From assembly GCA_020341815.1 (NCBI GenBank), contig CP070837.1, forward strand, positions 1,172,575-1,236,574: a stretch of 64,000 bases of DNA, in the 5' to 3' direction. This document shows, piece by piece, positions 1-64,000 of this stretch. A program made the translations under genes and the position numbers. The stretch comes from Candidatus Omnitrophota bacterium (GTDB lineage Bacteria; Omnitrophota; Gorgyraeia; JAFGHF01). The notes beneath the pieces were generated by a model. The model was not told the DNA's origin, did not search any database, and saw only the letters and a list, made by a program, of their open reading frames with translations. Numbering within the stretch: position 1 is the first letter of the stretch; each line of letters starts with the position of its first letter.

Positions 1-1
1 T

Positions 2-3000
2 TATGAGAAGAAAATGAAGCATATAGACCCCTTGGCAGATAGACTGAATGGAAGGGACAATCTATTAACTATAGGCGATGTGCACGAAATTATTGATAAG
101 TTTGGAGTTGATGAAAGACTGTTTGGTTTGCATCCTGATAGGGCAAAAGAGCGAGAGCTTTTATTAAAGAAAGCCCATGTCATTTCAGGCGCGGAGAGCA
201 AGAAAGAGTTTACTGCACAGCAATTAAATAGCGCTAAAATAGATAGAATTGGTATAGATGCTCTTCTTTTCCCAAATAGAAAAGTCAGAAAACATTTCTT
301 TGATGCCGACAGAGATTTATTTTATCCAATTGTTATTGGTAAGACAAAAGAAGAGTTAAAGATTACGTTAGTGGAAAAACATCAAATTTCTCAAGATTCT
401 GTGTCTGAAGCAGTCAATAAATTATTTAAAGGCAGAAATAATGATAAATGGAATGAGGAGTTGGAGCAGCTTTCGGCATCTCTTAAAAAGACTTATGCTT
501 CTCCTAAAGAATTATGGTTTGCTGTGGAGAGAGAAGCTATAGAAAAATTAATAGCATTAGGCGATAGCATTGAAAAGTTGAATAGGAACATTTCGAATAA
601 AGAATTAAGTGTTTATATAAACGCCTATTTTGGCGAAGAAGTAAATGTGCCTATAAATTATGATAGATTGAGAAGGATAATTGTTGGCGCAAATAAAGGT
701 TATCCTAAGATTGTAAAAGAAGTTGAGGAAATACATCTTCCGCATCTTCGGGAAGATTTTAAAATGGTTGATACGAATGCATACAAAGTGCAGGTTGAGC
801 CAGTATTTGCCAGACCAGGAGAAATGGTAAGAAACGGAAACGCTATGTCGGAATCAACTATTCTGGCAGAAAACTTGTTCGGCTTTATAATAAACATAAG
901 GTCATTTAAGCCCCGCACGGGTTACTATAAACGCTATCAAGGTTCTTTTGATTTCCCGCATGAAGGGGGGCATATAAAAACACATTTATTAACTGGATTG
1001 GGTCAAGATATTCGTAAGGAATTATATAAGAACGATGGCCTTGATATTCTTTATGGAAAAGGCGCAACAAAAGAACTTTTAACTTCAGAGGGCGAATGGA
1101 AGTATGATTTGTCATTTGGCGGCAATCATTCTATGAATGAAATGCTGGCAACAATTTATGGTTTAAGATATGTAGCCAGATATTTTCCTAATGTTAAAGA
1201 TCCAGAACTGCTTTGGATTATTAAAAATTTGACTGGTAGAGAAAGTAGCGATTTAAATCTTGCGATACTTTCAGAAATGCCATATAAAGACTTGAAATAT
1301 GAAATTGAATCAGCAAGAGAAGATTTAAGAGTTTCAGAAAAAGATAATGTCTATAAGAAATTTGAAGAAACAGGCAAAGGTAAGGTTGGCGGCAGTTATA
1401 TTAGCACGATGCATGCAGTTCCAGAGTTTAGAAAAGACTTAGTTGGGAAAATAAAAAGAGATTTTAAAGATGGCCGCATTCTTTCTATCGGTTGTGGTGA
1501 GGGTACGCTTGAACAGGAAATACAGGAACAAGGAATTAATGTAATCGGCATTGAGCCCAAAGAAGGCCTGGCCAAGGCAGCTAAAGAAAAAGGAATCGAT
1601 GTAGTAGTGGTGCCAGAAAAACGCAGTTATGTGTTACCGTTTAGGGGAGAATCATTTGATGCAGTAGTTCTCTCAGAAGTTACAGAACATCTGGATAATA
1701 TCATGTTTGTAGAAATTAATCGCGTATTAAAAGCGGACGGAAAGATCTACATCGCTACAAATAATGATGATGACCCTACAATAATGGCAAAAAGAGTAAT
1801 ACAGACTCAGCAAAGTGATGAAGAATTTAAGTTGATATTGGAGAATACAGGTTTTTCCAGTATAAAGATTAATAAATCACAAGGCAAGAATGAAGACTTG
1901 GGAGAATGCCGCATGACCTTTATTGAAGCTCAAAAGACTGCTTCATTGTTGCCACAGATAAAAGTCGGCACTATAATTCCGGTTGAACAGGATGGCAAGA
2001 GAGGGTTTGTTAAGGTGGTAAGTATTGATGAGAATGGAAAGATAAAATTTGAGCCGGTGGAATTACCTGAATTAAAGTTAGTTTATAGTAAGGAGACAGA
2101 AGAAGTAAGCCTCAAGCTTAATGGGGATTCCTCCAAGCCCGTTTCTCTGGCAGAGCTGAGGAACTATACTGCGGATAACGCCTATCCTTTAGCAGTTGAT
2201 GGCACGAGCCTACCTATATATTGTAGTGGTAATACGATATATGCGCTAGTTAATAATGAGTGGACAGAAGCATTGAATATACCTGCGCAGCCGGAGGAAA
2301 AAGAATTTGCCAAGGCTGCTACTAAGACGGCTCAAGACACTAAGTCTCAAGGCAGGCAGACAACTTTAGAAAAAGATTCTGGCCAAACCAAGCTCGGGTA
2401 TAAGCGGTGGACTGATGAACAACTAAAAGAGTTTGGCGAGGTGTTCGAGAAAATTCATGCCAATGCAGAGAAGAGGAATAGGAGTGCGGAAAAAGAGACC
2501 GGAGAGATTCAAGCTATTGCGCCTGAGCAAGGGGAGCCAGTTGTTGAGTTCTCTTCCGATGGAGGAAAGACATGGAGCGTTGTTGGGAATCCCAAAACTT
2601 CAGATGATAATCAGGAAGAGACGCCCAGCTCGCCTATAGATAATACCCAGCGCGAAGAGGAAAGAATGCCGGTTAGAGTGCCCGATAACAATATTGCCAG
2701 CTCCGCTCCAACGGCGCAGAGCCAGCGGCTTGCTATGGCAAATACAGGCAACGCAGAATTAAACCCTGAATATGCAGATCAGCTTCCTTATATAATTAGA
2801 CAACAGCAGGCGAACAGTCCTTATGGTAGTTCGCCATCTATCAGAGGGGCGCCGAAGCAGTCTCTGGACGCTTCCACCTTATTGGGAGCTAACCAGGGCG
2901 ATGTTAAATACGCGAATAAGGAATATGCGCGAGAAACAGGCTCTGGCGGTTCAGGCATAGGCGCAAGCAGCGCTGTCGGAACCAAAGGCCAGGGTGGGCA

Positions 3001-6000
3001 GGAAGTAGAAAAGACCTTTGAACAGCTTCGAATTGAAGCATTTAAAGTTGTAAGCGGAGTAGATTACCCTAGATGGCTGCCTGTTATTGTACCAAGACAA
3101 ACATCAAAGGTGCCTTCTAAAGAACCTGAGCAGCAAACCCAAGGTTTGCCCAATTCCAACGCTGGTAAATCTCAAAAGGGCTCTTCTCCAGCTATTATAG
3201 CTGAAGACCAAGTCCTATACGGTCCATCTGTCTTAAAACTTGGCAATAAAGTAGCAGAAGAACCTATCCGTAAGGCTATACAGGATTGGACCAGCTGCTT
3301 GATTCGCGGCCCGGCAACAATCCAGAAATTAGCTGAACGGATTTCGTCTGTCTTTAATCAAGAACCCACAACTGCAGAACCCTCTGCAAATGTGGGTCTT
3401 TTTGTGTCTGATAATGGCATAAGCAACCGGGGCGGGAATTCTTCCGCCGCCTCGGAGTTTTCTGCCCCGGTTGATGCCATTAAACATTTCGGCGTAACAG
3501 AGATCTCCTCTACCAACTCCTCCTCCCCCGCCCTGCAGACCTTGAAGAAAAGCTTTATAATGAAGCTGACAACCGGACTTATCGCTCTATGCATCGGCAC
3601 CAGCTTAGGAACATTCCTTAGCAACTCTGCGGTAGCAGCAGCCAGCCGCACTAAGGAAACGACAGAGATGCATTCTGAGGTTTCAGGTTCCATCTTGGCT
3701 CTTCAGAATAGACTATGGAGAGTGGATACCTTAATAACATATCTGGAGAATAAGGAAGCTTATGATGAAGAAGAGATAAAAGGAATAAGAGACTATTACA
3801 TAAACGTATTATTAGAAGATGTATTAGAGAAGGATGAAGAAACCAAGGAATACTTTAAGAAAAAGGTAAGAGGCTTAACTTACGATATACAAGGGTGGAG
3901 ATTCTACAGCCCTACCTTACCACACGAGAAAAAGGTATCTCTGCAGAGAGAAGCCAGGGCATTCATAGAGTTTATAAATGAGTATTTTGAGGTCTCTCCG
4001 GAAAAGAGTGATGCCGCCAGGGTAGAAAAATTTATTGGAGAAAAAGACCCCGAACCCGGAAAGATAGAACAGATAGGGTTGCTGACGAAAATAAAAGCCT
4101 ACCGCGATAGTATTGCCTCAAGAATACCCGAACAGGAAGAAGACCAGCCGGAGAAGCCAGCGGCAGAACAGACAGAGCCGGTAAAACAAACAACAGAAGT
4201 TGAGCAGCAAGAGCAGCAGTCTGAGAAGACAGAAGAAAAGACCGAAACAGAGCCCACAGAAGGCAAGGCTGAAGAGCCAACATCCGAGCCCGTTAAAGAG
4301 AAGCCAGCCACTACCAAGAGCAGCAGGAAGGCGCCAACTTCCCAGAGACTATACGCCCGTCCCACATGGGAAGCCGGTGAAACTCCCGATACGGTTATTT
4401 ATAGACCTGGAAACTATAAAAAAGACGGCCCGGATAGTAACGCCAATGGCTACACGGACAACACCTTAGAGGATGCCGCGCGACAGGTAACGGAATCAGA
4501 AGGAGACGAGCCTACTGTGCATGGGGTTGGCAGAAGGGCGCTTAAGATAGCAGAAGAGAATAACATTTCCGATCCAAACCTTATTTATCCTAAACAAGGA
4601 ATCATTATTCAAACAACCCCTGAAGCAGTAGAGAAGCTTACAGGAAAAACAGCCGACTCTCAAGCCGATGATACAACAGAAGGTACCGAAAAAGATCAGG
4701 ATGAGACAGAAGAGCTGACAGAAGAAGAAATCAAAGAGACAGCTGCCAAATTTGGCAAACTGGTTCAAAATCTTAATCAGAATAATATAGACAACATAGA
4801 GATTGACCTTAATAGCCTCTCCCCCGAGCTTAAAAAAGCCTTATCCAAGGAAATTAAGGAATGGCAGAAAGCAATAGATGAAGCTAAGCAGAAGATCCAG
4901 CAGGAAAACACTACCAAAGAAATTAAAAGCTGGATAAAAACAGGCCTTAACCCGGACAACGCCAACTTAGGCGAGACCAAGAGAAACATTCTAAAAACAA
5001 TTAAGAACTCCAGGTTACCCAAAGATATTAAAGACAAACTCACAGAAGAAACAAACGCCCAGTATAAAGAAGCTTCCACGCTTCGGTTAGAAGGCAGGAT
5101 AAAACCTATCGTAATCACATTTTGTAAGCTTGCAGGGATAGCAGTAGCCTTGATTTTGGCAGTGATCGGCTTATTTAAGCTGGCTAGAGCGCGCTTTGGC
5201 AAGAAAAACTTTCCACCGTTAACTGCAAATGCACCCCAGGCCAAGAATGAACCGAAATTCCAACTTCCCGACCTGCAGGCAAAGAAGAAGCTTGCGCAGA
5301 AGGGTCTAATTTTAGGCTTTATAGCTATTCTGCTTGGTCTGCCGATAATGCTTGGAGTGCTACCTCCGATGGAAGTGTTTGGTGCAAATCTTGGCCTTCT
5401 CCTGACAGCGGCGGGCCTGACTGTGACTATGTTGACGATATGTATATCAAGACAGTCCAAACTCGGAACATTAAGCCTGGGCAAGAGCAAGAAGGAAAAA
5501 GCTCAGCCATCCGAAAGTAAAACATCCGAGAATAAGGATAAAGCCGATACAAAGAAGAAAGAAGCAAAGTCAAAAATTTCCAAAGTACAAACAAAGAAAA
5601 GCCGGAAGGCCAAAGTTCTGATTGCCGGCCTATCCGCAACAGGTATTGCGCTTACTATCTGGGCAATCGATGTAGCCAATAAGATAACTAATAAATTAGA
5701 TAATGTTGGTATATTGCTGGCAGCAGCTGGTCTGGCAATAATACTTAGCGGCCTGCTAATCCTTAAGCTTAAGAAGCTTAAGGCAAGACAGCCTAAAGTA
5801 ATAAGCTTAAACATAGAGCCAGGCAAAGGAAAGTCCAAAGACAAAATAGACGGCCAGTCATTGCAAGAGAAAAAAGCCTTATTGCTCAGCAAAGGGTTAA
5901 CTCAAGATTATGTGAATAGTTTAAAAGAGGATAAATTAGAAAAGATAATTAAGCAATATGAGCAATGGGAAGGCGCATTAAAGAATGTAATTCAACAATT

Positions 6001-9000
6001 GAAAGATTTAAATGCAGAGGATTATGATTTGACAGCTGTTATAGGACAATTAGAACAACTATTATCAGTTGTTGGGACATATTCTCAAGGGGATGTTGTA
6101 AAGACACTTATTAACATATTGAATTTTGTATTTTTCGATAAAGGAAAGAATGCCGCGGCCGATAAAGCATATATTATCCTTAAGGATTATATCGAAGACT
6201 TTGGTAAAGGGGAAGTTTTTGAGCCTCAAATAGGAATGCTTTTTGATAAGGCTGTATGGGGAAAAATGGAGTGTGTTTATGCCTCAGAATCGGCTAAACA
6301 AGGGAGAAAAGAGGGCAAGATTTCATTAATAGGAGAAGTTGTCAGCTTAGGCTTCTTGATTATGAGAGAGATTAGGAATGCAAAAGGAAAACTTATAAAA
6401 GTCAAGCAAGTTGCTATTGTTCCGGCAAAAGTCAAATGTGTATCTTCCGAAGAATTAAAGCAGCCCGAGAAAAAGGATAGCAAAGAAAAATCCGAATTTA
6501 AATTCACAGCTAATAATAAAGAAGACAATATCCCCTTCCCAGCTAAAAGAAAATCAGGGGAAGCCTCAGGAGATGCTCAAACAGACAAAACATCCGAGCC
6601 CGAGGAAGAGGAAAAATCCGATACATCAGAACCAGAGGAAAAGCTTCCAGATAAGGAAGGCAGCACAGATAAGCCAAACGAAGAAATAGAGAATAAGCCA
6701 TCCGAAGACAAAATAGAGAATGCTGAAGAAGAAAAGGGAACCTCAGAAGATCCTCAAACAGACAAAAAATCCGAGAATAAGGAAGAAAAGGGAACTGCCG
6801 GAACCGATACATCAAAATTAAAGATTTCCAAAGCAGATAGAACTGAAAAGGAATGGAATGAGCTTGCAAAGCGCAAGGGCCTTTCGATTAGTTTATTCGA
6901 TTCAAATGGAGATAGGCCCGAGGAAGAGAAAGAATCCGATACAGCAGAACCAGAGGAAGAGCTTTCAGGCAAGGGAGATAGTACAGATAAAGTCGATCAG
7001 CCAGAACAAAAAATAGAGAAAGAGCTTTCAGGCAAAGAAGGCAGTGAAGAAATAGCATCCGAAGGCGAAGAAGAGGATGCTAAAGAAGAAAAGAGAGCCT
7101 CGGAAGATCCTCAAGCAGACAAAAAAACCGAATTTAAATTCACAATTAATGAGATAAAACCCTTCTCCTTCCTACCTAAAGAAGAATCAGATAATAAGCC
7201 AGGTGAAGAGAAATCCGAAGAAGGGGACTCAAAAGAACAGCTCCAAGACAAAGAAGAAAAGCCATCAGCAGAAATAACTAAAGACTTGAAAGAACAAAAT
7301 GGCAGGAAAGATATTATAAAGCAAGGCAATAAAAAACGAGTAAAAAAGAAACAAAAGAAAACTTCTTCTAAAACTTGGAAGAAAATAATAATTATTCTAG
7401 CCCTTATCCCAGCAATAATTATAGGTTTTGTTCAATACATTGCCTTAGAAGCCCCAGCTTCAATCGTTAATCCTTTAAATAAAAGAATCGAAGTTGGGAT
7501 AGAAAAACCGAACTTACCTATGTCTAGGCGCTTTTTAACAGCGGTAGATGATAAGGAAGAAAATGACCCTCTCGATAATGATATAGAGGACCTTTTTGGC
7601 CAGGAAGAACAAAATCTGATAGTTCGGCCTTTATCCCGGGAATTAAATCCCAATAACCTTTTAGCCTTTACCGAATCGCAATTTAATAAATCTCATAGCC
7701 CGAAGGTTATACAGATTGGAAAGAAGATAAAGGTAGCAGGATTGCACGATATACCCGGGGGAGATTACTATGAGGCATTGGAATATGGATTTGAGATGGA
7801 CGGTAGATATGTATTATTTAATGGTGAAATTCACCGTATTGTAGGCGATGATATTTATAATGACGGTAGGCTTGTAGGTAGTATTAGCGAAGACTATCTT
7901 TCCGATGGAGAACTTAATAATACAGCAATTCCAGACATAGTCGGGCTAACTGACCTTGAGGGGTCGATATTAGAAAAATTAATAAAGGATGATAAGATTT
8001 CTATTGTTTTTGCAGTCGGCCGTGACGACAGCATATATTCTTCTATTGTTGATGACGATATGATTATTAGAGGTCCGAAACCGGACTTTGAAGATTATCA
8101 AGATATAGTTATAATCAATGGCAGGCCGATAGAAGTAAAAATAAGATTAGTTTTTTCCATAACGGCTTTCTTGGATAGTTTGAATAAATTTGAAGTTATA
8201 TATGTTTTCTCTCATTCCCGATGCGGCTTAGGATTCCATTTTTATAATGATAAACATCCTGTATATATGAATCGGGGCAGAAAAATAAATAGTCAACAAA
8301 AGGTAATCGGAATAAAAAGCAATAGTATATATCTGGAAAGCTATCTTAAGCATGGTATCATCTCAAAGGATAGAATCGTAGGAAAAACAGAGAACGGATA
8401 TACTCTAATTAGCGTAAACGATTCAGATTTAACTAAAGTTGTTCCTTACAAGGGCTATCAGCTTATAATAGCAGATTCCTGTAAAAGCAGGAAACACTTC
8501 TTAGATGATTTGAAACGTTTGAGAAAAGGCTTGCCCACCAGCTTCATTCTGAGCCAAGACGATAGTCAGGCCACGGGCAATTTTGATCAGGTTGTAGGAA
8601 TTATTTTTACAGGAGGAGACGTCGATACATTAGTAAACCAGATTAATTATAGAGAAGGCAAAGAGATATGGGATTATTATGAAATAGAAGAGACTATGGA
8701 TGTTAGTGATGGCAAGAGTGACCGGGGTAGGGCTTCTTCCGCCGCCTCGGAACCTGTCCCGGTTACTGCCATTTTCCCTAACTCCACTATCGAAGATACA
8801 TACGGCTCAGTGGTTGTGGTGAAAGGAGATTCAGTGCCGCTGAATGACCAGCCCAATAGAGATTTAGCCTCTTCACCTGCAACAGAGGCAGTTGCGGATA
8901 AGGTGCAACCGCAGGAAGAGATTCTGAGGGTTTCTGCTGAAGATAGAACAGAGTTTGATGCATTAAAGGCATATTACCGTGCTTTAGTTGAGGCAAGAGA

Positions 9001-12000
9001 ACAGGCTGAAACGGATGCAGGTGCCTGGGAGACGATAAGCGATATAGCATATAATATCTATTATAACCTGGTTGTCAAATGGAGAGATAATACGAATAAT
9101 AGAACCTTACATGTAGTCGGTAAAAGCTTAGATCATGGCTTCTTAAGAGAAATAGAATTGAGAAATAGAACATCAGGAGTAGTTAGCAAGTATGATGTTT
9201 ATACTCGTAGAGCTAAGGCTTTAAAGAATCCTGCTTCTGAAGAAGAGCTTAATTCACATCTGAAAGAGCTGCGGGATAACACAGACCAGCTTATAACGTC
9301 TATGGTTTTAGTAATTGACTATTTAAGCCAGGATTATCTGCCAGCAAAGAATCAAACCGCAGAGCCCACGGATAAAAATAAGCTATTAGGGATGTATGGT
9401 AAAAAGGACACAGGGCTTTTGTTAAACCTACCTAAGATAGAGGAATCTTTAATTGCAGCAAGGGCATCTTCACCCGGAGCTAATCAGGAAGATTCAATTA
9501 CAGAAGCTTTGGCAAATAACGATTTTGATCCAGAATATCTTAACACGCTGTCTTTGCAAGAAAAAGAAGATATTTTAGCCAGAATGCAGAAATTCACCGC
9601 TCCGTTAAATGATCTTATTACCGATTTAGAAAATGAAAAGAAACAGCCCGAAGGATTGCTTAAGCAGCTTAAAAAATTAATTAAGAATTTCAGTAGCCCT
9701 GCCTTTGTTGTCGTTGAGCCGTTATTCGATTCTGTTGGTTCCATACTTGTAATGAGGGTTTCCTCCTCTCCGGCAACAGTGTCTCATGTGGAAGAGAGCG
9801 GAGGACAAGATAGCAACATAAATCCTATTACAGATGAACTTGAGAAACACATAAGGAACATAGTGGAAAAGATTAGAAAGGGAGAGTTGCCAAATTTAGA
9901 GGTAAAAGTCTCTAGCGAAGAAAGCGGAGGGCGTTCCTCTTCTCCGGTTAAAGGCCAGGAAAGATTGACAACAATGTTGATTAACTGGACAAAGGCAATG
10001 ATTCTTAGCCTATTCATAAAGGCGAAGCTGCGCAAGCTATTGTTAGACAGAGAGGCTCAAGGCAAGTTAAACCTTAGAAGTTTAATAATTAAATGGGGGG
10101 CGGGGATCCGCTGGTACATAGACAGGCTGAAAAAATCCACTGCGGGACCAAGAGGCAAGACCGGAGTAATACTTGTAATAGACAAAGAAAGACCAGGCCG
10201 ATTAAAAGATTTTAACAAAGGGGATATATTTGCAGGACAACTGAGCCTGCCGGTAGTGGTATTTTGTGCGCAGGCCTATGCAGAATACCTTAAGAAGACA
10301 GGGCTGGGAGCGTTTGTAAGCGGGGATAACCGCTTTTATTCCAAAGAATATGCGGATATGTTCAGCCGCGTATTGATAGGAAACGGCATAACCGTATATA
10401 GAGATAAGTACTTGCAAACCACACCAACGCCGGTAATATCCTATATGGCATTTTATTTTGAAGATGTAGACACAGGAGTGAGTGTAACAGCCAGCCATAA
10501 CCCGCCGGACCAAAACGCAATAAAGTCAGCTAACCGGGATGGAGGGGTGGACACGGATGAAAAGTCAGAGCAAATAGCAAATATAGCGAATGATATGTAC
10601 GCCCATCCCGATGACTATGCATTATATATTGGGGATGCTCGAAAGGCCAAAGAAGAGGATGCCTTAGAGATTTATTATGATAACTATATTAAAAAAGTTT
10701 TTGGCACTAAGTTTGCCCAGACATTGTCTAAAGCCCATAGGCAAAAAGGAAGCGAGTTTATTATAGATGGCTTGGGAGGAGTGGCCGGACGAGCAGCCGC
10801 ATACTATTTGAATCGGCTGTTTAATGGTAATAGCTGGAAAGACATTGTCACAGTATTAAATGCGAAAGCAGACCCGACAATGTTAGGGATACACAGGCCA
10901 GACCCCTCAAACCCCAAGACATTGGAGTATTCAGGAGTATTAGAGACATTGGCAGGGAATCCGAGCATATTGATGTCCGTGACAGCAGATATGGATGCAG
11001 ACCGCACGGGGCCGGCAGTAATTATACCGGAAAAAGATGTAGTCAAGGCAATGACGTTCGGCTTATTCGTGACTGAGATGAATTTCGAAGGCAAAAAGGT
11101 GCACATAGTGCGCTTTACGCCGAACCAGATATTCACCCTGTTGGCATACGAGAGGATATTGCAGGCCTTTGAGAAGTTAATAGGGACCAGGGATGTAGAT
11201 GAGATACTGCAGGCTATAAAAGATAAGAGAGTAGACCCCTCCAAGATACATGTAGTGATGTCACTGCCCACAACGAGGCTGATGTATGCATTGTGCAGAT
11301 TGTTTGGGGTAACCCTGCATTATACGGCAGTAGGATTTAAGAATTGCGGCAAGGTAGCGAAAAAGATAGAAGATGAAGACCCCGAAGCAATAGTGATAAT
11401 ATTAGCCGAAGAGAGTGGAGGAGCGATAATCGGTCCGTTAGAGCGGGGTGAAAAAGGAGAAGGCATACATAAAGATAAAGATACATTGGTGCTTGCATTT
11501 GGATTATTTGAGACAGCAGCCCGCTTAGCCTTAGAAGATAGCAGTATGCTTGAGTTCTATATAGAAATGGCCAGCCGATTGGGAGGGCTGTTCTATTATG
11601 CGCGAGTAGATGCTTACTTGCCGACACAGGAAAAGGCCGAAGAGATTAAGGATCCCCGGATAATACAAGAGGCAGCAGAAGCAAAACAGAGAGCGATAGG
11701 CGCCTTTATGGAATTAGAGAATAGTAACGAAAAACTAATTAATACTTTTGGTAAGGAAGATCTCCAATATGAAGAGGAAGAATTTACGGTACCCAATACC
11801 TTAATATTTATAAAGGAGGAGAATGAGTGGGTGCTGTTAGAGCCTCGAGGCAGAAGGCTCAAGTTTAGCGATAAGACCTCCTTGGAGATATTCCACTTGA
11901 CCGAAGGTGCAGGCGGCGGCCCTGTAATTACACTTTATGATACCGAAGGAAGGCTGCTCTACTGGACATTAATCAGGCCTTCGGGGACAGAGTCATTAAT

Positions 12001-15000
12001 CAGAGTATATTTAGAGATATTCGAGCCCTTTGATAACCCGCAGCCAAGTCATCTATACAGTTATTATGCATTCCTGTTTGAGACATTGTATTTAAACGTA
12101 TATTGCCCGGAAGAAGACGGCCCAAGCTACTGGGACTTGCACGTTGATGATGTAGAACAGAGGTATTGTTCCTCCCCCGTAGCGAAAATCAAGGCGCTAA
12201 AGAAGAAAGGCCAGGAGGACGGTACGCAGAAGGTGAAAGTAAGCAGAAAAGTAACCAAAGACTCTAACCGAAAAGAAGAACCTTTGGAAGAATGGTATAA
12301 GGTTCTAGGTATATTAGGAGGTAATATTAAAAAGGGCAATAACAAGGTTTCCTCTCCGGCAGAAGCTAGAGAATACCATGAGAAAGCTGCAAAGCTTTTT
12401 AAAGAAAGAAAATTCGATGAGACCATAAAAGTCCTTACTAAGATTATTAAGCTTAATTCAAGCGATTCAATTGCTCATCACAATCGTGGAATAGCTCGCG
12501 AGAGAAAAGGCGATTTAAAGGGAGCGTTGGAAGACTTAAGAAAAGCCTGGAACATTAAAGCAACTGCGCTTAAGATGAAGAAATCCTCTTCTCCCGCAAA
12601 TGGAGAAAAACTTAATCCAACAGACATAAGGGCGGAACTCATAAATAGCACAGTGGTGTTCTTAACCAGCCGAAAATGGACAATGATGAGAAAGGGAGAT
12701 GAAGTAGTTATACGCAAATTGTCTGAGAAGCGCTTTGGAGAATTATATGCGCGTCATCCAAAAGGTATTCGAGACGCAGGCATATTCGTAAATTATGCTT
12801 GGCAAGATGAAGGACCGGGAGCGTTCAATATAGATATAGTAGAAACATTAGATCCTATAGCACTACTTTTGGCCTTTAAAGGAAGCCTTAAAGATGAGGC
12901 CGAAATCGAATTAGTAACTGCAAAGATTGAAAAAATTAAGGATGGCTTCAATAAGGTGAAGCTCTCCAGCCCGGCAGAAAATCGGTCTATGGAATTAATG
13001 ACTAACATTGTCTCTGTAGGCGCAGTGATTGTAATTGGGGCTAAGCCTCAATCAGTTTCCAGTCCTGTGTTTAAGATGTTTGCAAAAAGAGATGATAAAG
13101 ACATTGGAGCAGATGCTGTTAATAAGAAGACTTATAAGCAAACTGATGAAGGAAAGTTTAAAGTTGTAACTTTGCCTTTGGAACAAAAGAAGTGTGAAGG
13201 AGGAGGTTGTCCAGAAAACCATGGCGCACAGAATAGCGAAGTCGAGTTGCTTAAAAAGGCTATCGATACGCTGATAGACTTTAGGCTTGAGTTGCTACTT
13301 TCCGAGCCAAAAACAAAAACTGAATGTCGGCAGAAAATAGATGCAATGACGAGAGATTTAGAAGAGCAGTTTGGAAATCCCACAAAAGCTAAAGAGTTTG
13401 CAGAAAAAACAATTATGAAACAGGAAAGAGAGAGGCTTTTGCCTATAGCAGAGAAAAAGATATATTGGAAAATAAGAAATAGATTAATGGAGAAATTAGA
13501 TAAAAAGAACGGAACTATTGACAAAGATGATTGTTTAAACATATTACAAGGAATTGTTAATCAAAAAACAAAAATATTGGCTGAAAAGCAATTTAGAGGT
13601 GCACTTCTTCTGGGAGAAATAGGAACGGGAATCCAAGAATTAATAGGGCTTTTAGTTGTCGATGAAGCATTAAGGAGCGTATTCTTCAAGATGCTTCCGG
13701 AAGAAATCAAAAAGCAAGTTGAATTTGAAAAAGAACAAAAAGCACAACAGCCAGCAAATGGGCAGGGTTTAGGTGGGGTAGAGGTAAGAGATATGCTAAA
13801 AACGTTTGCAAAAAAATTGGAAGAGAACTTAGCGCAGAAATTTGACAAAAGATTAGGGCATCTGGAAGAAGAAGTGAAAAACGGAACCAATGACGTTGCG
13901 GAATTAAAACAAGAAGTGAAAAACGGAACCAATGACGTTGCGGAATTAAAACAAGAAGTGAAAAACGGAACCAATGACGTTGCGGAATTAAAACAAGAAG
14001 TAAGAAACGGCAAGCCGTATTGGGATGAGGGATCGGATAGGAAGCTTATTGATGATGAGATGAAGAAATTAAAAGAGGAGGACCCCGTCCGCTGGGCCGA
14101 CCCTCATAAACGGCAGGCAGAAGCAACTAAAAGACTTATAAAACAAGGAAAGCTCAGGCTTGAGAATTGTTTTGATAATACTATCCCCAATGATACATTA
14201 AGAAGAGAAGTAAAGCAAGCAATAAAAATGAAAAAAGAAGAGAAAGAAGACATAGGCGAAGAACTGACTTGGTATGATGTTGAGAAAATTTATAATGAAC
14301 TTTTATTAGAATTACTTATGGATGAGAAGATAGAAAAAGAAGATGCTAAAAAATTAGGGCCTTTGACGGCTTATGAACTTACTTTGGGAGAACTTGAAAA
14401 AACCATTCGTTTCCAGAAGAAAGATATGCCACATTTTGGAATTCTTTGTCCTACAAAAGATGGTGGAAATCATTTTGTTAATATTTTGGGAGTTAGAATA
14501 GATGAAAAGAGAAGGGTTTATATAACAATTTCAGAGTATAATACCGGTGACGATGAAACGTGTCGTATAAGGGAAATTGAACTCTCAGAATTTGCCAAAG
14601 AATTAGGAATGGATAAGTTTATTATAATTGCCAATAAGAAGGATAAAAGGATATTCAGGAAGGAACTTCGCGATGACGACAAAAAAGAGCTAATGAGACC
14701 CCATGGGCCTGGAACCAAGACCACCGGTCCCCAAGGCAGCAAAACAGGCAACGGAACAGGTGATGGAACAGGCGGTGGTAGTGGTAAAGGAACGTCTGGT
14801 CAGGGCAAAGGTGATGCCACCCCGCCTCCTTCAAACGGTTTCGGAACATCCGGAGCCGCAGCAGGCTTTACAGGTGCTGCTGCAGGTTCTTCGGATGCCG
14901 GGACGGATGCTGGCAACACAGGCGATGTTGACAATACAGGCGATGCGGGCAGCACAGGCCGTGATTTTCCAAAAGACGTTACTAATAGCAGTAAGCCAAT

Positions 15001-18000
15001 AAATACCATTCCATTCGATACCGATACCCATCAGGGAAGGGCCGATGCGGATAATAATAACCCAGGCGCAGAAGTAAATGGTAATAAGGGAACGTCAAAT
15101 ACAGAATTGGCAAAAGCTGTAGTTGCCAGCCCGGTTGAGCAGACTTTAGGTGGAAAAAGGGACGTAGAAACAGATAGATTTTTTGCTACTAGAGAAAAAT
15201 TTAGGGGTAGATCAGAAGGCTTATCTCCGCCTACTGCTTCAAATAGCACTTTAGAGCACAGAGCCAAATCCTCAATATCCGCCAGTCCCGCAAGATTAGT
15301 TTATCCCCTAAGGCCTCGCCATGAGGCAGATAATCTACAGTCCGCAGTTCACGGAACAAAAATAACCGCCCATATCCCCAATACGCACTACACAATATAC
15401 GATATTGCCTCCAGCCCGAGTATTATTGACCTTAATGAGGAAGTCCAAAAGTTCTTAAAAGAAGCCGTTAAAGATTTCATGGCTAAAGTAAGGGAAATTT
15501 TGGCTAAGAAAGAGGATATCCAATCCACAATTGATAAAATCAATGCACTCACAATAGAAGGAGAGTTCATTGATCAGATCTCTACAGAGTTATTAAGGAA
15601 ATCATTGGCTGATGAGTTAACAGATTTACTTAATGGACTGCAGTCATGCGGACTAAATATCCAGAGCGGAAAAATACCTCTTGAAAAATTACTTTCTAAT
15701 TTGGATGAATTTGCAAATGTAGAAAAACTATATATAGAAACCACAGGCTATATTAGTATACTTAATTCAGTTGCCATTTTAAGAAAGAGTCGTTCTTTTT
15801 CCAGTCCTGCCGAATGCAGCCCTGTTTTAACTCAGCAAGCTACTTTTTCACAGTTTTTGGCCAATCTGCTGAATAGAGAATCGGCTGATATTTCTCAAGC
15901 AATAAAGCGTTCGCTTTATAACTTCAGATGCAGATGCGAAAAATACATATTGCAAAGAGCGATAGATTGGTTTTTGAGTCTCAAGTATAAGCTATTATCT
16001 CTATTAGGAATTTTAGGAAATAAGAAAAAGCATTACGGAGATAGCGGGAAAGAAGCCGATAATGAAATAAATGCACTTGAAGCAAAAGGTATAGATCTCA
16101 GAAACCCGCGGGCTCCTTCAATGAAGCGTTCGCTTTATAACTTCAGATGCAGATGCGAAAAATATATTCTGCAAAGAACGATAGATTGGCTTTTAAGCCT
16201 CAAGCACAAGATACTATCTTTATTGGCAAATTTAGGAAATAAAGAAAAATATTATGGAGACAGCAGCAGAGAGCAGACCGACAAGAAAGTAAATATACTC
16301 AAAATAAAAGGCATAATAAAAAGAGTTTTCGGAGCACCGCGCGCTCCTTCCGATCCGCAGAAGCTCAATAATACTAATAATCTTGGCACCATAGGTGCAA
16401 ACGCTAGCGGTCTGCCTGTTTTGCCAAACAGCACCTCTATGCCCTTTACTGATCCATTTGAAGGCAGAGAACCGGCGAATATTCCTCCAATAGCAGGAGC
16501 TTCGGCCAATATAGAATATAGAAGGAATGAACAGAAATTAGTAATAGTTAGTAGCCCTGCAACAGCCGAAGGCCACCATAACGGTAAAATGAGAGGATGG
16601 CGGGTCTATAGGGAGGGTATCTTAGAATTAAATATAAATATACGTAAAGCAAGAGGTATAGGTACAAGTCTCGGAGGTCCGCAGGCTCCTCCTTATAGCT
16701 CTCCTATCTCAGTAAACCAGAGAGAGAATAAGGAGGTGTCTTATGGAAAGAGTACAGCGTTTGGAATTACGGGAATTCGAGAGAAAGATGCGGAATATAG
16801 AAGAAGAATGGATGGCCCTGGAACTTCAACGTCGGCGCAAAGCCAGGAAGGAGAAGGAAAACATTATCCAGGAAGAGGACCGTTAGAAACATTACCACCG
16901 ACAGAAGAAAAGGGCAATAATAATCCTAATGGCCGCATGGCCCGGGGCTCAAGCGGAAAGAGTCCGGCTGCTATAGATGATGCTCTGTGCATACAAGCTT
17001 TAACTAAGCTTGCCTCTATATTAGAAGCTATCCTCAATGCTGTTATGCAGGTGCGGTATATTGTATACCGCGGACCTCCGCAAGCTATCTCTACCTATTC
17101 CCCTACCTACTACCTACTACCTACTACCTACTTATTAATTAGCCCCATAGCTACAACTTCATTAGAAGAAGTTGCGGTTATGGGTTTTGTTATTTCCGGT
17201 TATTCCTCCCCAATAATCGTCGCCGCAGTAGTTGCGGTGCGTTTATATACATTATTCAATAATCTATTGCAAATGGTGGCGCTGACAGTAGCAAGCCTCA
17301 TTGTGAGGCTTACTTCTATCACCGCCGCCTCGGTGGGAGAACCTGTGGGCGCCGCCATTGCAATTAAACCAGTAGTGAAAGGAGATGGGTTACAATGTCA
17401 GGAGCCGAAGTCAGGAGTATCAAGTTTGATCACATCGTGGATTCGCCAGATTACAGGTTTGTATGCGTTACTATTGGCGGCAGGACACGAAATCTGCGAA
17501 TCTATAAAGACGGGATGGTTGAATCTTATGAGCACGGACGCTTTATCCAGCTTCCTAGCGAACTGGCAAAAGATATTCGTGCCACTCTCAGCCGTACGCC
17601 GAACATCCCTACCTTCTCACTCAAGAACGGAAAAGGCCTTAGCGAATAAGTTACTCGCTGAGGCCTTCTCTGCCTCCTCCCCGGCAGATGGTGAAGATAA
17701 ACCTAAAGTGAATCTTCCAAAAGAAGTGCTTGAATATTATGAGAGCCTTTCTGAACCAACAGAAGCAGCTTTAATCTCAGCTTGGAAAAACCGGGGAGGT
17801 AAGTTCGTACAAAGTAAAGACGTACATAAAGCTCTTACCGAAAGCAGCATGAGACCGAAAATAACAGAACCCCCACTTAAGAAACAAGAAGATGAGAAGC
17901 AAGAAGATGAGAAACAAGAAGAGGGGGTAATAGAAAAAATAAAAAAAGAGCTCATAATAAGCATAAGATGTTTTGCTATAGAAAGGATAGAAGTAGAAGA

Positions 18001-21000
18001 CCTTCTTAAAGATAAAGAAAAACAGCTCAAGAAAATAGGGGTTCTAAAGCGTTTATTAATAATGTTGCGTACTGATATAGGCAAAGAAATAAAACTACAA
18101 AAAAATGAGACTATCAAAAATATATTAGAAACTATAGGGGATTATATACAAGTTATATTAGATAATGAATTTAATTTAATAAAAGAAGGATTAGAACAAG
18201 CGGGAATAATAAAAGCTGGATTGCGGCTTGAAATGGGGACAAAAGATGAACAAACCAAGAAGAAAAAAGCAAAGCAAGAATTAAAAGCAATAGCGCTTAA
18301 TATAGCAGAGCAAAAAGCAAATTTAGTAACAAAAAATATACCGTTGATAGGGCAAGCGCTAATAGAGCTAGAGCAGGCCATAAAAGGACAAAACTCTACC
18401 TCCAGCCCTGCGCATTATAATATACCGCTTGTGCAGCATTCCTCTAGAAGAGAGCCTGGGAAAGTATCAACCACACTCACTAAGCAACAGCTTAGAAAAA
18501 TAAAAGAATTGAGAAAGACGGCATCCCTCGACAAGCAAAAAAAGATTCAACGATTGATGACTAAGCATTGCAATAAAGGTGACACAACAGACGCGAAAAA
18601 ATTTATTACACAGATGAAAATCACAATATCCAAACCGGATATCACCTCCAGCCCCGCACAGAAAAAGCCCGAAGAGCAAAAGATAGATATAGAACGCATT
18701 ATAGAATTAGTTAAAGAAGTAAGGCTAGGAGAATGCTTGGAGCATTCGGCAATATTAATTGGCGTATTGAGAAGATTAGGGGAAAACGCCCGGCTTGTAG
18801 GCGGTTATGAATCCTCCGAAGCTAATCTTCCCGACCACTATTATGTTCTTAGGGAAAATGGGGACAGGATAGATATCTGGCCAAGAGAGACAGAAGAAGA
18901 AAACTTTGATGAGTTTTTCGCTGAGGCACAGTTACGACTCGCTTTAGATAATCCAAAAATAGATGATGTGATTAACAAAGTCTTAAAGAAGCTCTCCAGC
19001 CCCATCGATAAAACAATAGATAGTCAAGTTATTGCATTTTTAGGCGCCCATTTATGGAACAATATTATGGCTTTGCTCAAAGCCCGGCCGAAATTCCTTG
19101 AGGATTTCTGCTTTAGTTATCGTTGTCATGAGGGCTGGGTGCCAGGGAAAAAAGGCGAAAATATCTGCGGCGCTATTAGGATGGTAACTATAAATTCTGC
19201 TGCTTATCTCCCTATCAATAAAGAAGCCAGCATTGTTCGACCTTCCTCCAGCCCGGTTAAGCAGAAACTTGGAGCTATTGTCTTGATTATTATGGGGATT
19301 ATGGTTGGTTTTCCGGGATTGCTTTTTGCTCAAGGATTAGCTCCTGCTGCATTAACCGCATCAATCTTTGGCAAGGCTATTATGGGGACAATAGGGGTTG
19401 TCTTGGCAGGAAAGCTCCTCAAGAACTTATATGTAGCGCGAAAGTATAAAAAATATACATCCAGGATAAATAAGCTTTTGAGGATAAGCGAAGAAAGCCC
19501 AGAGCGATTTGCCGATGAAATCGAATCGCCCGAATACAGAGATATCTATGAGCAGGTTATGCGTTATTCCGAAGATAACGCAGAACAGAATGAGACGTTA
19601 GCGCAACTACAGGAGTCTTATTTTGAAGCCAGGGAGAAGACCGTTGAGGAAATAGAGGAATTGCTGATGGCTTTTACTTTTCCTCAGCCTTCTTTAGAAA
19701 TGTGGCGGTTGAGTCTAAAAATTGAAATTATGCCAGGTTTTTCTAATAAGAAAGAGGGAAATACACGGGATGAGCTTTTAGAAAAACTTTCTGGCTTTGC
19801 CAATAGATATCCGGATATTTTCCTAAGTGTATTAGAGGAGAAGTTCGGCATAGAACTCCTAAGAGGTAATTTTAAATCAGGCGATTATATGCAAAGATTG
19901 CAAGAGCTTTATTTCAATATTAGAAACAGGGCTTATGTTTCTGCAAAGAATAAGCCTGTGCGTATTGCCTGGCATGTTTGGGATTTTTGCATCTCCTGGA
20001 CGTTGCGTTCCGGATTGGCTTTAGCGAAAGGAATTAGTTCCCGGATTCAAAAACTATCTGACGGAAAGCCAACAATAATTATAAAAACGCTCATAAAAGG
20101 ATTAGGCGATATAATTCAAAGAGCTAAAAATCTCTTTGCCGAAGCGCAGGCAGAAGAAGGTTATTGGAAAAAAGCAGAACTTGTCGTTAAGCTTAGTTTT
20201 TGTATTTCTTCTCTTGCTGCTGTTGCCTGGTATAACTGGGGCTGGAAAGGCGCCTTAATCACTGCAGTTGGCTTGCCTATAGGTTTCCCTGCAGCACTAA
20301 TAATGGCTATATTTGTTAGCGTTAAGATAATTCGATGGGCATGCAATCATCCAAAGCTGGCAACCACTGGAGTACTTTTGGTTATGGTGGGGGGACTTGG
20401 TTTATTCGGGGAGGCATTTGCAACGCATCCTCAGGCTTATCTGCCCCATCCGGATGGTCCGCAGGCATCCAGGAGTAGAGCGGGCAATATAGGAGACAGG
20501 ATTGCGCTTAGGGGGCCGGATGAGGCTGGCGAGGTTGTCCCCAGAGTTGTTGAGCCGACTGTAAAAGGCCAAGATCCGGAACGCTCCGGCCGTTCTCCCC
20601 CAGATAACACAACTACTCATTCAGATATATCACTTAACCCTAGTCAAACCCCTGCCGAGGAAACGTCTTGGCTCAGCAAAATCTTGGATGTTTTGGTGCC
20701 TGATGTTGAGGCAACTGAGCCTGAGGTGAATAAAGGGGCAGAGAAAACAAGCTTCTTTAAAGATTTCTTTAATAAGAAATACGATGTTATAAAATTGTTT
20801 AGGAATATATATATTGGCGATTGGCATCATTTTGGGATTTTTAGACTTGTGGGAAAGCAAGAGTACGTTAAAGATGGTAAGAAGGCTTATATTATAATGC
20901 TGCGAAAGATAATAGGGAAGATGCCGCCAATAGGCGGGTTCCATATATCCGGTAATACTTCAGAAGCGATTATTTTCGTCAATCAGAAACCAGATAAAGA

Positions 21001-24000
21001 CTGTGCTTGCGAAATGAAAGCTATGGCAAGCGGAGATCGCTTGAAGATACTCTTGGAAATAATGGATGATTTTCATCGCGAGGCATTAACGGGTAAAGGT
21101 ACATATTGTAAATTTACTTCAGAAGGCGAAATTCACTGGACAGAAATAGATGAATTTACTAAGGTCGATCCTATTTTGATGAATAATTTAAAAGCTCTAG
21201 CGCTAGATCTACAAGGTAAGCCTTTCGCCAAGCGTGAACTTATATATACAATAGAGGGAATGATTAAATCAACAGCTGATGATTACGAATTTACAAAACC
21301 ATTGGCCGGAAAGAGCGTCGAAGAATTGATCAAGTTAATAGAAGGAAATAAAAGTAAGCATGAGTTTAGACATATAATAGACGCATGGATTAGTGATTCT
21401 GAATTGTATCTTACAGAAAGAATAGAAGAATTGAGAAACTCTTTTGGCAATAGGTCAGATGAAATTATAAAAAGAGTTATAGTAGAATTGTCCGGTTTTT
21501 TGAGCACACTGATGGATCCTTCATATACGCGTTATCAATTCTGTCAAACATTCTTAGGAGCAATGCATTGCAGGAACATAAGTCAGCGCAATTCTAATAA
21601 TGGCTCTCATTATAGCGTCAGCCCCAATGATGCCGCTCATTTTATCATCATCTTGGCAATGATGAATTGGGCTAAAGGAGAAAAAGATATTACCGGTAGA
21701 TATTTCAACGTGAATGATTGGAGAGAGACATTACGTCCTTTAAGTGATGAGCAAATAATACAATACGCTAAAGAGATTTATGAGTATATATTCCAAAGAG
21801 AAATGCTCATGCCCGAGCTTGTAACAACATATGAAGCTAAAGGTATGTGCTTCATCACCTCACTGGGTAGTGCAGAGGCGGCTGAAGCGCAGACACCGGA
21901 TGAAACAAAGCCACCTATTAAAGAATGGATGATAGAACTATATCGAGAAAAACTCCAAGAGTTAAGAGACAAATTTAATAAGAAAAAGATTTCAAAAGAT
22001 GAATTTATTTCCAGACAATTAGGTATAATTTTAAAACTAGCTAATGAAATAAGATTTGAACGAAAGGTTGCGCAGAAACAGCAGGATTGGTGCTTTAGAA
22101 CAAAGTTAGATTTGCGGATATTAGGAGAGCAAATAGGATTTAGAGTTTTTAAATATTTAATCATTTTAGATAAGAATTCTGATGGGACATTGTCAGTTTT
22201 CCCGATAGATAAAATATTCGATTTAGTAGAAGAATTTACGAAAACAGAAATTGCTATATACAGATCTTACGAAAAAGCGAAACTCGCTAACTACAGATCT
22301 TACGAAAAAGCGAAACTTGCTAACTACAGATCTTACGAAAGAGCGAAACTTGCTAACTACAGATCTTACGAAAAAGCAAAGTTGGAGATTTATAAGGAAA
22401 TAGAATACAGTCAAATTTATAAAGACAGAATAGCTACTATAGAAATAGTTTATAGAAAAAAAATAAAAGCTGTAGAAGTTACTTATAGAGAAGGAATAAA
22501 GGCTGCAGAGGCCACTTATAGAAAAGGAATAAAAGATGCAATTGCAGCTTATGACAATGCAAAAGAGACAGTGCTTCAAGAAATTACTAATAAAGCAAAG
22601 CAGTTTATTATTAAAGCTAAACAGTCAAATAACGAGGCAATGCTGATTCAAAGAGGACAACCCTGGGGAATTGGCCTAAGCGGATTGGTATTATTAACTA
22701 TATTATTTATGCCAATGATGGCCTTTGGAGGAGAAACTGAGGTATCCTCATCACCAATTAAGGCTAAATTCAACATGGCGGAGGTTGTCAAATGTGCAAC
22801 TCTGCTAAAAACAACCAAGGCTAATTTTATAAGAGTATTAGCAGTTGGGTTGGGGTTAAGTCAGATTGGATGGGTTTGGATTAAGTCTGAAGAAAAATCG
22901 ATAATACAATTCTTTTTGAAACCCCTTTTAGGGGGATTGGGAATAACGATAGTCTTTTTAGTAGGCTATTATCTGGCAACAATTTATTTTTCTAATCAAT
23001 GTGAGAACTATCTTGAAAAAGCAAATACTTTTATTATGTCAAAACAGCATCAGAAGGCAATTTTGGAATGTAACTACGTTATTAAATTAAAAAGATTTAT
23101 TCATTCAAATCTTGAGGGATTAGCATATAGCCTTAGAGGAAGAGCATATTTTGAATTGGGGCAGTATCAAGAGGCTTTGCTTGATTACGATACAGCTTTA
23201 AGACTTATTGTTGATGTTCCCGAGCTTGCTTGTTTTGTTCCATCTCTCTATGTTAGTAAAGGTAGCACACTTTTTCATTTAGGAAAATTGCAAGAAGCTT
23301 TAGATAGTTGCGAGCATGCAATTGAATTTGATCCCAATTTGGGCCCGGCATATGTAAATAGAGGAACAGTAAAGGCTTCTTTGGGAAATATTGAAGAAGC
23401 AAAGAGAGATTTTGAAAAGGCAGTAAGACTAGATTCTAAATTACAGCAGGAAGTAGAAAAAACAAAGAATTATTTAAGAGGTAAGGGTATAGATATTTCT
23501 TCTTCACCGGTTAAGATAACCGACTCAATGAGTACCTATGCGGTGAGTCAGATTTTGATGGGATATAGGCTTGTTGAAATAAATCCGCAGAACATTCAAT
23601 ACATTAGCAATATCACCTCTTCCGGTTTAATCCGCGGGTCGGATACTGCGGAAGTAGATAGCATTAAAACCTCCCAAATATCCAACCTTCCGTATCCTGC
23701 CCGCAAATATTCTGTAATTCCAGTAAATGAAGTAATAAAGGAAAAGAGTTGTTCTTCTCCGCTTACACAAGATAGTAAAAATAGCGGTAAATTTGCTCTT
23801 TGGCGCGAGTCTATTGAGAATTATATTGAGAGCTACTTAGATTTTCACCCCACCTTATCAAAATATTTAGGCAAAGTTATTCCTTTTATAGAAGTAGCGC
23901 TTTTGGCAACATTAGTCGGGTTAATGGGAGTAGCTTTATTAGGAGGAGCTTATTTATCCTGGATAGTTACAACAGCCCTGCTGGGAGGTAAAGCAGTAGC

Positions 24001-27000
24001 CATTGTAGGAAGTATATGGATGAGCGCAAGCTTAGCATTAGTATCATTTGGAGCAGGATCATTAATCTTTTATAAGACAAAATGGAAGTGGTGGATGCTT
24101 GGTATGTTAGCGGGTTTGGTTGTGGGAAGCGTAGGGGCGTTATGCACACCGTATATAATCGCGTCTGTAACCACACCAAGCATAGGCTTAATTGTGGAAA
24201 CCATAGTAGGAACAATAGGCTTAGCAATATGTTGCAGGACAGAGCGGGGTAAGAAAATTTCTCAGTGCTTGGAGCCTACTATAGATTCCATATCTAAAAC
24301 TGAAGAGATAAGAAAAATAATAAAAAAGATAACGAAAAATAGTACGATAGACCAGATTAAAAATGATTTAGAAAAGGGTAAAATTGGTGTGCAAGAAGCA
24401 TGTTATAGAGTTTTAGCCTTAGCAGAATCAGCGCTTAAAAAAACAGATCCTGATAAAAAATTTAAAAAATTCAATACTCTTCAAGTAGAAGCCTTTGATT
24501 TGTTAATTACTGAGATTGCAAAAGCCAAAAGTGATTCTAAAAAGATTTCCCGAGAAATGATTGAGATGGTGATGTCTACCGGCAAAACTGAAGCTGCAGG
24601 GGTGTTTGGTTGTTTAGCCTGGACGCTGAAAGATAAGTTTGGTTACGAGAAGGTAATACTGACCAGTTGGCAGAAGACAGCAGTAAAACAGGATTACGAT
24701 AGATTAAATACTTTCTTTAAGGAAATTGGACTTTCTTGCGGCTTCCATAACGAAGAGCATTTATCAGAAGATGAATTTGAGAAATATTATAATAAAGATA
24801 TTCTTTTTGTTGATTATCAACTTCTGATGAATGATTGGGCACAGAGTAGAGCGTCAAACAGAGGGAGAAAGAATCAATCGGTCTTAATTAAACCGGGAGA
24901 AAAGAAAGAAGCAGGAACAGGAGAAAAGCCAGAGAAAGAACTTATTATTGCTCCAGAAAAGATTGCCCTTGTAGGTTTAGAAGCCGATTTCTACTTCCTT
25001 GACGACTTGTTTACACCCTTAGTAATATTGGGACAGCCTAAAGAGATTAACGAAAAAGACTTGGCCCAGTTTCGGGAAAATTATAAAAAGATAATAAAAG
25101 CTGTTTCTATGAGTAAAGAACTTGAAAAGCATAAGGACTTCAAAATATATGAATCGGAAACATATAAAGAAGTTGAAGGAGATTATCGCAATGGAGATAA
25201 TCAACTACGACATACTACGCATTTTGTTGAACTTACTGAGGAAGGCAAAAGGAAAGTAGGAAAACAATACATTGTCTTAACAGAGACATATCTTAAAGCC
25301 TATTTCCTTTATAACGGCAAGGATTACACTATTAGAAATGGATTGATTAGACTCTACAATGAACCAGCAGGTGTTATCTTTGAAAACAGACAGCTTCAAG
25401 ACCAAACTATTTGGATTATGCTTCATATAAAGGCAGGATTATTACCCGAAAACGAAGGAGATGTATTTGAGGACAGGTATTTAAAAATTATTTCCCATTT
25501 GTTTGCATTCCCTATCGTCTATACTAATTTTTATTTATTCCAGAAGGAATTAGGCCTTATTTGGGCATTGAGTGGAACTTCTGATAAAGAGGCATTTGAG
25601 AATTTAGGATTTAATGTTGTTAAAGTGGATAGCAGAGACTTTGAAGAGCAAAGAAGTAAAAAAGTTGAACAAAGAGACTTTCTCTCGAAGAATTTTGCTG
25701 CCAGCATAAAGACTATTTTAGATAAGTTGCAAAAGCTGATAGAGAAGCTTAAAAACCAATCCACAATTATCTTTGTTGACGACCCCGACGATGTTAAAAA
25801 GTTAGCTGAAAGAATTAAAACAGAATTTAAATGGCCAAAGGATAAAGTAGAGGCATGGTTACCTGATGATGAGATTGATGAAGCCAAAAGACACAAGGTA
25901 GGTTTGCCTGGACAAATAACTATTATCACGGCTAATTTGACGCGTAATGCAAACTTTAAGTTGCAAGAAGGGTCAACAAAATTCAATTACCTTATTTCAG
26001 GAGGTCGTAAAAATCCTCGTTGGATGAGACAGCTTCTCTGGCGAGTGGGAAGACTCGTAGAGATGAAATATGATGAAAATGGCAAAGAAACATATGTCTT
26101 TAATGAAGCAGATGTGTTTGTGTTTTATCATCTGGAGCAGGAGCTATTCTCACAATACCCGAGAATAAAGGAGAATCTCTCGGCTCTGTTAGATGGGAAA
26201 GACTGCATATCTGTAAATATAGATAGCCTCAGCAATAATGAAAGAAAAGCTGCTAGGTATATTCAAGAAGCTTTCCGTTTTACAAATAGTGACTCTATAA
26301 AGAATAGCAAGATGCAAGGTAAAATAGAAGAACAGATAGGTGCAGTAAGCGAAGCAATTGCAAGGCAGATGAAAGAAATAACTAATGCTCAAGAGAGAAA
26401 GGATCTTCAATCAGCCTATACAGTTTTTCTAGAGACTATTGAGGAACAGAGAGGTCTTATTTCCTTTATAAAAGGAGATATAGATAGGCTTGCTGCCCAA
26501 TGGTCTAAGAAAGTAAAAGAGATATTTGATACTACAATAGGAGCAGTTCTTGCAGGAGAGGGTTTAGTTATAGAAAGTGATAATAGAGAAGAGGAAGAAG
26601 AGGTTGATTCATCAGAAAGAGGAAAGATAGGAAATGTGTGGCGGGAAGTTATCGATAAATTAAGTCGTAGAAATAGAGAAGGTTCTGGGCTTGGTCCTGC
26701 ATTGGCAACTATAACTATGACAACAGTTATAGGTGTGGGTATAGTAGCGCAGGCGGCTGCCGCGCAGCATACTATGACGGCTCTTAAAGAAAGACACTCC
26801 ATGTTATTAAATCGGATAACAGAGGACCTGCGCAGTATAGGAATTCTCCAGAGAGAAAAGGAGGAGGCCAATGACAAGCGCGCGGAAGAGATAGATGAAG
26901 AGATAAAGGGATTATATAAGCGATTAGGGGTAATTTCGGAACAAGCGCAGGAAGTAGAGCACAAAATTAAAGTAAGAGAGGCTTATAGCTCTGCTAAGAA

Positions 27001-30000
27001 ACATAGCGGAGACATTGAAAATGTATTGTCAGATGAGCGGGTAAGCGCGAAGAGAAAAGATATTTTGGCGACTCTTGAAGCAGAGGGGTTATCTTTAGAT
27101 GAGTTAGAGGAATTACAGGCTAAGATTAACGGCCGCAACGAAGCCGAGGCAGAGTTACTAAAGGGCATAACGGATGCGGAAAAGAAAACCGAGCTTGAAT
27201 ACCTTATCAGCCAGAGAAATGCGCAGGAACAGAGCCTGCTAAAGCTTTACAGAGAGGATGCTGATGCAAGAATAGAAGATATCGGGCAGAGCGCAAACGA
27301 GGCAGATATAGCCATTGTTGGTGAGTTGAAAAATCGCTCAAAGAAATTTAAGGTTATAAACGACAGAAAATATAGCCTCTGGTCTTCAAAGGAGAAAAAA
27401 TTAAAGCAGCAGGAGACTAAGCCTGTAAAATTGTCTTCTTATAAAGGAAGAGATGAGGCGAGAAAGATTTTAGGTGCGAGGTTTGGGCAATTAGGAATAA
27501 CAGCTCAGGAAAAGGCTGAGTTCAAACTCCGCATTGAGAACGAAAAGCGCGCGGAGCGTAAAAAGTGGCTTAAAAATAGATTAGCAAAGGAGGAAAAGGA
27601 AGAGAAAGACAAGTTCCTTAAAGGACTTAAGATTTTCCGCAAGCACAATAATATAAAAGAGACCCGTGAAGATGTGTTTACCGAAGATGATTGGAAAGCG
27701 GCTATCAAAAAGGCCCAAGACAGGCTTGGATTGAAGATAGAGAAATTAGAGTCAGAAGGGGAAATATCAAGATTAGAGGAGCAAATAGAGGCAGAAAGAG
27801 AAAAGAAAGATATTGATAGGGATAAGATAAATGAATTAAAAGATAAGATTAAGGAACATAAAGAGGATATTAAAAAGATACAGAATAAAATCAGCGAAGA
27901 AGCTAAGGCAATTAGAGAACTCAGGAAAGAGTTTGCGGATACCGAAGAAGAGAAAAAGTTAATAGATGAACAGACGCGTCTTGATGATGAGGAAAAGGAA
28001 TACAATGAGAAGCGGGAGCAGATTTTAGAAGAAATAGAGGAATTGGAGCGAAGAGAAGAAGATATAGCTCAGCTTCCTCCAGAGGAGCAGAAAGAATTAA
28101 AATATGAGGCGCAGGCCTTATTTACGGAAATAAAAGAACTTATTCAGCAAAAAGAAAGACTTGATAACGATATAGAGACTTTAAAAGAGAGAAAAAGGAC
28201 TATTATCCAGGGTAAAGAGAATCACCGGGAGCAGATAGAGGAGTTAAGAAACCTTCAAGGGTGGCGCTTGCGGGCCCTATGGCAGGAACTTAAGGAACTG
28301 CGGAATGATTATCCTGAAGAGGCGGTTCGGGCCTTAGCAGATTATTATGGAGCATTGCAGGGAGTGCCGTATAAGAAAAGAATAAAGGCGGCTATCCAGC
28401 TGTTTAATCAGATTAAAGGCATTGACAGCAAAGGGCTAAGCGATGCCACAATAGGTGCATTGATTGAAGAATCAAAGGCTGACTTCCAGCGGGAAGATGC
28501 CCTTACTCTCAAGCGCTATCAGTTAGGCCGGGAGAAGGACGAGCAGAAGAAAGAGCAATTAAGGAAGGAAATAGCTGAATTAGAGCAGAGAGAATTAGAC
28601 AGGAAGACCAAGATAGAGAAGGCTGCCGAGAAGTTTGCCAGAAGAAGAGGGTATAAAAAAGACAGAAAGGATGAGTTTGTAAGCAGATATGAAGATTTAA
28701 TAAGTCAGTTAGAATGGATTAGGGAATATGTAGCGATAGAAAAAGGACGCTATGGCGTTGAGAGTAAGGAATACAAAGAGCTTGATTATATATCAAGGAT
28801 ATTGCCCGAATGTATAGACTTTGCAGAAACGCAATTGGAAAAGACGGAGGCGGAAAAGAGTTTAGCCGTCTTAAAAGAAATGGTAAATGACCCGAAAATT
28901 AGCAGGGAAGTTAGAGAAGGACGAAAGAGCAAAATAAAGAGCTTAGAAAATAGAATCGCATTCTTAAATAAGAGCATAGGAAGAAGTAACTTAGCAGAAG
29001 AGTTAAAAGATTCTCAAGTTCATATTTTAAAAGCAGTTAAAAGCGTAAACGGCTCTTTATATGCAAAGATAAAAGAGCTTTTGGATAATTATCCTAGGTT
29101 AAGGAAGCTTAAGGTCTTAGGCAAAGAGCGGGAATTAGAGCGCACTCAACAAGTGAAAGAGAATATTGAAGATGAGATTTCTCAAGAGGGGGAAAAGATA
29201 CATAACTACTTTATCTCTAAGGAATTAAACAGAGGCGATAAAGATGAAGAGGCCGATAAAGTCTGGAAGCTGCTCGAAGAGTTGAATAAAGGTTATTTAC
29301 TTACAGAAACCAACGAATATCCGGGCGTATTTAACTTAGTGCTTTCTCTGGGAGTGAAGAACTTCCAGAAGGATGTTGGTTTGCCGGTTACAGGGAATTG
29401 GGATAAGACCACTAACGAAAAAGCGCAACAGTTATTAAAAGAAAAAATTGCCGCAAGAGTTTCCTTCTTAAAGAATAAGGAGCTGCCTAGACGTATTCTG
29501 AAAGCAGAGATAGATGCTCAGAAGAAGAAATCCGATAAGACGCTCGCAGAGCTTGAGGAGCTCACAGCTAAGCAGAATGAGTTATCCAAGCTGGAAGCAG
29601 AGATTATACAGGAAGAAGAGGCCCGGCAGAAGGAAAAATTAGAGAAAGAATTGGCCTTACTCAAACCTCAGGCAGGTGTATTAGAAGAGGTAGATAAGAG
29701 GATTAAGGCAATAGAGGAGAGCTTGGCGGTTAAAGAGATAGAGATAAAGATTGCCGAGTTAAAAGCAAAGCAGGCTCAAGCAGAAGCTAAAGACCCACAT
29801 TTAAAGCGAGAAATAGAATTACAGGAAGGCAGAAAGAGGCACTTGGAAGAGGAATTCAGGCTGGCCAAAGAAGAAGAAAAAGACAGGAAGGTAATGCTTA
29901 ATGCAAGGCAGCAGAAACAGCTTTATATAGACCGCAATGAATGGAATATTAAGAAGAAGGTTTTGGATGCCTTTGAGCAGTCTCAAACGGAAACCTTAGC

Positions 30001-33000
30001 CCAAATAAAGACAAAATTGACTAAGAAAGATAAAGATGTTAAGAAGTGGCAGGAGGAGATCTCCTTATGGAAGCTGCAAAACAGGATTAGCCGTGAGGAA
30101 AATAATAAAGAAAATAAACAGGCAAAATTGGAACAAGATGATATTTCAGAACTTAGAAGACTAAAATTAGAGACAGGGATCCGAGAGATTAATTTGAGTT
30201 TAGGCATACTTGAGCCTATAGAGAAACAAAATAGAGGCCTAACCGAAAAGGAAGAAAATTCCTTGCGGGAGAATAAGCAGATTAAGGAATTAAGAGCTCT
30301 TGCCGGGGTGTATGGGGCCTATGATTATAAGTGGACACAGGATAAGCTGACTAATAAAAAGTTACATCTTTTGGCTAAGAAAGCATTCTTAGAATATCTG
30401 AAGAATTATCCCGAAGCGGATATGGAATTGCCCGAAGAAGGATTGATGCCGGATGATTATGACCAGATAGTCGACAGGGGCCTGAGTGCGCAGGCCTTAA
30501 ACAGGCAAATTGAAGAGATAGAAATAGAATTGCAGGAGATTAAGGCAGTCCGTGCTCAAGACAAGCATAACCAGGCCAAAGAAGAAGATAAAGAATCTAC
30601 CCGGATAGCGCTTAATCGGGAAGAAGCGAAGTTAGTAAAGCTGAGGAACAAAAACGATAAAAAGACCTTGAAGAAATTAGAGGCTGTTAGCATGTTATTG
30701 GCCTACTGGAGTGCAGCGCTCTCTAAAGAAAAGAGCCTTGATGAGAAGGAGCGCAACTCTGTATCAGGCGCAGAATTAAAGATTGCCCAGAAGGAAAAAG
30801 AATTGGCCAGAGAAAAAGAGGCCTTAGGCGTGCAGGTATATCTTAGCGAGTTTGAGAAATTCCCTGAAGGCATAAGCATTCCCGAGAAATGGCAAAACGC
30901 AAAAGCAAAGAGCGCAATTGAGATTTATGAAGCTACGCGGCAGATAGGAAAAGTGGAGCTTGAGATAACTAATTTACGAAAGCAGCAGGCGGGTGGGTCG
31001 GGCAAGCTTTTATTATTGGAGACAGAGGAAATTGAGCTGTCTTTGGCCCGAGAGAAACGGATTGATGCAATTATTGCCGATAACCGCAAAGAGCTTTCCG
31101 GAATCGAGGACTTGACTCGCTTACAGGAGAAGATGGAGGAGATATGCAGCAAAGATAATAGAGTGAGGATGCTTACTGTCAGGCTGAACGAAATTATCCC
31201 GGCTCAGAAAAGAATACTTAACCGGCAGGAAGCGCTGAATAAGAATACAGAGCTGTCTGCTATAGAGCGGAAAATAGAGAAGTTGAACATCCTCAAAGAT
31301 AGATTGGACTTGGTGAAATTGGCGCTGGAGAAAGGCATCGACTTTGAAGAAGGACGGCAAAGGGCGCAGATTAAAGATGCCGGGATAAATAATGCCCTTA
31401 AGCAGGCAGGGAAAAATAGAGACAAGAAAGCCCTTTTATCTGCCTTAGAAAGACAGGTGAAAAATGTTGAGATAAAGCTGCAGGAGGAGGCAATTGCCGA
31501 GAAAGAAGAATCGATACAAAAGGAAAAGAATGTAACAAAGAAGAAGGTACTGCGGATTGAAAAGAGGATTCAGGAAATCGACCTAAACTTGTTGCGGGAT
31601 GAAGTAGGCAGGTTTGGCGGGCTTTCCAGACAACAGAAAGACCAGCTAAACGGCCTAAAAGGGCAATTAACGGCCTTAAAGCAAATCCTTGAGCGCAGCA
31701 GGGAATATGAGCTCATCGGGGAAGAGAAATCCAGATGGCTGTTACAAGAAAAGGTAATTAATTTTATAGAGTTTTACGGCAGAGAGGCATGGGAGAATTA
31801 TCAGAAGGAATATAGAATGGAAGATATTCCCCTAATTGCAAAGAGCGCCCGGGATTTAAAGAAAATTATGGATAATAACGAGGAACGTATCCGCTCCTTA
31901 TTATTAAAAATAGAGCAGGCAATTATATCTTTGGAAATAGAGAATTGCGAGAAGAAGGAATTGCTGAAGAAGCAGCCTAAAAATGAGGAAGCTAAATCAA
32001 TAATTAAGATTAACGAACAGAGCATAATAATTCTTCCCAAGGCAAAAGAGCTCTTTACCGGAGATAAACACACAAAGAAAAAGACTCTCAGAGAGATAAA
32101 CACAAGGATGGCGGACTTACAGAATGATCTGCAGAGGTTAAAGAAGCTGCTCAGTGGAGAAAAAGGAGTAAAAGATATATCACGCAATAAACAGCAAGAG
32201 CCGGTTCATTATGAGCGCTTAGGAGATAAGATAGCAAATTTAGATAAGAGGGCCGGGCAGTTGAATGAAGATGAAGAGGCCTTGCTGGAGGTTCTGGAGG
32301 AATTAGGGGCCAGGGTTGTAGAACAAAGACAGGTGCTTACGCTTTGGACAGTAGAGGATGCGGTAGAGGCAAGTCAGGCCGGAGGGGACGTCGCAGATAA
32401 AGTAATAGCGGAGATTACTGGTTTAAGTGCTGAGTTTGTCCGGTATGTCTATAACGTTTTGACACAGATGTGGAGTGAAGAGAAGGCCAGGGAATATTCG
32501 CTTAGTCAGATAATGAATAAGGCGCAGTTAAAGAACGCCCTGCTAAAGGAATATGCAGGGCTCTCTCAGCACGATGTGGCCAGAGAGATTGTGCAGATTT
32601 TCTGGACGGCATTCGAATTGGACGATTATTACGAGCATTCTGCTCAAGCAGAAGAAGAATTTAAGAAGGTCCTTACAATTAATCCTGCGGGAGAGGTCTT
32701 CAAGGAGCGCTTATCGGCGCACAGCACCGGAAAGCTTAGGAATTCGGCTGTAGAGATAGCCGAAGAAGTCGATAATCAAGACGGCTTTAGAATGCTTCAT
32801 CCTCAGGCGCATATAAAAGTTAGAGGTACAGAGGGCGCCGGGCCCCGGTGGAGCCTTAGCTTTGCTTCTTTTGCCGCTACACCGGGTAAAATCTGGCGCT
32901 CCATTAAGGGATTGTTCGGTAAGGAGCAGGATGTCTTTATTTCTCCTGAAGCGTGGCAGGCGTATCAGGAAGAGGTGCTATCTCTTACTGAGAGCGCTTT

Positions 33001-36000
33001 TGAGAAGGAAGAGCCTTTACTTTCGGTATGGATAGAATTGGCCTTAGCCGAGAGAGCAGTACATTTGGCTCAAGGTGAAGGTTTTCTCCAGAGGAAGGCG
33101 GCCGAAAGGCGTTTAGCGCAGGTTCGCCGGATAGCGCAGAGCAAAGAGTTCTTTAATCTGCGTATGACTGTATGGCCCCAGACAGGACTGGATTTTCAGG
33201 GCAAAGATGAACAGGAGTCATTAGAGGAAATAATCAGGCATATCCCCTTATTTGCAGAAGAGGTTTATAAGCAGGTAATCGAGCGCATAGTAGCTGCTAC
33301 AAAGGACATACCCTCTTTAGGAAAGAATATAAAGAAAGAATATAATAAGACCTCTTTATCTTTAGGCGAGAGGCTTAGCATTGGCGCTGACTTAGGGTTA
33401 AATATTGTTTCCGGAAAGACAAAGAGGCTCTTTTCTCTCTTTGCCGAGGCCCTGATATTCCAGCAGGATAGCCAGGAGACGAAAGAGTTGATAGACAGGC
33501 TTAACCGGAACTACGAATTAAAGCAAAAGGAGCTTCGCGGAACGATAACCGAAATAATAAACGGCTTGAAAGCAAAATATGCGCAGGTCGATGAGGCAGA
33601 TTTTGATAATAGGGTAAAAATATACTGGCAGCTCTGCGCCTTTGAGCAGTTGGCGCGAATATTTGGCGAGATGGAAGAAGGATGGGCGAATGATAAGGCT
33701 GCCTTGCCTTCGGCTGGCAATGACAGCGCTCAGGCAGGCGAAGCAGAGGTTATTACCAGCGTCTCATCGCAAAGGGAAGAAAAGTTCTCTCAGGAATTGC
33801 TTAGCGATTTGGTTGGGGCCTTCAACAGGAATGCCCAGGACACCCGGAAGAATAAACAGGAACAGGTGCGTTTAGAGAAAGAAAGGCTTAGCAGTGATGA
33901 GCCCTTGAGTGAAGTAATTAAAGCAGCTGAATCTCTATCAAGCAAAAAAGAAGATATCTTCCAGACAGCAAAACAGGCAATAGTAGCTAATGAGCATAGC
34001 GAAAATACAGAGCAGGATTATTTAACGGCCTGGGAGTGGTTAGCCAGACAGGTGGTGAATTCTCAAGACAGGCTGGAGAGCTTTAATCCGGACACTGCCT
34101 TAGCCGGGACAAATATAAATGAAGTCACAAAGCAGAAAATAACAGGGTATTGGCAAAGACAAATTAACCGAAAGATAGACGCATATTTAGGAAGGCTGGA
34201 TAGAGAAGGATATTTATCTGAACGAGAGAGCAGCCTGCTGATGACATTAGCCGAAAAAACGGGCCAGGCAGAAAGAATAAGAGAGGCCAAAGCCGCCTTA
34301 GGCAAGATTGATAAGGGTAAAAAGGAAGACGCAGACAGGCTTGAAGAGCTATACAAAAAGACAAAAGAGGTCTTGGAGAATCCGCAGAATACGCCGGAAG
34401 ATATCAATGAGCAGGAGGCGGAATTCAAGGCGCATTTCCAGCGCTGCCGCGATAGAGGCATAGTGACTATTGAAGAGTGGGGAGAGAAAGGCCTGGAATT
34501 AGAGAAGCTAAGAAAAGACTCTCTTGCTGAACGAGACAAGAAGCAAGGGCAGTGGCGCGATTTTATAGAAAATAAGAAAAAAGAATTGGCTTCGTTGCTC
34601 ACACCCAAGAATAGGGAGAAGTCGGAAAAAACTCAACAAAAGATAGAAGCCATAGCCGCAGAGGTTGCTCGGGAAAGAGTTAAATATGCGCCTTATTTCT
34701 CAGGCAAGGCAGAAACAGAGAAGTTATCCTTGGATGCAGTGGAAGTGGAGCTATTGGCGGAAATAATTAATGGGCAGCTGCGTGAGTGGTTTGCGCACAA
34801 TATTCATTCTCCTCCTGCTGCCGTAGCTTTAGACGCAGAGCTCCGCAGAAGAGAAACACCCTCCTTTATTGCCAAGGCCGCAGCAGAGGCGTCAGGAGAC
34901 TTAAAGGAAGCACTGCTAAAAGCAAAGCAGGATGCGGCCCGACGTTTGCAAATAGCGCGCAACGATGAAAAGATAATAGCTCTCTCGGGCGAAGTTATCA
35001 GCCAGGGCTGGCAGATAGAGGCAGGTTGTTTCCTGGCGTTTATCCCCTATGGTAGACTCAGCAAAGACGCCGAGTCCCGTGCGAAATTCCAGCCGGAGCT
35101 GAACAAGGAATATCTTGCCTATCAACAGACAATCACCGACATTACTGAGGTAGATATTATCCTCAGGACCCTCCACGATTACTACAAGCAGAATCCTCAT
35201 CCGGAAGTAAAGAATTTAATCGAAAAATATGAATTGTATAGACACTATCTTGGCATTTCAGCGGTAACCTGCCTTATTCAAATCAAGTGTAACGAAATCC
35301 TGATTGAAAGAGAAGGCAAAAAGGATATAAGCCTTACCGGAGCGCTTAATTTGGCTTATACAATAGTGTCTAATCTCTTGGATTGGGCAACCAATATAGG
35401 CGGAAGGGACGCGCAGAAGGCGCAGCGCTTGAGCGGCGAGCTGCAGGCTTTGATTCCCCGGTTTTACCAGCTTAAACAGGAGACAGAGAGACTATCGAAG
35501 GCTCAGGCAGTCTCTGAGGAAGAGCCCGCCAAAGCCCAGCAGGAGAGCTCAACAAAGAGGATATTTGGAGAAACGGTGGCGTCTTCAAAATATGTGGCTG
35601 TTTCCTCAGACGGGACCATTCTGGCGATGTATGTGAGGACAGGCTCCGACCGCCGTTATCTGGTTTTGAAGAATGTCTACACATCTCTTACCGGTGAGCG
35701 CGGAGCAAGCGCGCTGGAGAAAAGAGAGGGTCTTAATTACGGCGTTACGGTAGAATTACAGCGCAAAGAGATTGATTGGAATGAACTGGATAAAGTCCTT
35801 AGAAGGGATTACGGGCTGCGTTTCTTTGGCAAGAAGTTTATTGCTCTCGATGAAACCGGAGCAGGGCTAAAGGGAATATGGTCTTTGGATGTCCGCAACA
35901 TCCCGGCCGATAGGTGGGACATCGATGATCAAGTTAAAATAGAGAGTATGGTGGGATTGGAAGGACGGCGTCCATTAGCGGAGTTTACAACCAAAGACGG

Positions 36001-39000
36001 CACTAAAATAGATATTACAGGCAGGGTTCCCGTATCTATTATGGTAGATGAACAGGGCAACCCTGTTTACTATGTAGGCCTGGGTATTAGCGAAGAGAAC
36101 TCAGGCTCGGACTTCATAAATGGCCTGCAGATTGACCCCGAAGGAGAGACTGTTTACTACGCAAGCGGCCGGGCCGTGTTTAGCTGGGATAAGCAGAGGA
36201 AATATAATACCAGGATAAATGCCAACTTTACTCAGGATGATAATGTCAGTGTGCACTTAAGCCAGGACCTCACAAAGCAGTGGACCATAGACTTAGGCGG
36301 TAATTGTTACTGGGAGGAGAAAGAGGAACTCTATGACGGCACGGTTAAGGTCACCTGGAATGCGCCTTCAGAGAGTAACAAGAATAAGCTCAGTATTAGC
36401 GCCGGCTATGACTATAGAGAGTCTTTACAGCCCCAGGGGAGAATAGAACATACCTCTCTCACTAACAGTATAGTTATCCGAAATACCGTTCTGGGCATAA
36501 GGCAATTTTCTCTCCAGACAGACTATCAGTTGGAAGAGGAGGAGATTAGTCATAGGGTAAGCATCAATAAGCTCCTGCCCGCCCAGATAAACTGGAGCGG
36601 CACAGCAAAGTTTGATTATTATGGTAATCTGATTTATTCTACTTATGTGGAAAAGAACTTTGACGGCGCTTCTCTGCGCCTTGGAGTGAAAGGCGACAAA
36701 GAGAAAGAGGATGTGCGGCCTAATCTTAGACTGACTCACGGCAACTTTAGCTTAAAGGGAGACTTTAAAGATGAGTATAATTGGGGCGTAGGAATTAATT
36801 ATCGCAATATCGAGCTGGGGAAAGGGTTTGCGGGTACGGCCAGCATCGAAGGAGGAGAGGCGGCAGGACAACCCTGGATAGAGGCCGGGTTTGATGTCTT
36901 TCCTTTATTAGGAAAGTTGCGGCAAGAGAAGTTTAGCCTGCTTCCTCTGGATTTGAAAAACAAAAGACTCAATCTTTCCTCAGGTAACTGGAATACAGTG
37001 GGAGAGGATGCCGCAATTAAACAAGAGACCACAGATTTGCGCCGCCGGATATATGAGCAGCAGGATGAGCTGCAGCGCAGAGGAGAAAAGGTAACTTTAA
37101 ATAAGGAAGATGTAGCGCTATTAAATGAGCTTCGGGATATAGCGGGCAGAGGCTTTGCTCCCAAGGATGTTTTGGCTAACCTTATCGTTAATAAGAAAGT
37201 AGATGCAGACGAGCTCAAAGACCTCTTTAGAGACTGGGCATTTTTAGCAAAGGATACGGAGTTAAAAGACTATTTAGGAGAGAAGATAGATATTCAAAAT
37301 AAAGTGCACCTGGCTGAACTGTTCTTCTGGACAGGGTATCTGCGTCAAAATGGCGAGACAAAGACAAAGGACAGGATTATTGAATTAAACGGGGCCAGAG
37401 AGCAATTAAAAGATTCATTTAAAGAAAGAAAGGGCAGCAAGCAGTTTAACCCGGCCAATGTCAGGGATGCAGAAGAGCTCTGGTTACTGATTGGCCTGGG
37501 CGAAAAATATAGTCAGGACCTGGTTAAAGTGATATTGCGCTATCGCAGTTCCATTGAAAAGATAACCGGCGTCAAGCTGGATATTACTGCTCAAGGGGTA
37601 GTAGATATTTATCTTAACTGGGGAAGTTATCTCCAGCAGGAAGAGCAGAAGATTGAAGGGCAGGGCTTAGATGAAGCGCAGGAGAAAAAGGCCAAACAGG
37701 CCTTGAGCAAGAAGATACGGAATATTGCCGATGCTGAGACTACGCATTTACTTGATAGCGAGGCGCGTAAACAACCTTCGCAAGAGCTTATTGCCCTATT
37801 AGATTACCTGACTAAATTAGGCGTAGACGGGCTAAAGATATTTGCTAAAGTAGACCGCAGCAAGCTTCTTCCTTACGAAATGAAATTGCAGGCGGCAATA
37901 GCGTTATTAGAGGCCAAAGGCAAGGTCAAGAACATACCCCGCTATGTCTTTATATTGGAAGAGCTTTATAATATAGCCCAGGGCAACCTTGTTATCCAAA
38001 ATGACCTTTTCCCTGAAGGATTTGCTGCGGAGGAGGTTTCTGCGGAGCAGGCGACAATCTTTACCGGTTTAACTTATGCGGTGTATAGAGAGGATATCTC
38101 TGCCGACCATATTCAGAATGTTAGTTATCTCTACAGCCAAATTCAGAAACCCCACTATCCAGCCGCATCTGTTTACAATAAACTATTCATAGAATTAAAC
38201 TATTGGACAAAGGTTGGCGAATTCTTAGAGACCAGGAAAGAAGGAGCATTAGAGACAATAGCCGGCCTTTTAGCGGAAGATAGCAACCTTGCCTTTGGCA
38301 AGACCGAACTTACCATTGACCGGGTTCTCTCGGCATTAGGCCTTAATGGCTCCAGGAATAAACCTGTTACCAAACCCAAACAGCAATTACGAAAACAAAA
38401 GGCAGCTAAGGCAATACCGACGCAAGAGAAGAAAAAAGAGGCGGTCATCGCCAGCTTGCGTAGTAACAAAGAGAAAGAATTGCCTCCTCAAAATATGCCT
38501 CTCCATCTATATGAGGAAGCAACGGAGAAGGAGGAGCCCTCATTATTTGCTCAATTCCTCTCCGCAATTAATCCTTTCTCGGCAAGGCTTGCTTATGGGG
38601 ATGAGTTGCGCTTGCCTCAGGTTGCCGTAGAGGGAAGGACTATTCGCGTTAATGGCCGGCCTTACCAGATAAGGGGCCCTAGCTATTTACCGGTTCCTAA
38701 GGGTGAGGATATTAAGAGCTTCTTGTTTGATTATGATACGGTTGTCCGTGATATTGCCTTGATGAGGCAGTTGAATAGCAATACTATTCTCACCTATCCC
38801 ATAGAGGATGAAGGGATTTTGAATGCCTTTGCTGACGCAGGAATAAAGGTTATTATTGATTTTGCCGATTATGGTGATAGATATGTTGATTACATCAATC
38901 AATTTAAAGGCCATCCGGCCATTCTGTTGTGGTGTTTTAATGACCGGGATACTGCTTTAGAGCAGGCAGCGCAAACCGCGCATCAGCTTGACCCTGAGCA

Positions 39001-42000
39001 TCCTGTAGCGGCTATTCACGATGAAATTCCTGCTGCTGATGTTTTGGCAAAATGTCCTTCGGTAGATGTCTGGGGTATGCCTGTGGATTGCTGGGATAAA
39101 CTTCAGGCTACATTTGGTAAGTGGGAGGCAATTTCCGGGAAGCCGATGTTCTTATTCGGGGGAGTGGACTCATTTGATAATAATGCCGGTCAGGAAGACA
39201 GGTCTGCACAGGCAACCGTAGTATCAGATATCTGGAAGCAGGTTGATGGGGCAGGAGATATTTGCTCCGGGATAATCTTCAGAGAATTCAACGATGGATG
39301 GTGGAGGGCCGGTAATAACGATAGTCAGGATAGCGCAGGTTTCTATAACGGCAGCGTCCCTTATGATAGTTTTGATAATGTAGAGTATCGGGGAATTGTC
39401 GATATTGAACGCAATCCCAAGCAGGCTTTTTATACCCTCCAGCAAAATTGGCCCGGAGCCTCCGATGCCTTTATTCCTGTTGAGATAGATGCCCCGGAAA
39501 AAGATGCAGATGGAACTTACCAGATAACCTGGTCCGGTGAAGCCGGTACGAGTTATTATGAAATACAGGAAGCAGCGGATAGCCGTTTTACGGCTAATCG
39601 CAGATACTATTATGCGGAGACTAATCAGTTAGATATCAGCAGGCAAGAGGAAGGGGCTTATTACTATCGCATCCGCACATGGATAGGCGATGTTGCTTCT
39701 GATTGGAGTGAGGTAATATCGGTTGAGGTTGAGTTCTCTAAGGGTAGAGATAAAGACGGAGGATGCTTTATCGATATATTATCTCTTCAAGAAAAAACAG
39801 ATGACAGATTGATTGTATCCCGAATAGAATCGACTAAACAGAAGGCAGAGCAGGCGAAAGAGGAGTTTGCTTCTCTGTGGAGAATTAATCCGCGGGAGGT
39901 TTCTGTAAGGGAGGTCTCCGGGTTGTCTGTGCCAGGGTGTTTAATAGAGGAGCCGGATGGAACAATTACAATGCTTTTACGGCCGAATGCCTTAATCAGC
40001 ACCCTGCGTCATGAGTATCGGGGCGCAACCTTAGGAATTGACCATTCGGATAATAGCAGAATAGACGAGGCGCTGCTTATCCAGCCGGAAAATTCCTTAG
40101 AGTATCTCGAGAAGAACTACCCTGAAGTTTACCAACGCGTGTTCGCAAACATTGAACAGGTGAAAAATGGTAAGACTCTGCCTGTCCTTGACTGGGCAGA
40201 TGAGGAGGATATCTATGAGTATCTTATAGATGATGCCTCATTTAACCGATTCTGGTTTGGCACTACTACCACTCCTACCCCTGAGGGGCCGCAACGGTTT
40301 TGGGTTCTTACAAGAGTAGCGCCTGATATTATGAGAGATTATAAAGATTATAGCGACGATTACGAAAAGATAAATGCCTATTTAGTTGATTTAGGACTGG
40401 TAGAGGGATTAAACACCAAGCTTTTTAATGCGGGAGAAGACGTATTGGGGCAATCCCCTCGTTCCGGGCCTCCTTTCGCCCCTGATTTACTAGATCCGCA
40501 GGAGCCTGACTACGACCCTGACTCCAGCTATAGAAAGGTATACGCCCCGCTTCTTTTCAGCTTTATAAAAACAAAAGGTTACAGCGAAGACAAACTTATT
40601 TCTGCTCTTCCTGAAATAGAGGCGCTCCATGATGAACTGAAAGATAATTCCGATGCAAGAAATTATTTACCCGCATTCTTCTCTTACAAAGAAGATGGCA
40701 TATTTTATCCTGTTTATTATGTTTCAGACATTTCTGCTGCTGCACTTGTTGGCGATACGCCAGAAGCACGCCAAGCACGCCGTTACCTCAACTTCCTTTT
40801 CGACACCGTTTGCGGGTATATGGATTTAAATAATAATGGAATTGTTGACGATGAGGATTATCAATATGAAAAGTTAGCTGAGGATATCGAAGAGAGAGCT
40901 TCATACTGGGTAAGTGACTTTGAGTTGGTTGGATGGCTTAATGCGAATTGCTGGGATGAGATAGATGCCTATCATAACCTTAATGCCACAGGGTTTTTTA
41001 GAGATGCCGATCCTGACAAGGCAGAAGAAATGGAAATAAGAAACCAACATTTAGGCACATTGTATCAGCAGCAGCAGAGGATAGAGGATTCGAAAAATCC
41101 TAAGCGCGAAAAGATATATGTAGTGATACATTACGATGAGAATGGAGTTCAACAGCCGCCGCAGGAGAGAAATGCGAATGAGGAAGGAATAAATGAAGAG
41201 GGAGAACATTATCGTTATGGATGGAGTCGCGAGGCAGTAAAAAATCACCTTGCAAATTGCGCTACATTGCTAGACAGCTGGAGTTATATTTGCGAGTATA
41301 ATCCTACATTAGGAGAGAATTATACAGCTACTCCTTATCAGAGGGCCGTTATAAGCACATGGGAAGAGCCGGTGGATTATGACGGGAAACCTTATGAGAA
41401 AAAGGAATGGGATGAAGAAAATACAAGAGATGTAACTTACTATTTAGGCAGGAAATATGAGAGTTTAGACGGCAATTGGGGAGAGTTAGTTCCGCTTCCT
41501 CGTGAACTCAAGAGTATAGATAACGTAGTAAATGATTTGAATCATATCCATCTCTTAATTACTGAGGCAAGCGTCGGTTTGAAACGATGCTGGGAGATAT
41601 GCCAACCGGGAGTGGTGTTTAGCCTTGAGGATGCTAACTCTCGGGGATTTGTACTTATCCAGATGCTTTTAATGAAAACCGAGTATCGCAAAAAGGGAGA
41701 GGCCGTATGGAGAGATATTGATACAGAAGATGAAATGCGCAAGACTGTTGATTTGAAATATAGCCCCTCTCAAATGGTGGGAGTTATTAATCGCGCCGGC
41801 GAGATTGCCCTTTCTATGGGTGATTTAGAGACCCTTTACGACTTTGATAGAACCACAGAAACAGATATTGCATTTCAGTTGATTTTCTATTTGGAAGAGC
41901 AGATACTCATTCCTGGAGTGCGCGAATATGGCGTGGGGTTGGATTTGAATAGCGGTCAAGAGTTTGGCTTAGAGGATGAGAAGATAAAATTGGTCTTTAC

Positions 42001-45000
42001 CGAGGCCTCGCAGGTAGTTGGGTTTGTGAAGAATCTTTTAGCGGTTAGGCAAAGCCCAAGTTATTCTAACTTATGCGAGTTGTGGGGAATGGAGAGCGAT
42101 GTACCTTATCGTAATGACCAGACCCCTGTGGCTTGGACAAAAGGGCTAGATGGAGATCCTCTATTTGCCAGTATAGTCCTACGCCAATTTACAGAAGATA
42201 TGGCCTGGATGTTGACCCCGCGGCCGGATATGGGCGGCAAGAAATGCTATTATTCCTACAACATAGATAACTTATCTGCCGGATATACCCTGAGGCCATT
42301 GCCGGATGATTTTGATATTGACGACCTGAGCGCCTCTATAGACAGAGAGTGGTATTTAGTGGTTGGATTTAAAGAGGAGTTTCCTGATAAGGATGGGGTT
42401 TTAGATGTGATTACTTCTTATCATCCCGATGCCTCTCCCCAGTATTATGGCGATTGCAAGGTAATAGCAGAGACTGCAGAGACAGAAAAAGGCACAAATC
42501 CAACTGCTTCACTTTTAACCCGGGTAATCATTAGTGAATTGGCTCACCCTTATGAGTTGAGCATAGATAAATACCTGGCAGGATATGTTCCCTCTGAGTA
42601 CTGGCAAGAGACCGATTGGGAGCAGATAAAAGACTTAGTGGTTGAGGATATGCAGAGGATGAAAGAAGTTGTTGCCTTGCCCGGAATAAGAGCTGCATGG
42701 AAAAAGCATTATAAAGGTATTATTGCAGAAGCAGTGTTTGATGCGGAGTTTTGGGGTAACAGCACTCTATCTAATATTCAGGCCAGTAATTCAACTGCGG
42801 ATAATCCAATCTACCTTGCTCAGTCCGCAGCATTCCGCACCACAACCAGTAAATACATCCGTAGTCATGAGTTCAAGATAGACGCACATCTTGCCGAAAA
42901 AGGGCCTGAGGAATGCTGGAAAGAAAAAGATTGGGAAGTGGTTAAGATAACCTTGGTAGAGGACTTATATAGAACACAAGACTTGTTTGCCGTAAACGGG
43001 TTGATAAAAGCCCTCAAGACCAGCGGCTCCCAGCATACGACTATCAGCAATGCCATGGCCGATACCCTCTGGCCTACAGCCGGGGCAACAGTAGAAGACT
43101 CCCAGATCATCGGGCCTAAAGGTATAGCCTTAAGCGAATACGAAGTAACCCGAACCACTGTCAGCGCAAAGGCAAGACAATTCAAGCTGAAGCCCGACCA
43201 CCTCATCGCCGGACAAGACTACACAGCATACTGGCAGGAGATAGGCGCAGACAGAACCAGCACAGAGTGGCAGACATACTTAGCTACAGTGGTGGATGAT
43301 GAATACAGGGTAGGCGACTTATACAAGGTAACAGGTTTAGTCACAGCCCTCAAGACCAGCGGCTCCCAGCATACGACTATCAGCAATGCCATGGCCGATA
43401 CCCTCTGGCCTACAGCCGGGGCAACAGTAGAAGACTCCCAGATCATCGGGCCTAAAGGCACGCTTTTAAGCACCAATGAAGTAACGAGGTTATTCATCAG
43501 CAGAGAGAGTCATCAGTTTAACTTGCAAATAGACGCCTATATAGTAGGAGAGCCGGTATATTGGAAAGAGCGCGGGGCAGATAGAAATAGCAAAGAATGG
43601 CAGGAGGTATTAAATACGATAGTCGAACATAAATACAGACTTGGTCAGGTGTTTGCTATACAAGGTATTATTGATGTCTTCCAAAGATATTATCCGCCGG
43701 CGATGGCTTCGCAATTTGCCGATAGTTTCTGGGGTAATGCACAGCCTTCTAACATCCTTGCCCCTGTTCCGACTGCAAATAATGCAAAGGTCCGTTTTCA
43801 AGATGGAGACAACGAGGTCGAATATTTAACTATGTCGGAATTATTGCGCACCATAGGCGGTGAATATATCAAGCCGCTCTTATTAGACCTGGATTATCAG
43901 CGATATACTGAACTGAAGTTTGAGGCCTCTAAGATAAAAGACCAGTTGGAAAGAGAGATAATGCTGCGGGATGAGCCGGGCTTCTTAACCTTAATGCCCC
44001 GCTGGTATAACTATAACGGCTTAAAGGCGAGTGAAAAATTCTGGGGTGATGCAACAGAGCTTACGATTGAAGGAGAAACGGTATCCGCCAGCAGGCTAAC
44101 CAGGATATTAACCGCTGCTTTAGCCGATGGAGTGTATTCGGATGAACATACCGAAGGCACGCATATAAACCTTACTATTATGGAAGAAGAAAAGATTGAC
44201 CTGGATGCAAATAAAGACACACCCAGAGCAGTAGTTAGGCACATCGGGTTCCAGATAGAGTTGAGGAGCAATAAAGAGGCCTTTGATAATATGGAGGAAT
44301 TGTGGGAACTTGAAGGCGTAGGGTTCTGGGGGACTACTGAAGGATACAAAGGCTTCACCAAATCGGAACTCTTGCGCCAGATTGTCAGTAATGCAGCAGA
44401 GAAGATAGGCGAGGAAAGGGAAGACTTCTTCTTCACGGTAGATGATTATTTAGTTGAACTGAAGAAGGTTGTAGAGCTGAAAACCAAATTGAACAGCCGC
44501 ATACCTCTGTTGCTATTCCTGAAGAAGAGGCCAAGGCTGCGCGCCTCATACAGAGGGGCCCAGGATATACAGTGGCTGTTTGATACGGCAAAACATATTG
44601 GCCCGGAAATAGAAAAGGGCTATCCTAATGTAGATACTTATATAGTAGTGGCAGATAAATGGAGAGTTATCATCTCCAGAGTAGAGCATAGATTGGAAAG
44701 AAGCCTCGTCATTGACCCGGAAAGAGGCAACTTTGGCTACGATATCAGGGGAGGAATTGTTACCCTGCATTATCACGATAGTATTACCGGCAGTATTCCT
44801 GTAGGCTTAGAGCAGGTAAGCGTGGCTTCTTTAAGCGTGAGCCTGGTAGTCAGAGGCTTAACATTAGAAGAAGCAGGCAGGCGCTGGGTTGAAGATAAGG
44901 ATTTCATTCAGCAGGCCAATGAGATTGTGGTTATTTCCGAGCGCAACGATTTAGGCCGGATAAATTATCACGAAGAGATCGGCAGGACAGTTTACTATTA

Positions 45001-48000
45001 CACTCCCGAAGGTAAAAAGGTCGCCCAGGAGGAGCATTATTATGATTTAGCTAGAGGCGGCTTAGTCAGGCAGATAAGAGATAATCTGGAGACTGTTTAC
45101 CGTTATGAAGAGGGTTATGGCTATTACGATTCCCGCAGACAGTTCTATCCTTTTGCCTCTTCAGGCGATATCTATGTGCGTAGCCCCTATACCCATTTAG
45201 CCACCTTTACCAATAGTGAGCCCAACTTAGAAAGAGGCGAATTTACGCAGCAACTTACCTATCTCGCCGGCAATAAACAGGGGCGCACAGCAGAGCAGAT
45301 CTTGAGTGTTGTCAGTGGCGCCAGTGTGCACGTTTATGAAGGAGAATGCCAGACAGGTATAGGCTTAGACTGGGATACAGAGATAAAACACAAATATAAA
45401 GATGGCGTTTTTGAGGTGCTGAGGACGCCTACGCACACTAAGAAGCTTGACCAGTTTGGCAATAGCCTGGATACCTCCGACTTCCACAAGTTTGATGAAG
45501 ATGGGCAGGGAAAAACCATTGTGCTCATCAAAGGTGAAGATAAAGTATTTGGGGTGTATTATGAAGAGACCTATAATGTTACCGGCGGCCTTCTTGTGCA
45601 CAGGATTATGACCGAGAAGTGGGGAAGAGAGCTGATAAGGACAGAACATACCCTAATTCGCGGCACACCGATTATCGTTGGCAACAAGCTTATCCGCAAG
45701 GGTGTAACCTTAGAGGACTTTACTATCGGTGATGGTAAGCACGTGCCCGTAGCCAACGAGCAAGGCCTGATTGAGGCCGAAGGTAAAGACTATTTTGGCA
45801 CAAGGGCTAAGCGCTATTACACCAATTATGCGGCAGTAAAAGAAACAGAATACTTTAATAAGGATGGCGAGTTAATCCTTTGCGTTGGAAACGACCTTAT
45901 TAAAGGAAGGCCCTATGTTGTTGGTTATACAGAAGAAACTGCTCAGGGCGGGACGATTGCCACATTTAAGATTGCTGCCGAAAATATGGTTAATGGGCTT
46001 GTTCATCCTGCTGAAAAAGGATGGCAGAAGGCCAGATTAAGGTTAGACAGTGTTGAAGAGTGGCGCGGCAACTCTTACCGCCAGTATCTTGACTATTTTG
46101 CCGGTGTGAGGAAAAAGGAACTTGTTGATAGCCAGGGTAATACTTTAACTGTTGCCGAGAATGAAACCTTTGAGGCTACAATATTTACCCGCAAGTACGT
46201 GCTCAAGAATGCCCGAGGGACAACCTTGGAAGAGTTTGAGGTGGAAAGTGAGGACATTGAAAACGACTTACCTAAACTCTCAATACTGGCGCTTGAGTCA
46301 AAAGAGGTTTACGAGGTTGACGGCTCTGTTACTACAATTGAGAGCAAGGAATTTAGGGTAGCCCGAATGAAGGGGACGGATTGGCGCAAAAACAGGTTTG
46401 AGCGTTTCTCTAATGGCTTTGGCGGATTAGTTCAGGAGAAGGTATTCGTTGAAAATGGTTCTGAGCCTGTTTTGATAGGCGAAAACCGCGAATTTGCCTT
46501 TGGCCGCTATGCTGTAAAACGGTTGAAGTTGTTGGCGGACGGCACAGTTATGGAATACCTCTCTATTCAATTAGATGGAGAAGGCCTGGCTGTGCAGGAG
46601 GAAGGATATGTTATTGCACAAGGGAGCGAGTTAAAGGGCATCAGAGAATCGGGAAGCCTGCGCTATCGCTGGATAAGATTGATGCTTGATAAGGCAGTTG
46701 ACGGCACAAAACAAAAGCAAATCCTCGATGCCTGCGAGGTAGTTTTGCAGACAACGGACAACGGGCTTATCCCCGGGACAAAAGAGATTCGCCAAAGCAC
46801 AGTAATAAATTCCATAGATGTTATTACCCGTTACAGCAAAACACAGGAAGACCTATCTACCGGCCTGCTTGAATTAGACAGGCAGGGCCGCACTATTTCT
46901 GATGTCAAGATTCTGCTCGGCGCAGATAAAGCCGGTGGGTATATCTGGAAGGAAGTTGAGGAGTATCACCTTTCCTTAGGCGAATTAGAGCAGGAGAATT
47001 GGGAAGAATACGTAACTTATGGTTCTGGAAAAGCAAAGACAACAGAGAAGGTCAATCTGGTAACTAAATATGTGCCGGTCAGAGGCATGGGCTTTATCAA
47101 ATCCAGCAAGACCACCTTTAAATATAAAGGAAAGACCTTAACCTATCGCAGCGCCAAGAATGTATTTGTGGGGGATTTCCCTCTTCTGGATAAAGATGAC
47201 TTAACCAGAAGCGAGGTTAGTTCTCTCGATGCTTATGACGATACCCTCGGCCCATATTCTAAACATACCAGCGAATATCGCGACGATTTCGGCGGATTAA
47301 AGAAATCTGTCTATGAATACAAGAGGGGCCCGGCCGTAACGCACAATACCTTATTCCCGCAGACAGATATTGTTGTGGAGAGCGAGGTAAAAGATATCCT
47401 TGAGAATATGTTACGCTTCAGTTACGCCAGAGAAAAGTCCCCCGAAGGCCTGTCTGTGTTTGAAAATAACCGCAGAACGATGCGGGAAGGCAACTGCGAA
47501 GGCGAGCGCTGGGATGCCTTATACGACCGCTTCGGCGCAGTGTATGAGATAGCTAACAAGATGAACAAGACCGTCTATACGTTCTACAGCGTGGTTGAGA
47601 TCTTAACTAATAAACCTCAAAAATATGGAAAATATGAGCGCGCTATCAGGGGCGTGGGGGATTATGTGGGCTTGAAAGAAACAGGCGCAAGAAAGAGTTT
47701 TGATTTTAGCAACATGAGAATTACCTGGGATGTGCAGAAATACCTGGGAGATACCAAATATTATCTTTATTCCCTTACCCGCATTACCGATTTAGAGACC
47801 GGAAAACGGGAAGAAGAGACCATTGAAAAATACTCGCACACCGTCTTTACTTACGCAAGCCTGGCCGCTGAGCTCTGCAACAGTCCCGACAAATCAGAGG
47901 AATATAGATATTGCAAATCAGGCGGCCAATACGCAAAACTCAAATACACCCTGACCAAGCAGAATGTATATTCGGGAGAAGAAGATGATTGTCGCCAATT

Positions 48001-51000
48001 TGACTGTTGCTGTAGCGGCTCCCTGGGAAGATTCGGCGGAGAATACCGCCAGTTTGAACGAGTGGATAACCATACCGGCAAAGTCGACTTAGAATACGAT
48101 ATCCGTTTCTACGAAGAGGGTCCTTTCTACATTGAAGATGCCATCCGCCACACTAATTTAGAGTATAAGTTATTCGGCCGCAGAATCATCGCCACGACTT
48201 ATTGCAATGTGACGGGTGAGATAACCGACGATGCCGTTACAAATTTCATCAAGGGTTCTGGCTGGGAACGGATAACTAATACTTATAAGAAGCGCAATAA
48301 CTTAGCCGACCCGGGTGAGGTCTCTTACATAGAAGAAGCCACATTGGATATCTACGGGGATATCCAGGGGGCCTCTATAATTTATCCGGCCTTTCCGAAA
48401 GAAAATGAAACTGTTGAAGTTATTTACGGCAATTGCGCCGGCATAGAAGAAGAAAGATATGTCTTCCTGAGTTCAGAGTATAAACATAGCACAGATAAAA
48501 CTACTTTAATGAAGAAGCATTATTCTAACTATAGCTGGTCAGCAGGCGAATTACGCGAACAGGTTCAAGATGACTTTGCCTGCGATGCATATATACAGGT
48601 CTTAGATGAAGTCGGCAGAATAATTTTAAGAGAGAAGAGCGTTATAGATATCTTTGGCAGGACAATTACAGTGCGTGATAACATTGAATATGTACACGGG
48701 ACCAATAGAAGAAAGATTGTGTATAATTATGTTTCCGGTGAGCCCGCAGGCATAGGCGCCAACAGTTCAAGAGATAATTTAAAGAAGGTTTATCGATATT
48801 TTGATTTTACTCCTGCCGACAGAGCGGTGCATACTCATCGTTTCCGTATTATCCCTGCCTGGGGCCTTAGCGCCGATGGTGCGGTAGATATCCGCGACCC
48901 CTTAGGCAGGATGAATATTACCTATGATAACGGCGACAGGCTTGGGGTGTCCGCATATCTCAAACACACTAACATTGCCGTTGATAGTTATTTAGAGAAC
49001 CGCCACGGCAAAAAGATCGAACGTTACGAGACACAGCCCTGTTACGGCGTTGTAGAAGGTATCCCCATTAGCCTGGTGAAAAAATATATCGTCTCTCCAT
49101 TCTTTGGCTTGGAAGAAGAGACGGAAAAGCTCGGGTTCTTAAGAGGAGCAGACGATATTCGGGTCTTCAGCGATATCTTTAACGAGAGGACCTTTTATGA
49201 TATGTTGTCGCCCTTTAATGAGGCGGTGTTTACTGTTGACTCACAAGGTATCTTCGGTGCTAAGGTAAGTTTCGGCCAGCATTTCTATAAGACAGTAAAA
49301 TCGAATGTGGTGCAGATACATCGGGCAGTGAGGGATACTCAGGACTATGTCGATGCTGACGGTAAGAAGGCTCAAGAGCCTGTATTAGTTGTGCGCACAT
49401 TTGATTTTGGCGGCGTGGGCAAACAGTGGTTTACGCAGCGCACCCAGGATATTAAAGGAAGTCTTTTAGAGGTTAAGAACGGAGAGGTAAGCTTACCTGT
49501 TTATTATTCTATTTATAATGCAGAGGCGGTATTGGATGAGGTCCAAAAGGAGGCCGATTTTAAGGAAAAGTCAAATCTGCTTTATGTCTTAGGCGTTTTT
49601 GCACCCGAGGCTTCCGGCGACTATGTTTTCTCAGCAGGCATAACTCCTTTAGCAGGCGGGCAGACAGTTAACGATTATGAGTTTGACTTTGAGCTTGTTT
49701 CCGCGAAGGGAATTGAAAACGGGCGTATTTTAAACCGCGATATGTTCAGCGGAGTTGAGAATTATCTTTCTGTGGGAAGGACAAAGTTAGAAGACGGCTC
49801 CTGGAACTCAGACATTGAGACCACGAGAGACAACGTTGTCTTAACCCGAAATTGCACGGTTGCGCCTAATTATCCGGGTTCATCCTGGTTTATGAAGACA
49901 GGTAAATACGCATATTTAGTGAAATATCTTGTTCTGCGTAACGGCAAACCATTGGATCCGAGAAATCCGATATTTACCACGCCGGCGCCTTATCATGAAT
50001 TAACGGGTCCTGCAGAGTTGAAGCTAAACGGCACAGCGATTTGGCTTAACGGCGCAAAGGCAGAGCTGTGGGGATATGATTTAGGCGCTGTGCCTCAAGG
50101 CAAGCTGCCGAATGCGGTAAGGCTTGACCTGGCAGTATTAGGAGGAGATGCAGGCGTTAAGGCTTTGGCGGAAAGCGGCGTAAGGTTTTATAAAACATAC
50201 AAAGTGCCCGAAGATGATTTACTGTTGGCCTTTAAAAAGTACGGTCTATTTATGGAAGTGGGAAGGGCCAAGGAGATGAGCATAGCTCAATTTAAGGCTT
50301 GGGTATTGGCCCATAGCGACCCTTCCCAGGAGAAAAACTGGCCGATAGCAGTATTTAATTGGGATAACGAGCCGGAATTAGAGTTGAGGAGTTCCGCAAG
50401 GTTAGAGGCGCGGCTTGGGGAATTGGCTGCGGCCATCGACGAGACAAATGCAAAGGTTTCGCATATACCTTCCACGATTGCCGTTCATGATGTGCCTACG
50501 CCCGATATGGTAGCGGCAGTGCCGAATATAGGATTCTGGACGGGGAATATTTACCGCTGGGATAATGTCGAGAGCGCGCATAAGGATTGGAAGAGAACCT
50601 TGATTATGGCCAAGGCGCTAAATCCTGCCCTAAAGGTTAAGTTTTTGCATATAGGTGAGTTCGGGGTGGATAGTTATAATATGCAGACCCTCAAGCCCGA
50701 CCAGGATAATCAGGCCGCCGGAATATTTAATATTATGAAGAGCATCAAACAGCGCAGCGCTATTTTTAACGATTACGGCAACATTGTAACCGAGATTGAA
50801 GACTTGACCGACGAACATAATCTTTTTATCGGCGGCTGCACATTTAAATGGGATGAGTTATGGAAGATAATAGGCAAAGATGCCGGCGAGCAAGACCTTG
50901 ATGTTTCCGGATTCGGCAATTGCTTCCCTGACGGCTATCCGCATAATGAAGAGCTGCTGGGGTTATCCGAATGTCTGACAATCGGACCCGGCGGAGTAAT

Positions 51001-54000
51001 TAAGCATGGCGCGCCTAAGGTTGCCGGGCGCATCTTTGAGGCAGTATTGAGGCTTTTCCCTGCGGGCGCCTCTGTCAATATTGACGAAGCAGTGCTCAAG
51101 TCAAGGTTCAATATAGAAATTACCCGCATTAAGGAAAAGAAGACCAAAAAATTATCATATCTCTGGTTTAACTCAAGAGGCCAGATGATTTATTCGGAAG
51201 ACAACGGCATCAGCGTGCAGAAAGGAGAAAAAACAGAGCGCACGCTTTATCTTCCTGCGCTTTCTGATGAGGTATCCCTGCCTTTTGCGCCTTTGTCCGC
51301 GGGAATGAGCCTTACCGTTCCTGCGCAAAACAGGGAATTCGACTGGATGTATGTCTATACCAGGAACTTACCGGAAGACGCAGAGTTTGAATTAGTATTT
51401 GAGGATAGGGCCTCCGGAAAGATTATAAGCGTAATTTCGCCGGTAGCCCTGAATGAGCGCTCTGAACTTAAAGAAAACCAGATTCTTTTCTGGAGCCCCT
51501 TCGAATATGCTAAGTTGGATTTCACCAATCAGAAAAAACATGAAGCATTAGGGAAGAAGGTAGAGAGGTTTACAGCCTTTAGAGACTATGATATTAGCAG
51601 GACTTCGGTTTGTTTCGGCACTCTTCGTTCATTGGTAAATAGAGAGTTATGGATTGTGCCTCTTGACCTGTTAAGGGCTAAAGGGGTTGAAAATATATCT
51701 CAGATAAAGGTCTCTCTGAAGGGAACAACTGCTGCTGGCCTTGAGATTTCTGAGTTAAGGGTTGCCGGGCCATATCCCCTGACAGAGAGAAAACTGGAGA
51801 CGCCTTTACCTGCGGCGGCGCTTAAGACAGAGGTCTTCTCGGATGGAGAGGCAATGCTGCTGGTTAAAGATGCCCTGGGTTTTGAGGCAACATATCTGTT
51901 ATCTTTGCCTACACGAAACGAATATAAAAACGACCTTCTCGCAGTGAGCGATAACCCCTGGATAGTTACCACGAAGAGGCTTACCTGGGAATCCTTAACC
52001 ACGCAGGACAAAGAGCCGGAGAGAAAAGTTAAGGGGACAACAGAGGTATTGGGAGCGCGCCGTGATGCCGTGCGAGTGCATTCGTCCTATAACGACCAGA
52101 TTCTCTATATACGGTTTCCTTTCTATGAATACAAAGACGGGAAGGAATACCTGCAGGTAATTTCCATGCCTATAGATTTAACTAAACAAGTAGAGATTGC
52201 CCGTTTTGACACACAAATAAGCGATACCGAGCCGATATCTATGGCCTATTTGACTCCTCGCTCAAAGGGTAACATAGTGGTGTTTGATTTAACCATAGGG
52301 TTAAATCAGCGGAATCCAAAGGCATCTGTTTACGCCTCCATATTGAAGGGCTTATCTCCCGAGCAGGTTCAGGAGCATATTGAAATTGACGCACTTCAGA
52401 TGCAGCTCATCAAATACTTTACTCTTAACGGACAAAAAGGTTTAGAAGAAATACTTAATTCTTTTGTTTCTATTTCCGATGCCGGGAAGCTTGAGCCTAG
52501 GCCTCTTGGCGAGCGAGAAGATGCGCCTTCGTTAGGTAAGGAAAAAAGTGATTGGTTAGAGATAGAGCCTCGATATGAAACTGAAGAGGCATTGGCAGAC
52601 CTTGCCTTGCCCAGAGCAGGCAAAAGCAAGGAAGAGGTTGCCCTTAGGTTTAGCAGGCTGAAGGAAGACGGGTTTGAACCCTTTAAGGTCATTGATTGGG
52701 ACAGTCGTCCTTCCTGGGTAGAGGCTGCCCTGGTTTATCTGCGCAAGAAGTTCCCGGATAAAGCAAAGTGGCTTGAAGGCCTTATTCGCTCAGGAAAGTT
52801 ACGAGCCGGCCCCGACAAGGAAAAAGTATTATACGGCGCAAATGACGGAGATACCTATCTTATTGCCACCAACATACCTCACCGGAATAAAGAAACAATC
52901 TTAACAGCCCACCTTATCTATGAAACGAACAGAGATACGCCTCTAAAAAATAAACTAGCCAGCAGAGAATATGTAGCATACAGCTTAAGAGCGGAACTCT
53001 CAGGGCGTAACGGCGTCTTTAAGGCCCGTATGCAGGAGTTTCGTTCTCAAGGCAGGCCTTTCTTTATTGTTCCTCAGGAGCTTCAAGAAGGACCGGCAGA
53101 TATTGCGCAAGGCTGGAATAATCCTTCAAATTACATTGACACTTTGGATGAATTAGCCATTTTGGAATTCCTCATCAATAACGATGAGATAGAGTTGGCT
53201 AAAGCTATAGCGGATACCTTCATAGATATTACCGAAGGCAGAAGGCCTTTGTGCGAGGCCTATCATAGGGATACAGGAAGGCCGTTAAAATACAATCCTT
53301 ACACAAAGAGAATAGTGGCAGCTGAAACTACCGCTCTCTTACAGGCAGAGGCAGCGCGCCTTATGCTTGAGTTACATCAAAAGACAAATGATAACAGATA
53401 TCTTGAGTTCAGCCAGAGTCTATTCTCTTGCCTGCTTAATAGATTCAATCCGGATATAAGAGATCATATCGACAGATCAAATGGACATAGTCTAAAGCTA
53501 TTCGCAAATATGGTCTGGACTACGCTAAGGCATCCTGTTAAATCCCTGGAGGTTATTGCAAACAACCACCTGCAAGAGGCCTTAACAAAAGAACTTTCCT
53601 ACGAAGAAGTCCGCCAGGCATTTGAAAAAGATAAATACAAAAGAGGCTTTACGGAATTTCCTTCCTGGCCGATACCCGAGCCGGGGCAGGCTTCGATGGA
53701 GGATAATCTCTATTTAGCCGATATTAATGCCCGAATTTACATCAATATACTGAAGATGCAACAGCTGCTTTCAAGCGCTGAGGTTGATAAAGACGATGAA
53801 GGGCTATTGTTGTTAAATTTAGTTTCTTCACGACAGGAAGAGTTTTTGAACGAGCATTTCTTTAACGACTTAGAGAATAACAGGCTTCCTTATGACGGAT
53901 TTAGCTTTACAGCTCCTTTGGCTGAGCGGCCCGATGCCGGAAAAATGTCAGAATTACTCGCCAGGCTGAGGGATACCTGGCGTCAAAATATGGATAAAGG

Positions 54001-57000
54001 CCGCTGTAAAAAAGCATGGGGGGTCCTCAAGACAATAATTGAGTACGAAAAGGAGAAGCAGACCTTTAAGTTTGGCAGAGAAGATAAGACAAAACAGACA
54101 CATTCTCAAGACAAGCGCAGCATAAAACCGTTAAGCAGGGGCGGCTTTGAGGCGAGCCTCTCTATTATCGAGGCCTATCAGCATTATCGCAGAAGAAATC
54201 CCGATAGCGCCGGTTTAAACAACGGGCAGTTAATGGAATTAGCCATAGACCTCTTCAGGAGCAATGAGATAGAGACCTGCGGTATTTCGGGAGTAGGCGC
54301 TCATAGAATAATTTATCCTGCGGATATGGTGCATATGCAGGAGGCGCTTCTTCTGTTGGGTTATGACAGCGCTTTGCCCGAGATGATTAATAAGTGTTTA
54401 TCACGCGAATTGACGCTCCCCAATTTTATTACGGAAAGAAAAGTCGGTGCGGATATGGGAGTGGTTAAGGCAAGCAATGAGAATGAACGCATTCTGCCCG
54501 GCCAGTCAATACCTGTTACCATTCGTCATTTAAATAGCTTGGAGGAAAGCTTAAAGAAGGACCATTCTTTAGAGCAGGATACAAATAGTAACTTGAAGGC
54601 CTCAGGCTATAAGCCGAGGTTCTTTTTACCCTTGAACGCATTAACTATTATATTCCTGGTTGTTCTTGCCCTGATTGCCCTGCTGCTTTCTATATCTATG
54701 CCTTGCGTTGCAACCTGGTATATTTACAGATTTCAGTTGAAAAAATGCGCCAAAGGAATCTCCGGAGGCAAGCGTGTTTTTGACAACGAGCATTTAAAGC
54801 GCTCCCATAAATTTTATTTAGACACTATCCTTAAACTAAACAAAAAGCGCTTTGCCCGCCGTTCCGACCTCAGCACTCTTGGAGGAATGATATTCTGGCA
54901 GTTTGTCTTTATTGCCGCGGTGCTTAAGTGGATAGATCTGTCCGGAAATGAGCAATACGAGGCACATTTAGAGAACTTCGTAATTGCGCTGCATAATTAC
55001 CTGGGAGAAAAGTTTGCTGAGCAGAAAGACGAATGGATTTGCGTAAAGCTCGAAGGCCGTTTGCAGGAATATGCCGAAGAAATAATAAGGCATCTCGACC
55101 CGGATAATTTACAATTACATCAGGCCCAGGCCGTTATCGATAGACTGAATATAGCCGGCTCCTATATTGAAATTAAAGCAAGTTCGCCGCTATTAACCCT
55201 CCATCCAGATTTTGTAAATAAAATCAACGAATTTAGCAAAAAGAATATCTCTTCAGTCCATCCTTTGCTTAAACTCCCGAGTATATTTTTAGTTCCTTTT
55301 ATCTTCTATAGTCTAATTGTTATAACTTCAATGGTGGCACATCACGCCCCTCAGGACTTGGTGGCAAAGACGCTATGGCTGGCTTTTGCCCAGGCAATAA
55401 AAGGCGTGAGTATTTTCTGGCCGATTCTTTTCGGAATACTTTTATCGGCGGCCTTTTCAGCCTTTGTCTTTCATTGGCTGAAGGGCTTAAGAAGAAGCAG
55501 CCGCTTTGACGGGGTTCTTAATCTTGTTTTAGGTATCGGGTGTTTAAGCCTTCCTTTGATTGCTGCGGGCCTGGTTTTGAAGCTGACCGGTTTGGTTTTG
55601 CTTGCCTTGGCTTCCGGCGCAGTAACTCTGTCGGTTTTAGCGGAGATTCACTGGTGGGTTACCCGTAAAAGGCATAGCCGTATTGTCAGCGCCTGCCTGG
55701 GAGGGGTATTTGCTGCCCTTGCATTTATCGTAGGCTTCTCTGTTGAGTCGGCCACATTCCCGCTGCTTGCCCTTAAAGAGGTAGTAGTCTTTATTCTCTC
55801 TCTGGAGGCCTTGGCCCTATTATGGTCGCGGGCTCTCTCCTGCTGGCCTCTGCCTCTTGTGCCTGTGTTAACGACACTCTTTAAGTTTGTCGTTTATACG
55901 CCTTTTGCTATAATCGGGATGTTTCCTATCTTTGGGCATCTTACCGAAATAAGGATGCGCCTGAAGAGCTGGTGGCGGGACATGATTTCCTCTTTTTATA
56001 ATCCTTCGGACAATGAGCCGCATTCGGCAATAGGCATGTCCCTCCATTATTATTTCCGTCCGACTATTTTGATAGGAAGGGCCCGTAAGCACATTGTCTT
56101 CTTGCTTGCCACTGTTATAAGTTTCGGTTTGATGCATTTCTTTGGCGCGGAGTTCAGCCTGTTTTTCTGGTTTACAAACCGTTTAGGGGCCGGCGAACTG
56201 TATAAAGTTATTACGGGTTCTGCAATATTTGTTATGTTTGCAGAATACCTGCTTTTATTCTCTTTGTTTATGGGCCTGATGAATATGTTGGCCGTGATAG
56301 TTGTTTGCACAAAGTTTATAGTCTGGTCAGTGATTATGTTTCCTGCTTTGCGGCTGGCCTGGGATAAGCTGGGCCTGGGGCATATAATTATTGGCCAGTG
56401 GTTTTTTGTCTGGGAGGCAAACTGGGCGACTATTCGCATATCTACAAACGGCACGCAGGGCTTCTGGAAAGGAATAAAGCTGTGGGGCTGGGGCGAGCTT
56501 GACAGGGTCGATAATAGTAAGAAATATTTAGCAAGCTACTTTGGAAACCAGGCGCTGTCTTCACAGAAGCTTTTAGCAACATATATGTTTGAGGTTATGG
56601 TGAACGAGGGTAGCCCTGAGGAAGCACGTGAAGAGGCAATTCGGGTAGCGTTAGAAGATATGGGAGGATGGTTTAAGGTCTTCAGGCAGAACAGATTTGC
56701 GCCTTTTAAGAATATTTATGAGGAGCTAAAACGGGCCTGTCCCGACAGATTTACGCATACAAACTTTACCGAAAAAGAGGCAAAGGATGTTTTAACGGCT
56801 TTCTTCAAAGCTGAATTGGACAATGTAAATGACCATGAGAGCGAAACCGTAGATTTCGATTTCCCTGCAGGAATTGGCCATTCCTTATTTATTCTGGAAG
56901 ATTTGGAAAAGCTTAGAGAGCGTCCGGACTTTCCATTGATTGTCGCAGGATTTAAGCTGCACTGGCGTATGGGTGAGGCTTATAAAGCCGGGGGAAGCAT

Positions 57001-60000
57001 AGAGGTAACCTTTAACCTTGCAAACAAGATGCGCGAGGCCAAAAGGATAGGAATTGCCCACAGGATTATTCTGGATATAGGCCGTAACAACCTTAAAAAG
57101 GATAAAGGTCCCACTGACCCTATGGCTTTGCTTCAATGGCAGAAGGAATTAGAGAGGTTGAAGCAGGAAATAGTTGCAGAACGTCGCAAGAATCCTAACC
57201 CTTCAAAAAATAAAGCCTTGAAGAAGCTCACTGGTGATGCAATTGAATTTCTTTCTCTGGTGGCCGACGATAGAGAAAGAATCTATTTTGCCCGCAGGAT
57301 TGAGGAAGAGACGGGCGTTGAATCTTATCATGCGCATACCAAGACCGCGATAGGGCAGAAAGGCGGCGGCCAGCTTTATGGTTATTATCATATGTGTGGC
57401 TATGATGACTCTCATGTGTTCAGTTACGAGGTTAACGATCAGAATAGCACCACTCAGGATGTGCGCAAATGGGCCCGCGGCGTGCAGAGGATTATAGCGG
57501 CTTACGATTGCGATAATCCTATCAGTATCGATATAAATATGCGTAGCCACAATCGCACTGCGGAAGATTTCCATAGCTACTCCGATACCACAAATCTTAT
57601 AGAGCAGGGCGCTTGCCTGATGGCAGAGGCCTTAAACCATATATGGGGGCCTGGTTGGAACTCCAAGACCCTGGTCTTATTTGAGGAGCTTCTCACGGCC
57701 ATAAGTTATCGGGACTTTCCGGTTATGCCCTTTACTAATGCGACTCCCCTGCGCGGTGGGGTGTTCAAGCGTCTATGGGCCAGGCTCTTTGGCGGCCTGA
57801 GCGCTCCTTTTATGCTCCCTGATATCAGCGAAGATAATGCGACCCTGTTGAGTAATATACATACCGCCGCTGCCTTGGGATACAAACCCAAGGTAAAGAC
57901 GTCTGAAGAGGACGGAGAAAGAGCGCGCGGTGAGTTGAATGACGTCCGGGAAATCTTTACCCGTTTCCGCTGGTCTGAAGGCAGGGCGCAGATGGAGAAA
58001 TGCCCGCAGTTAATACACCAGATGGCCTTCAGTTTTCTTCCTTTATGCGAGAGACTTTCTTATGAGATTATCGGCTGGATTTATCAGGGAAATCATATAT
58101 CAATGCTTGCCAATATTATCCTGCCTTTTCTTATCTATTGGGACCTTAATTGCTTCCGTGGAGCCTTAGCTGCCTTATGGTTCTTGGGCCTCTTTGCCAA
58201 TCAGGTTCTTACCCTTGCTGCCCTTATCGTATGCGTGCGGAATAAGGGCTTAAGCCCGTTACAGTCTTTATTAATAGGGGCAGCCAGCTTTTTCTGCGTT
58301 GCTAAGATGTATAGCCTGTGTCTGGCAGGCCCTCCGGCTTTAGCTATACTTATCTACGGCGGCATTAATCTCGGCATTAATATCTGGCTGTCCAACCGTA
58401 TCCGCGATGCCTATTTGTTTGCCCCGGGAGTAACCCTGGAGTTCTGCGCTCAGCAGAGGAATAATTTCGTCGGCTCAGACTTAGTCTTTAGAATCTCCGG
58501 TGCAGGAAATTACGCTACCCGGCCGGATGTTGCCGCAGGCATATTATATAAGCCTGATGCTAAAGCATGGGTTGCTAAGGCTCCGGAGGTGTTAAGAGAC
58601 AAGAAGGGCAAATTTTACCGTATGGTTACTTGGCTTTGGAAGAAGGCTGCCGTAATATGTATTTCCTTATTATTCCATCTGGATTTAATTTCCTGGCCTA
58701 TTTTCAATAAATTTAGCTGGATAAAGGCATTCTATTCAAAAGAGAATATGGGATATTGGGACAAGGAAAAGGAAGACTGGATACAGGGAAAATTGGGAGG
58801 GGTTCAAGAGGTGCTCAAGTATCAGTTTATTAGCAAGTGGGATGATAAACCTAAAGACCCCCGCAAGTTCAGGCATAAGCTTAGCTTTATGGATACGCCA
58901 ATGAACAATGCTGTGGCAATAGGCCTGTTTGCTGCCTGCTGGTATATCCTGTTTATGATGCGGCTTAATCTTTCACACTTTGTTTTGATTGCAACTGCCA
59001 TAATCTTTTCTCAAGGCCAGGCCTTTGGTGCCTTCCTTTGTAAGCAGAAAATCGGCAAAGCCAGGGGCCTCAGCGTTATCGTTGACGGTATAATGAGCTT
59101 CTTCGGCTTTCTCCTGGGAATCGGCGCATTGCTGCTTTTTGTCAGCAGGTCTTATCCCGGATTTAAGGTTCCTCTTCCTTTTATAGGTTTGGTGAGTCCT
59201 AATATTGCGCTTCTGTTAACCCTTGTCTTTGTCGGATGTCCATTTATAGTGAACGGGACATACCTGCGCATTGTCCATACTTGGCTTTATTTCCGTAAGC
59301 GTAACCTGAAATCCCTAACTATAGATGACTTGCAAAGAGTAAAGCTGGCGGGTGTAGAGTTGTACACCGGCTATCTTGCCCGCTGGAGCCAGTGCCTGTT
59401 TAGGCACTTTATATGGTCGTTACTGCTCTGCTCGCCATTGGTGTATATCTCCCGCCAGCCGGAATATACATTCATTCAGGGCAAAATAAAGCATATTCTC
59501 ATTGTAGACTATTTCGTTTATAAATATATCTTTTTGGTGGGAGGACTTATCCTTTCTCTCATTTTGTTAGCCAAATTCAGCAATGGAATTGCGAAAAGGT
59601 TCTGGGCTTATAGAGCCTTAAGCGCACAGCGTATTTACCTTAATAAGGAGGCGCAACTTCAGAAAGAGATTAGGCGGGAATTAGAGTCTACCCGTTGCGG
59701 GTTGGATAACGCCTTGACAAAAGCGCAGTGGAATAGGGTAAAGAAACTAATTGCGGAGATAGAATATAAGGTTAGTCCTTATTGGGCTTGCATAGATAAG
59801 AGCGTGTCTTTCGTTCTTTACCTCCTGGCTGCGGCAGAGCTCGTTTTTGCCGGCTTAACCTTTACCTTTATGGCGCTAACTGCCCTTTTATCATTATGGA
59901 CGATTCTGCCCATTATTCCAGAGGTTGCAAGAGACGCTATTACAACTATAGGTAATAGTACTGATTGGATAAAAGCAAAGATGCCAAAGAAGTTTTCCTC

Positions 60001-63000
60001 CCCGATTATTTTACTTATGGCGGCATCAATCACATTGCTCTGGGCCTCATCTGCTTTTGCTGCAGAGGCGGTTGTTGATACCGCGATTCTTGCAGGCATT
60101 GCGGGAGCACTTCCAGAGATAATTTTAGCTATGATGATAATTGTAGCGGCATTTTACATTATTCTTTATGCTCTTCCTGGGTGCGAATTTTATGGCGCAG
60201 GCAAGCTGAGAAAATTATTCTCTAAACTTAATCCTTATTTAAGCCCTGTTATCAGGCGAATTAGAAGTTCAATCTTTCTTTCCACCTTGACTTTTCTAAT
60301 TTTCTTGCCCGGGAAAACTTGGGCTCAGGAAACAGCAGTAGATGTGTTATTCGATTGGATATGGCCTATTATAAAATGGGGAAGTATGGCATTCGTAGCA
60401 TTTATTATTTTGTTCTTAATAATGGTATTAATACTGTATGAAATAGATAAAAGATATATGGCTCGCCTGAAGATAGAGAACCCGCAGCTCTGGGCCTATA
60501 AAAAAGTTGTGAGATCATTCGAAGCTATTAGGCATTCAGAACAGAAGTTTTTCGAGGCATTAAAGAAAGTGAGGAAGGAGGAGCGAGAACATGCTTACAA
60601 ATGGGTAAGCTATAGCACTGAGCAGGGATGTGAGGACTCGGAGAGCACACCTTGGGACTATAATGCTGACGTCATTAAGTCAGAGCTACAAAATATCAGA
60701 GAAAAAAGGAAGGAAATAGAGGAACTTTCTCTGCAATATTTCCCGGACATATATTATGCATCACAGATAGAACGAATGGAAAGTGAGATACCTCAGCTGG
60801 GCAAATTTATAGAGGAGTTGAATAAAAAGAAGCCTGCACTGGAAGAGCTATTAGATAATCTAGAAAAAGGAAAATGCCCAAAATATAAGCGTTATGATTG
60901 GAAAAAGCAAAGAGAGGTATATGAAGATATATATATGCCCTTCCAGATACAAGGAGTAATAAAGTCCATAAAAGAATGTCTGGAAGGAATTGCCGATAGG
61001 GAAAAGATTTTGAATAAATTAAAGGTAAAAAAGGAAAACTTCAAAAGAAAGCTTGAGGAATATTGGCAGGATAATCCGGACAAGAGTTTTTACGATGAGC
61101 ATATAGAGGAGATATTGGAATTGAATAAACATCATCTGCATAGCAGCCATCCTGACGATTACAGGCCTGAATATCACGGGACAAGGTATGATTTACTCAG
61201 CAGAGTAAAGACTTTCGCCAAAAAGAGCTCCGATAATGGCCCCAATTTTTCCTCTCCCATTATTGAAAGAGTCTCTTCATCTATCTTGCACCATGGCTTA
61301 ATTGCAAGCTCATCTATAGGAAAGATATTTCTTGTATTAACTGCGGCAGTTTTTTACATTTTATACAAAATAGTTAAACACAGCCTCGATAAGCAATATT
61401 CCTTTTCGGAGGAAGAGCAAGAAATAGTAAAGAATATTGCTGCTCAGATGGAAAGTTTAAGATATAAGAGTTCCCGTACCTTATGTTTCGCTAAGGAGCT
61501 TGTCGATATTTTAGGGATAGATTTAATAAATGAAGTAAGAACGAAATATCAAGATGCGAAAAACAAAAATAATATAGAAGATGAATGTAAAATAATAAAA
61601 CTTTTAGCTAAAAATATCGTTGAGAAATTTGAATATCATAATGGCGTGTTTGAATTAGGTACGATTATTGAGATAGGGAAAGCTAGTTGTTTAGGGTTTA
61701 CTCAGGTATATTTTGTGTTAGATGATTATATTGGTTTTTCTATTGAACCAATTCATGTTGTTAAAAGCTTTCATAGAAAAGGCGGCAGAATTGCACATGC
61801 AGCTTCTTTGTTTACGTTATCTAATGGGCAAAAAGTAATGGTTGATGGAACGCCGCGCACTTTTCTTGTGGGAGATAGATTTGGATTAGAAGAGTATTTT
61901 AATAAAAAAGGTCTTTATTATAAGGTAAAACAGGGCAGGCAAGGAATTTATCATATAAAATTTAGAATACTTGATAAAGATAGCTTATCAGCAATGGTAT
62001 ATAATAATATGGGAGTGGCTTTTAATGATAGAAGAGAATACCAAAAGGCAATAAAATATTTTAAGATAACTATTGGGATAGACAACAGAAGCCGGAGCGC
62101 ATATTATAATTTGGGGTATACGTATCAGCAGTTAAAGAAATTTGAAAAGGCCATTGAATATTATAAAAAAGCTATAGAAATAGACCCAGAGTTTGATTCC
62201 GCTTATTATTGTATAGGAGTTTCTTTGGCTAATATTTGTGTTATATCGGGAAGATATAATCCAGAGATTGAGTATTATTTTAACAAGGCCATAGAGTTGA
62301 ACCCGTCATCACACAAAAACGAGGCAACGGAAATATTGGATGATGTCCGCAGAAGGTTATTCAACTCCTCAAGCCCCACAACCTCCAGCAGCCCTGTTAC
62401 TTCATTAGAGAGGTGTCTAAGGGAAGCCGAGGAACTTTATAGAAAGGCTCAAAGCAAAGAAGATATAAAGGAAATGGCAAAGAAATATCAAACAGCGATA
62501 GACACGATAGAAGATTATCAAAAGCCACATGATTCTTCCCTAAAGCAATATTTGAAAATAGCTAAGCTCGGAAAGCGAAGAGCAGGGGCATTATTAAATT
62601 GTTTTGATGAAAAAGTGGAAATTTTAGATGCGCAAGGTAACCCAACGGGTAGAAACATAACAGTATTTAAGGCACATAGGCAAGATTTCGGCGAAGTGCA
62701 TGGAGCTGTAGGCCTTGAGATAGGAAGCCTAACAGGAAAAAGGTCCCTTGGGCAGGTAAGAGCAGAGGATAAACTTGTATTTCCCGGAAGGGTTACTGTT
62801 GCCGCTTGCGGGCAGATCGATGCGGGAAAAACTCCGGAAGAAGCAATAGAGGAAGAAATAGAGGAAGAAATAGGGGTAGGCGACTTTCGTTTAAAGTTAA
62901 AAGCCGAACAATTGATAAAAATAGGACGATTTGACTTATTTTTAGGTAAATACGATTTTGTTTATTTAAACAAACAAGAGAAAATTAAGTTAATAAATAT

Positions 63001-64000
63001 ATTGAAAAGATTATTACAATCTCAAAAAGAAGATAGAGAAAGGAAAGTAGAGAAGATATTTTTGAGCTTAGATAATAATCGGTCGGAGATTTCCATATTT
63101 ACATATAATTTTAAAAAATATGGACAGTTGCTGTATATAGTTAAGAAGTTAATGGAAATTACAGGCATAGGATATTGCAGCCATAATATTAATAGAGAAA
63201 AACAAATGTTTTATATACATAAAGCGAGCAATGAAGAGCAAATTTTTCTTGATGAATTGATAGCAAGGATGGGCAGAGGCGTTAAAGACAAGGGGGACTA
63301 CACAAGACGAGAGGTATCTTTCTTTAAATGGTTTAATAAAAAGAGGTTAGTTCGTTCCTTTGATAGGTTTCCTGAGAAATATACAGATGTCTTTGTTCCG
63401 ATTTTAAGTGATAGGCAAGTGGTAGATAAGGTAGAAAGAATTCTATATTCTTCATCTCCCATTGTTTCTTCATCTATCTTGCCCATATCCTCAAGCCCCG
63501 CAACCTCCAGCAGCCCTGTTACTTCATTAGAGGCGTATCTAAAAGAACTTAGCAAGGCAGAAAATATTATGGATATTGAGGCCTCGGTAACGCGTATTGC
63601 AGGGTTAATGCACCGGATGACTGAAGAAGAACGTGCGGGGTTAGATTTTAGCGATATTTTAGGGAAAATGCCCAAGGGCTCTTATAAGAGAAGGCTTCTT
63701 GAAAGCGTAATAGATGATTTTGGGGAATGGGATAAATTTATGATTTCTGCAGAAGGAGATATTGATACAGCAGTAGAGATCGTAGCAGAGAATAGAGAAA
63801 AATTTGAAAAGGCGAAAAAAGGAGAAAAAGGGTTTGCTACAGAGATTATAACTAAAAGAGATACAGAGCTGATACCCGCACAATTAGCTGCCGCAGACCT
63901 TAATGGGAAAGTCATAGATCTTACAGTTTTATCTCCAGAAGAACGCAATAATGTATTTGATATTGTTGAAAAAATTAGGCCTACTCATCGCTTGTCCCCA
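2..64000 (+). CDS. Internal fragment of a giant multidomain membrane-associated protein. The ORF is open at both window edges; about 21,333 codons lie inside the window.
   Basis: Frame +2 contains no stop codon across the whole window (read codon by codon and spot-checked at many lines). The ORF track lists zero + ORFs in frame 2, while every other frame is chopped into ORFs of 237 aa or less. Codon bias is uniform and A/T-ending. Recognisable protein motifs occur throughout in this frame only. Confidence 0.85.
1400..1900 (+). other. Class I SAM-dependent methyltransferase-like domain (segment of the giant CDS)
   Basis: Motif I-like 'DGRILSIGCGEGTL' (Gly-rich SAM loop, nt ~1470-1505). Acidic strand end 'IGIEPKEGLAKAAKEKGIDVVVV'. 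Post-II-like 'ESFDAVVLSEVTEHLDN'. 'VLKADGKIYIAT' matches the motif order of Rossmann-fold methyltransferases. Confidence 0.55.
4480..4620 (+). other. Possible LysM-like (peptidoglycan-binding) segment
   Basis: 'TVHGVGRRALKIAEENNISDPNLIYPKQGIIIQ' resembles the LysM pattern (..IA..Y.V....L...N.L....L.PGQ.L.IP). The leading GDTL element is not conserved. Confidence 0.3.
5100..5775 (+). other. Cluster of about 4 predicted transmembrane helices
   Basis: Long uncharged hydrophobic runs: 'IVITFCKLAGIAVALILAVIGLF', 'LILGFIAILLGLPIMLGVLPP...GLLLTAAGLTVTMLTICI', 'VLIAGLSATGIALTIWAIDVA', 'VGILLAAAGLAIILSGLLILKL'. They are flanked by Lys/Arg-rich segments. Confidence 0.6.
6470..7330 (+). repeat. Acidic Glu/Lys/Ser/Asp-rich low-complexity region with imperfect internal repeats, ending in a poly-basic stretch and a TM helix (7375-7445)
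   Basis: Degenerate repeats 'EEKGTSEDPQTDKKSENKEEKG' and 'EEKRASEDPQADKKTEFKFT', and 'KSEFKFTANNKEDNIPFP' versus 'KTEFKFTINEIKPFSFLP'. This is followed by 'KKRVKKKQKKTSSKTWKKIIIILALIPAIIIGFVQYIAL'. Confidence 0.6.
7700..8560 (+). other. Possible caspase-fold (metacaspase/CHAT-like) peptidase segment
   Basis: 'EVIYVFSHSRCGLGF' is a His-containing strand end. About 90 aa downstream, 'YQLIIADSCKSRKH' resembles the metacaspase catalytic 'DSCHSG' Cys motif. The spacing is longer than in canonical metacaspases. Confidence 0.25.
10150..11640 (+). other. alpha-D-phosphohexomutase-like domain (PGM/PMM/GlmM family fold) embedded in the giant CDS
   Basis: Catalytic phosphoserine loop 'VTASHNPPDQN' (nt 10487-10507). 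Metal-binding loop 'DMDADRTG' (nt 10988-11011) matches D-x-D-x-DR. Sugar-binding loop 'AEESGGAIIGP' (nt 11405-11425) matches GEESGG. The order and spacing agree with the four-domain phosphohexomutase architecture. Confidence 0.7.
12350..12570 (+). other. TPR-like helical repeats
   Basis: 'AEAREYHEKAAKLFKERKFDETIKVLTKIIKLNSSDSIAHHNRGIARERKGDLKGALEDLRKAWNIKA' fits the 34-residue TPR consensus (W/L-G-Y-A-F-A-P pattern positions). Confidence 0.5.
13871..14010 (+). repeat. In-frame 42-bp tandem repeat: 3 perfect copies plus a degenerate 4th, encoding (EVKNGTNDVAELKQ)x3
   Basis: 'gaagtgaaaaacggaaccaatgacgttgcggaattaaaacaa' is repeated at 13871, 13913 and 13955. A 4th copy diverges ('gaagtaagaaacggcaagccg'). 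The antisense ORF 13561..14013 mirrors it as 'FNSATSLVPFFTSC' x3. Confidence 0.9.
14700..15100 (+). repeat. Gly/Thr/Asp/Ala-rich low-complexity linker
   Basis: 'GPGTKTTGPQGSKTGNGTGDGTGGGSGKGTSGQGKGDATPPPSNGFGTSGAAAGFTGAAAGSSDAGTDAGNTGDVDNTGDAGSTG'. This patch is locally GC-richer than the rest of the window. It generates the spurious alternate-frame ORFs 14703..15002(+) and 14800..15009(-). Confidence 0.6.
15905..16345 (+). repeat. Direct tandem duplication of a ~219-bp (about 73-aa) module
   Basis: 'aagcgttcgctttataacttcagatgcagatgcgaaaaata' starts at 15905 and again at 16124. Encoded copies are 'KRSLYNFRCRCEKYILQRAIDWFLSLKYKLLSLLGILGNKKKHYGDSGKEADNEINALEAKGIDLRNPRAPS' and 'KRSLYNFRCRCEKYILQRTIDWLLSLKHKILSLLANLGNKEKYYGDSSREQTDKKVNILKIKGIIKRVFGAPRAPS'. 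Confidence 0.8.
17090..17150 (+). repeat. Short simple-sequence tract (tacctac)n encoding 'STYSPTYYLLPTTYLLISP'
   Basis: 'cctacctactacctactacctactacctactta' is directly visible at 17101-17135. Confidence 0.7.
17395..17649 (+). CDS. Candidate small ORF (84 aa) embedded in alternate frame (+1) inside the giant ORF, with a Shine-Dalgarno-like site. Uncertain.
   Basis: 'aaaggaga' lies 9 nt upstream of ATG 17395. The frame-1 translation 'MSGAEVRSIKFDHIVDSPDYRFVCVTIGGRTRNLRIYKDGMVESYEHGRFIQLPSELAKDIRATLSRTPNIPTFSLKNGKGLSE' has globular-like, non-low-complexity composition. It sits in a locally GC-richer patch (17.0-17.65 kb) with C/G-ending codons unlike the host gene. Frame 2 also stays open here, so this may be a chance overlap. 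Confidence 0.2.
   Translation: MSGAEVRSIKFDHIVDSPDYRFVCVTIGGRTRNLRIYKDGMVESYEHGRFIQLPSELAKDIRATLSRTPNIPTFSLKNGKGLSE
18690..18900 (+). other. Transglutaminase-like / papain-like cysteine peptidase core (Cys-His-Asp)
   Basis: 'GECLEHSAILIGVLRRLGENARLVGGY' has a Cys codon at 18734-18736 and matches the TGase-like G.C..FA......R..GIPAR.V.GY pattern. 'DHYYVLRENGDRIDIWP' has His at 18837-18839 and Asp at 18872-18874, matching H.W.EV...W...DP. Confidence 0.6.
19250..20420 (+). other. Two groups of predicted TM helices (19250-19430 and 20160-20420) flanking a soluble helical segment
   Basis: 'LGAIVLIIMGIMVGFPGLLFAQGLAPAALTASIFGKAIMGTIGVVLAG' and 'LVVKLSFCISSLAAVAWYNWGWKGALITAVGLPIGFPAALIMAIFVSVKII...TTGVLLVMVGGLGLFG'. 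Confidence 0.55.
22259..22560 (+). repeat. In-frame 33-bp tandem repeat: 4 near-perfect copies (22259-22390) then about 5 degenerate 11-residue repeats
   Basis: 'tacagatcttacgaaaaagcgaaactcgctaac' x4 encodes YRSYEKAKLAN. It continues as 'YRKKIKAVEVT / YREGIKAAEAT / YRKGIKDAIAA'. The antisense ORF 22223..22579 shows the mirror repeat 'FVRSVVSKFR'. Confidence 0.85.
22660..23450 (+). other. TM helix cluster (22660-23000) followed by canonical TPR repeats (23090-23450)
   Basis: TM: 'WGIGLSGLVLLTILFMPMMAF', 'FIRVLAVGLGLSQIGWVWI', 'LGGLGITIVFLVGYYLATIYF'. TPR: 'LAYSLRGRAYFELGQYQEALLDYDTALRL', 'LYVSKGSTLFHLGKLQEALDSCEHAIEFDPNLGPAYVNRGTVKASLGNIEEAKRDFEKAVRLD'. Confidence 0.6.
23860..24240 (+). other. 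Cluster of about 4-5 predicted TM helices
   Basis: 'VIPFIEVALLATLVGLMGVALLGGAYLSWIVTTALLGGKAVAIVGSIWMSASLALVSFGAGSLIFY...WWMLGMLAGLVVGSVGALCTPYIIASVTTPSIGLIVETIVGTIGLAICC'. Confidence 0.6.
24540..26110 (+). other. SecA-like DEAD-motor ATPase domain (two RecA-like halves)
   Basis: NBD1 Walker A: 'MVMSTGKTEAAG' versus SecA 'MRTGEGKTL'. 'GYEKVILTSWQKTAVKQDYDRLNTFFKEIGLSCGF' versus 'GVHVVTVNDYLAQRDAE..LFEFLGLTVG'. 'KDILFVDYQLLMNDWAQ' versus '[21 protein letters not shown]'. NBD2: 'LSGTSDKEAFENLGFNVVKVDSRDFEEQR' versus 'MTGTA.TEA.EF..IY.L.VV.IPTNRP..R.D'. 'GLPGQITIITANLTRNANFKLQEG' versus '[20 protein letters not shown]'. 'RQLLWRVGRLVE' versus 'NQLRGRSGRQGD'. All comparisons are from memory of the SecA family consensus. 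Confidence 0.6.
26400..32200 (+). other. About 6-kb (about 1,900-aa) charged alpha-helical / coiled-coil tract
   Basis: Continuous E/K/R/L/Q-rich heptad-like sequence with almost no Pro/Gly, for example 'KEKLEKELALLKPQAGVLEEVDKRIKAIEESLAVKEIEIKIAELKAKQAQAEAKDPHLKREIELQEGRKRHLEEEFRLAKEEEKDRK'. Antisense ORFs in this interval are S/L-rich shadows. Confidence 0.6.
35560..36900 (+). other. Beta-rich region (possible beta-barrel or beta-sandwich)
   Basis: Alternating hydrophobic/polar strands with frequent G/N/D/Y/W: 'TVKVTWNAPSESNKNKLSISAGYDYRESLQPQGRIEHTSLTNSIVIRNTVLGIRQFSLQTDYQLEEEEISHRVSINKLL...NFSLKGDFKDEYNWGVGINYRNIELGKGFAGTASIEGG'. Confidence 0.35.
38640..39470 (+). other. Clan GH-A (GH2-like) glycoside-hydrolase TIM-barrel domain, possibly non-canonical at the catalytic positions
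   Basis: 'IRVNGRPYQIRGPSY...DYDTVVRDIALMRQLNSNTILTYPIEDEGILNAFADAGIKVIIDFAD' parallels GH2 'IRGVNRHE...DILLMKQNNFNAVRCSHYP...CDRYGLYVVDEAN'. 'KGHPAILLWCFNDRD' parallels 'NHPSVIIWSLGNE', but the acid/base position is N-D rather than N-E. 'SGIIFREFNDGWW' parallels 'GGFVWDWVDQ'. Confidence 0.55.
39470..39740 (+). other. Fibronectin type III-like beta-sandwich module
   Basis: 'DGTYQITWSGEAGTSYYEIQEAADSRFTANRRYYYAETNQLDISRQEEGAYYYRIRTWIGDVASDWSEVISVEV' follows the FN3 W...Y.....Y.Y.V.A....S.WS pattern. Confidence 0.45.
42560..43870 (+). repeat. Four tandem ~118-aa (~354-bp) domain repeats. Copies 2 and 3 share a ~120-bp perfectly identical core (42992-43112 and 43346-43458).
   Basis: Encoded copies all carry '(Y/C)W(Q/K)E.(D/G)...(E)W(Q/E)..L..VV(E/D)(D)..R.....(K/A)V.GL(I/V).AL.......'. 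The shared core is 'ALKTSGSQHTTISNAMADTLWPTAGATVEDSQIIGPKG', identical at nucleotide level in two copies. Antisense ORFs 42865..43206 and 43219..43497 both contain 'SVPLGPMIWESSTVAPAVGQRVSAMALLIVVCWEPLVLRA'. Confidence 0.8.
44500..50200 (+). other. Long beta-rich region with YD/RHS-like short repeats
   Basis: Recurrent Y-D / Y-x-Y / G-x-x-Y motifs in strand-like context: 'GRTVYYYTPEGKKVAQEEHYYDLARGG', 'ETVYRYEEGYGYYDSRRQFYPF', 'TEYFNKDGELILCVGNDLIKGRPYVVGYTEETAQGG', 'NITYDNGDRLGVSAYLKH'. Few K/E runs and many G/N/T/Y compared with the rest of the protein. Confidence 0.35.
54600..56420 (+). other. Large multipass TM cluster (at least 10 hydrophobic helices)
   Basis: 'FFLPLNALTIIFLVVLALIALLLSISMPCVATWYIY', 'LGGMIFWQFVFIAAVL', 'IFLVPFIFYSLIVITSMVAHH', 'SIFWPILFGILLSAAFSAFVFHWL', 'LVLGIGCLSLPLIAAGLVLKLTGLVLLALASGAVTLSVLAEIHWWV', 'VSACLGGVFAALAFIVGFSV', 'VVVFILSLEALALLWSRAL', 'IVFLLATVISFGLMHFFGAEFSLFFWF', 'ITGSAIFVMFAEYLLLFSLFMGLMNMLAVIVVCTKFIVWSVIMFPAL'. 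Confidence 0.6.
58080..60430 (+). other. Second large multipass TM cluster (at least 12 hydrophobic helices)
   Basis: 'ISMLANIILPFLIYWDLNCFRGALAALWFLGLFANQVLTLAALIVCV', 'LLIGAASFFCVAKMYSLCLAGPPALAILIYGGINLGINIWLS', 'NNAVAIGLFAACWYILFMM', 'FVLIATAIIFSQGQAFGAFL', 'IVDGIMSFFGFLLGIGALLLFV', 'LPFIGLVSPNIALLLTLVFVGCPFIV', 'VSFVLYLLAAAELVFAGLTFTFMALTALLSLWTILPII', 'IILLMAASITLLWASSAFA...AILAGIAGALPEIILAMMIIVAAFYIILYAL', 'IIKWGSMAFVAFIILFLIMVLILYEI'. Confidence 0.6.
61950..62330 (+). other. TPR repeats (at least 3)
   Basis: 'AMVYNNMGVAFNDRREYQKAIKYFKITIGIDNRSRSAYYNLGYTYQQLKKFEKAIEYYKKAIEIDPEFDSAYYCIGVSLAN' matches the canonical TPR consensus, including the 'AYYNLGY' and 'AIEYYKKAIEIDP' signatures. 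Confidence 0.55.
62366..63532 (+). repeat. Dispersed 44-bp near-identical direct repeat (62366-62409 and 63489-63532) encoding SSSP(T/A)TSSSPVTSLE
   Basis: 'cctcaagcccc[a/g]caacctccagcagccctgttacttcattagag' occurs twice with 1 mismatch, 1123 bp apart. Both copies sit at module starts. Confidence 0.85.

Follow-up and report, generated by a model that had tools for sequence, protein, structure and literature searches.

Does a bacterial protein of more than 21,000 amino acids carry its own protein-translocation motor, and on what would such a motor act? These questions are raised by the window analyzed here, i.e., the whole 64,000 nt stretch of Omnitrophota DNA. One stop-free frame fills this 64-kb window (frame 2, + strand, nt 2–64000, 21,333 codons) and is open at both ends. 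The protein that hosts the SecA-like module described below is thus a giant of at least 21,333 codons. Pfam domains in the giant ORF comprise a methyltransferase, PGM/PMM, TPR, GH2, PG_binding and a weak NUDIX match, and a hydropathy scan shows approximately 65 hydrophobic windows. SecA is an ATPase by which proteins are driven across the membrane through the channel SecYEG. The original prediction, made from the nucleotide sequence, placed a SecA-like ATPase at nt 24540–26110 (aa 8180–8703) and proposed that it performs ATP-driven work.

SecA homology of the module

A SecA-like module within the single open frame is confirmed. With an 840-aa piece as query, the Pfam family SecA_DEAD (PF07517) is matched with E = 1.1e-6 and 28.6 bits, above the gathering score of 24.6; a scan of a 5,000-aa piece no longer reports the match (E > 0.01). 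In a BLASTP comparison with E. coli SecA, E is 5e-6. Aligned by hhalign to 29 diverse SecAs, a three-sequence profile reaches E = 7.5e-10 (96.5% probability) from Walker A to motif VI and the window sequence by itself reaches E = 1.4e-8; control runs with a reversed alignment give E values of 0.02–0.05. By these sequence comparisons aa ~8185–8850 is a collinear SecA homologue that consists of NBD1 (containing Walker A), an insertion of the type of the preprotein cross-linking domain (PPXD), NBD2 and a scaffold/two-helix-finger-like region, and the module is a real, very divergent SecA paralogue. The predicted location is correct; the predicted extent is too small, as the module covers ~nt 24236–26689. 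Features of the module and its flanks are listed in Table 1.

Table 1. Features of the SecA-like module and flanking regions in the window
Feature	Position (nt)	Strand	Residues (aa)	Basis or remark
TM-like cluster, about five hydrophobic helices	23882–24235	+	7961–8078	hydropathy scan, sequence
Helical linker of ~105 aa, last TM helix to P-loop	24236–24553	+	8079–8184	
NBD1, N-terminal part	24554–25036	+	8185–8345	SecA_DEAD, hhalign, motif map
PPXD-like insertion	25037–25501	+	8346–8500	
NBD1, C-terminal part	25502–25636	+	8501–8545	motif III equivalent ALSGTSDKEAFE
NBD2	25637–26140	+	8546–8713	inside confident hhalign stretch reaching SecA motif VI
Helical scaffold-like region with two-helix-finger-like hairpin	26237–26551	+	8746–8850	transitive via relative P0002
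Acidic linker, KLSRRNRE at its end	26552–26689	+	8851–8896	sequence
Single downstream TM-like helix LGPALATITMTTVIGVGIVAQAAAAQ	26690–26767	+	8897–8922	hydropathy scan
TM-poor stretch, ~9,290 residues	26768–54637	+	8923–18212	no strong TM-like segment

The SecA motifs named in the prediction are all present. The module has KVILTSWQKTAVKQD...FFKEIGLSCGF where SecA has VHVVTVNDYLAQRD...FLGLTVG, ITIITANLTRNANF at the position of SecA VTIATNMAGRGTDI, and RWMRQLLWRVGR at that of RRIDNQLRGRSGR. The correspondence of DILFVDYQLLMNDW with SecA DITYGTNNEYGFDYLRDNM is weak, the module motif being five residues shorter. The comparison set consists of 75 SecA loci obtained with a hand-made motif V DNA pattern. 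Thirty-seven of 120 SecA-invariant columns (31%) are retained in the window module, and these include E101, M102, G107, K108, T109, E210, D212, D217, T221, P222, R509, R566, Q570, L571, R574 and R577. Most of the retained residues are found again in relatives with 27–34% identity. The helical linker upstream of the P-loop stands in place of the SecA N-terminal region and aligns weakly with SecA residues ~60–100; A69 and E101/M102 are retained in this weak alignment.

Structure prediction with fold comparison, which had been suggested as a check, agrees with SecA in the ranking of matches but not in the quality of the models. The top 10 Foldseek matches in the PDB are all SecA or SecA2 entries. 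The AF2 models are of low confidence, with pLDDT values of 42.6 (three-sequence MSA) and 45.2 (enterobacterial SecAs added to the MSA), and the TM-scores are only ~0.18.

The PPXD-like insertion is a SecA-specific property. Approximately 155 aa separate TPLVILG from ALSGTS, which is the position of the PPXD between motif II (TPLIISG) and motif III (GMTGTA) in SecA. Within it, DYTIRNGLIRLYNEPAGVIFENRQLQD and HIKAGLLPENEG match SecA stretches, EAKEGVQIQNE among them. Smith-Waterman alignment of the PPXD piece gives z = 8, with none of 1000 shuffles scoring as high, and hhalign gives E = 3.4e-5. The BLASTP match to E. coli SecA supports this insertion as well. The Pfam profile SecA_PP_bind aligns over its positions 7–103 of 110 at 15.7 bits (E = 0.024), short of the gathering score of 23.5. 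Taken from sequence, the SecA-type PPXD insertion is present between motifs II and III. Of the three profiles proposed with the prediction, SecA_DEAD thus lies above threshold and SecA_PP_bind below it; Helicase_C, like PF21090, has no Pfam match in the module.

The NBD2 piece alone is not significant by Smith-Waterman, hhalign or the 29-SecA HMM. In motif V, ITIITANLTRNANFKL (nt 25916–25963), the R509 equivalent R8648 is kept and G510, T511 and D512 are lost; in P0002, one of two relatives described below, R509 is gone as well. Motif VI, FNYLISGGRKNPRWMRQLLWRVGRL (nt 25982–26056), has R8673, R8681 and R8684 at the positions of R566, R574 and R577, and ETYVFNEADVFVFYHLEQ closes NBD2. An antisense ORF at 25531–25986 was set aside as a by-product of the giant frame. 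A search of the window for a second SecA-like module found none.

The nucleotide site

The N-terminal piece of NBD1 alone aligns with columns 115–243 of the SecA alignment (hhalign E = 4.1e-5). Walker A is MVMSTGKT (aa 8189–8196, nt 24566–24589), compared with MRTGEGKT in E. coli, and follows the pattern MxxxxGKT. NBD1 also has TPLVILG for SecA TPLIISG, the motif III equivalent ALSGTSDKEAFE (nt 25565–25600) for SecA GMTGTADTEAFE, and a 38-aa low-complexity insertion at nt 24845–24958. Walker B is degenerate and reads IALVG-L-E-A-D (nt 24962–24988). The SecA motif D-E-V-D begins with the Mg-coordinating Asp (E. coli D209), which is invariant in 18 of 18 aligned SecAs; at its position hhalign and the alignment with P0001 place Leu-8326, and MAFFT places Gly-8325. 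In the closest relative, P0001, the G-L-E-A-D of the window is L-N-E-G-D, i.e., D209 is replaced by Asn. Both E210 (E8327) and D212 (D8329) are kept. A check of Walker B and the arginines, which the prediction had proposed, has a mixed outcome: the catalytic Glu and the arginines of motifs V and VI are in place, and the Walker B Asp is not.

The D209N substitution in E. coli SecA, studied by Mitchell and Oliver in 1993, reportedly abolishes translocation ATPase activity. Judged from the residues, retained arginine fingers included, the module is likely to bind nucleotide. Whether it hydrolyzes ATP, and at what rate, is uncertain because loss of the Walker B Asp is combined with retention of the P-loop Lys and Thr, the catalytic Glu and three arginines. 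The ATP-driven work proposed originally is likewise uncertain, the ATP site being partly degenerate by the Walker B criterion.

Relatives of the module

An exhaustive phmmer search finds only two relatives, both fragmentary, among 1.84 billion representative proteins. P0001 is the closest and comes from a MAG, Candidatus Omnitrophota bacterium isolate bin140; P0002 is without NBD1. Scans of genome and metagenome contigs added only the P0001 locus and did not recover the window itself. Pfam SecA_DEAD has no match in P0001, nor in the C-terminal part of P0002 that was scanned (residues 81–293). Homologue searches based on a word index found nothing with either the module or the three-sequence profile as query. 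With E. coli SecA as query they yielded only enterobacterial SecAs of at least 89% identity, from which no diverse profile can be built. Sequence searches of the PDB did not get as far as SecA, and their top matches, apolipoprotein E helices, were rejected as spurious. NCBIfam gave nothing relevant.

Scaffold, finger, wing and C-terminal tail

Evidence for a scaffold comes by way of P0002. Window aa 8746–8850 and P0002 residues 133–244 are clearly homologous (Smith-Waterman z = 18). The same P0002 region matches Pfam SecA_SW with E = 2.7e-4 and 21.5 bits, below the gathering score of 26.7, and scores 16.6 bits with the 29-SecA HMM, where none of 2000 shuffles is as high. The window scaffold region alone gives E = 0.023–0.077, no better than the reversed control. 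In sequence, LQSAYTVFLETIEEQRGLISFIKGD...AAQWSKKVKEIFDTTIGAVL matches the SecA scaffold/finger stretch ending in EYKRESFSMFAAMLESL, and the AF2 models have a helix-loop-helix in the finger region, where their pLDDT is best (61–78). The module thus appears to retain a scaffold/two-helix-finger region, supported transitively by P0002.

Alignment at the SecA wing (E. coli ~669–755) shows a gap of ~55–100 residues in window and P0002 alike; the missing wing falls between the long helix and the finger. A C-terminal linker with a SEC-C zinc-binding tail was not detected (no PF02810 match), and the finger-like region is followed by the acidic linker and the TM helix.

Membrane topology and the downstream stretch

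The module lies between the upstream TM cluster and the single downstream TM-like helix, and this order is conserved in both relatives: P0001 shows TM then module, and P0002 keeps a comparable hydrophobic stretch, VAFLGSMAVVMIGSIGCQAAMAASG, at the position of the downstream helix. Topology was assigned from hydropathy and charge only. The KTKWKWW loop of the cluster and the RTERGKK that comes right after its last helix fit the positive-inside rule and would place the module in the cytoplasm. Positive charge N-terminal to the downstream helix fits the same location. The module is therefore predicted to occupy a cytoplasmic loop, and the downstream helix probably runs from in to out and resembles a signal anchor.

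Residues 8923–18212 form the longest TM-free stretch within the window, with one marginal hydrophobic segment at aa 14932 in the hydropathy scan. The start of this segment, just past the TM helix, is highly charged and coiled-coil-like, an observation that was counted against the export model. Two domain matches in the stretch exceed their gathering scores. PG_binding_1 at nt 29291–29416 scores 25.7 bits (gathering score 23), and a GH2-type TIM barrel at nt 38621–39151 scores 22–23.5 bits with Glyco_hydro_2_C (gathering score 21). With the proposed topology the stretch would be extracytoplasmic and is a candidate exported cargo of the module.

Comparison with known systems

Canonical SecA contacts the membrane through an N-terminal amphipathic helix; in the module a covalent TM anchor replaces it. 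The module and canonical SecA (E. coli; 3JV2, 1TF5, 1NKT) share collinear NBD1, PPXD, NBD2 and, apparently, scaffold/two-helix finger, and have in common MxxxxGKT, the catalytic Glu, D212, the D217/R566 pair, TPLxIxG, R509, R574 and R577. Identity is ~18–20%. Unlike canonical SecA, the module lacks D209, the wing and the C-terminal linker/zinc finger, has an eroded motif V and contains the low-complexity insertion in NBD1. Canonical SecA is a soluble protein of ~100 kDa, whereas the module belongs to a polypeptide that exceeds 21,000 aa.

SecA2 of Mycobacterium and Corynebacterium has a shortened wing and no C-terminal tail, and is thought to serve special substrates (PMC7503281). The module resembles SecA2 (M. 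tuberculosis, PDB 4UAQ) in these reductions and as a SecA paralogue that exists beside a housekeeping SecA. SecA2 differs in that it stands alone as a soluble protein and has both Walker motifs, A and B, intact (PMC7503281). Its sequence is also much more similar to SecA1 than that of the module.

The original prediction took SecA-like motors to be undescribed in giant bacterial proteins. This does not hold, as West-Roberts et al. 2023 (bioRxiv 10.1101/2023.11.21.568195) report divergent SecA DEAD domains that adjoin TM regions in most Omnitrophota giant proteins. They propose that these domains act in exporting the giant protein itself or accessory proteins, and state that a normal SecA is encoded as well in those Omnitrophota genomes that have giant genes. 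An architecture cluster of 20 proteins with PF07517 is listed in a 2026 preprint. The module appears to be an extremely divergent new instance of this kind, which was reported in 2023. By the 2023 description, it agrees with the "Archaeovorin" giant proteins in having a SecA-like domain without wing, adjoining TM segments in a TM-rich giant ORF, and in the set of methyltransferase, PGM/PMM, TPR, glycoside hydrolase and NUDIX domains. It also shares with the described domains extreme divergence and long branches, and its closest relative is from an Omnitrophota MAG. Those domains are described as without scaffold and wing, in contrast to the scaffold/two-helix-finger-like region seen here through P0002. 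A further difference is that just two relatives of the module can be detected. The searched parts of the 2023 account make no mention of a lost Walker B Asp.

Proposed function

The reading that we favor, tentatively and at somewhat less than an even chance, is that a diverged SecA paralogue in a cytoplasmic loop of an "Archaeovorin"-type giant multi-pass membrane protein serves as a dedicated SecA-type clamp or motor acting in cis at SecYEG. The upstream TM cluster would tether the module covalently to the membrane, and the module would dock on SecYEG, its presumed partner, and thread the protein's own downstream extracytoplasmic segment across the membrane. The single TM helix, ~45 residues past the module, would lead into the ~9,300 TM-free residues with their cell-wall-binding and glycoside-hydrolase domains. 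Loss of the Walker B Asp and of G510, T511 and D512 in motif V argues against this reading.

These losses are the basis of a second explanation, somewhat unlikely in our judgment, in which the SecA-derived domain does not hydrolyze ATP and is a nucleotide-binding or structural clamp, e.g., an element that docks on SecYEG, holds a polypeptide or acts as a regulatory switch. The power for translocation would then come from canonical SecA, from proton-motive force or co-translationally, and the normal SecA reported for Omnitrophota genomes with giant genes (West-Roberts et al. 2023) is in keeping with this. So are the change of D209 to Leu in the window and Asn in P0001, the eroded motif V with R509 missing from P0002, and the retention of only 31% of SecA-invariant columns. 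Against it, residues with a role only in nucleotide chemistry (K108, T109, E210, R509, R574, R577) are kept at 27–34% overall identity, which is otherwise hard to explain and suggests selection on ATP binding or turnover.

A further reading, which we consider unlikely, is more novel. A tethered cis-acting SecA derivative that keeps the clamp and two-helix finger, with the Walker B Asp replaced, may be a slow or non-hydrolyzing ATP-gated clamp, or a motor with altered Mg coordination, that threads ~9,300 residues of its own protein through SecYEG. If true, self-export of this kind would differ from the mode of either SecA or SecA2, and would be more complete than the domain described in 2023 as "scaffold-less".

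Cis action by a dedicated clamp or motor may also be set against action in trans. The module could be an accessory motor like SecA2 that exports other proteins (separately encoded hydrolases, pilus or T2SS substrates), with the giant protein merely holding it at a defined membrane site. The missing wing and C-terminal tail parallel the SecA2 proteins with special substrates (PMC7503281), secretion and pilus genes are reported beside giant genes, and the accessory proteins mentioned by West-Roberts et al. point the same way. The module, however, is immediately followed by the signal-anchor-like helix and by the window's longest stretch free of TM segments, a position most simply read as cis action, and a role in trans is quite unlikely.

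A chance resemblance of a generic SF2 RNA or DNA helicase (DEAD-box or RIG-I-like) to SecA is extremely improbable: the Pfam DEAD match is weak (E = 0.0031, 17.7 bits, below the gathering score) and RIG-I, DHX and Mss116 stand further down the Foldseek list (E > 0.03), whereas the higher SecA_DEAD score, the PPXD between motifs II and III, the SecA-specific TPLIISG and EAKEG motifs and the M that opens the P-loop, the flanking membrane segments and the ten leading SecA folds all bear out the original preference for SecA.

Significance

As to how bacteria export or insert polypeptides of tens of thousands of residues, a SecA-type module built into the protein offers the one obvious hint, to which the literature has already pointed. 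The details added here are an apparent scaffold/two-helix finger, the loss of the Walker B Asp in the window and in the only close relative, and the position of the module immediately upstream of a helix that resembles a signal anchor and of the window's longest TM-free stretch, which is cell-wall-directed. An active module would mean that an unusual catalytic site is compatible with SecA chemistry, and an inactive one that the idea of a "self-export motor" for giant proteins has to be revised.

Giant reading frame

A single frame fills all 64 kb of the window (42% G+C), so that gene neighbourhood is not visible; neither of its ends is closed, and the true protein therefore exceeds 21,333 codons. 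Its features are listed in the table, with residue numbers counted along this frame. Pfam did not detect PGM/PMM domain II alongside domains I, III and IV, and found no families in the TM-like run at residues 18213–20451. Available descriptions of the 'Archaeovorin' type of Omnitrophota giant proteins give a domain set that is matched here by the methyltransferase, PGM/PMM, TPR, PG_binding_1 and GH2 domains and by the weak transglutaminase and NUDIX matches.

Features of the giant frame and its SecA-like module (NBD, nucleotide-binding half; PPXD, preprotein cross-linking domain)
Feature	nt	aa	Strand	Remarks
Stop-free frame	2–64000		+, frame 2	21,333 codons, both ends open
SAM-dependent methyltransferase	1454–1798	485–599	+	Methyltransf_11, E=1.3e-13; near window start, TM-free stretch
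Phosphoglucomutase/phosphomannomutase I, III, IV	10238–12016	3413–4005	+	PGM_PMM_I, E=1.4e-22
Weak transglutaminase-like core	18668–18826	6223–6275	+	Pfam, sub-threshold, E=0.0064
TPR cluster 1	23123–23440	~7708–7813	+	loop just before TM cluster anchoring module
Upstream anchor		7961–8078	+	~5 hydrophobic helices; ends RTERGKK
Helical linker			+	~105 aa, between anchor and NBD1
NBD1		8185–8345	+	
Walker A		8189–8196	+	MVMSTGKT
Low-complexity insertion	24845–24958	8282–8319	+	38 aa, Lys/Glu/Gly-rich (SRASNRGRKNQSVLIKPGEKKEAGTGEKPEKELIIAPE); in NBD1, just before Walker B strand
PPXD-like insertion		8346–8500	+	followed by rest of NBD1 with motif III equivalent
NBD2		8546–8713	+	
Downstream hydrophobic helix		8897–8922	+	conserved in P0002
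Dense TM-like run	54638–61354	18213–20451	+	~30 strongly hydrophobic segments; follows 9.3k-aa TM-free stretch
TPR cluster 2	61991–62230	~20664–20743	+	
Weak NUDIX match	62780–62881	~20927–20960	+	Pfam, sub-threshold, E=0.0051

Relatives of the module

In an exhaustive phmmer search over 1.84 billion representative proteins, two fragments were the sole relatives to be found: P0001 (606 aa, E=2.4e-43, 28% identity) and P0002 (359 aa, E=9.8e-9). Contig scans of genome and metagenome collections found none beyond these. P0001 is from CP070797.1 (locus 1471637–1493454), 'MAG: Candidatus Omnitrophota bacterium isolate bin140'. This 'chromosome' record consists of short contigs chained by 100-N spacers; the genes beside P0001 are not true neighbours, and the giant-gene relative survives in bin140 solely as the 606-aa fragment. 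P0002 is from a 1.2-kb ENA contig. A highly charged, coiled-coil-like stretch (LKERHSMLLNRITEDLRSIGILQREKEEANDKRAEEIDEEIKGLYKRLG...) lies right after the downstream TM helix of the module (nt 26768–27000, residues 8923–9000), and in P0002 the TM helix is followed by a similar one.

Homology of the motor core to SecA

The original prediction placed a SecA-like motor at nt 24540–26110 (residues 8180–8703), and all six of the motif equivalents that it named are present. After Walker A, the second reads KVILTSWQKTAVKQD...FFKEIGLSCGF, the third DILFVDYQLLMNDW, the fourth ALSGTSDKEAFE, the fifth ITIITANLTRNANF and the sixth RWMRQLLWRVGR. With an 840-aa piece as query, Pfam SecA_DEAD is above its gathering score (E=1.1e-6, 28.6 bits vs 24.6), whereas the generic DEAD family reaches only 17.7 bits and stays below threshold. 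The SecA_DEAD signal is weak, as it goes unreported in Pfam with a 5,000-aa piece as query. E. coli SecA (from NC_000913) aligns by BLASTP (E=5e-6) from the Walker B region across the inserted domain to GMTGTA, and none of 1000 shuffles scored as high as this piece (z=8). Pairwise shuffle tests of NBD1-N alone and NBD2 alone against SecA were not significant.

For a SecA comparison set, viral contigs were scanned with a back-translated TNMAGRGTDI pattern; the set comprises 29 non-redundant SecAs with 36–56% identity to E. coli SecA. A profile of the window, P0001 and P0002 matches this set with a probability of 96.5% (E=7.5e-10), with confident alignment from Walker A through motif VI. Without the two relatives, the window sequence still reaches E=1.4e-8; the reversed-alignment control yields 0.02–0.05. 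Each sub-piece of the module matches SecA best where collinearity predicts. AF2 models are poor (pLDDT 42.6 and 45.2). The top 10 Foldseek matches of the first model are only SecA/SecA2 structures (E 1.8e-6 to 1.8e-3), which represent local similarity only because TM-scores are ~0.18; RIG-I-like helicases follow at E>0.03. The Pfam and Foldseek results thus bear out the assignment to SecA rather than to generic helicases, and homology of the motor core to SecA is well supported.

Inserted domain, scaffold and membrane setting

SecA_PP_bind covers positions 7–103 of its 110 on the PPXD-like insertion, at only E=0.024 (Pfam). The 38-aa low-complexity insertion is missing in P0001 and in SecA. 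Residues 8746–8850 are clearly homologous to P0002 residues 133–244 (z=18). This part of P0002 matches Pfam SecA_SW below the gathering score (E=2.7e-4, 21.5 bits) and our SecA HMM at 16.6 bits (0/2000 shuffles as high, maximum 8.4). The match takes in the two-helix finger as well as the long scaffold helix and reads LQSAYTVFLETIEEQRGLISFIKGD. A scaffold/two-helix-finger region is probably present in the module; it is not proven, since the window's own region is not significant against SecA by itself. In alignment A6 the wing domain, which would lie between scaffold helix and finger, is deleted in both the window and P0002, and Pfam finds no SEC-C tail in the module.

An acidic linker ending KLSRRNRE leads into the single downstream hydrophobic helix. 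The ~9,290 residues beyond it lack any strong TM segment; they carry a GH2-type TIM barrel and PG_binding_1 (25.7 bits, above gathering score). The charge distribution suggests, in line with the positive-inside rule, that the module is cytoplasmic and that the long stretch after the helix lies outside.

Catalytic site

Across 18 diverse SecAs, 120 columns show almost no variation; the window keeps 37 of them. Retained residues (E. coli numbering) include E101, M102, G107, K108, T109, E210, D212, D217, T221, P222, R509, R566, Q570, L571, R574 and R577; T104, G105, D209, G508, G510, T511 and D512 are lost. The ATP site implied by the original prediction stands in its P-loop Lys/Thr (K108/T109), E210 and arginines (R509/R566/R574/R577), but not in its Walker B aspartate. 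That position is Leu-8326 in ungapped hhalign and P0001 alignments, Gly-8325 by MAFFT, and Asn in P0001. The E. coli SecA mutant D209N binds ATP but does not drive translocation. The retention of residues that serve nucleotide chemistry only, at 27–34% overall identity, argues for selection on nucleotide binding.

Discussion

The SecA-like module is confirmed, and the original interpretation of it is partly supported. We tentatively favor a cis-acting, membrane-tethered SecA-type clamp or motor. The upstream TM anchor would stand in for the lipid-binding N-terminus of SecA, and the tethered module would pass the downstream segment of the giant protein through SecYEG. A pseudo-ATPase clamp or docking domain, to which the loss of D209 and the eroded motif V point, is somewhat unlikely. 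A trans-acting accessory motor is a good deal less probable; the form without wing domain or tail resembles SecA2, and has a parallel in actinobacterial SecA2 (PMC7503281). A generic helicase is highly improbable given the PPXD insertion and SecA-specific motifs.

The original prediction was wrong in holding that SecA-like motors are undescribed in giant proteins, because two preprints already describe such domains. The available text of West-Roberts et al. (10.1101/2023.11.21.568195) describes divergent SecA DEAD domains in most Omnitrophota giant proteins; they lack scaffold and wing, adjoin TM regions, fall into a long-branched clade separate from the housekeeping SecA, and may serve to export the very protein that carries them. 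A 2026 preprint reports a PF07517 architecture cluster of 20 proteins among Omnitrophota long proteins. Relative to the available portions of these descriptions, there is evidence for one addition, the putatively retained scaffold/two-helix-finger block. Two further points also go beyond them: the Walker B aspartate is lost both in the window and in P0001 (no other relative covers that site), and the module is placed immediately ahead of a signal-anchor-like helix and of the window's longest TM-free, cell-wall-directed stretch. The module is an extremely divergent addition to the SecA-like domains already described in giant proteins.

Follow-up and report, generated by a model that had tools for sequence, protein, structure and literature searches.

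A glycosidase-like barrel stripped of its catalytic residues within a giant Omnitrophota reading frame

A (beta/alpha)8 barrel of clan GH-A encoded in the genome of a Candidatus Omnitrophota bacterium, referred to here as copy 1, has lost the catalytic residues of the glycosidase family to which it belongs. This barrel is probably a pseudo-glycosidase serving as a non-hydrolytic module for glycan binding or scaffolding. Since nucleophile, acid/base, supporting residues and one loop are gone, alignment and structural model predict that it is incapable of the double-displacement reaction by which its relatives cleave with retention. The window, i.e., the whole stretch of 64,000 nucleotides that was analysed, also holds a second barrel of the same family, called copy 2 (Table 1).

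Table 1. Features of the window, with coordinates in nucleotides of the window and residues of the giant protein
Feature	Coordinates	Strand	Description
Giant-gene ORF	2..64000	+	21,333 codons, both ends open; contains all other listed features
Barrel copy 1, clan GH-A (beta/alpha)8	38615..39457	+	aa 12872-13152; catalytic site dismantled
L12930, strand beta2	38789..38791	+	replaces family Arg (93% conserved); aligned to human GUS R382
N12980-D12981, end of beta4	38939..38944	+	replaces family invariant Asn-Glu; Glu is the acid/base, human GUS E451
In-frame deletion of ~15 residues	38948..38956	+	beta4-alpha4 loop '(Y/F)NYHPEWF..N..NWY' gone; present in every relative
P13027 and D13029, beta6	39080..39088	+	replace family Asn (99%) and Tyr (98%); human GUS N502 and Y504
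F13052/G13053 junction, end of beta7	39155..39160	+	nucleophile Glu deleted; 100% in family; human GUS E540
beta8 region and C-terminal loop	39296..39382	+	W13100 and W13101 retained; E to G13099, K to R13102, E to V13127
FN3 domain	39473..39742	+	aa 13158-13247; begins 5 residues past the barrel; single copy in the window
Barrel copy 2	50015..50965	+	aa 16672-16988; divergent paralogue, same family; catalytic residues intact

The frame starting at nucleotide 2 of the forward strand runs without a stop over the entire window, for at least 21,333 codons, and is the sole stop-free run of 250 codons or more in a six-frame scan. Because it remains open across all 64 kb, the window is a piece of one giant gene, and copy 1 is one module of this ORF, not a separate secreted glycosidase. 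A Pfam scan identified methyltransferase (PF08241), PGM/PMM and TPR domains along the protein, with weak NUDIX and PG_binding_1 matches, and most of its length carries no recognisable domain. In a crude hydropathy scan, transmembrane segments occur in clusters, and a stretch of about 10,000 residues free of them (aa ~8080-18210) holds both barrels, which may on this basis lie outside the cytoplasm. The protein is giant, multi-domain and of the Omnitrophota type. With its length of over 21,333 codons, its clustered transmembrane segments and its domain mix, the present ORF agrees with the Archaeovorin-type or 'multi-enzyme metabolic cluster' Omnitrophota giants described in the accessible parts of two reports (West-Roberts et al. 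2023, bioRxiv 10.1101/2023.11.21.568195; a 2026 preprint, 10.64898/2026.06.07.730766), the shared domains being methyltransferase PF08241, PGM/PMM, TPR, weak NUDIX and glycosyl hydrolase. Neither the barrel family nor catalytically dead GH modules are described in those parts. Homology between this ORF and other giant ORFs was not found outside the barrels, which suggests a rapid turnover of modules among them.

The sequence-only reading had proposed a GH2-like TIM barrel of clan GH-A with altered catalytic residues, followed by an FN3 module. The peptides on which it relied, DIALMRQLNSNTILTYPIED (from nt 38750), IKVIIDFAD (38843), HPAILLWCFNDRD (38912) and GIIFREFNDGWW (39269), all lie in a single frame between nt 38750 and 39304; the start that it gave, nt 38640, is one base off this frame, and translation from there meets stops. 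Copy 1 matches the Pfam Glyco_hydro_2_C profile at 31.5 bits (E 1.3e-7), above the gathering cut-off of 21. Its AlphaFold2 model (pLDDT 91.8, pTM 0.90) shows eight beta/alpha units, and a Foldseek search of the PDB with this model returned GH2 glucuronidases and galacturonidase together with GH157 at the top (E about 1e-14, TM 0.65-0.71). The glycosidase-family match and the (beta/alpha)8 fold, on which that reading had staked the assignment, were thus both found, and the barrel holds as GH2_C-like. Among 1.84 billion representative proteins, 1982 matches were found at E <= 1e-3, including 91 at E <= 1e-30, and a family HMM trained without the window sequence recovered the barrel, over the residues given in Table 1, at 275 bits (E 3e-86). 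The likeness to glycosidase barrels is far beyond chance.

The nearest structural neighbours are GH2 enzymes (PF02836; human GUS 1bhg, E. coli GUS 3k46), at 15-20% identity, and the active-site positions of the family align one-to-one with those of human GUS. Membership of GH2 proper was rejected, as the N-terminal sugar-binding and Ig domains of GH2 were not detected upstream by Pfam; copy 1 falls instead in a distinct, unnamed family. It is 40-47% identical to stand-alone enzymes of this family, and the homology clearly extends along the entire barrel. Neither the window's own peptides nor an orthologue of copy 1 turned up in the genome and metagenome sets that were searched, 47% being the best identity found. 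The GC3 of the copy 1 segment is typical for the giant gene. The terminal branch of copy 1 measures 0.31, against a 90th percentile of 0.27 for the family; a branch of this length would also be expected from neutral decay after inactivation.

The family is widespread and related to GH2, GH157, GH158 and GH72. NCBIfam has no model for it, and a search for a characterised member found none. Typical members are marine Flavobacteriaceae proteins of about 391 aa with a T9SS C-terminal domain (P0001-P0121); other forms carry a CBM6 (P0127) or are modules of giant ORFs, mostly in Omnitrophota MAGs and also in MAGs labelled Planctomycetales. Its consensus motifs are 'HPAILMWExGNE(Y/W)NY', 'NVYR', 'SE(T/A/Y)GADSY', 'DEWWKAG' and 'NEE(Y/W)WG'. 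Among solved structures, the family profile matches best the endo-beta-1,3-glucanases of GH158 (PDB 9oro/6pal; 1.9e-23) and GH157 (9fz9; 3.9e-16, full length) and the beta-1,3-glucanosyltransferases of GH72 (1e-11), a remote, profile-level likeness; the window sequence alone fails to match these structures. In GH158, whose acid/base is Glu143 and whose nucleophile is Glu229, the barrel precedes a beta-sandwich (PMC13195107). Copy 1 shares this order of domains; however, the sandwich of GH158 is 8-stranded and Ig-like, whereas an FN3 domain follows copy 1, which lacks both catalytic Glu. The secreted Bacteroidota enzymes of the family are located in laminarin-type loci where GH16 and GH17 genes adjoin the stand-alone family genes, as in Gaetbulibacter, whose gene order is GH16, an unannotated 1150-aa ORF, GH17, the family barrel, an MFS transporter and GH17. 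Beta-1,3-glucan of the laminarin type may therefore be retained as a substrate lead for the family.

The catalytic site was examined by comparison with 252 other family domains, i.e., 169 from representative proteins and species genomes and 83 from metagenomes. The nucleophile Glu is present in all 252, including about 18 barrels from other giant ORFs, and the acid/base Glu in about 98%. Conservation in the set of 169 reaches 100% for E211 and N124 and 98% for E125 and Y187, and all 83 metagenome domains display NE and the Tyr together with the nucleophile E. Copy 1 is unique in this collection as it lacks the nucleophile, has altered acid/base, Tyr, Arg and Asn positions and has had a loop removed, so that helix alpha4 starts straight after beta4 in its model. 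The acid/base 'NE' had been read earlier as 'ND', and the HMMER alignment gives the same residues; MAFFT shifts the column by one residue and places R12982 under the Glu, and under either alignment the site contains no Glu. The nucleophile Glu, which the same reading could not locate, has been deleted.

Six active-site positions were mapped onto human beta-glucuronidase (R382, N450, E451, N502, Y504 and E540), the roles of E451, Y504 and E540 being described (PMC3834196). Five of the six are altered or deleted in copy 1, compared with seven of 38 other conserved positions (Fisher p = 0.0037). The losses are targeted and not the product of general decay because 32 of the 44 positions conserved at >=85% in the family are retained, the losses being concentrated in the active site. 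H12971, W12977 and W13100/W13101, which line the GH-A cleft, are still present, and every change is in-frame. Loss of the catalytic residues is thus shown. The choice left earlier between a divergent hydrolase and a dead barrel is tilted toward the latter, and the hydrolase is disfavoured, by the five lost sites and the invariance of the nucleophile among relatives.

The FN3 domain expected straight after the barrel is indeed there, at the profile level. It is homologous to 394 repeat stretches across 56 proteins, the consensus of which scores 26 bits on Pfam fn3 (cut-off 25), and the repeat-bearing P0122 scores 122.6 bits. The profile of the module (A5) matches fibronectin as well as titin FN3, the latter at 3.9e-21. 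An FN3 of this type directly after a family barrel was seen in a single relative, P0180. Located 3,500 residues downstream of copy 1 in the same protein, copy 2 gave no match in a Pfam search and reaches 79.8 bits on the family HMM (E 9e-27). It is the reciprocal of copy 1, with a divergent scaffold and a retained catalytic set, namely N16789-E16790 (acid/base), N16849, Y16851 and E16886 (nucleophile), and apparently works as an enzyme.

Among the other explanations considered, it is somewhat unlikely that copy 1 is an inert relic, drifting and kept in frame only since the giant ORF must stay open, which would make it filler or spacer. Such drift would agree with the long terminal branch, with the lack of any orthologue conserving the dead state in the collections searched, with the module turnover suggested by the lack of homology to other giant ORFs outside the barrels, and with a protein mostly devoid of recognisable domains. 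Yet the conserved positions retained, the clustering of losses in the active site, the high pLDDT of the model, the clean in-frame nature of both deletions and a family score of 275 bits, compared with 80 for the intact copy 2, all speak against it. It is very doubtful that copy 1 remains an enzyme, rewired for instance to use D12981 as acid/base and D13029 (beta6) or D13056 (beta7) as nucleophile or base. Such an arrangement exists in none of the 252 relatives, and the exchange of Arg for Leu and of Asn for Pro, E13099G, E13127V and the loss of the beta4 loop come together here; moreover, from general barrel geometry, an Asp, shorter than the Glu or Tyr replaced, would leave the anomeric carbon out of reach. 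This outweighs the carboxylate preserved at beta4 by Asn-Asp, the carboxylate added by Tyr to Asp beside the emptied nucleophile site, the invariance of D13056 in the family and the weak activity reported for alpha-Klotho in spite of a missing Glu (PMC11696049).

An artefact of assembly or sequencing in a normal hydrolase gene is scarcely credible. Assembly of giant genes is difficult (West-Roberts 2023), but at least 11 independent differences would have to be explained, including six substitutions in mapped or conserved positions and deletions of one and 15 codons, all in-frame in a stop-free 64-kb ORF where random errors would produce frameshifts and stops. Pseudo-glycosidases include the chitinase-like lectins. 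Another case is alpha-Klotho, whose KL1 and KL2 barrels (GH1-like, clan GH-A) keep the fold, lack a catalytic Glu, serve a non-catalytic use and stand two to a polypeptide (PMC11696049). The parallel is partial, as a single Glu is missing from each barrel of Klotho whereas copy 1 lacks both plus Tyr, Arg and Asn, and as Klotho is an animal co-receptor whereas copy 1 sits in a bacterial giant protein with an intact, distant partner barrel. A protein-protein scaffold of this kind, docking part of the giant protein, copy 2 or a surface protein of a prey, is improbable: GH-A pseudo-glycosidase barrels do act as receptor scaffolds elsewhere (PMC11696049) and removal of the beta4 loop with changes of charge has reshaped the cleft face, but the His and Trp lining the cleft persist, and neither an identifiable partner nor, in other giants, a co-varying module was found.

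The pseudo-glycosidase reading, as favoured here, would have copy 1 descend from an active, uncharacterised glycosidase family found in laminarin-type clusters and in many giant genes. In copy 1, the catalytic machinery has been removed and the fold preserved, Asp having replaced the nucleophile-supporting Tyr. Copy 1 would then most likely act as a lectin-like glycan-binding cleft or as a rigid scaffold, both glycan binding itself and the cell-surface role proposed by the sequence-only reading being conjectural, and the FN3 domain may be a spacer holding it outward. The hydrolytic work would fall to copy 2, which is divergent and retains the full catalytic set.

A single stop-free frame on the + strand covers the whole 64,000-nt window from nt 2 onward, amounting to 21,333 codons with both ends open, and the remaining frames of the window hold no stop-free run of at least 250 codons. 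The barrel picked out by the sequence-only reading does not form a gene of its own but is one module of this giant gene. GC and AT skews are both positive over nearly the whole window. The other domains encoded in the frame are listed below; among them, the PG_binding_1 and transglutaminase core matches, if real, would fit a cell-wall-directed role. Candidate transmembrane (TM) helices, taken as strongly hydrophobic 19-residue segments in a simple Kyte-Doolittle hydropathy scan, number 39 and fall into three clusters, leaving a stretch of ~10,000 residues (aa ~8080-18210) devoid of candidate helices by the same scan, in which both family barrels and the FN3 domain reside.

Features of the giant reading frame (residues of the window ORF and nucleotides of the window)
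Feature	Residues (aa)	Nucleotides	Strand	Evidence or remark
Class I SAM-dependent methyltransferase (Methyltransf_11)	494-584	1481-1753	+	Pfam E 1.3e-13; local GC3 only 0.30
Candidate TM cluster 1	1703-2480	5108-7441	+	Kyte-Doolittle scan
PGM/PMM domains I, III, IV	3413-4005	10238-12016	+	PGM_PMM_I E 1.4e-22
Candidate TM cluster 2	5726-8078	17177-24235	+	Kyte-Doolittle scan
Transglutaminase core, sub-threshold	6223-6275	18668-18826	+	17.2 bits vs cut-off 23
TPR array 1	~7708-7813	23123-23440	+	Pfam
PG_binding_1, sub-threshold	9764-9805	29291-29416	+	21.6 bits vs cut-off 23
Barrel copy 1	12872-13152	38615-39457	+	Clan GH-A (beta/alpha)8 barrel, predicted
FN3 domain	13158-13247	39473-39742	+	Directly after copy 1; single copy in window
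Barrel copy 2	16672-16988	50015-50965	+	Family HMM 79.8 bits, E 9e-27
Candidate TM cluster 3	18213-20451	54638-61354	+	Kyte-Doolittle scan
TM-rich region matching P0166 residues 2557-3525	18674-19745	56021-59236	+	23% identity, E 8e-26
TPR array 2	~20664-20743	61991-62230	+	Pfam
NUDIX, sub-threshold	~20927-20960	62780-62881	+	Pfam; after TPR array 2

Giant proteins named 'Archaeovorin' or 'multi-enzyme metabolic cluster' are described from Omnitrophota in two reports (10.1101/2023.11.21.568195; 10.64898/2026.06.07.730766). The window ORF resembles the Archaeovorin type in being a single ORF of at least 7,000 aa that mixes enzyme domains (methyltransferase, glycoside hydrolase, sugar-metabolism and TPR domains, with NUDIX sub-threshold). 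Compared with the further giant ORFs retrieved, the window ORF showed no detectable homology beyond the barrels, with one exception. This is the TM-rich region downstream of copy 2, which matches part of P0166, a protein of 4523 aa whose own family barrel lies ~2,000 residues upstream of the matching region; it is the only homology between giants found beyond the barrels.

The four peptide blocks on which the GH2-like assignment had been founded all occur in one frame, at nt 38750, 38843, 38912 and 39269. The extent proposed for barrel plus FN3 (38640-39740) was accurate, its start being one base out of frame; to recover the true frame, the start moves back by one base or forward by two. Pfam Glyco_hydro_2_C (PF02836) recognizes copy 1 with 31.5 bits against a gathering threshold of 21 (E 1.3e-7), a whole-sequence score gathered over two stretches, the best of which covers profile positions 1-76 of 302; a weaker Pfam match to GH72 is also obtained. 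An AlphaFold2 model based on 43 diverse sequences reached a pLDDT of 91.8 and a pTM of 0.90, with eight alternating strand/helix units. A model from 17 near-identical Flavobacteriaceae sequences gave a pLDDT of 49.5 and was not used for the fold search. Foldseek comparison of the retained model with the PDB returned GH2 beta-glucuronidases, a beta-galacturonidase and the GH157 endo-beta-1,3-glucanase LaGH157 (E ~1e-14 to 1e-13, probability 1.00, TM-scores 0.65-0.71). The predicted fold of copy 1 is thus that of a clan GH-A (beta/alpha)8 barrel, in agreement with the TIM barrel proposed earlier.

The label 'GH2-like' holds for the clan and the GH2_C match and fails for GH2 proper, which was rejected on architecture. 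In GH2 enzymes a sugar-binding jelly-roll and Ig-like domains precede the barrel (PMC3834196). Neither GH2 N-terminal domain is found before copy 1, since Pfam at E <= 1 shows only GH2_C and GH72 over aa 10001-14999; before the barrel lies a charged linker. When 1.84 billion representative proteins were searched exhaustively, 1982 matches at E <= 1e-3 were obtained, which separate into two independent families, one covering the barrel (query ~2-283, best identities 45-47%) and the other a repeat (~285-378). An HMM of the family from which the window was left out recovers copy 1 with 275.3 bits (E 3e-86) over model positions 7-314 of 321. No NCBIfam model covers this family, GH2 equivalogs scoring 15.7 bits against cut-offs of at least 544 bits. 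Against solved structures, the family profile matches best GH158 (9oro, 1.9e-23, a partial coverage of 133 positions), followed by human beta-glucuronidase (GUS, 2.7e-19), GH157 (9fz9, 3.9e-16, full length) and GH72 (1e-11); the window sequence alone finds only 1bhg (E 0.004). On these profile affinities, the family is treated as an unnamed GH-A family standing between GH2, GH157, GH158 and GH72.

The catalytic residues of the family could be placed by reference to human GUS, in which E451 is the acid/base, Y504 an essential Tyr and E540 the nucleophile (PMC3834196); the SEQRES offset is 20 for both catalytic Glu positions. In clan GH-A, an acid/base Glu within an 'NE' motif closes strand beta4 at its C-terminal end, and a nucleophile Glu takes the corresponding place on beta7. 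Copy 1 has neither, under HMMER and MAFFT alignments alike; the nucleophile Glu is found in all of the 252 relatives examined. The sequence-only reading had noted altered catalytic residues at these very sites, and the alignments bear it out.

Catalytic positions of the family and their state in copy 1 (HMM numbering; conservation from 169 family domains of representative proteins and species genomes)
Family position	Human GUS	Copy 1	Conservation
R65	R382	L12930	93%
N124	N450	N12980, kept	100%
E125, acid/base	E451	D12981 (HMMER) or R12982 (MAFFT)	98%
N185	N502	P13027	99%
Y187, essential Tyr	Y504	D13029	98%
E211, nucleophile	E540	Deleted between F13052 and G13053	100%

Of the whole catalytic set (R65, N124-E125, N185, Y187, E211), only N124 is thus retained. 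Three further conserved residues are altered (E to G13099, K to R13102 and E to V13127), and a beta4-alpha4 loop of ~15 residues common to every relative has been excised. In other family members, deviations are limited to two or three GNN/GND variants at the acid/base position, and a further 83 metagenome domains all keep the NE, the nucleophile Glu and the Tyr. Elsewhere the barrel has been better preserved: 32 of 44 positions conserved at >=85% are kept, including H12971, W12977 and W13100/W13101. Losses affect 5 of the 6 mapped active-site positions versus 7 of 38 others (Fisher p = 0.0037), which shows, as far as alignment can tell, a loss targeted to the catalytic set. As fold and family signature are retained while the catalytic residues are gone, copy 1 is concluded to be a putative pseudo-glycosidase, for which the retaining Glu/Glu mechanism of the family would be out of reach. 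In a neighbor-joining (NJ) tree, it falls within a 'GNE(Y/F)NYHPEW' subfamily, adjoining Bacteroidota enzymes and giant-gene fragments. Recent horizontal acquisition was considered and finds no compositional support, the GC3 of copy 1 (0.434) being the median of the gene.

Copy 2, to which Pfam gives no match, shows the reciprocal pattern. Its scaffold has diverged, with 14 of the 44 conserved positions lost (e.g., H to W16780), whereas the catalytic residues are kept, namely N16789-E16790, N16849, Y16851, the nucleophile E16886, E16952, K16955 and E16983. It is therefore probably a catalytically competent paralogue. With a GC3 of 0.536, it ranks within the highest 3% for the gene. The two copies cannot be taken for recent tandem duplicates, as they occupy different parts of the family tree, copy 2 being the most divergent sequence. 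Two family barrels within one polypeptide also occur in other long ORFs, such as those of the loci L001 (GCA_024231025.1, JAAEQW010000102.1, 1-17050) and L079; in P0185, the barrels (aa 1954-2248 and 3216-3536) are both catalytically intact. Paired barrels are hence recurrent, the dead/alive pair being seen in the window alone.

An FN3-like module had been proposed immediately after the barrel, and the sequence found there corresponds to it. Taken alone, it yields no Pfam match at E <= 1. It is homologous to 394 repeat stretches in 56 proteins, with up to 19 copies each (best domain E 1e-17), and the repeat consensus passes Pfam fn3 (PF00041) with 26 bits for a cut-off of 25, while P0122, one of the repeat-bearing proteins, reaches 122.6 bits. 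A profile including the window copy matches titin FN3 (3.9e-21), as well as fibronectin and a consensus FN3 (FN3con); it also matches the N-terminal domain of a beta-1,3-glucanase structure. These comparisons show the module to be a true FN3 domain by profile homology. Of 183 other family barrels, that of P0180 alone is directly followed by the same type of FN3; P0180 is a 2020-aa ORF filling its whole contig and bearing intact catalytic residues.

The closest matches in a word-indexed protein database are marine Flavobacteriaceae proteins of ~391 aa composed of a signal peptide, the barrel and a T9SS C-terminal sorting domain, and a profile search of that database found the same tight Flavobacteriaceae cluster only, among the 120 matches listed. 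Other family members carry a CBM6. Scanning one genome per species extended the family to 428 relatives from Bacteroidota, Kiritimatiellota, Myxococcota, MAGs labelled Planctomycetales and many Candidatus Omnitrophota MAGs. In ~18 of the 80 loci kept, mostly from Omnitrophota, the barrel lies inside an ORF running off both ends of the ~20-kb locus, which denotes a giant gene, and nine more barrels were found in giant ORFs among JGI metagenome loci. Neither the window's own peptides nor an orthologue were found in the species genomes or the JGI metagenomes, where alignment-based relatives reach at most 41% identity. Four loci with the barrel in both-ends-open ORFs (L024, L038, L064 and L077) come from MAGs labelled 'uncultured Planctomycetales', L038 having GND for GNE; either giant genes with the family barrel are not confined to Omnitrophota, or the MAGs in question have been mis-binned or mis-labelled.

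A lead on the substrate comes from Gaetbulibacter aestuarii, in which the gene order (L003, 4099-13468) is GH16, an unannotated 1150-aa ORF, GH17, the family barrel, an MFS sugar transporter and GH17, with the same ORF layout in Robertkochia (L012). Such a gene order is typical of loci for the utilisation of laminarin (beta-1,3-glucan). Because of this laminarin-type cluster and of the GH157/GH158/GH72 affinities, beta-1,3-glucan is the best guess for the family substrate; no characterised member of the family was found.

Most likely, the dead barrel would work non-catalytically, either as a glycan-binding, lectin-like cleft or as a rigid scaffold, the FN3 domain serving as a spacer that would hold it out on that side of the membrane where the active barrel also lies. 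The arrangement can be likened to pairs of a CBM and a catalytic domain, and the dead barrel to pseudo-glycosidases such as alpha-Klotho (PMC11696049). A more specific proposal, possible at best, is that dead barrel and FN3 together 'grip' a polysaccharide, beta-glucan-like or from a cell envelope, with high affinity, recognizing prey surfaces, while the distant live barrel cuts. In a more radical variant, the dead barrel would be active via a relocated Asp/Asp dyad, which, if true, would give clan GH-A a catalytic arrangement of a new type; such a rewired Asp-based enzyme is unlikely, as the supporting residues were lost simultaneously.

That copy 1 is instead an inert, decaying relic is rather unlikely, with two points in its favour: its terminal branch is long (0.31, beyond the family 90th percentile of 0.27 in the NJ tree), and no orthologue was found on which selection could be tested. 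A role as a protein-protein scaffold appears improbable. An artefactual origin of the catalytic losses is very unlikely, since all changes in copy 1 are in frame and at least 11 independent in-frame differences would have to be explained. The earlier description and its interpretation are supported, and of the two options that it had left, a divergent hydrolase or a dead barrel, the former suffers from the loss of 5 of 6 active-site positions and the latter is favoured on the residues aligned.

Pseudo-glycosidases as such are already known, and so are glycoside hydrolase domains within the giant proteins of Omnitrophota. What is new is a GH-A family that has no name and in which a characterised member was not found, that is found repeatedly as a giant-gene module, and of which copy 1 is the sole catalytically stripped copy among ~250 domains examined, sharing its polypeptide with an intact paralogue. 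The family is widespread, with good contextual links to beta-1,3-glucan metabolism. Giant proteins of the Omnitrophota type are proposed to attach to and degrade prey cell envelopes, and roles have been assigned to almost none of their modules. Here, one polypeptide offers a pair made of a barrel expected to bind without cutting and a paralogue expected to cut. If the dead barrel does not bind, it would amount to nothing more unusual than the decay of one domain in a mosaic gene that evolves fast. If it does bind glycan, clan GH-A would gain a bacterial example of a lectin module derived from an enzyme, and there would be a hint at the surface recognised by the giant protein. Should the grip proposal be true, the dead/live pair would be a built-in equivalent of a CBM and its catalytic domain, with a lectin evolved from the enzyme itself, and would represent a new way of prey-surface recognition for predatory or episymbiotic Omnitrophota.
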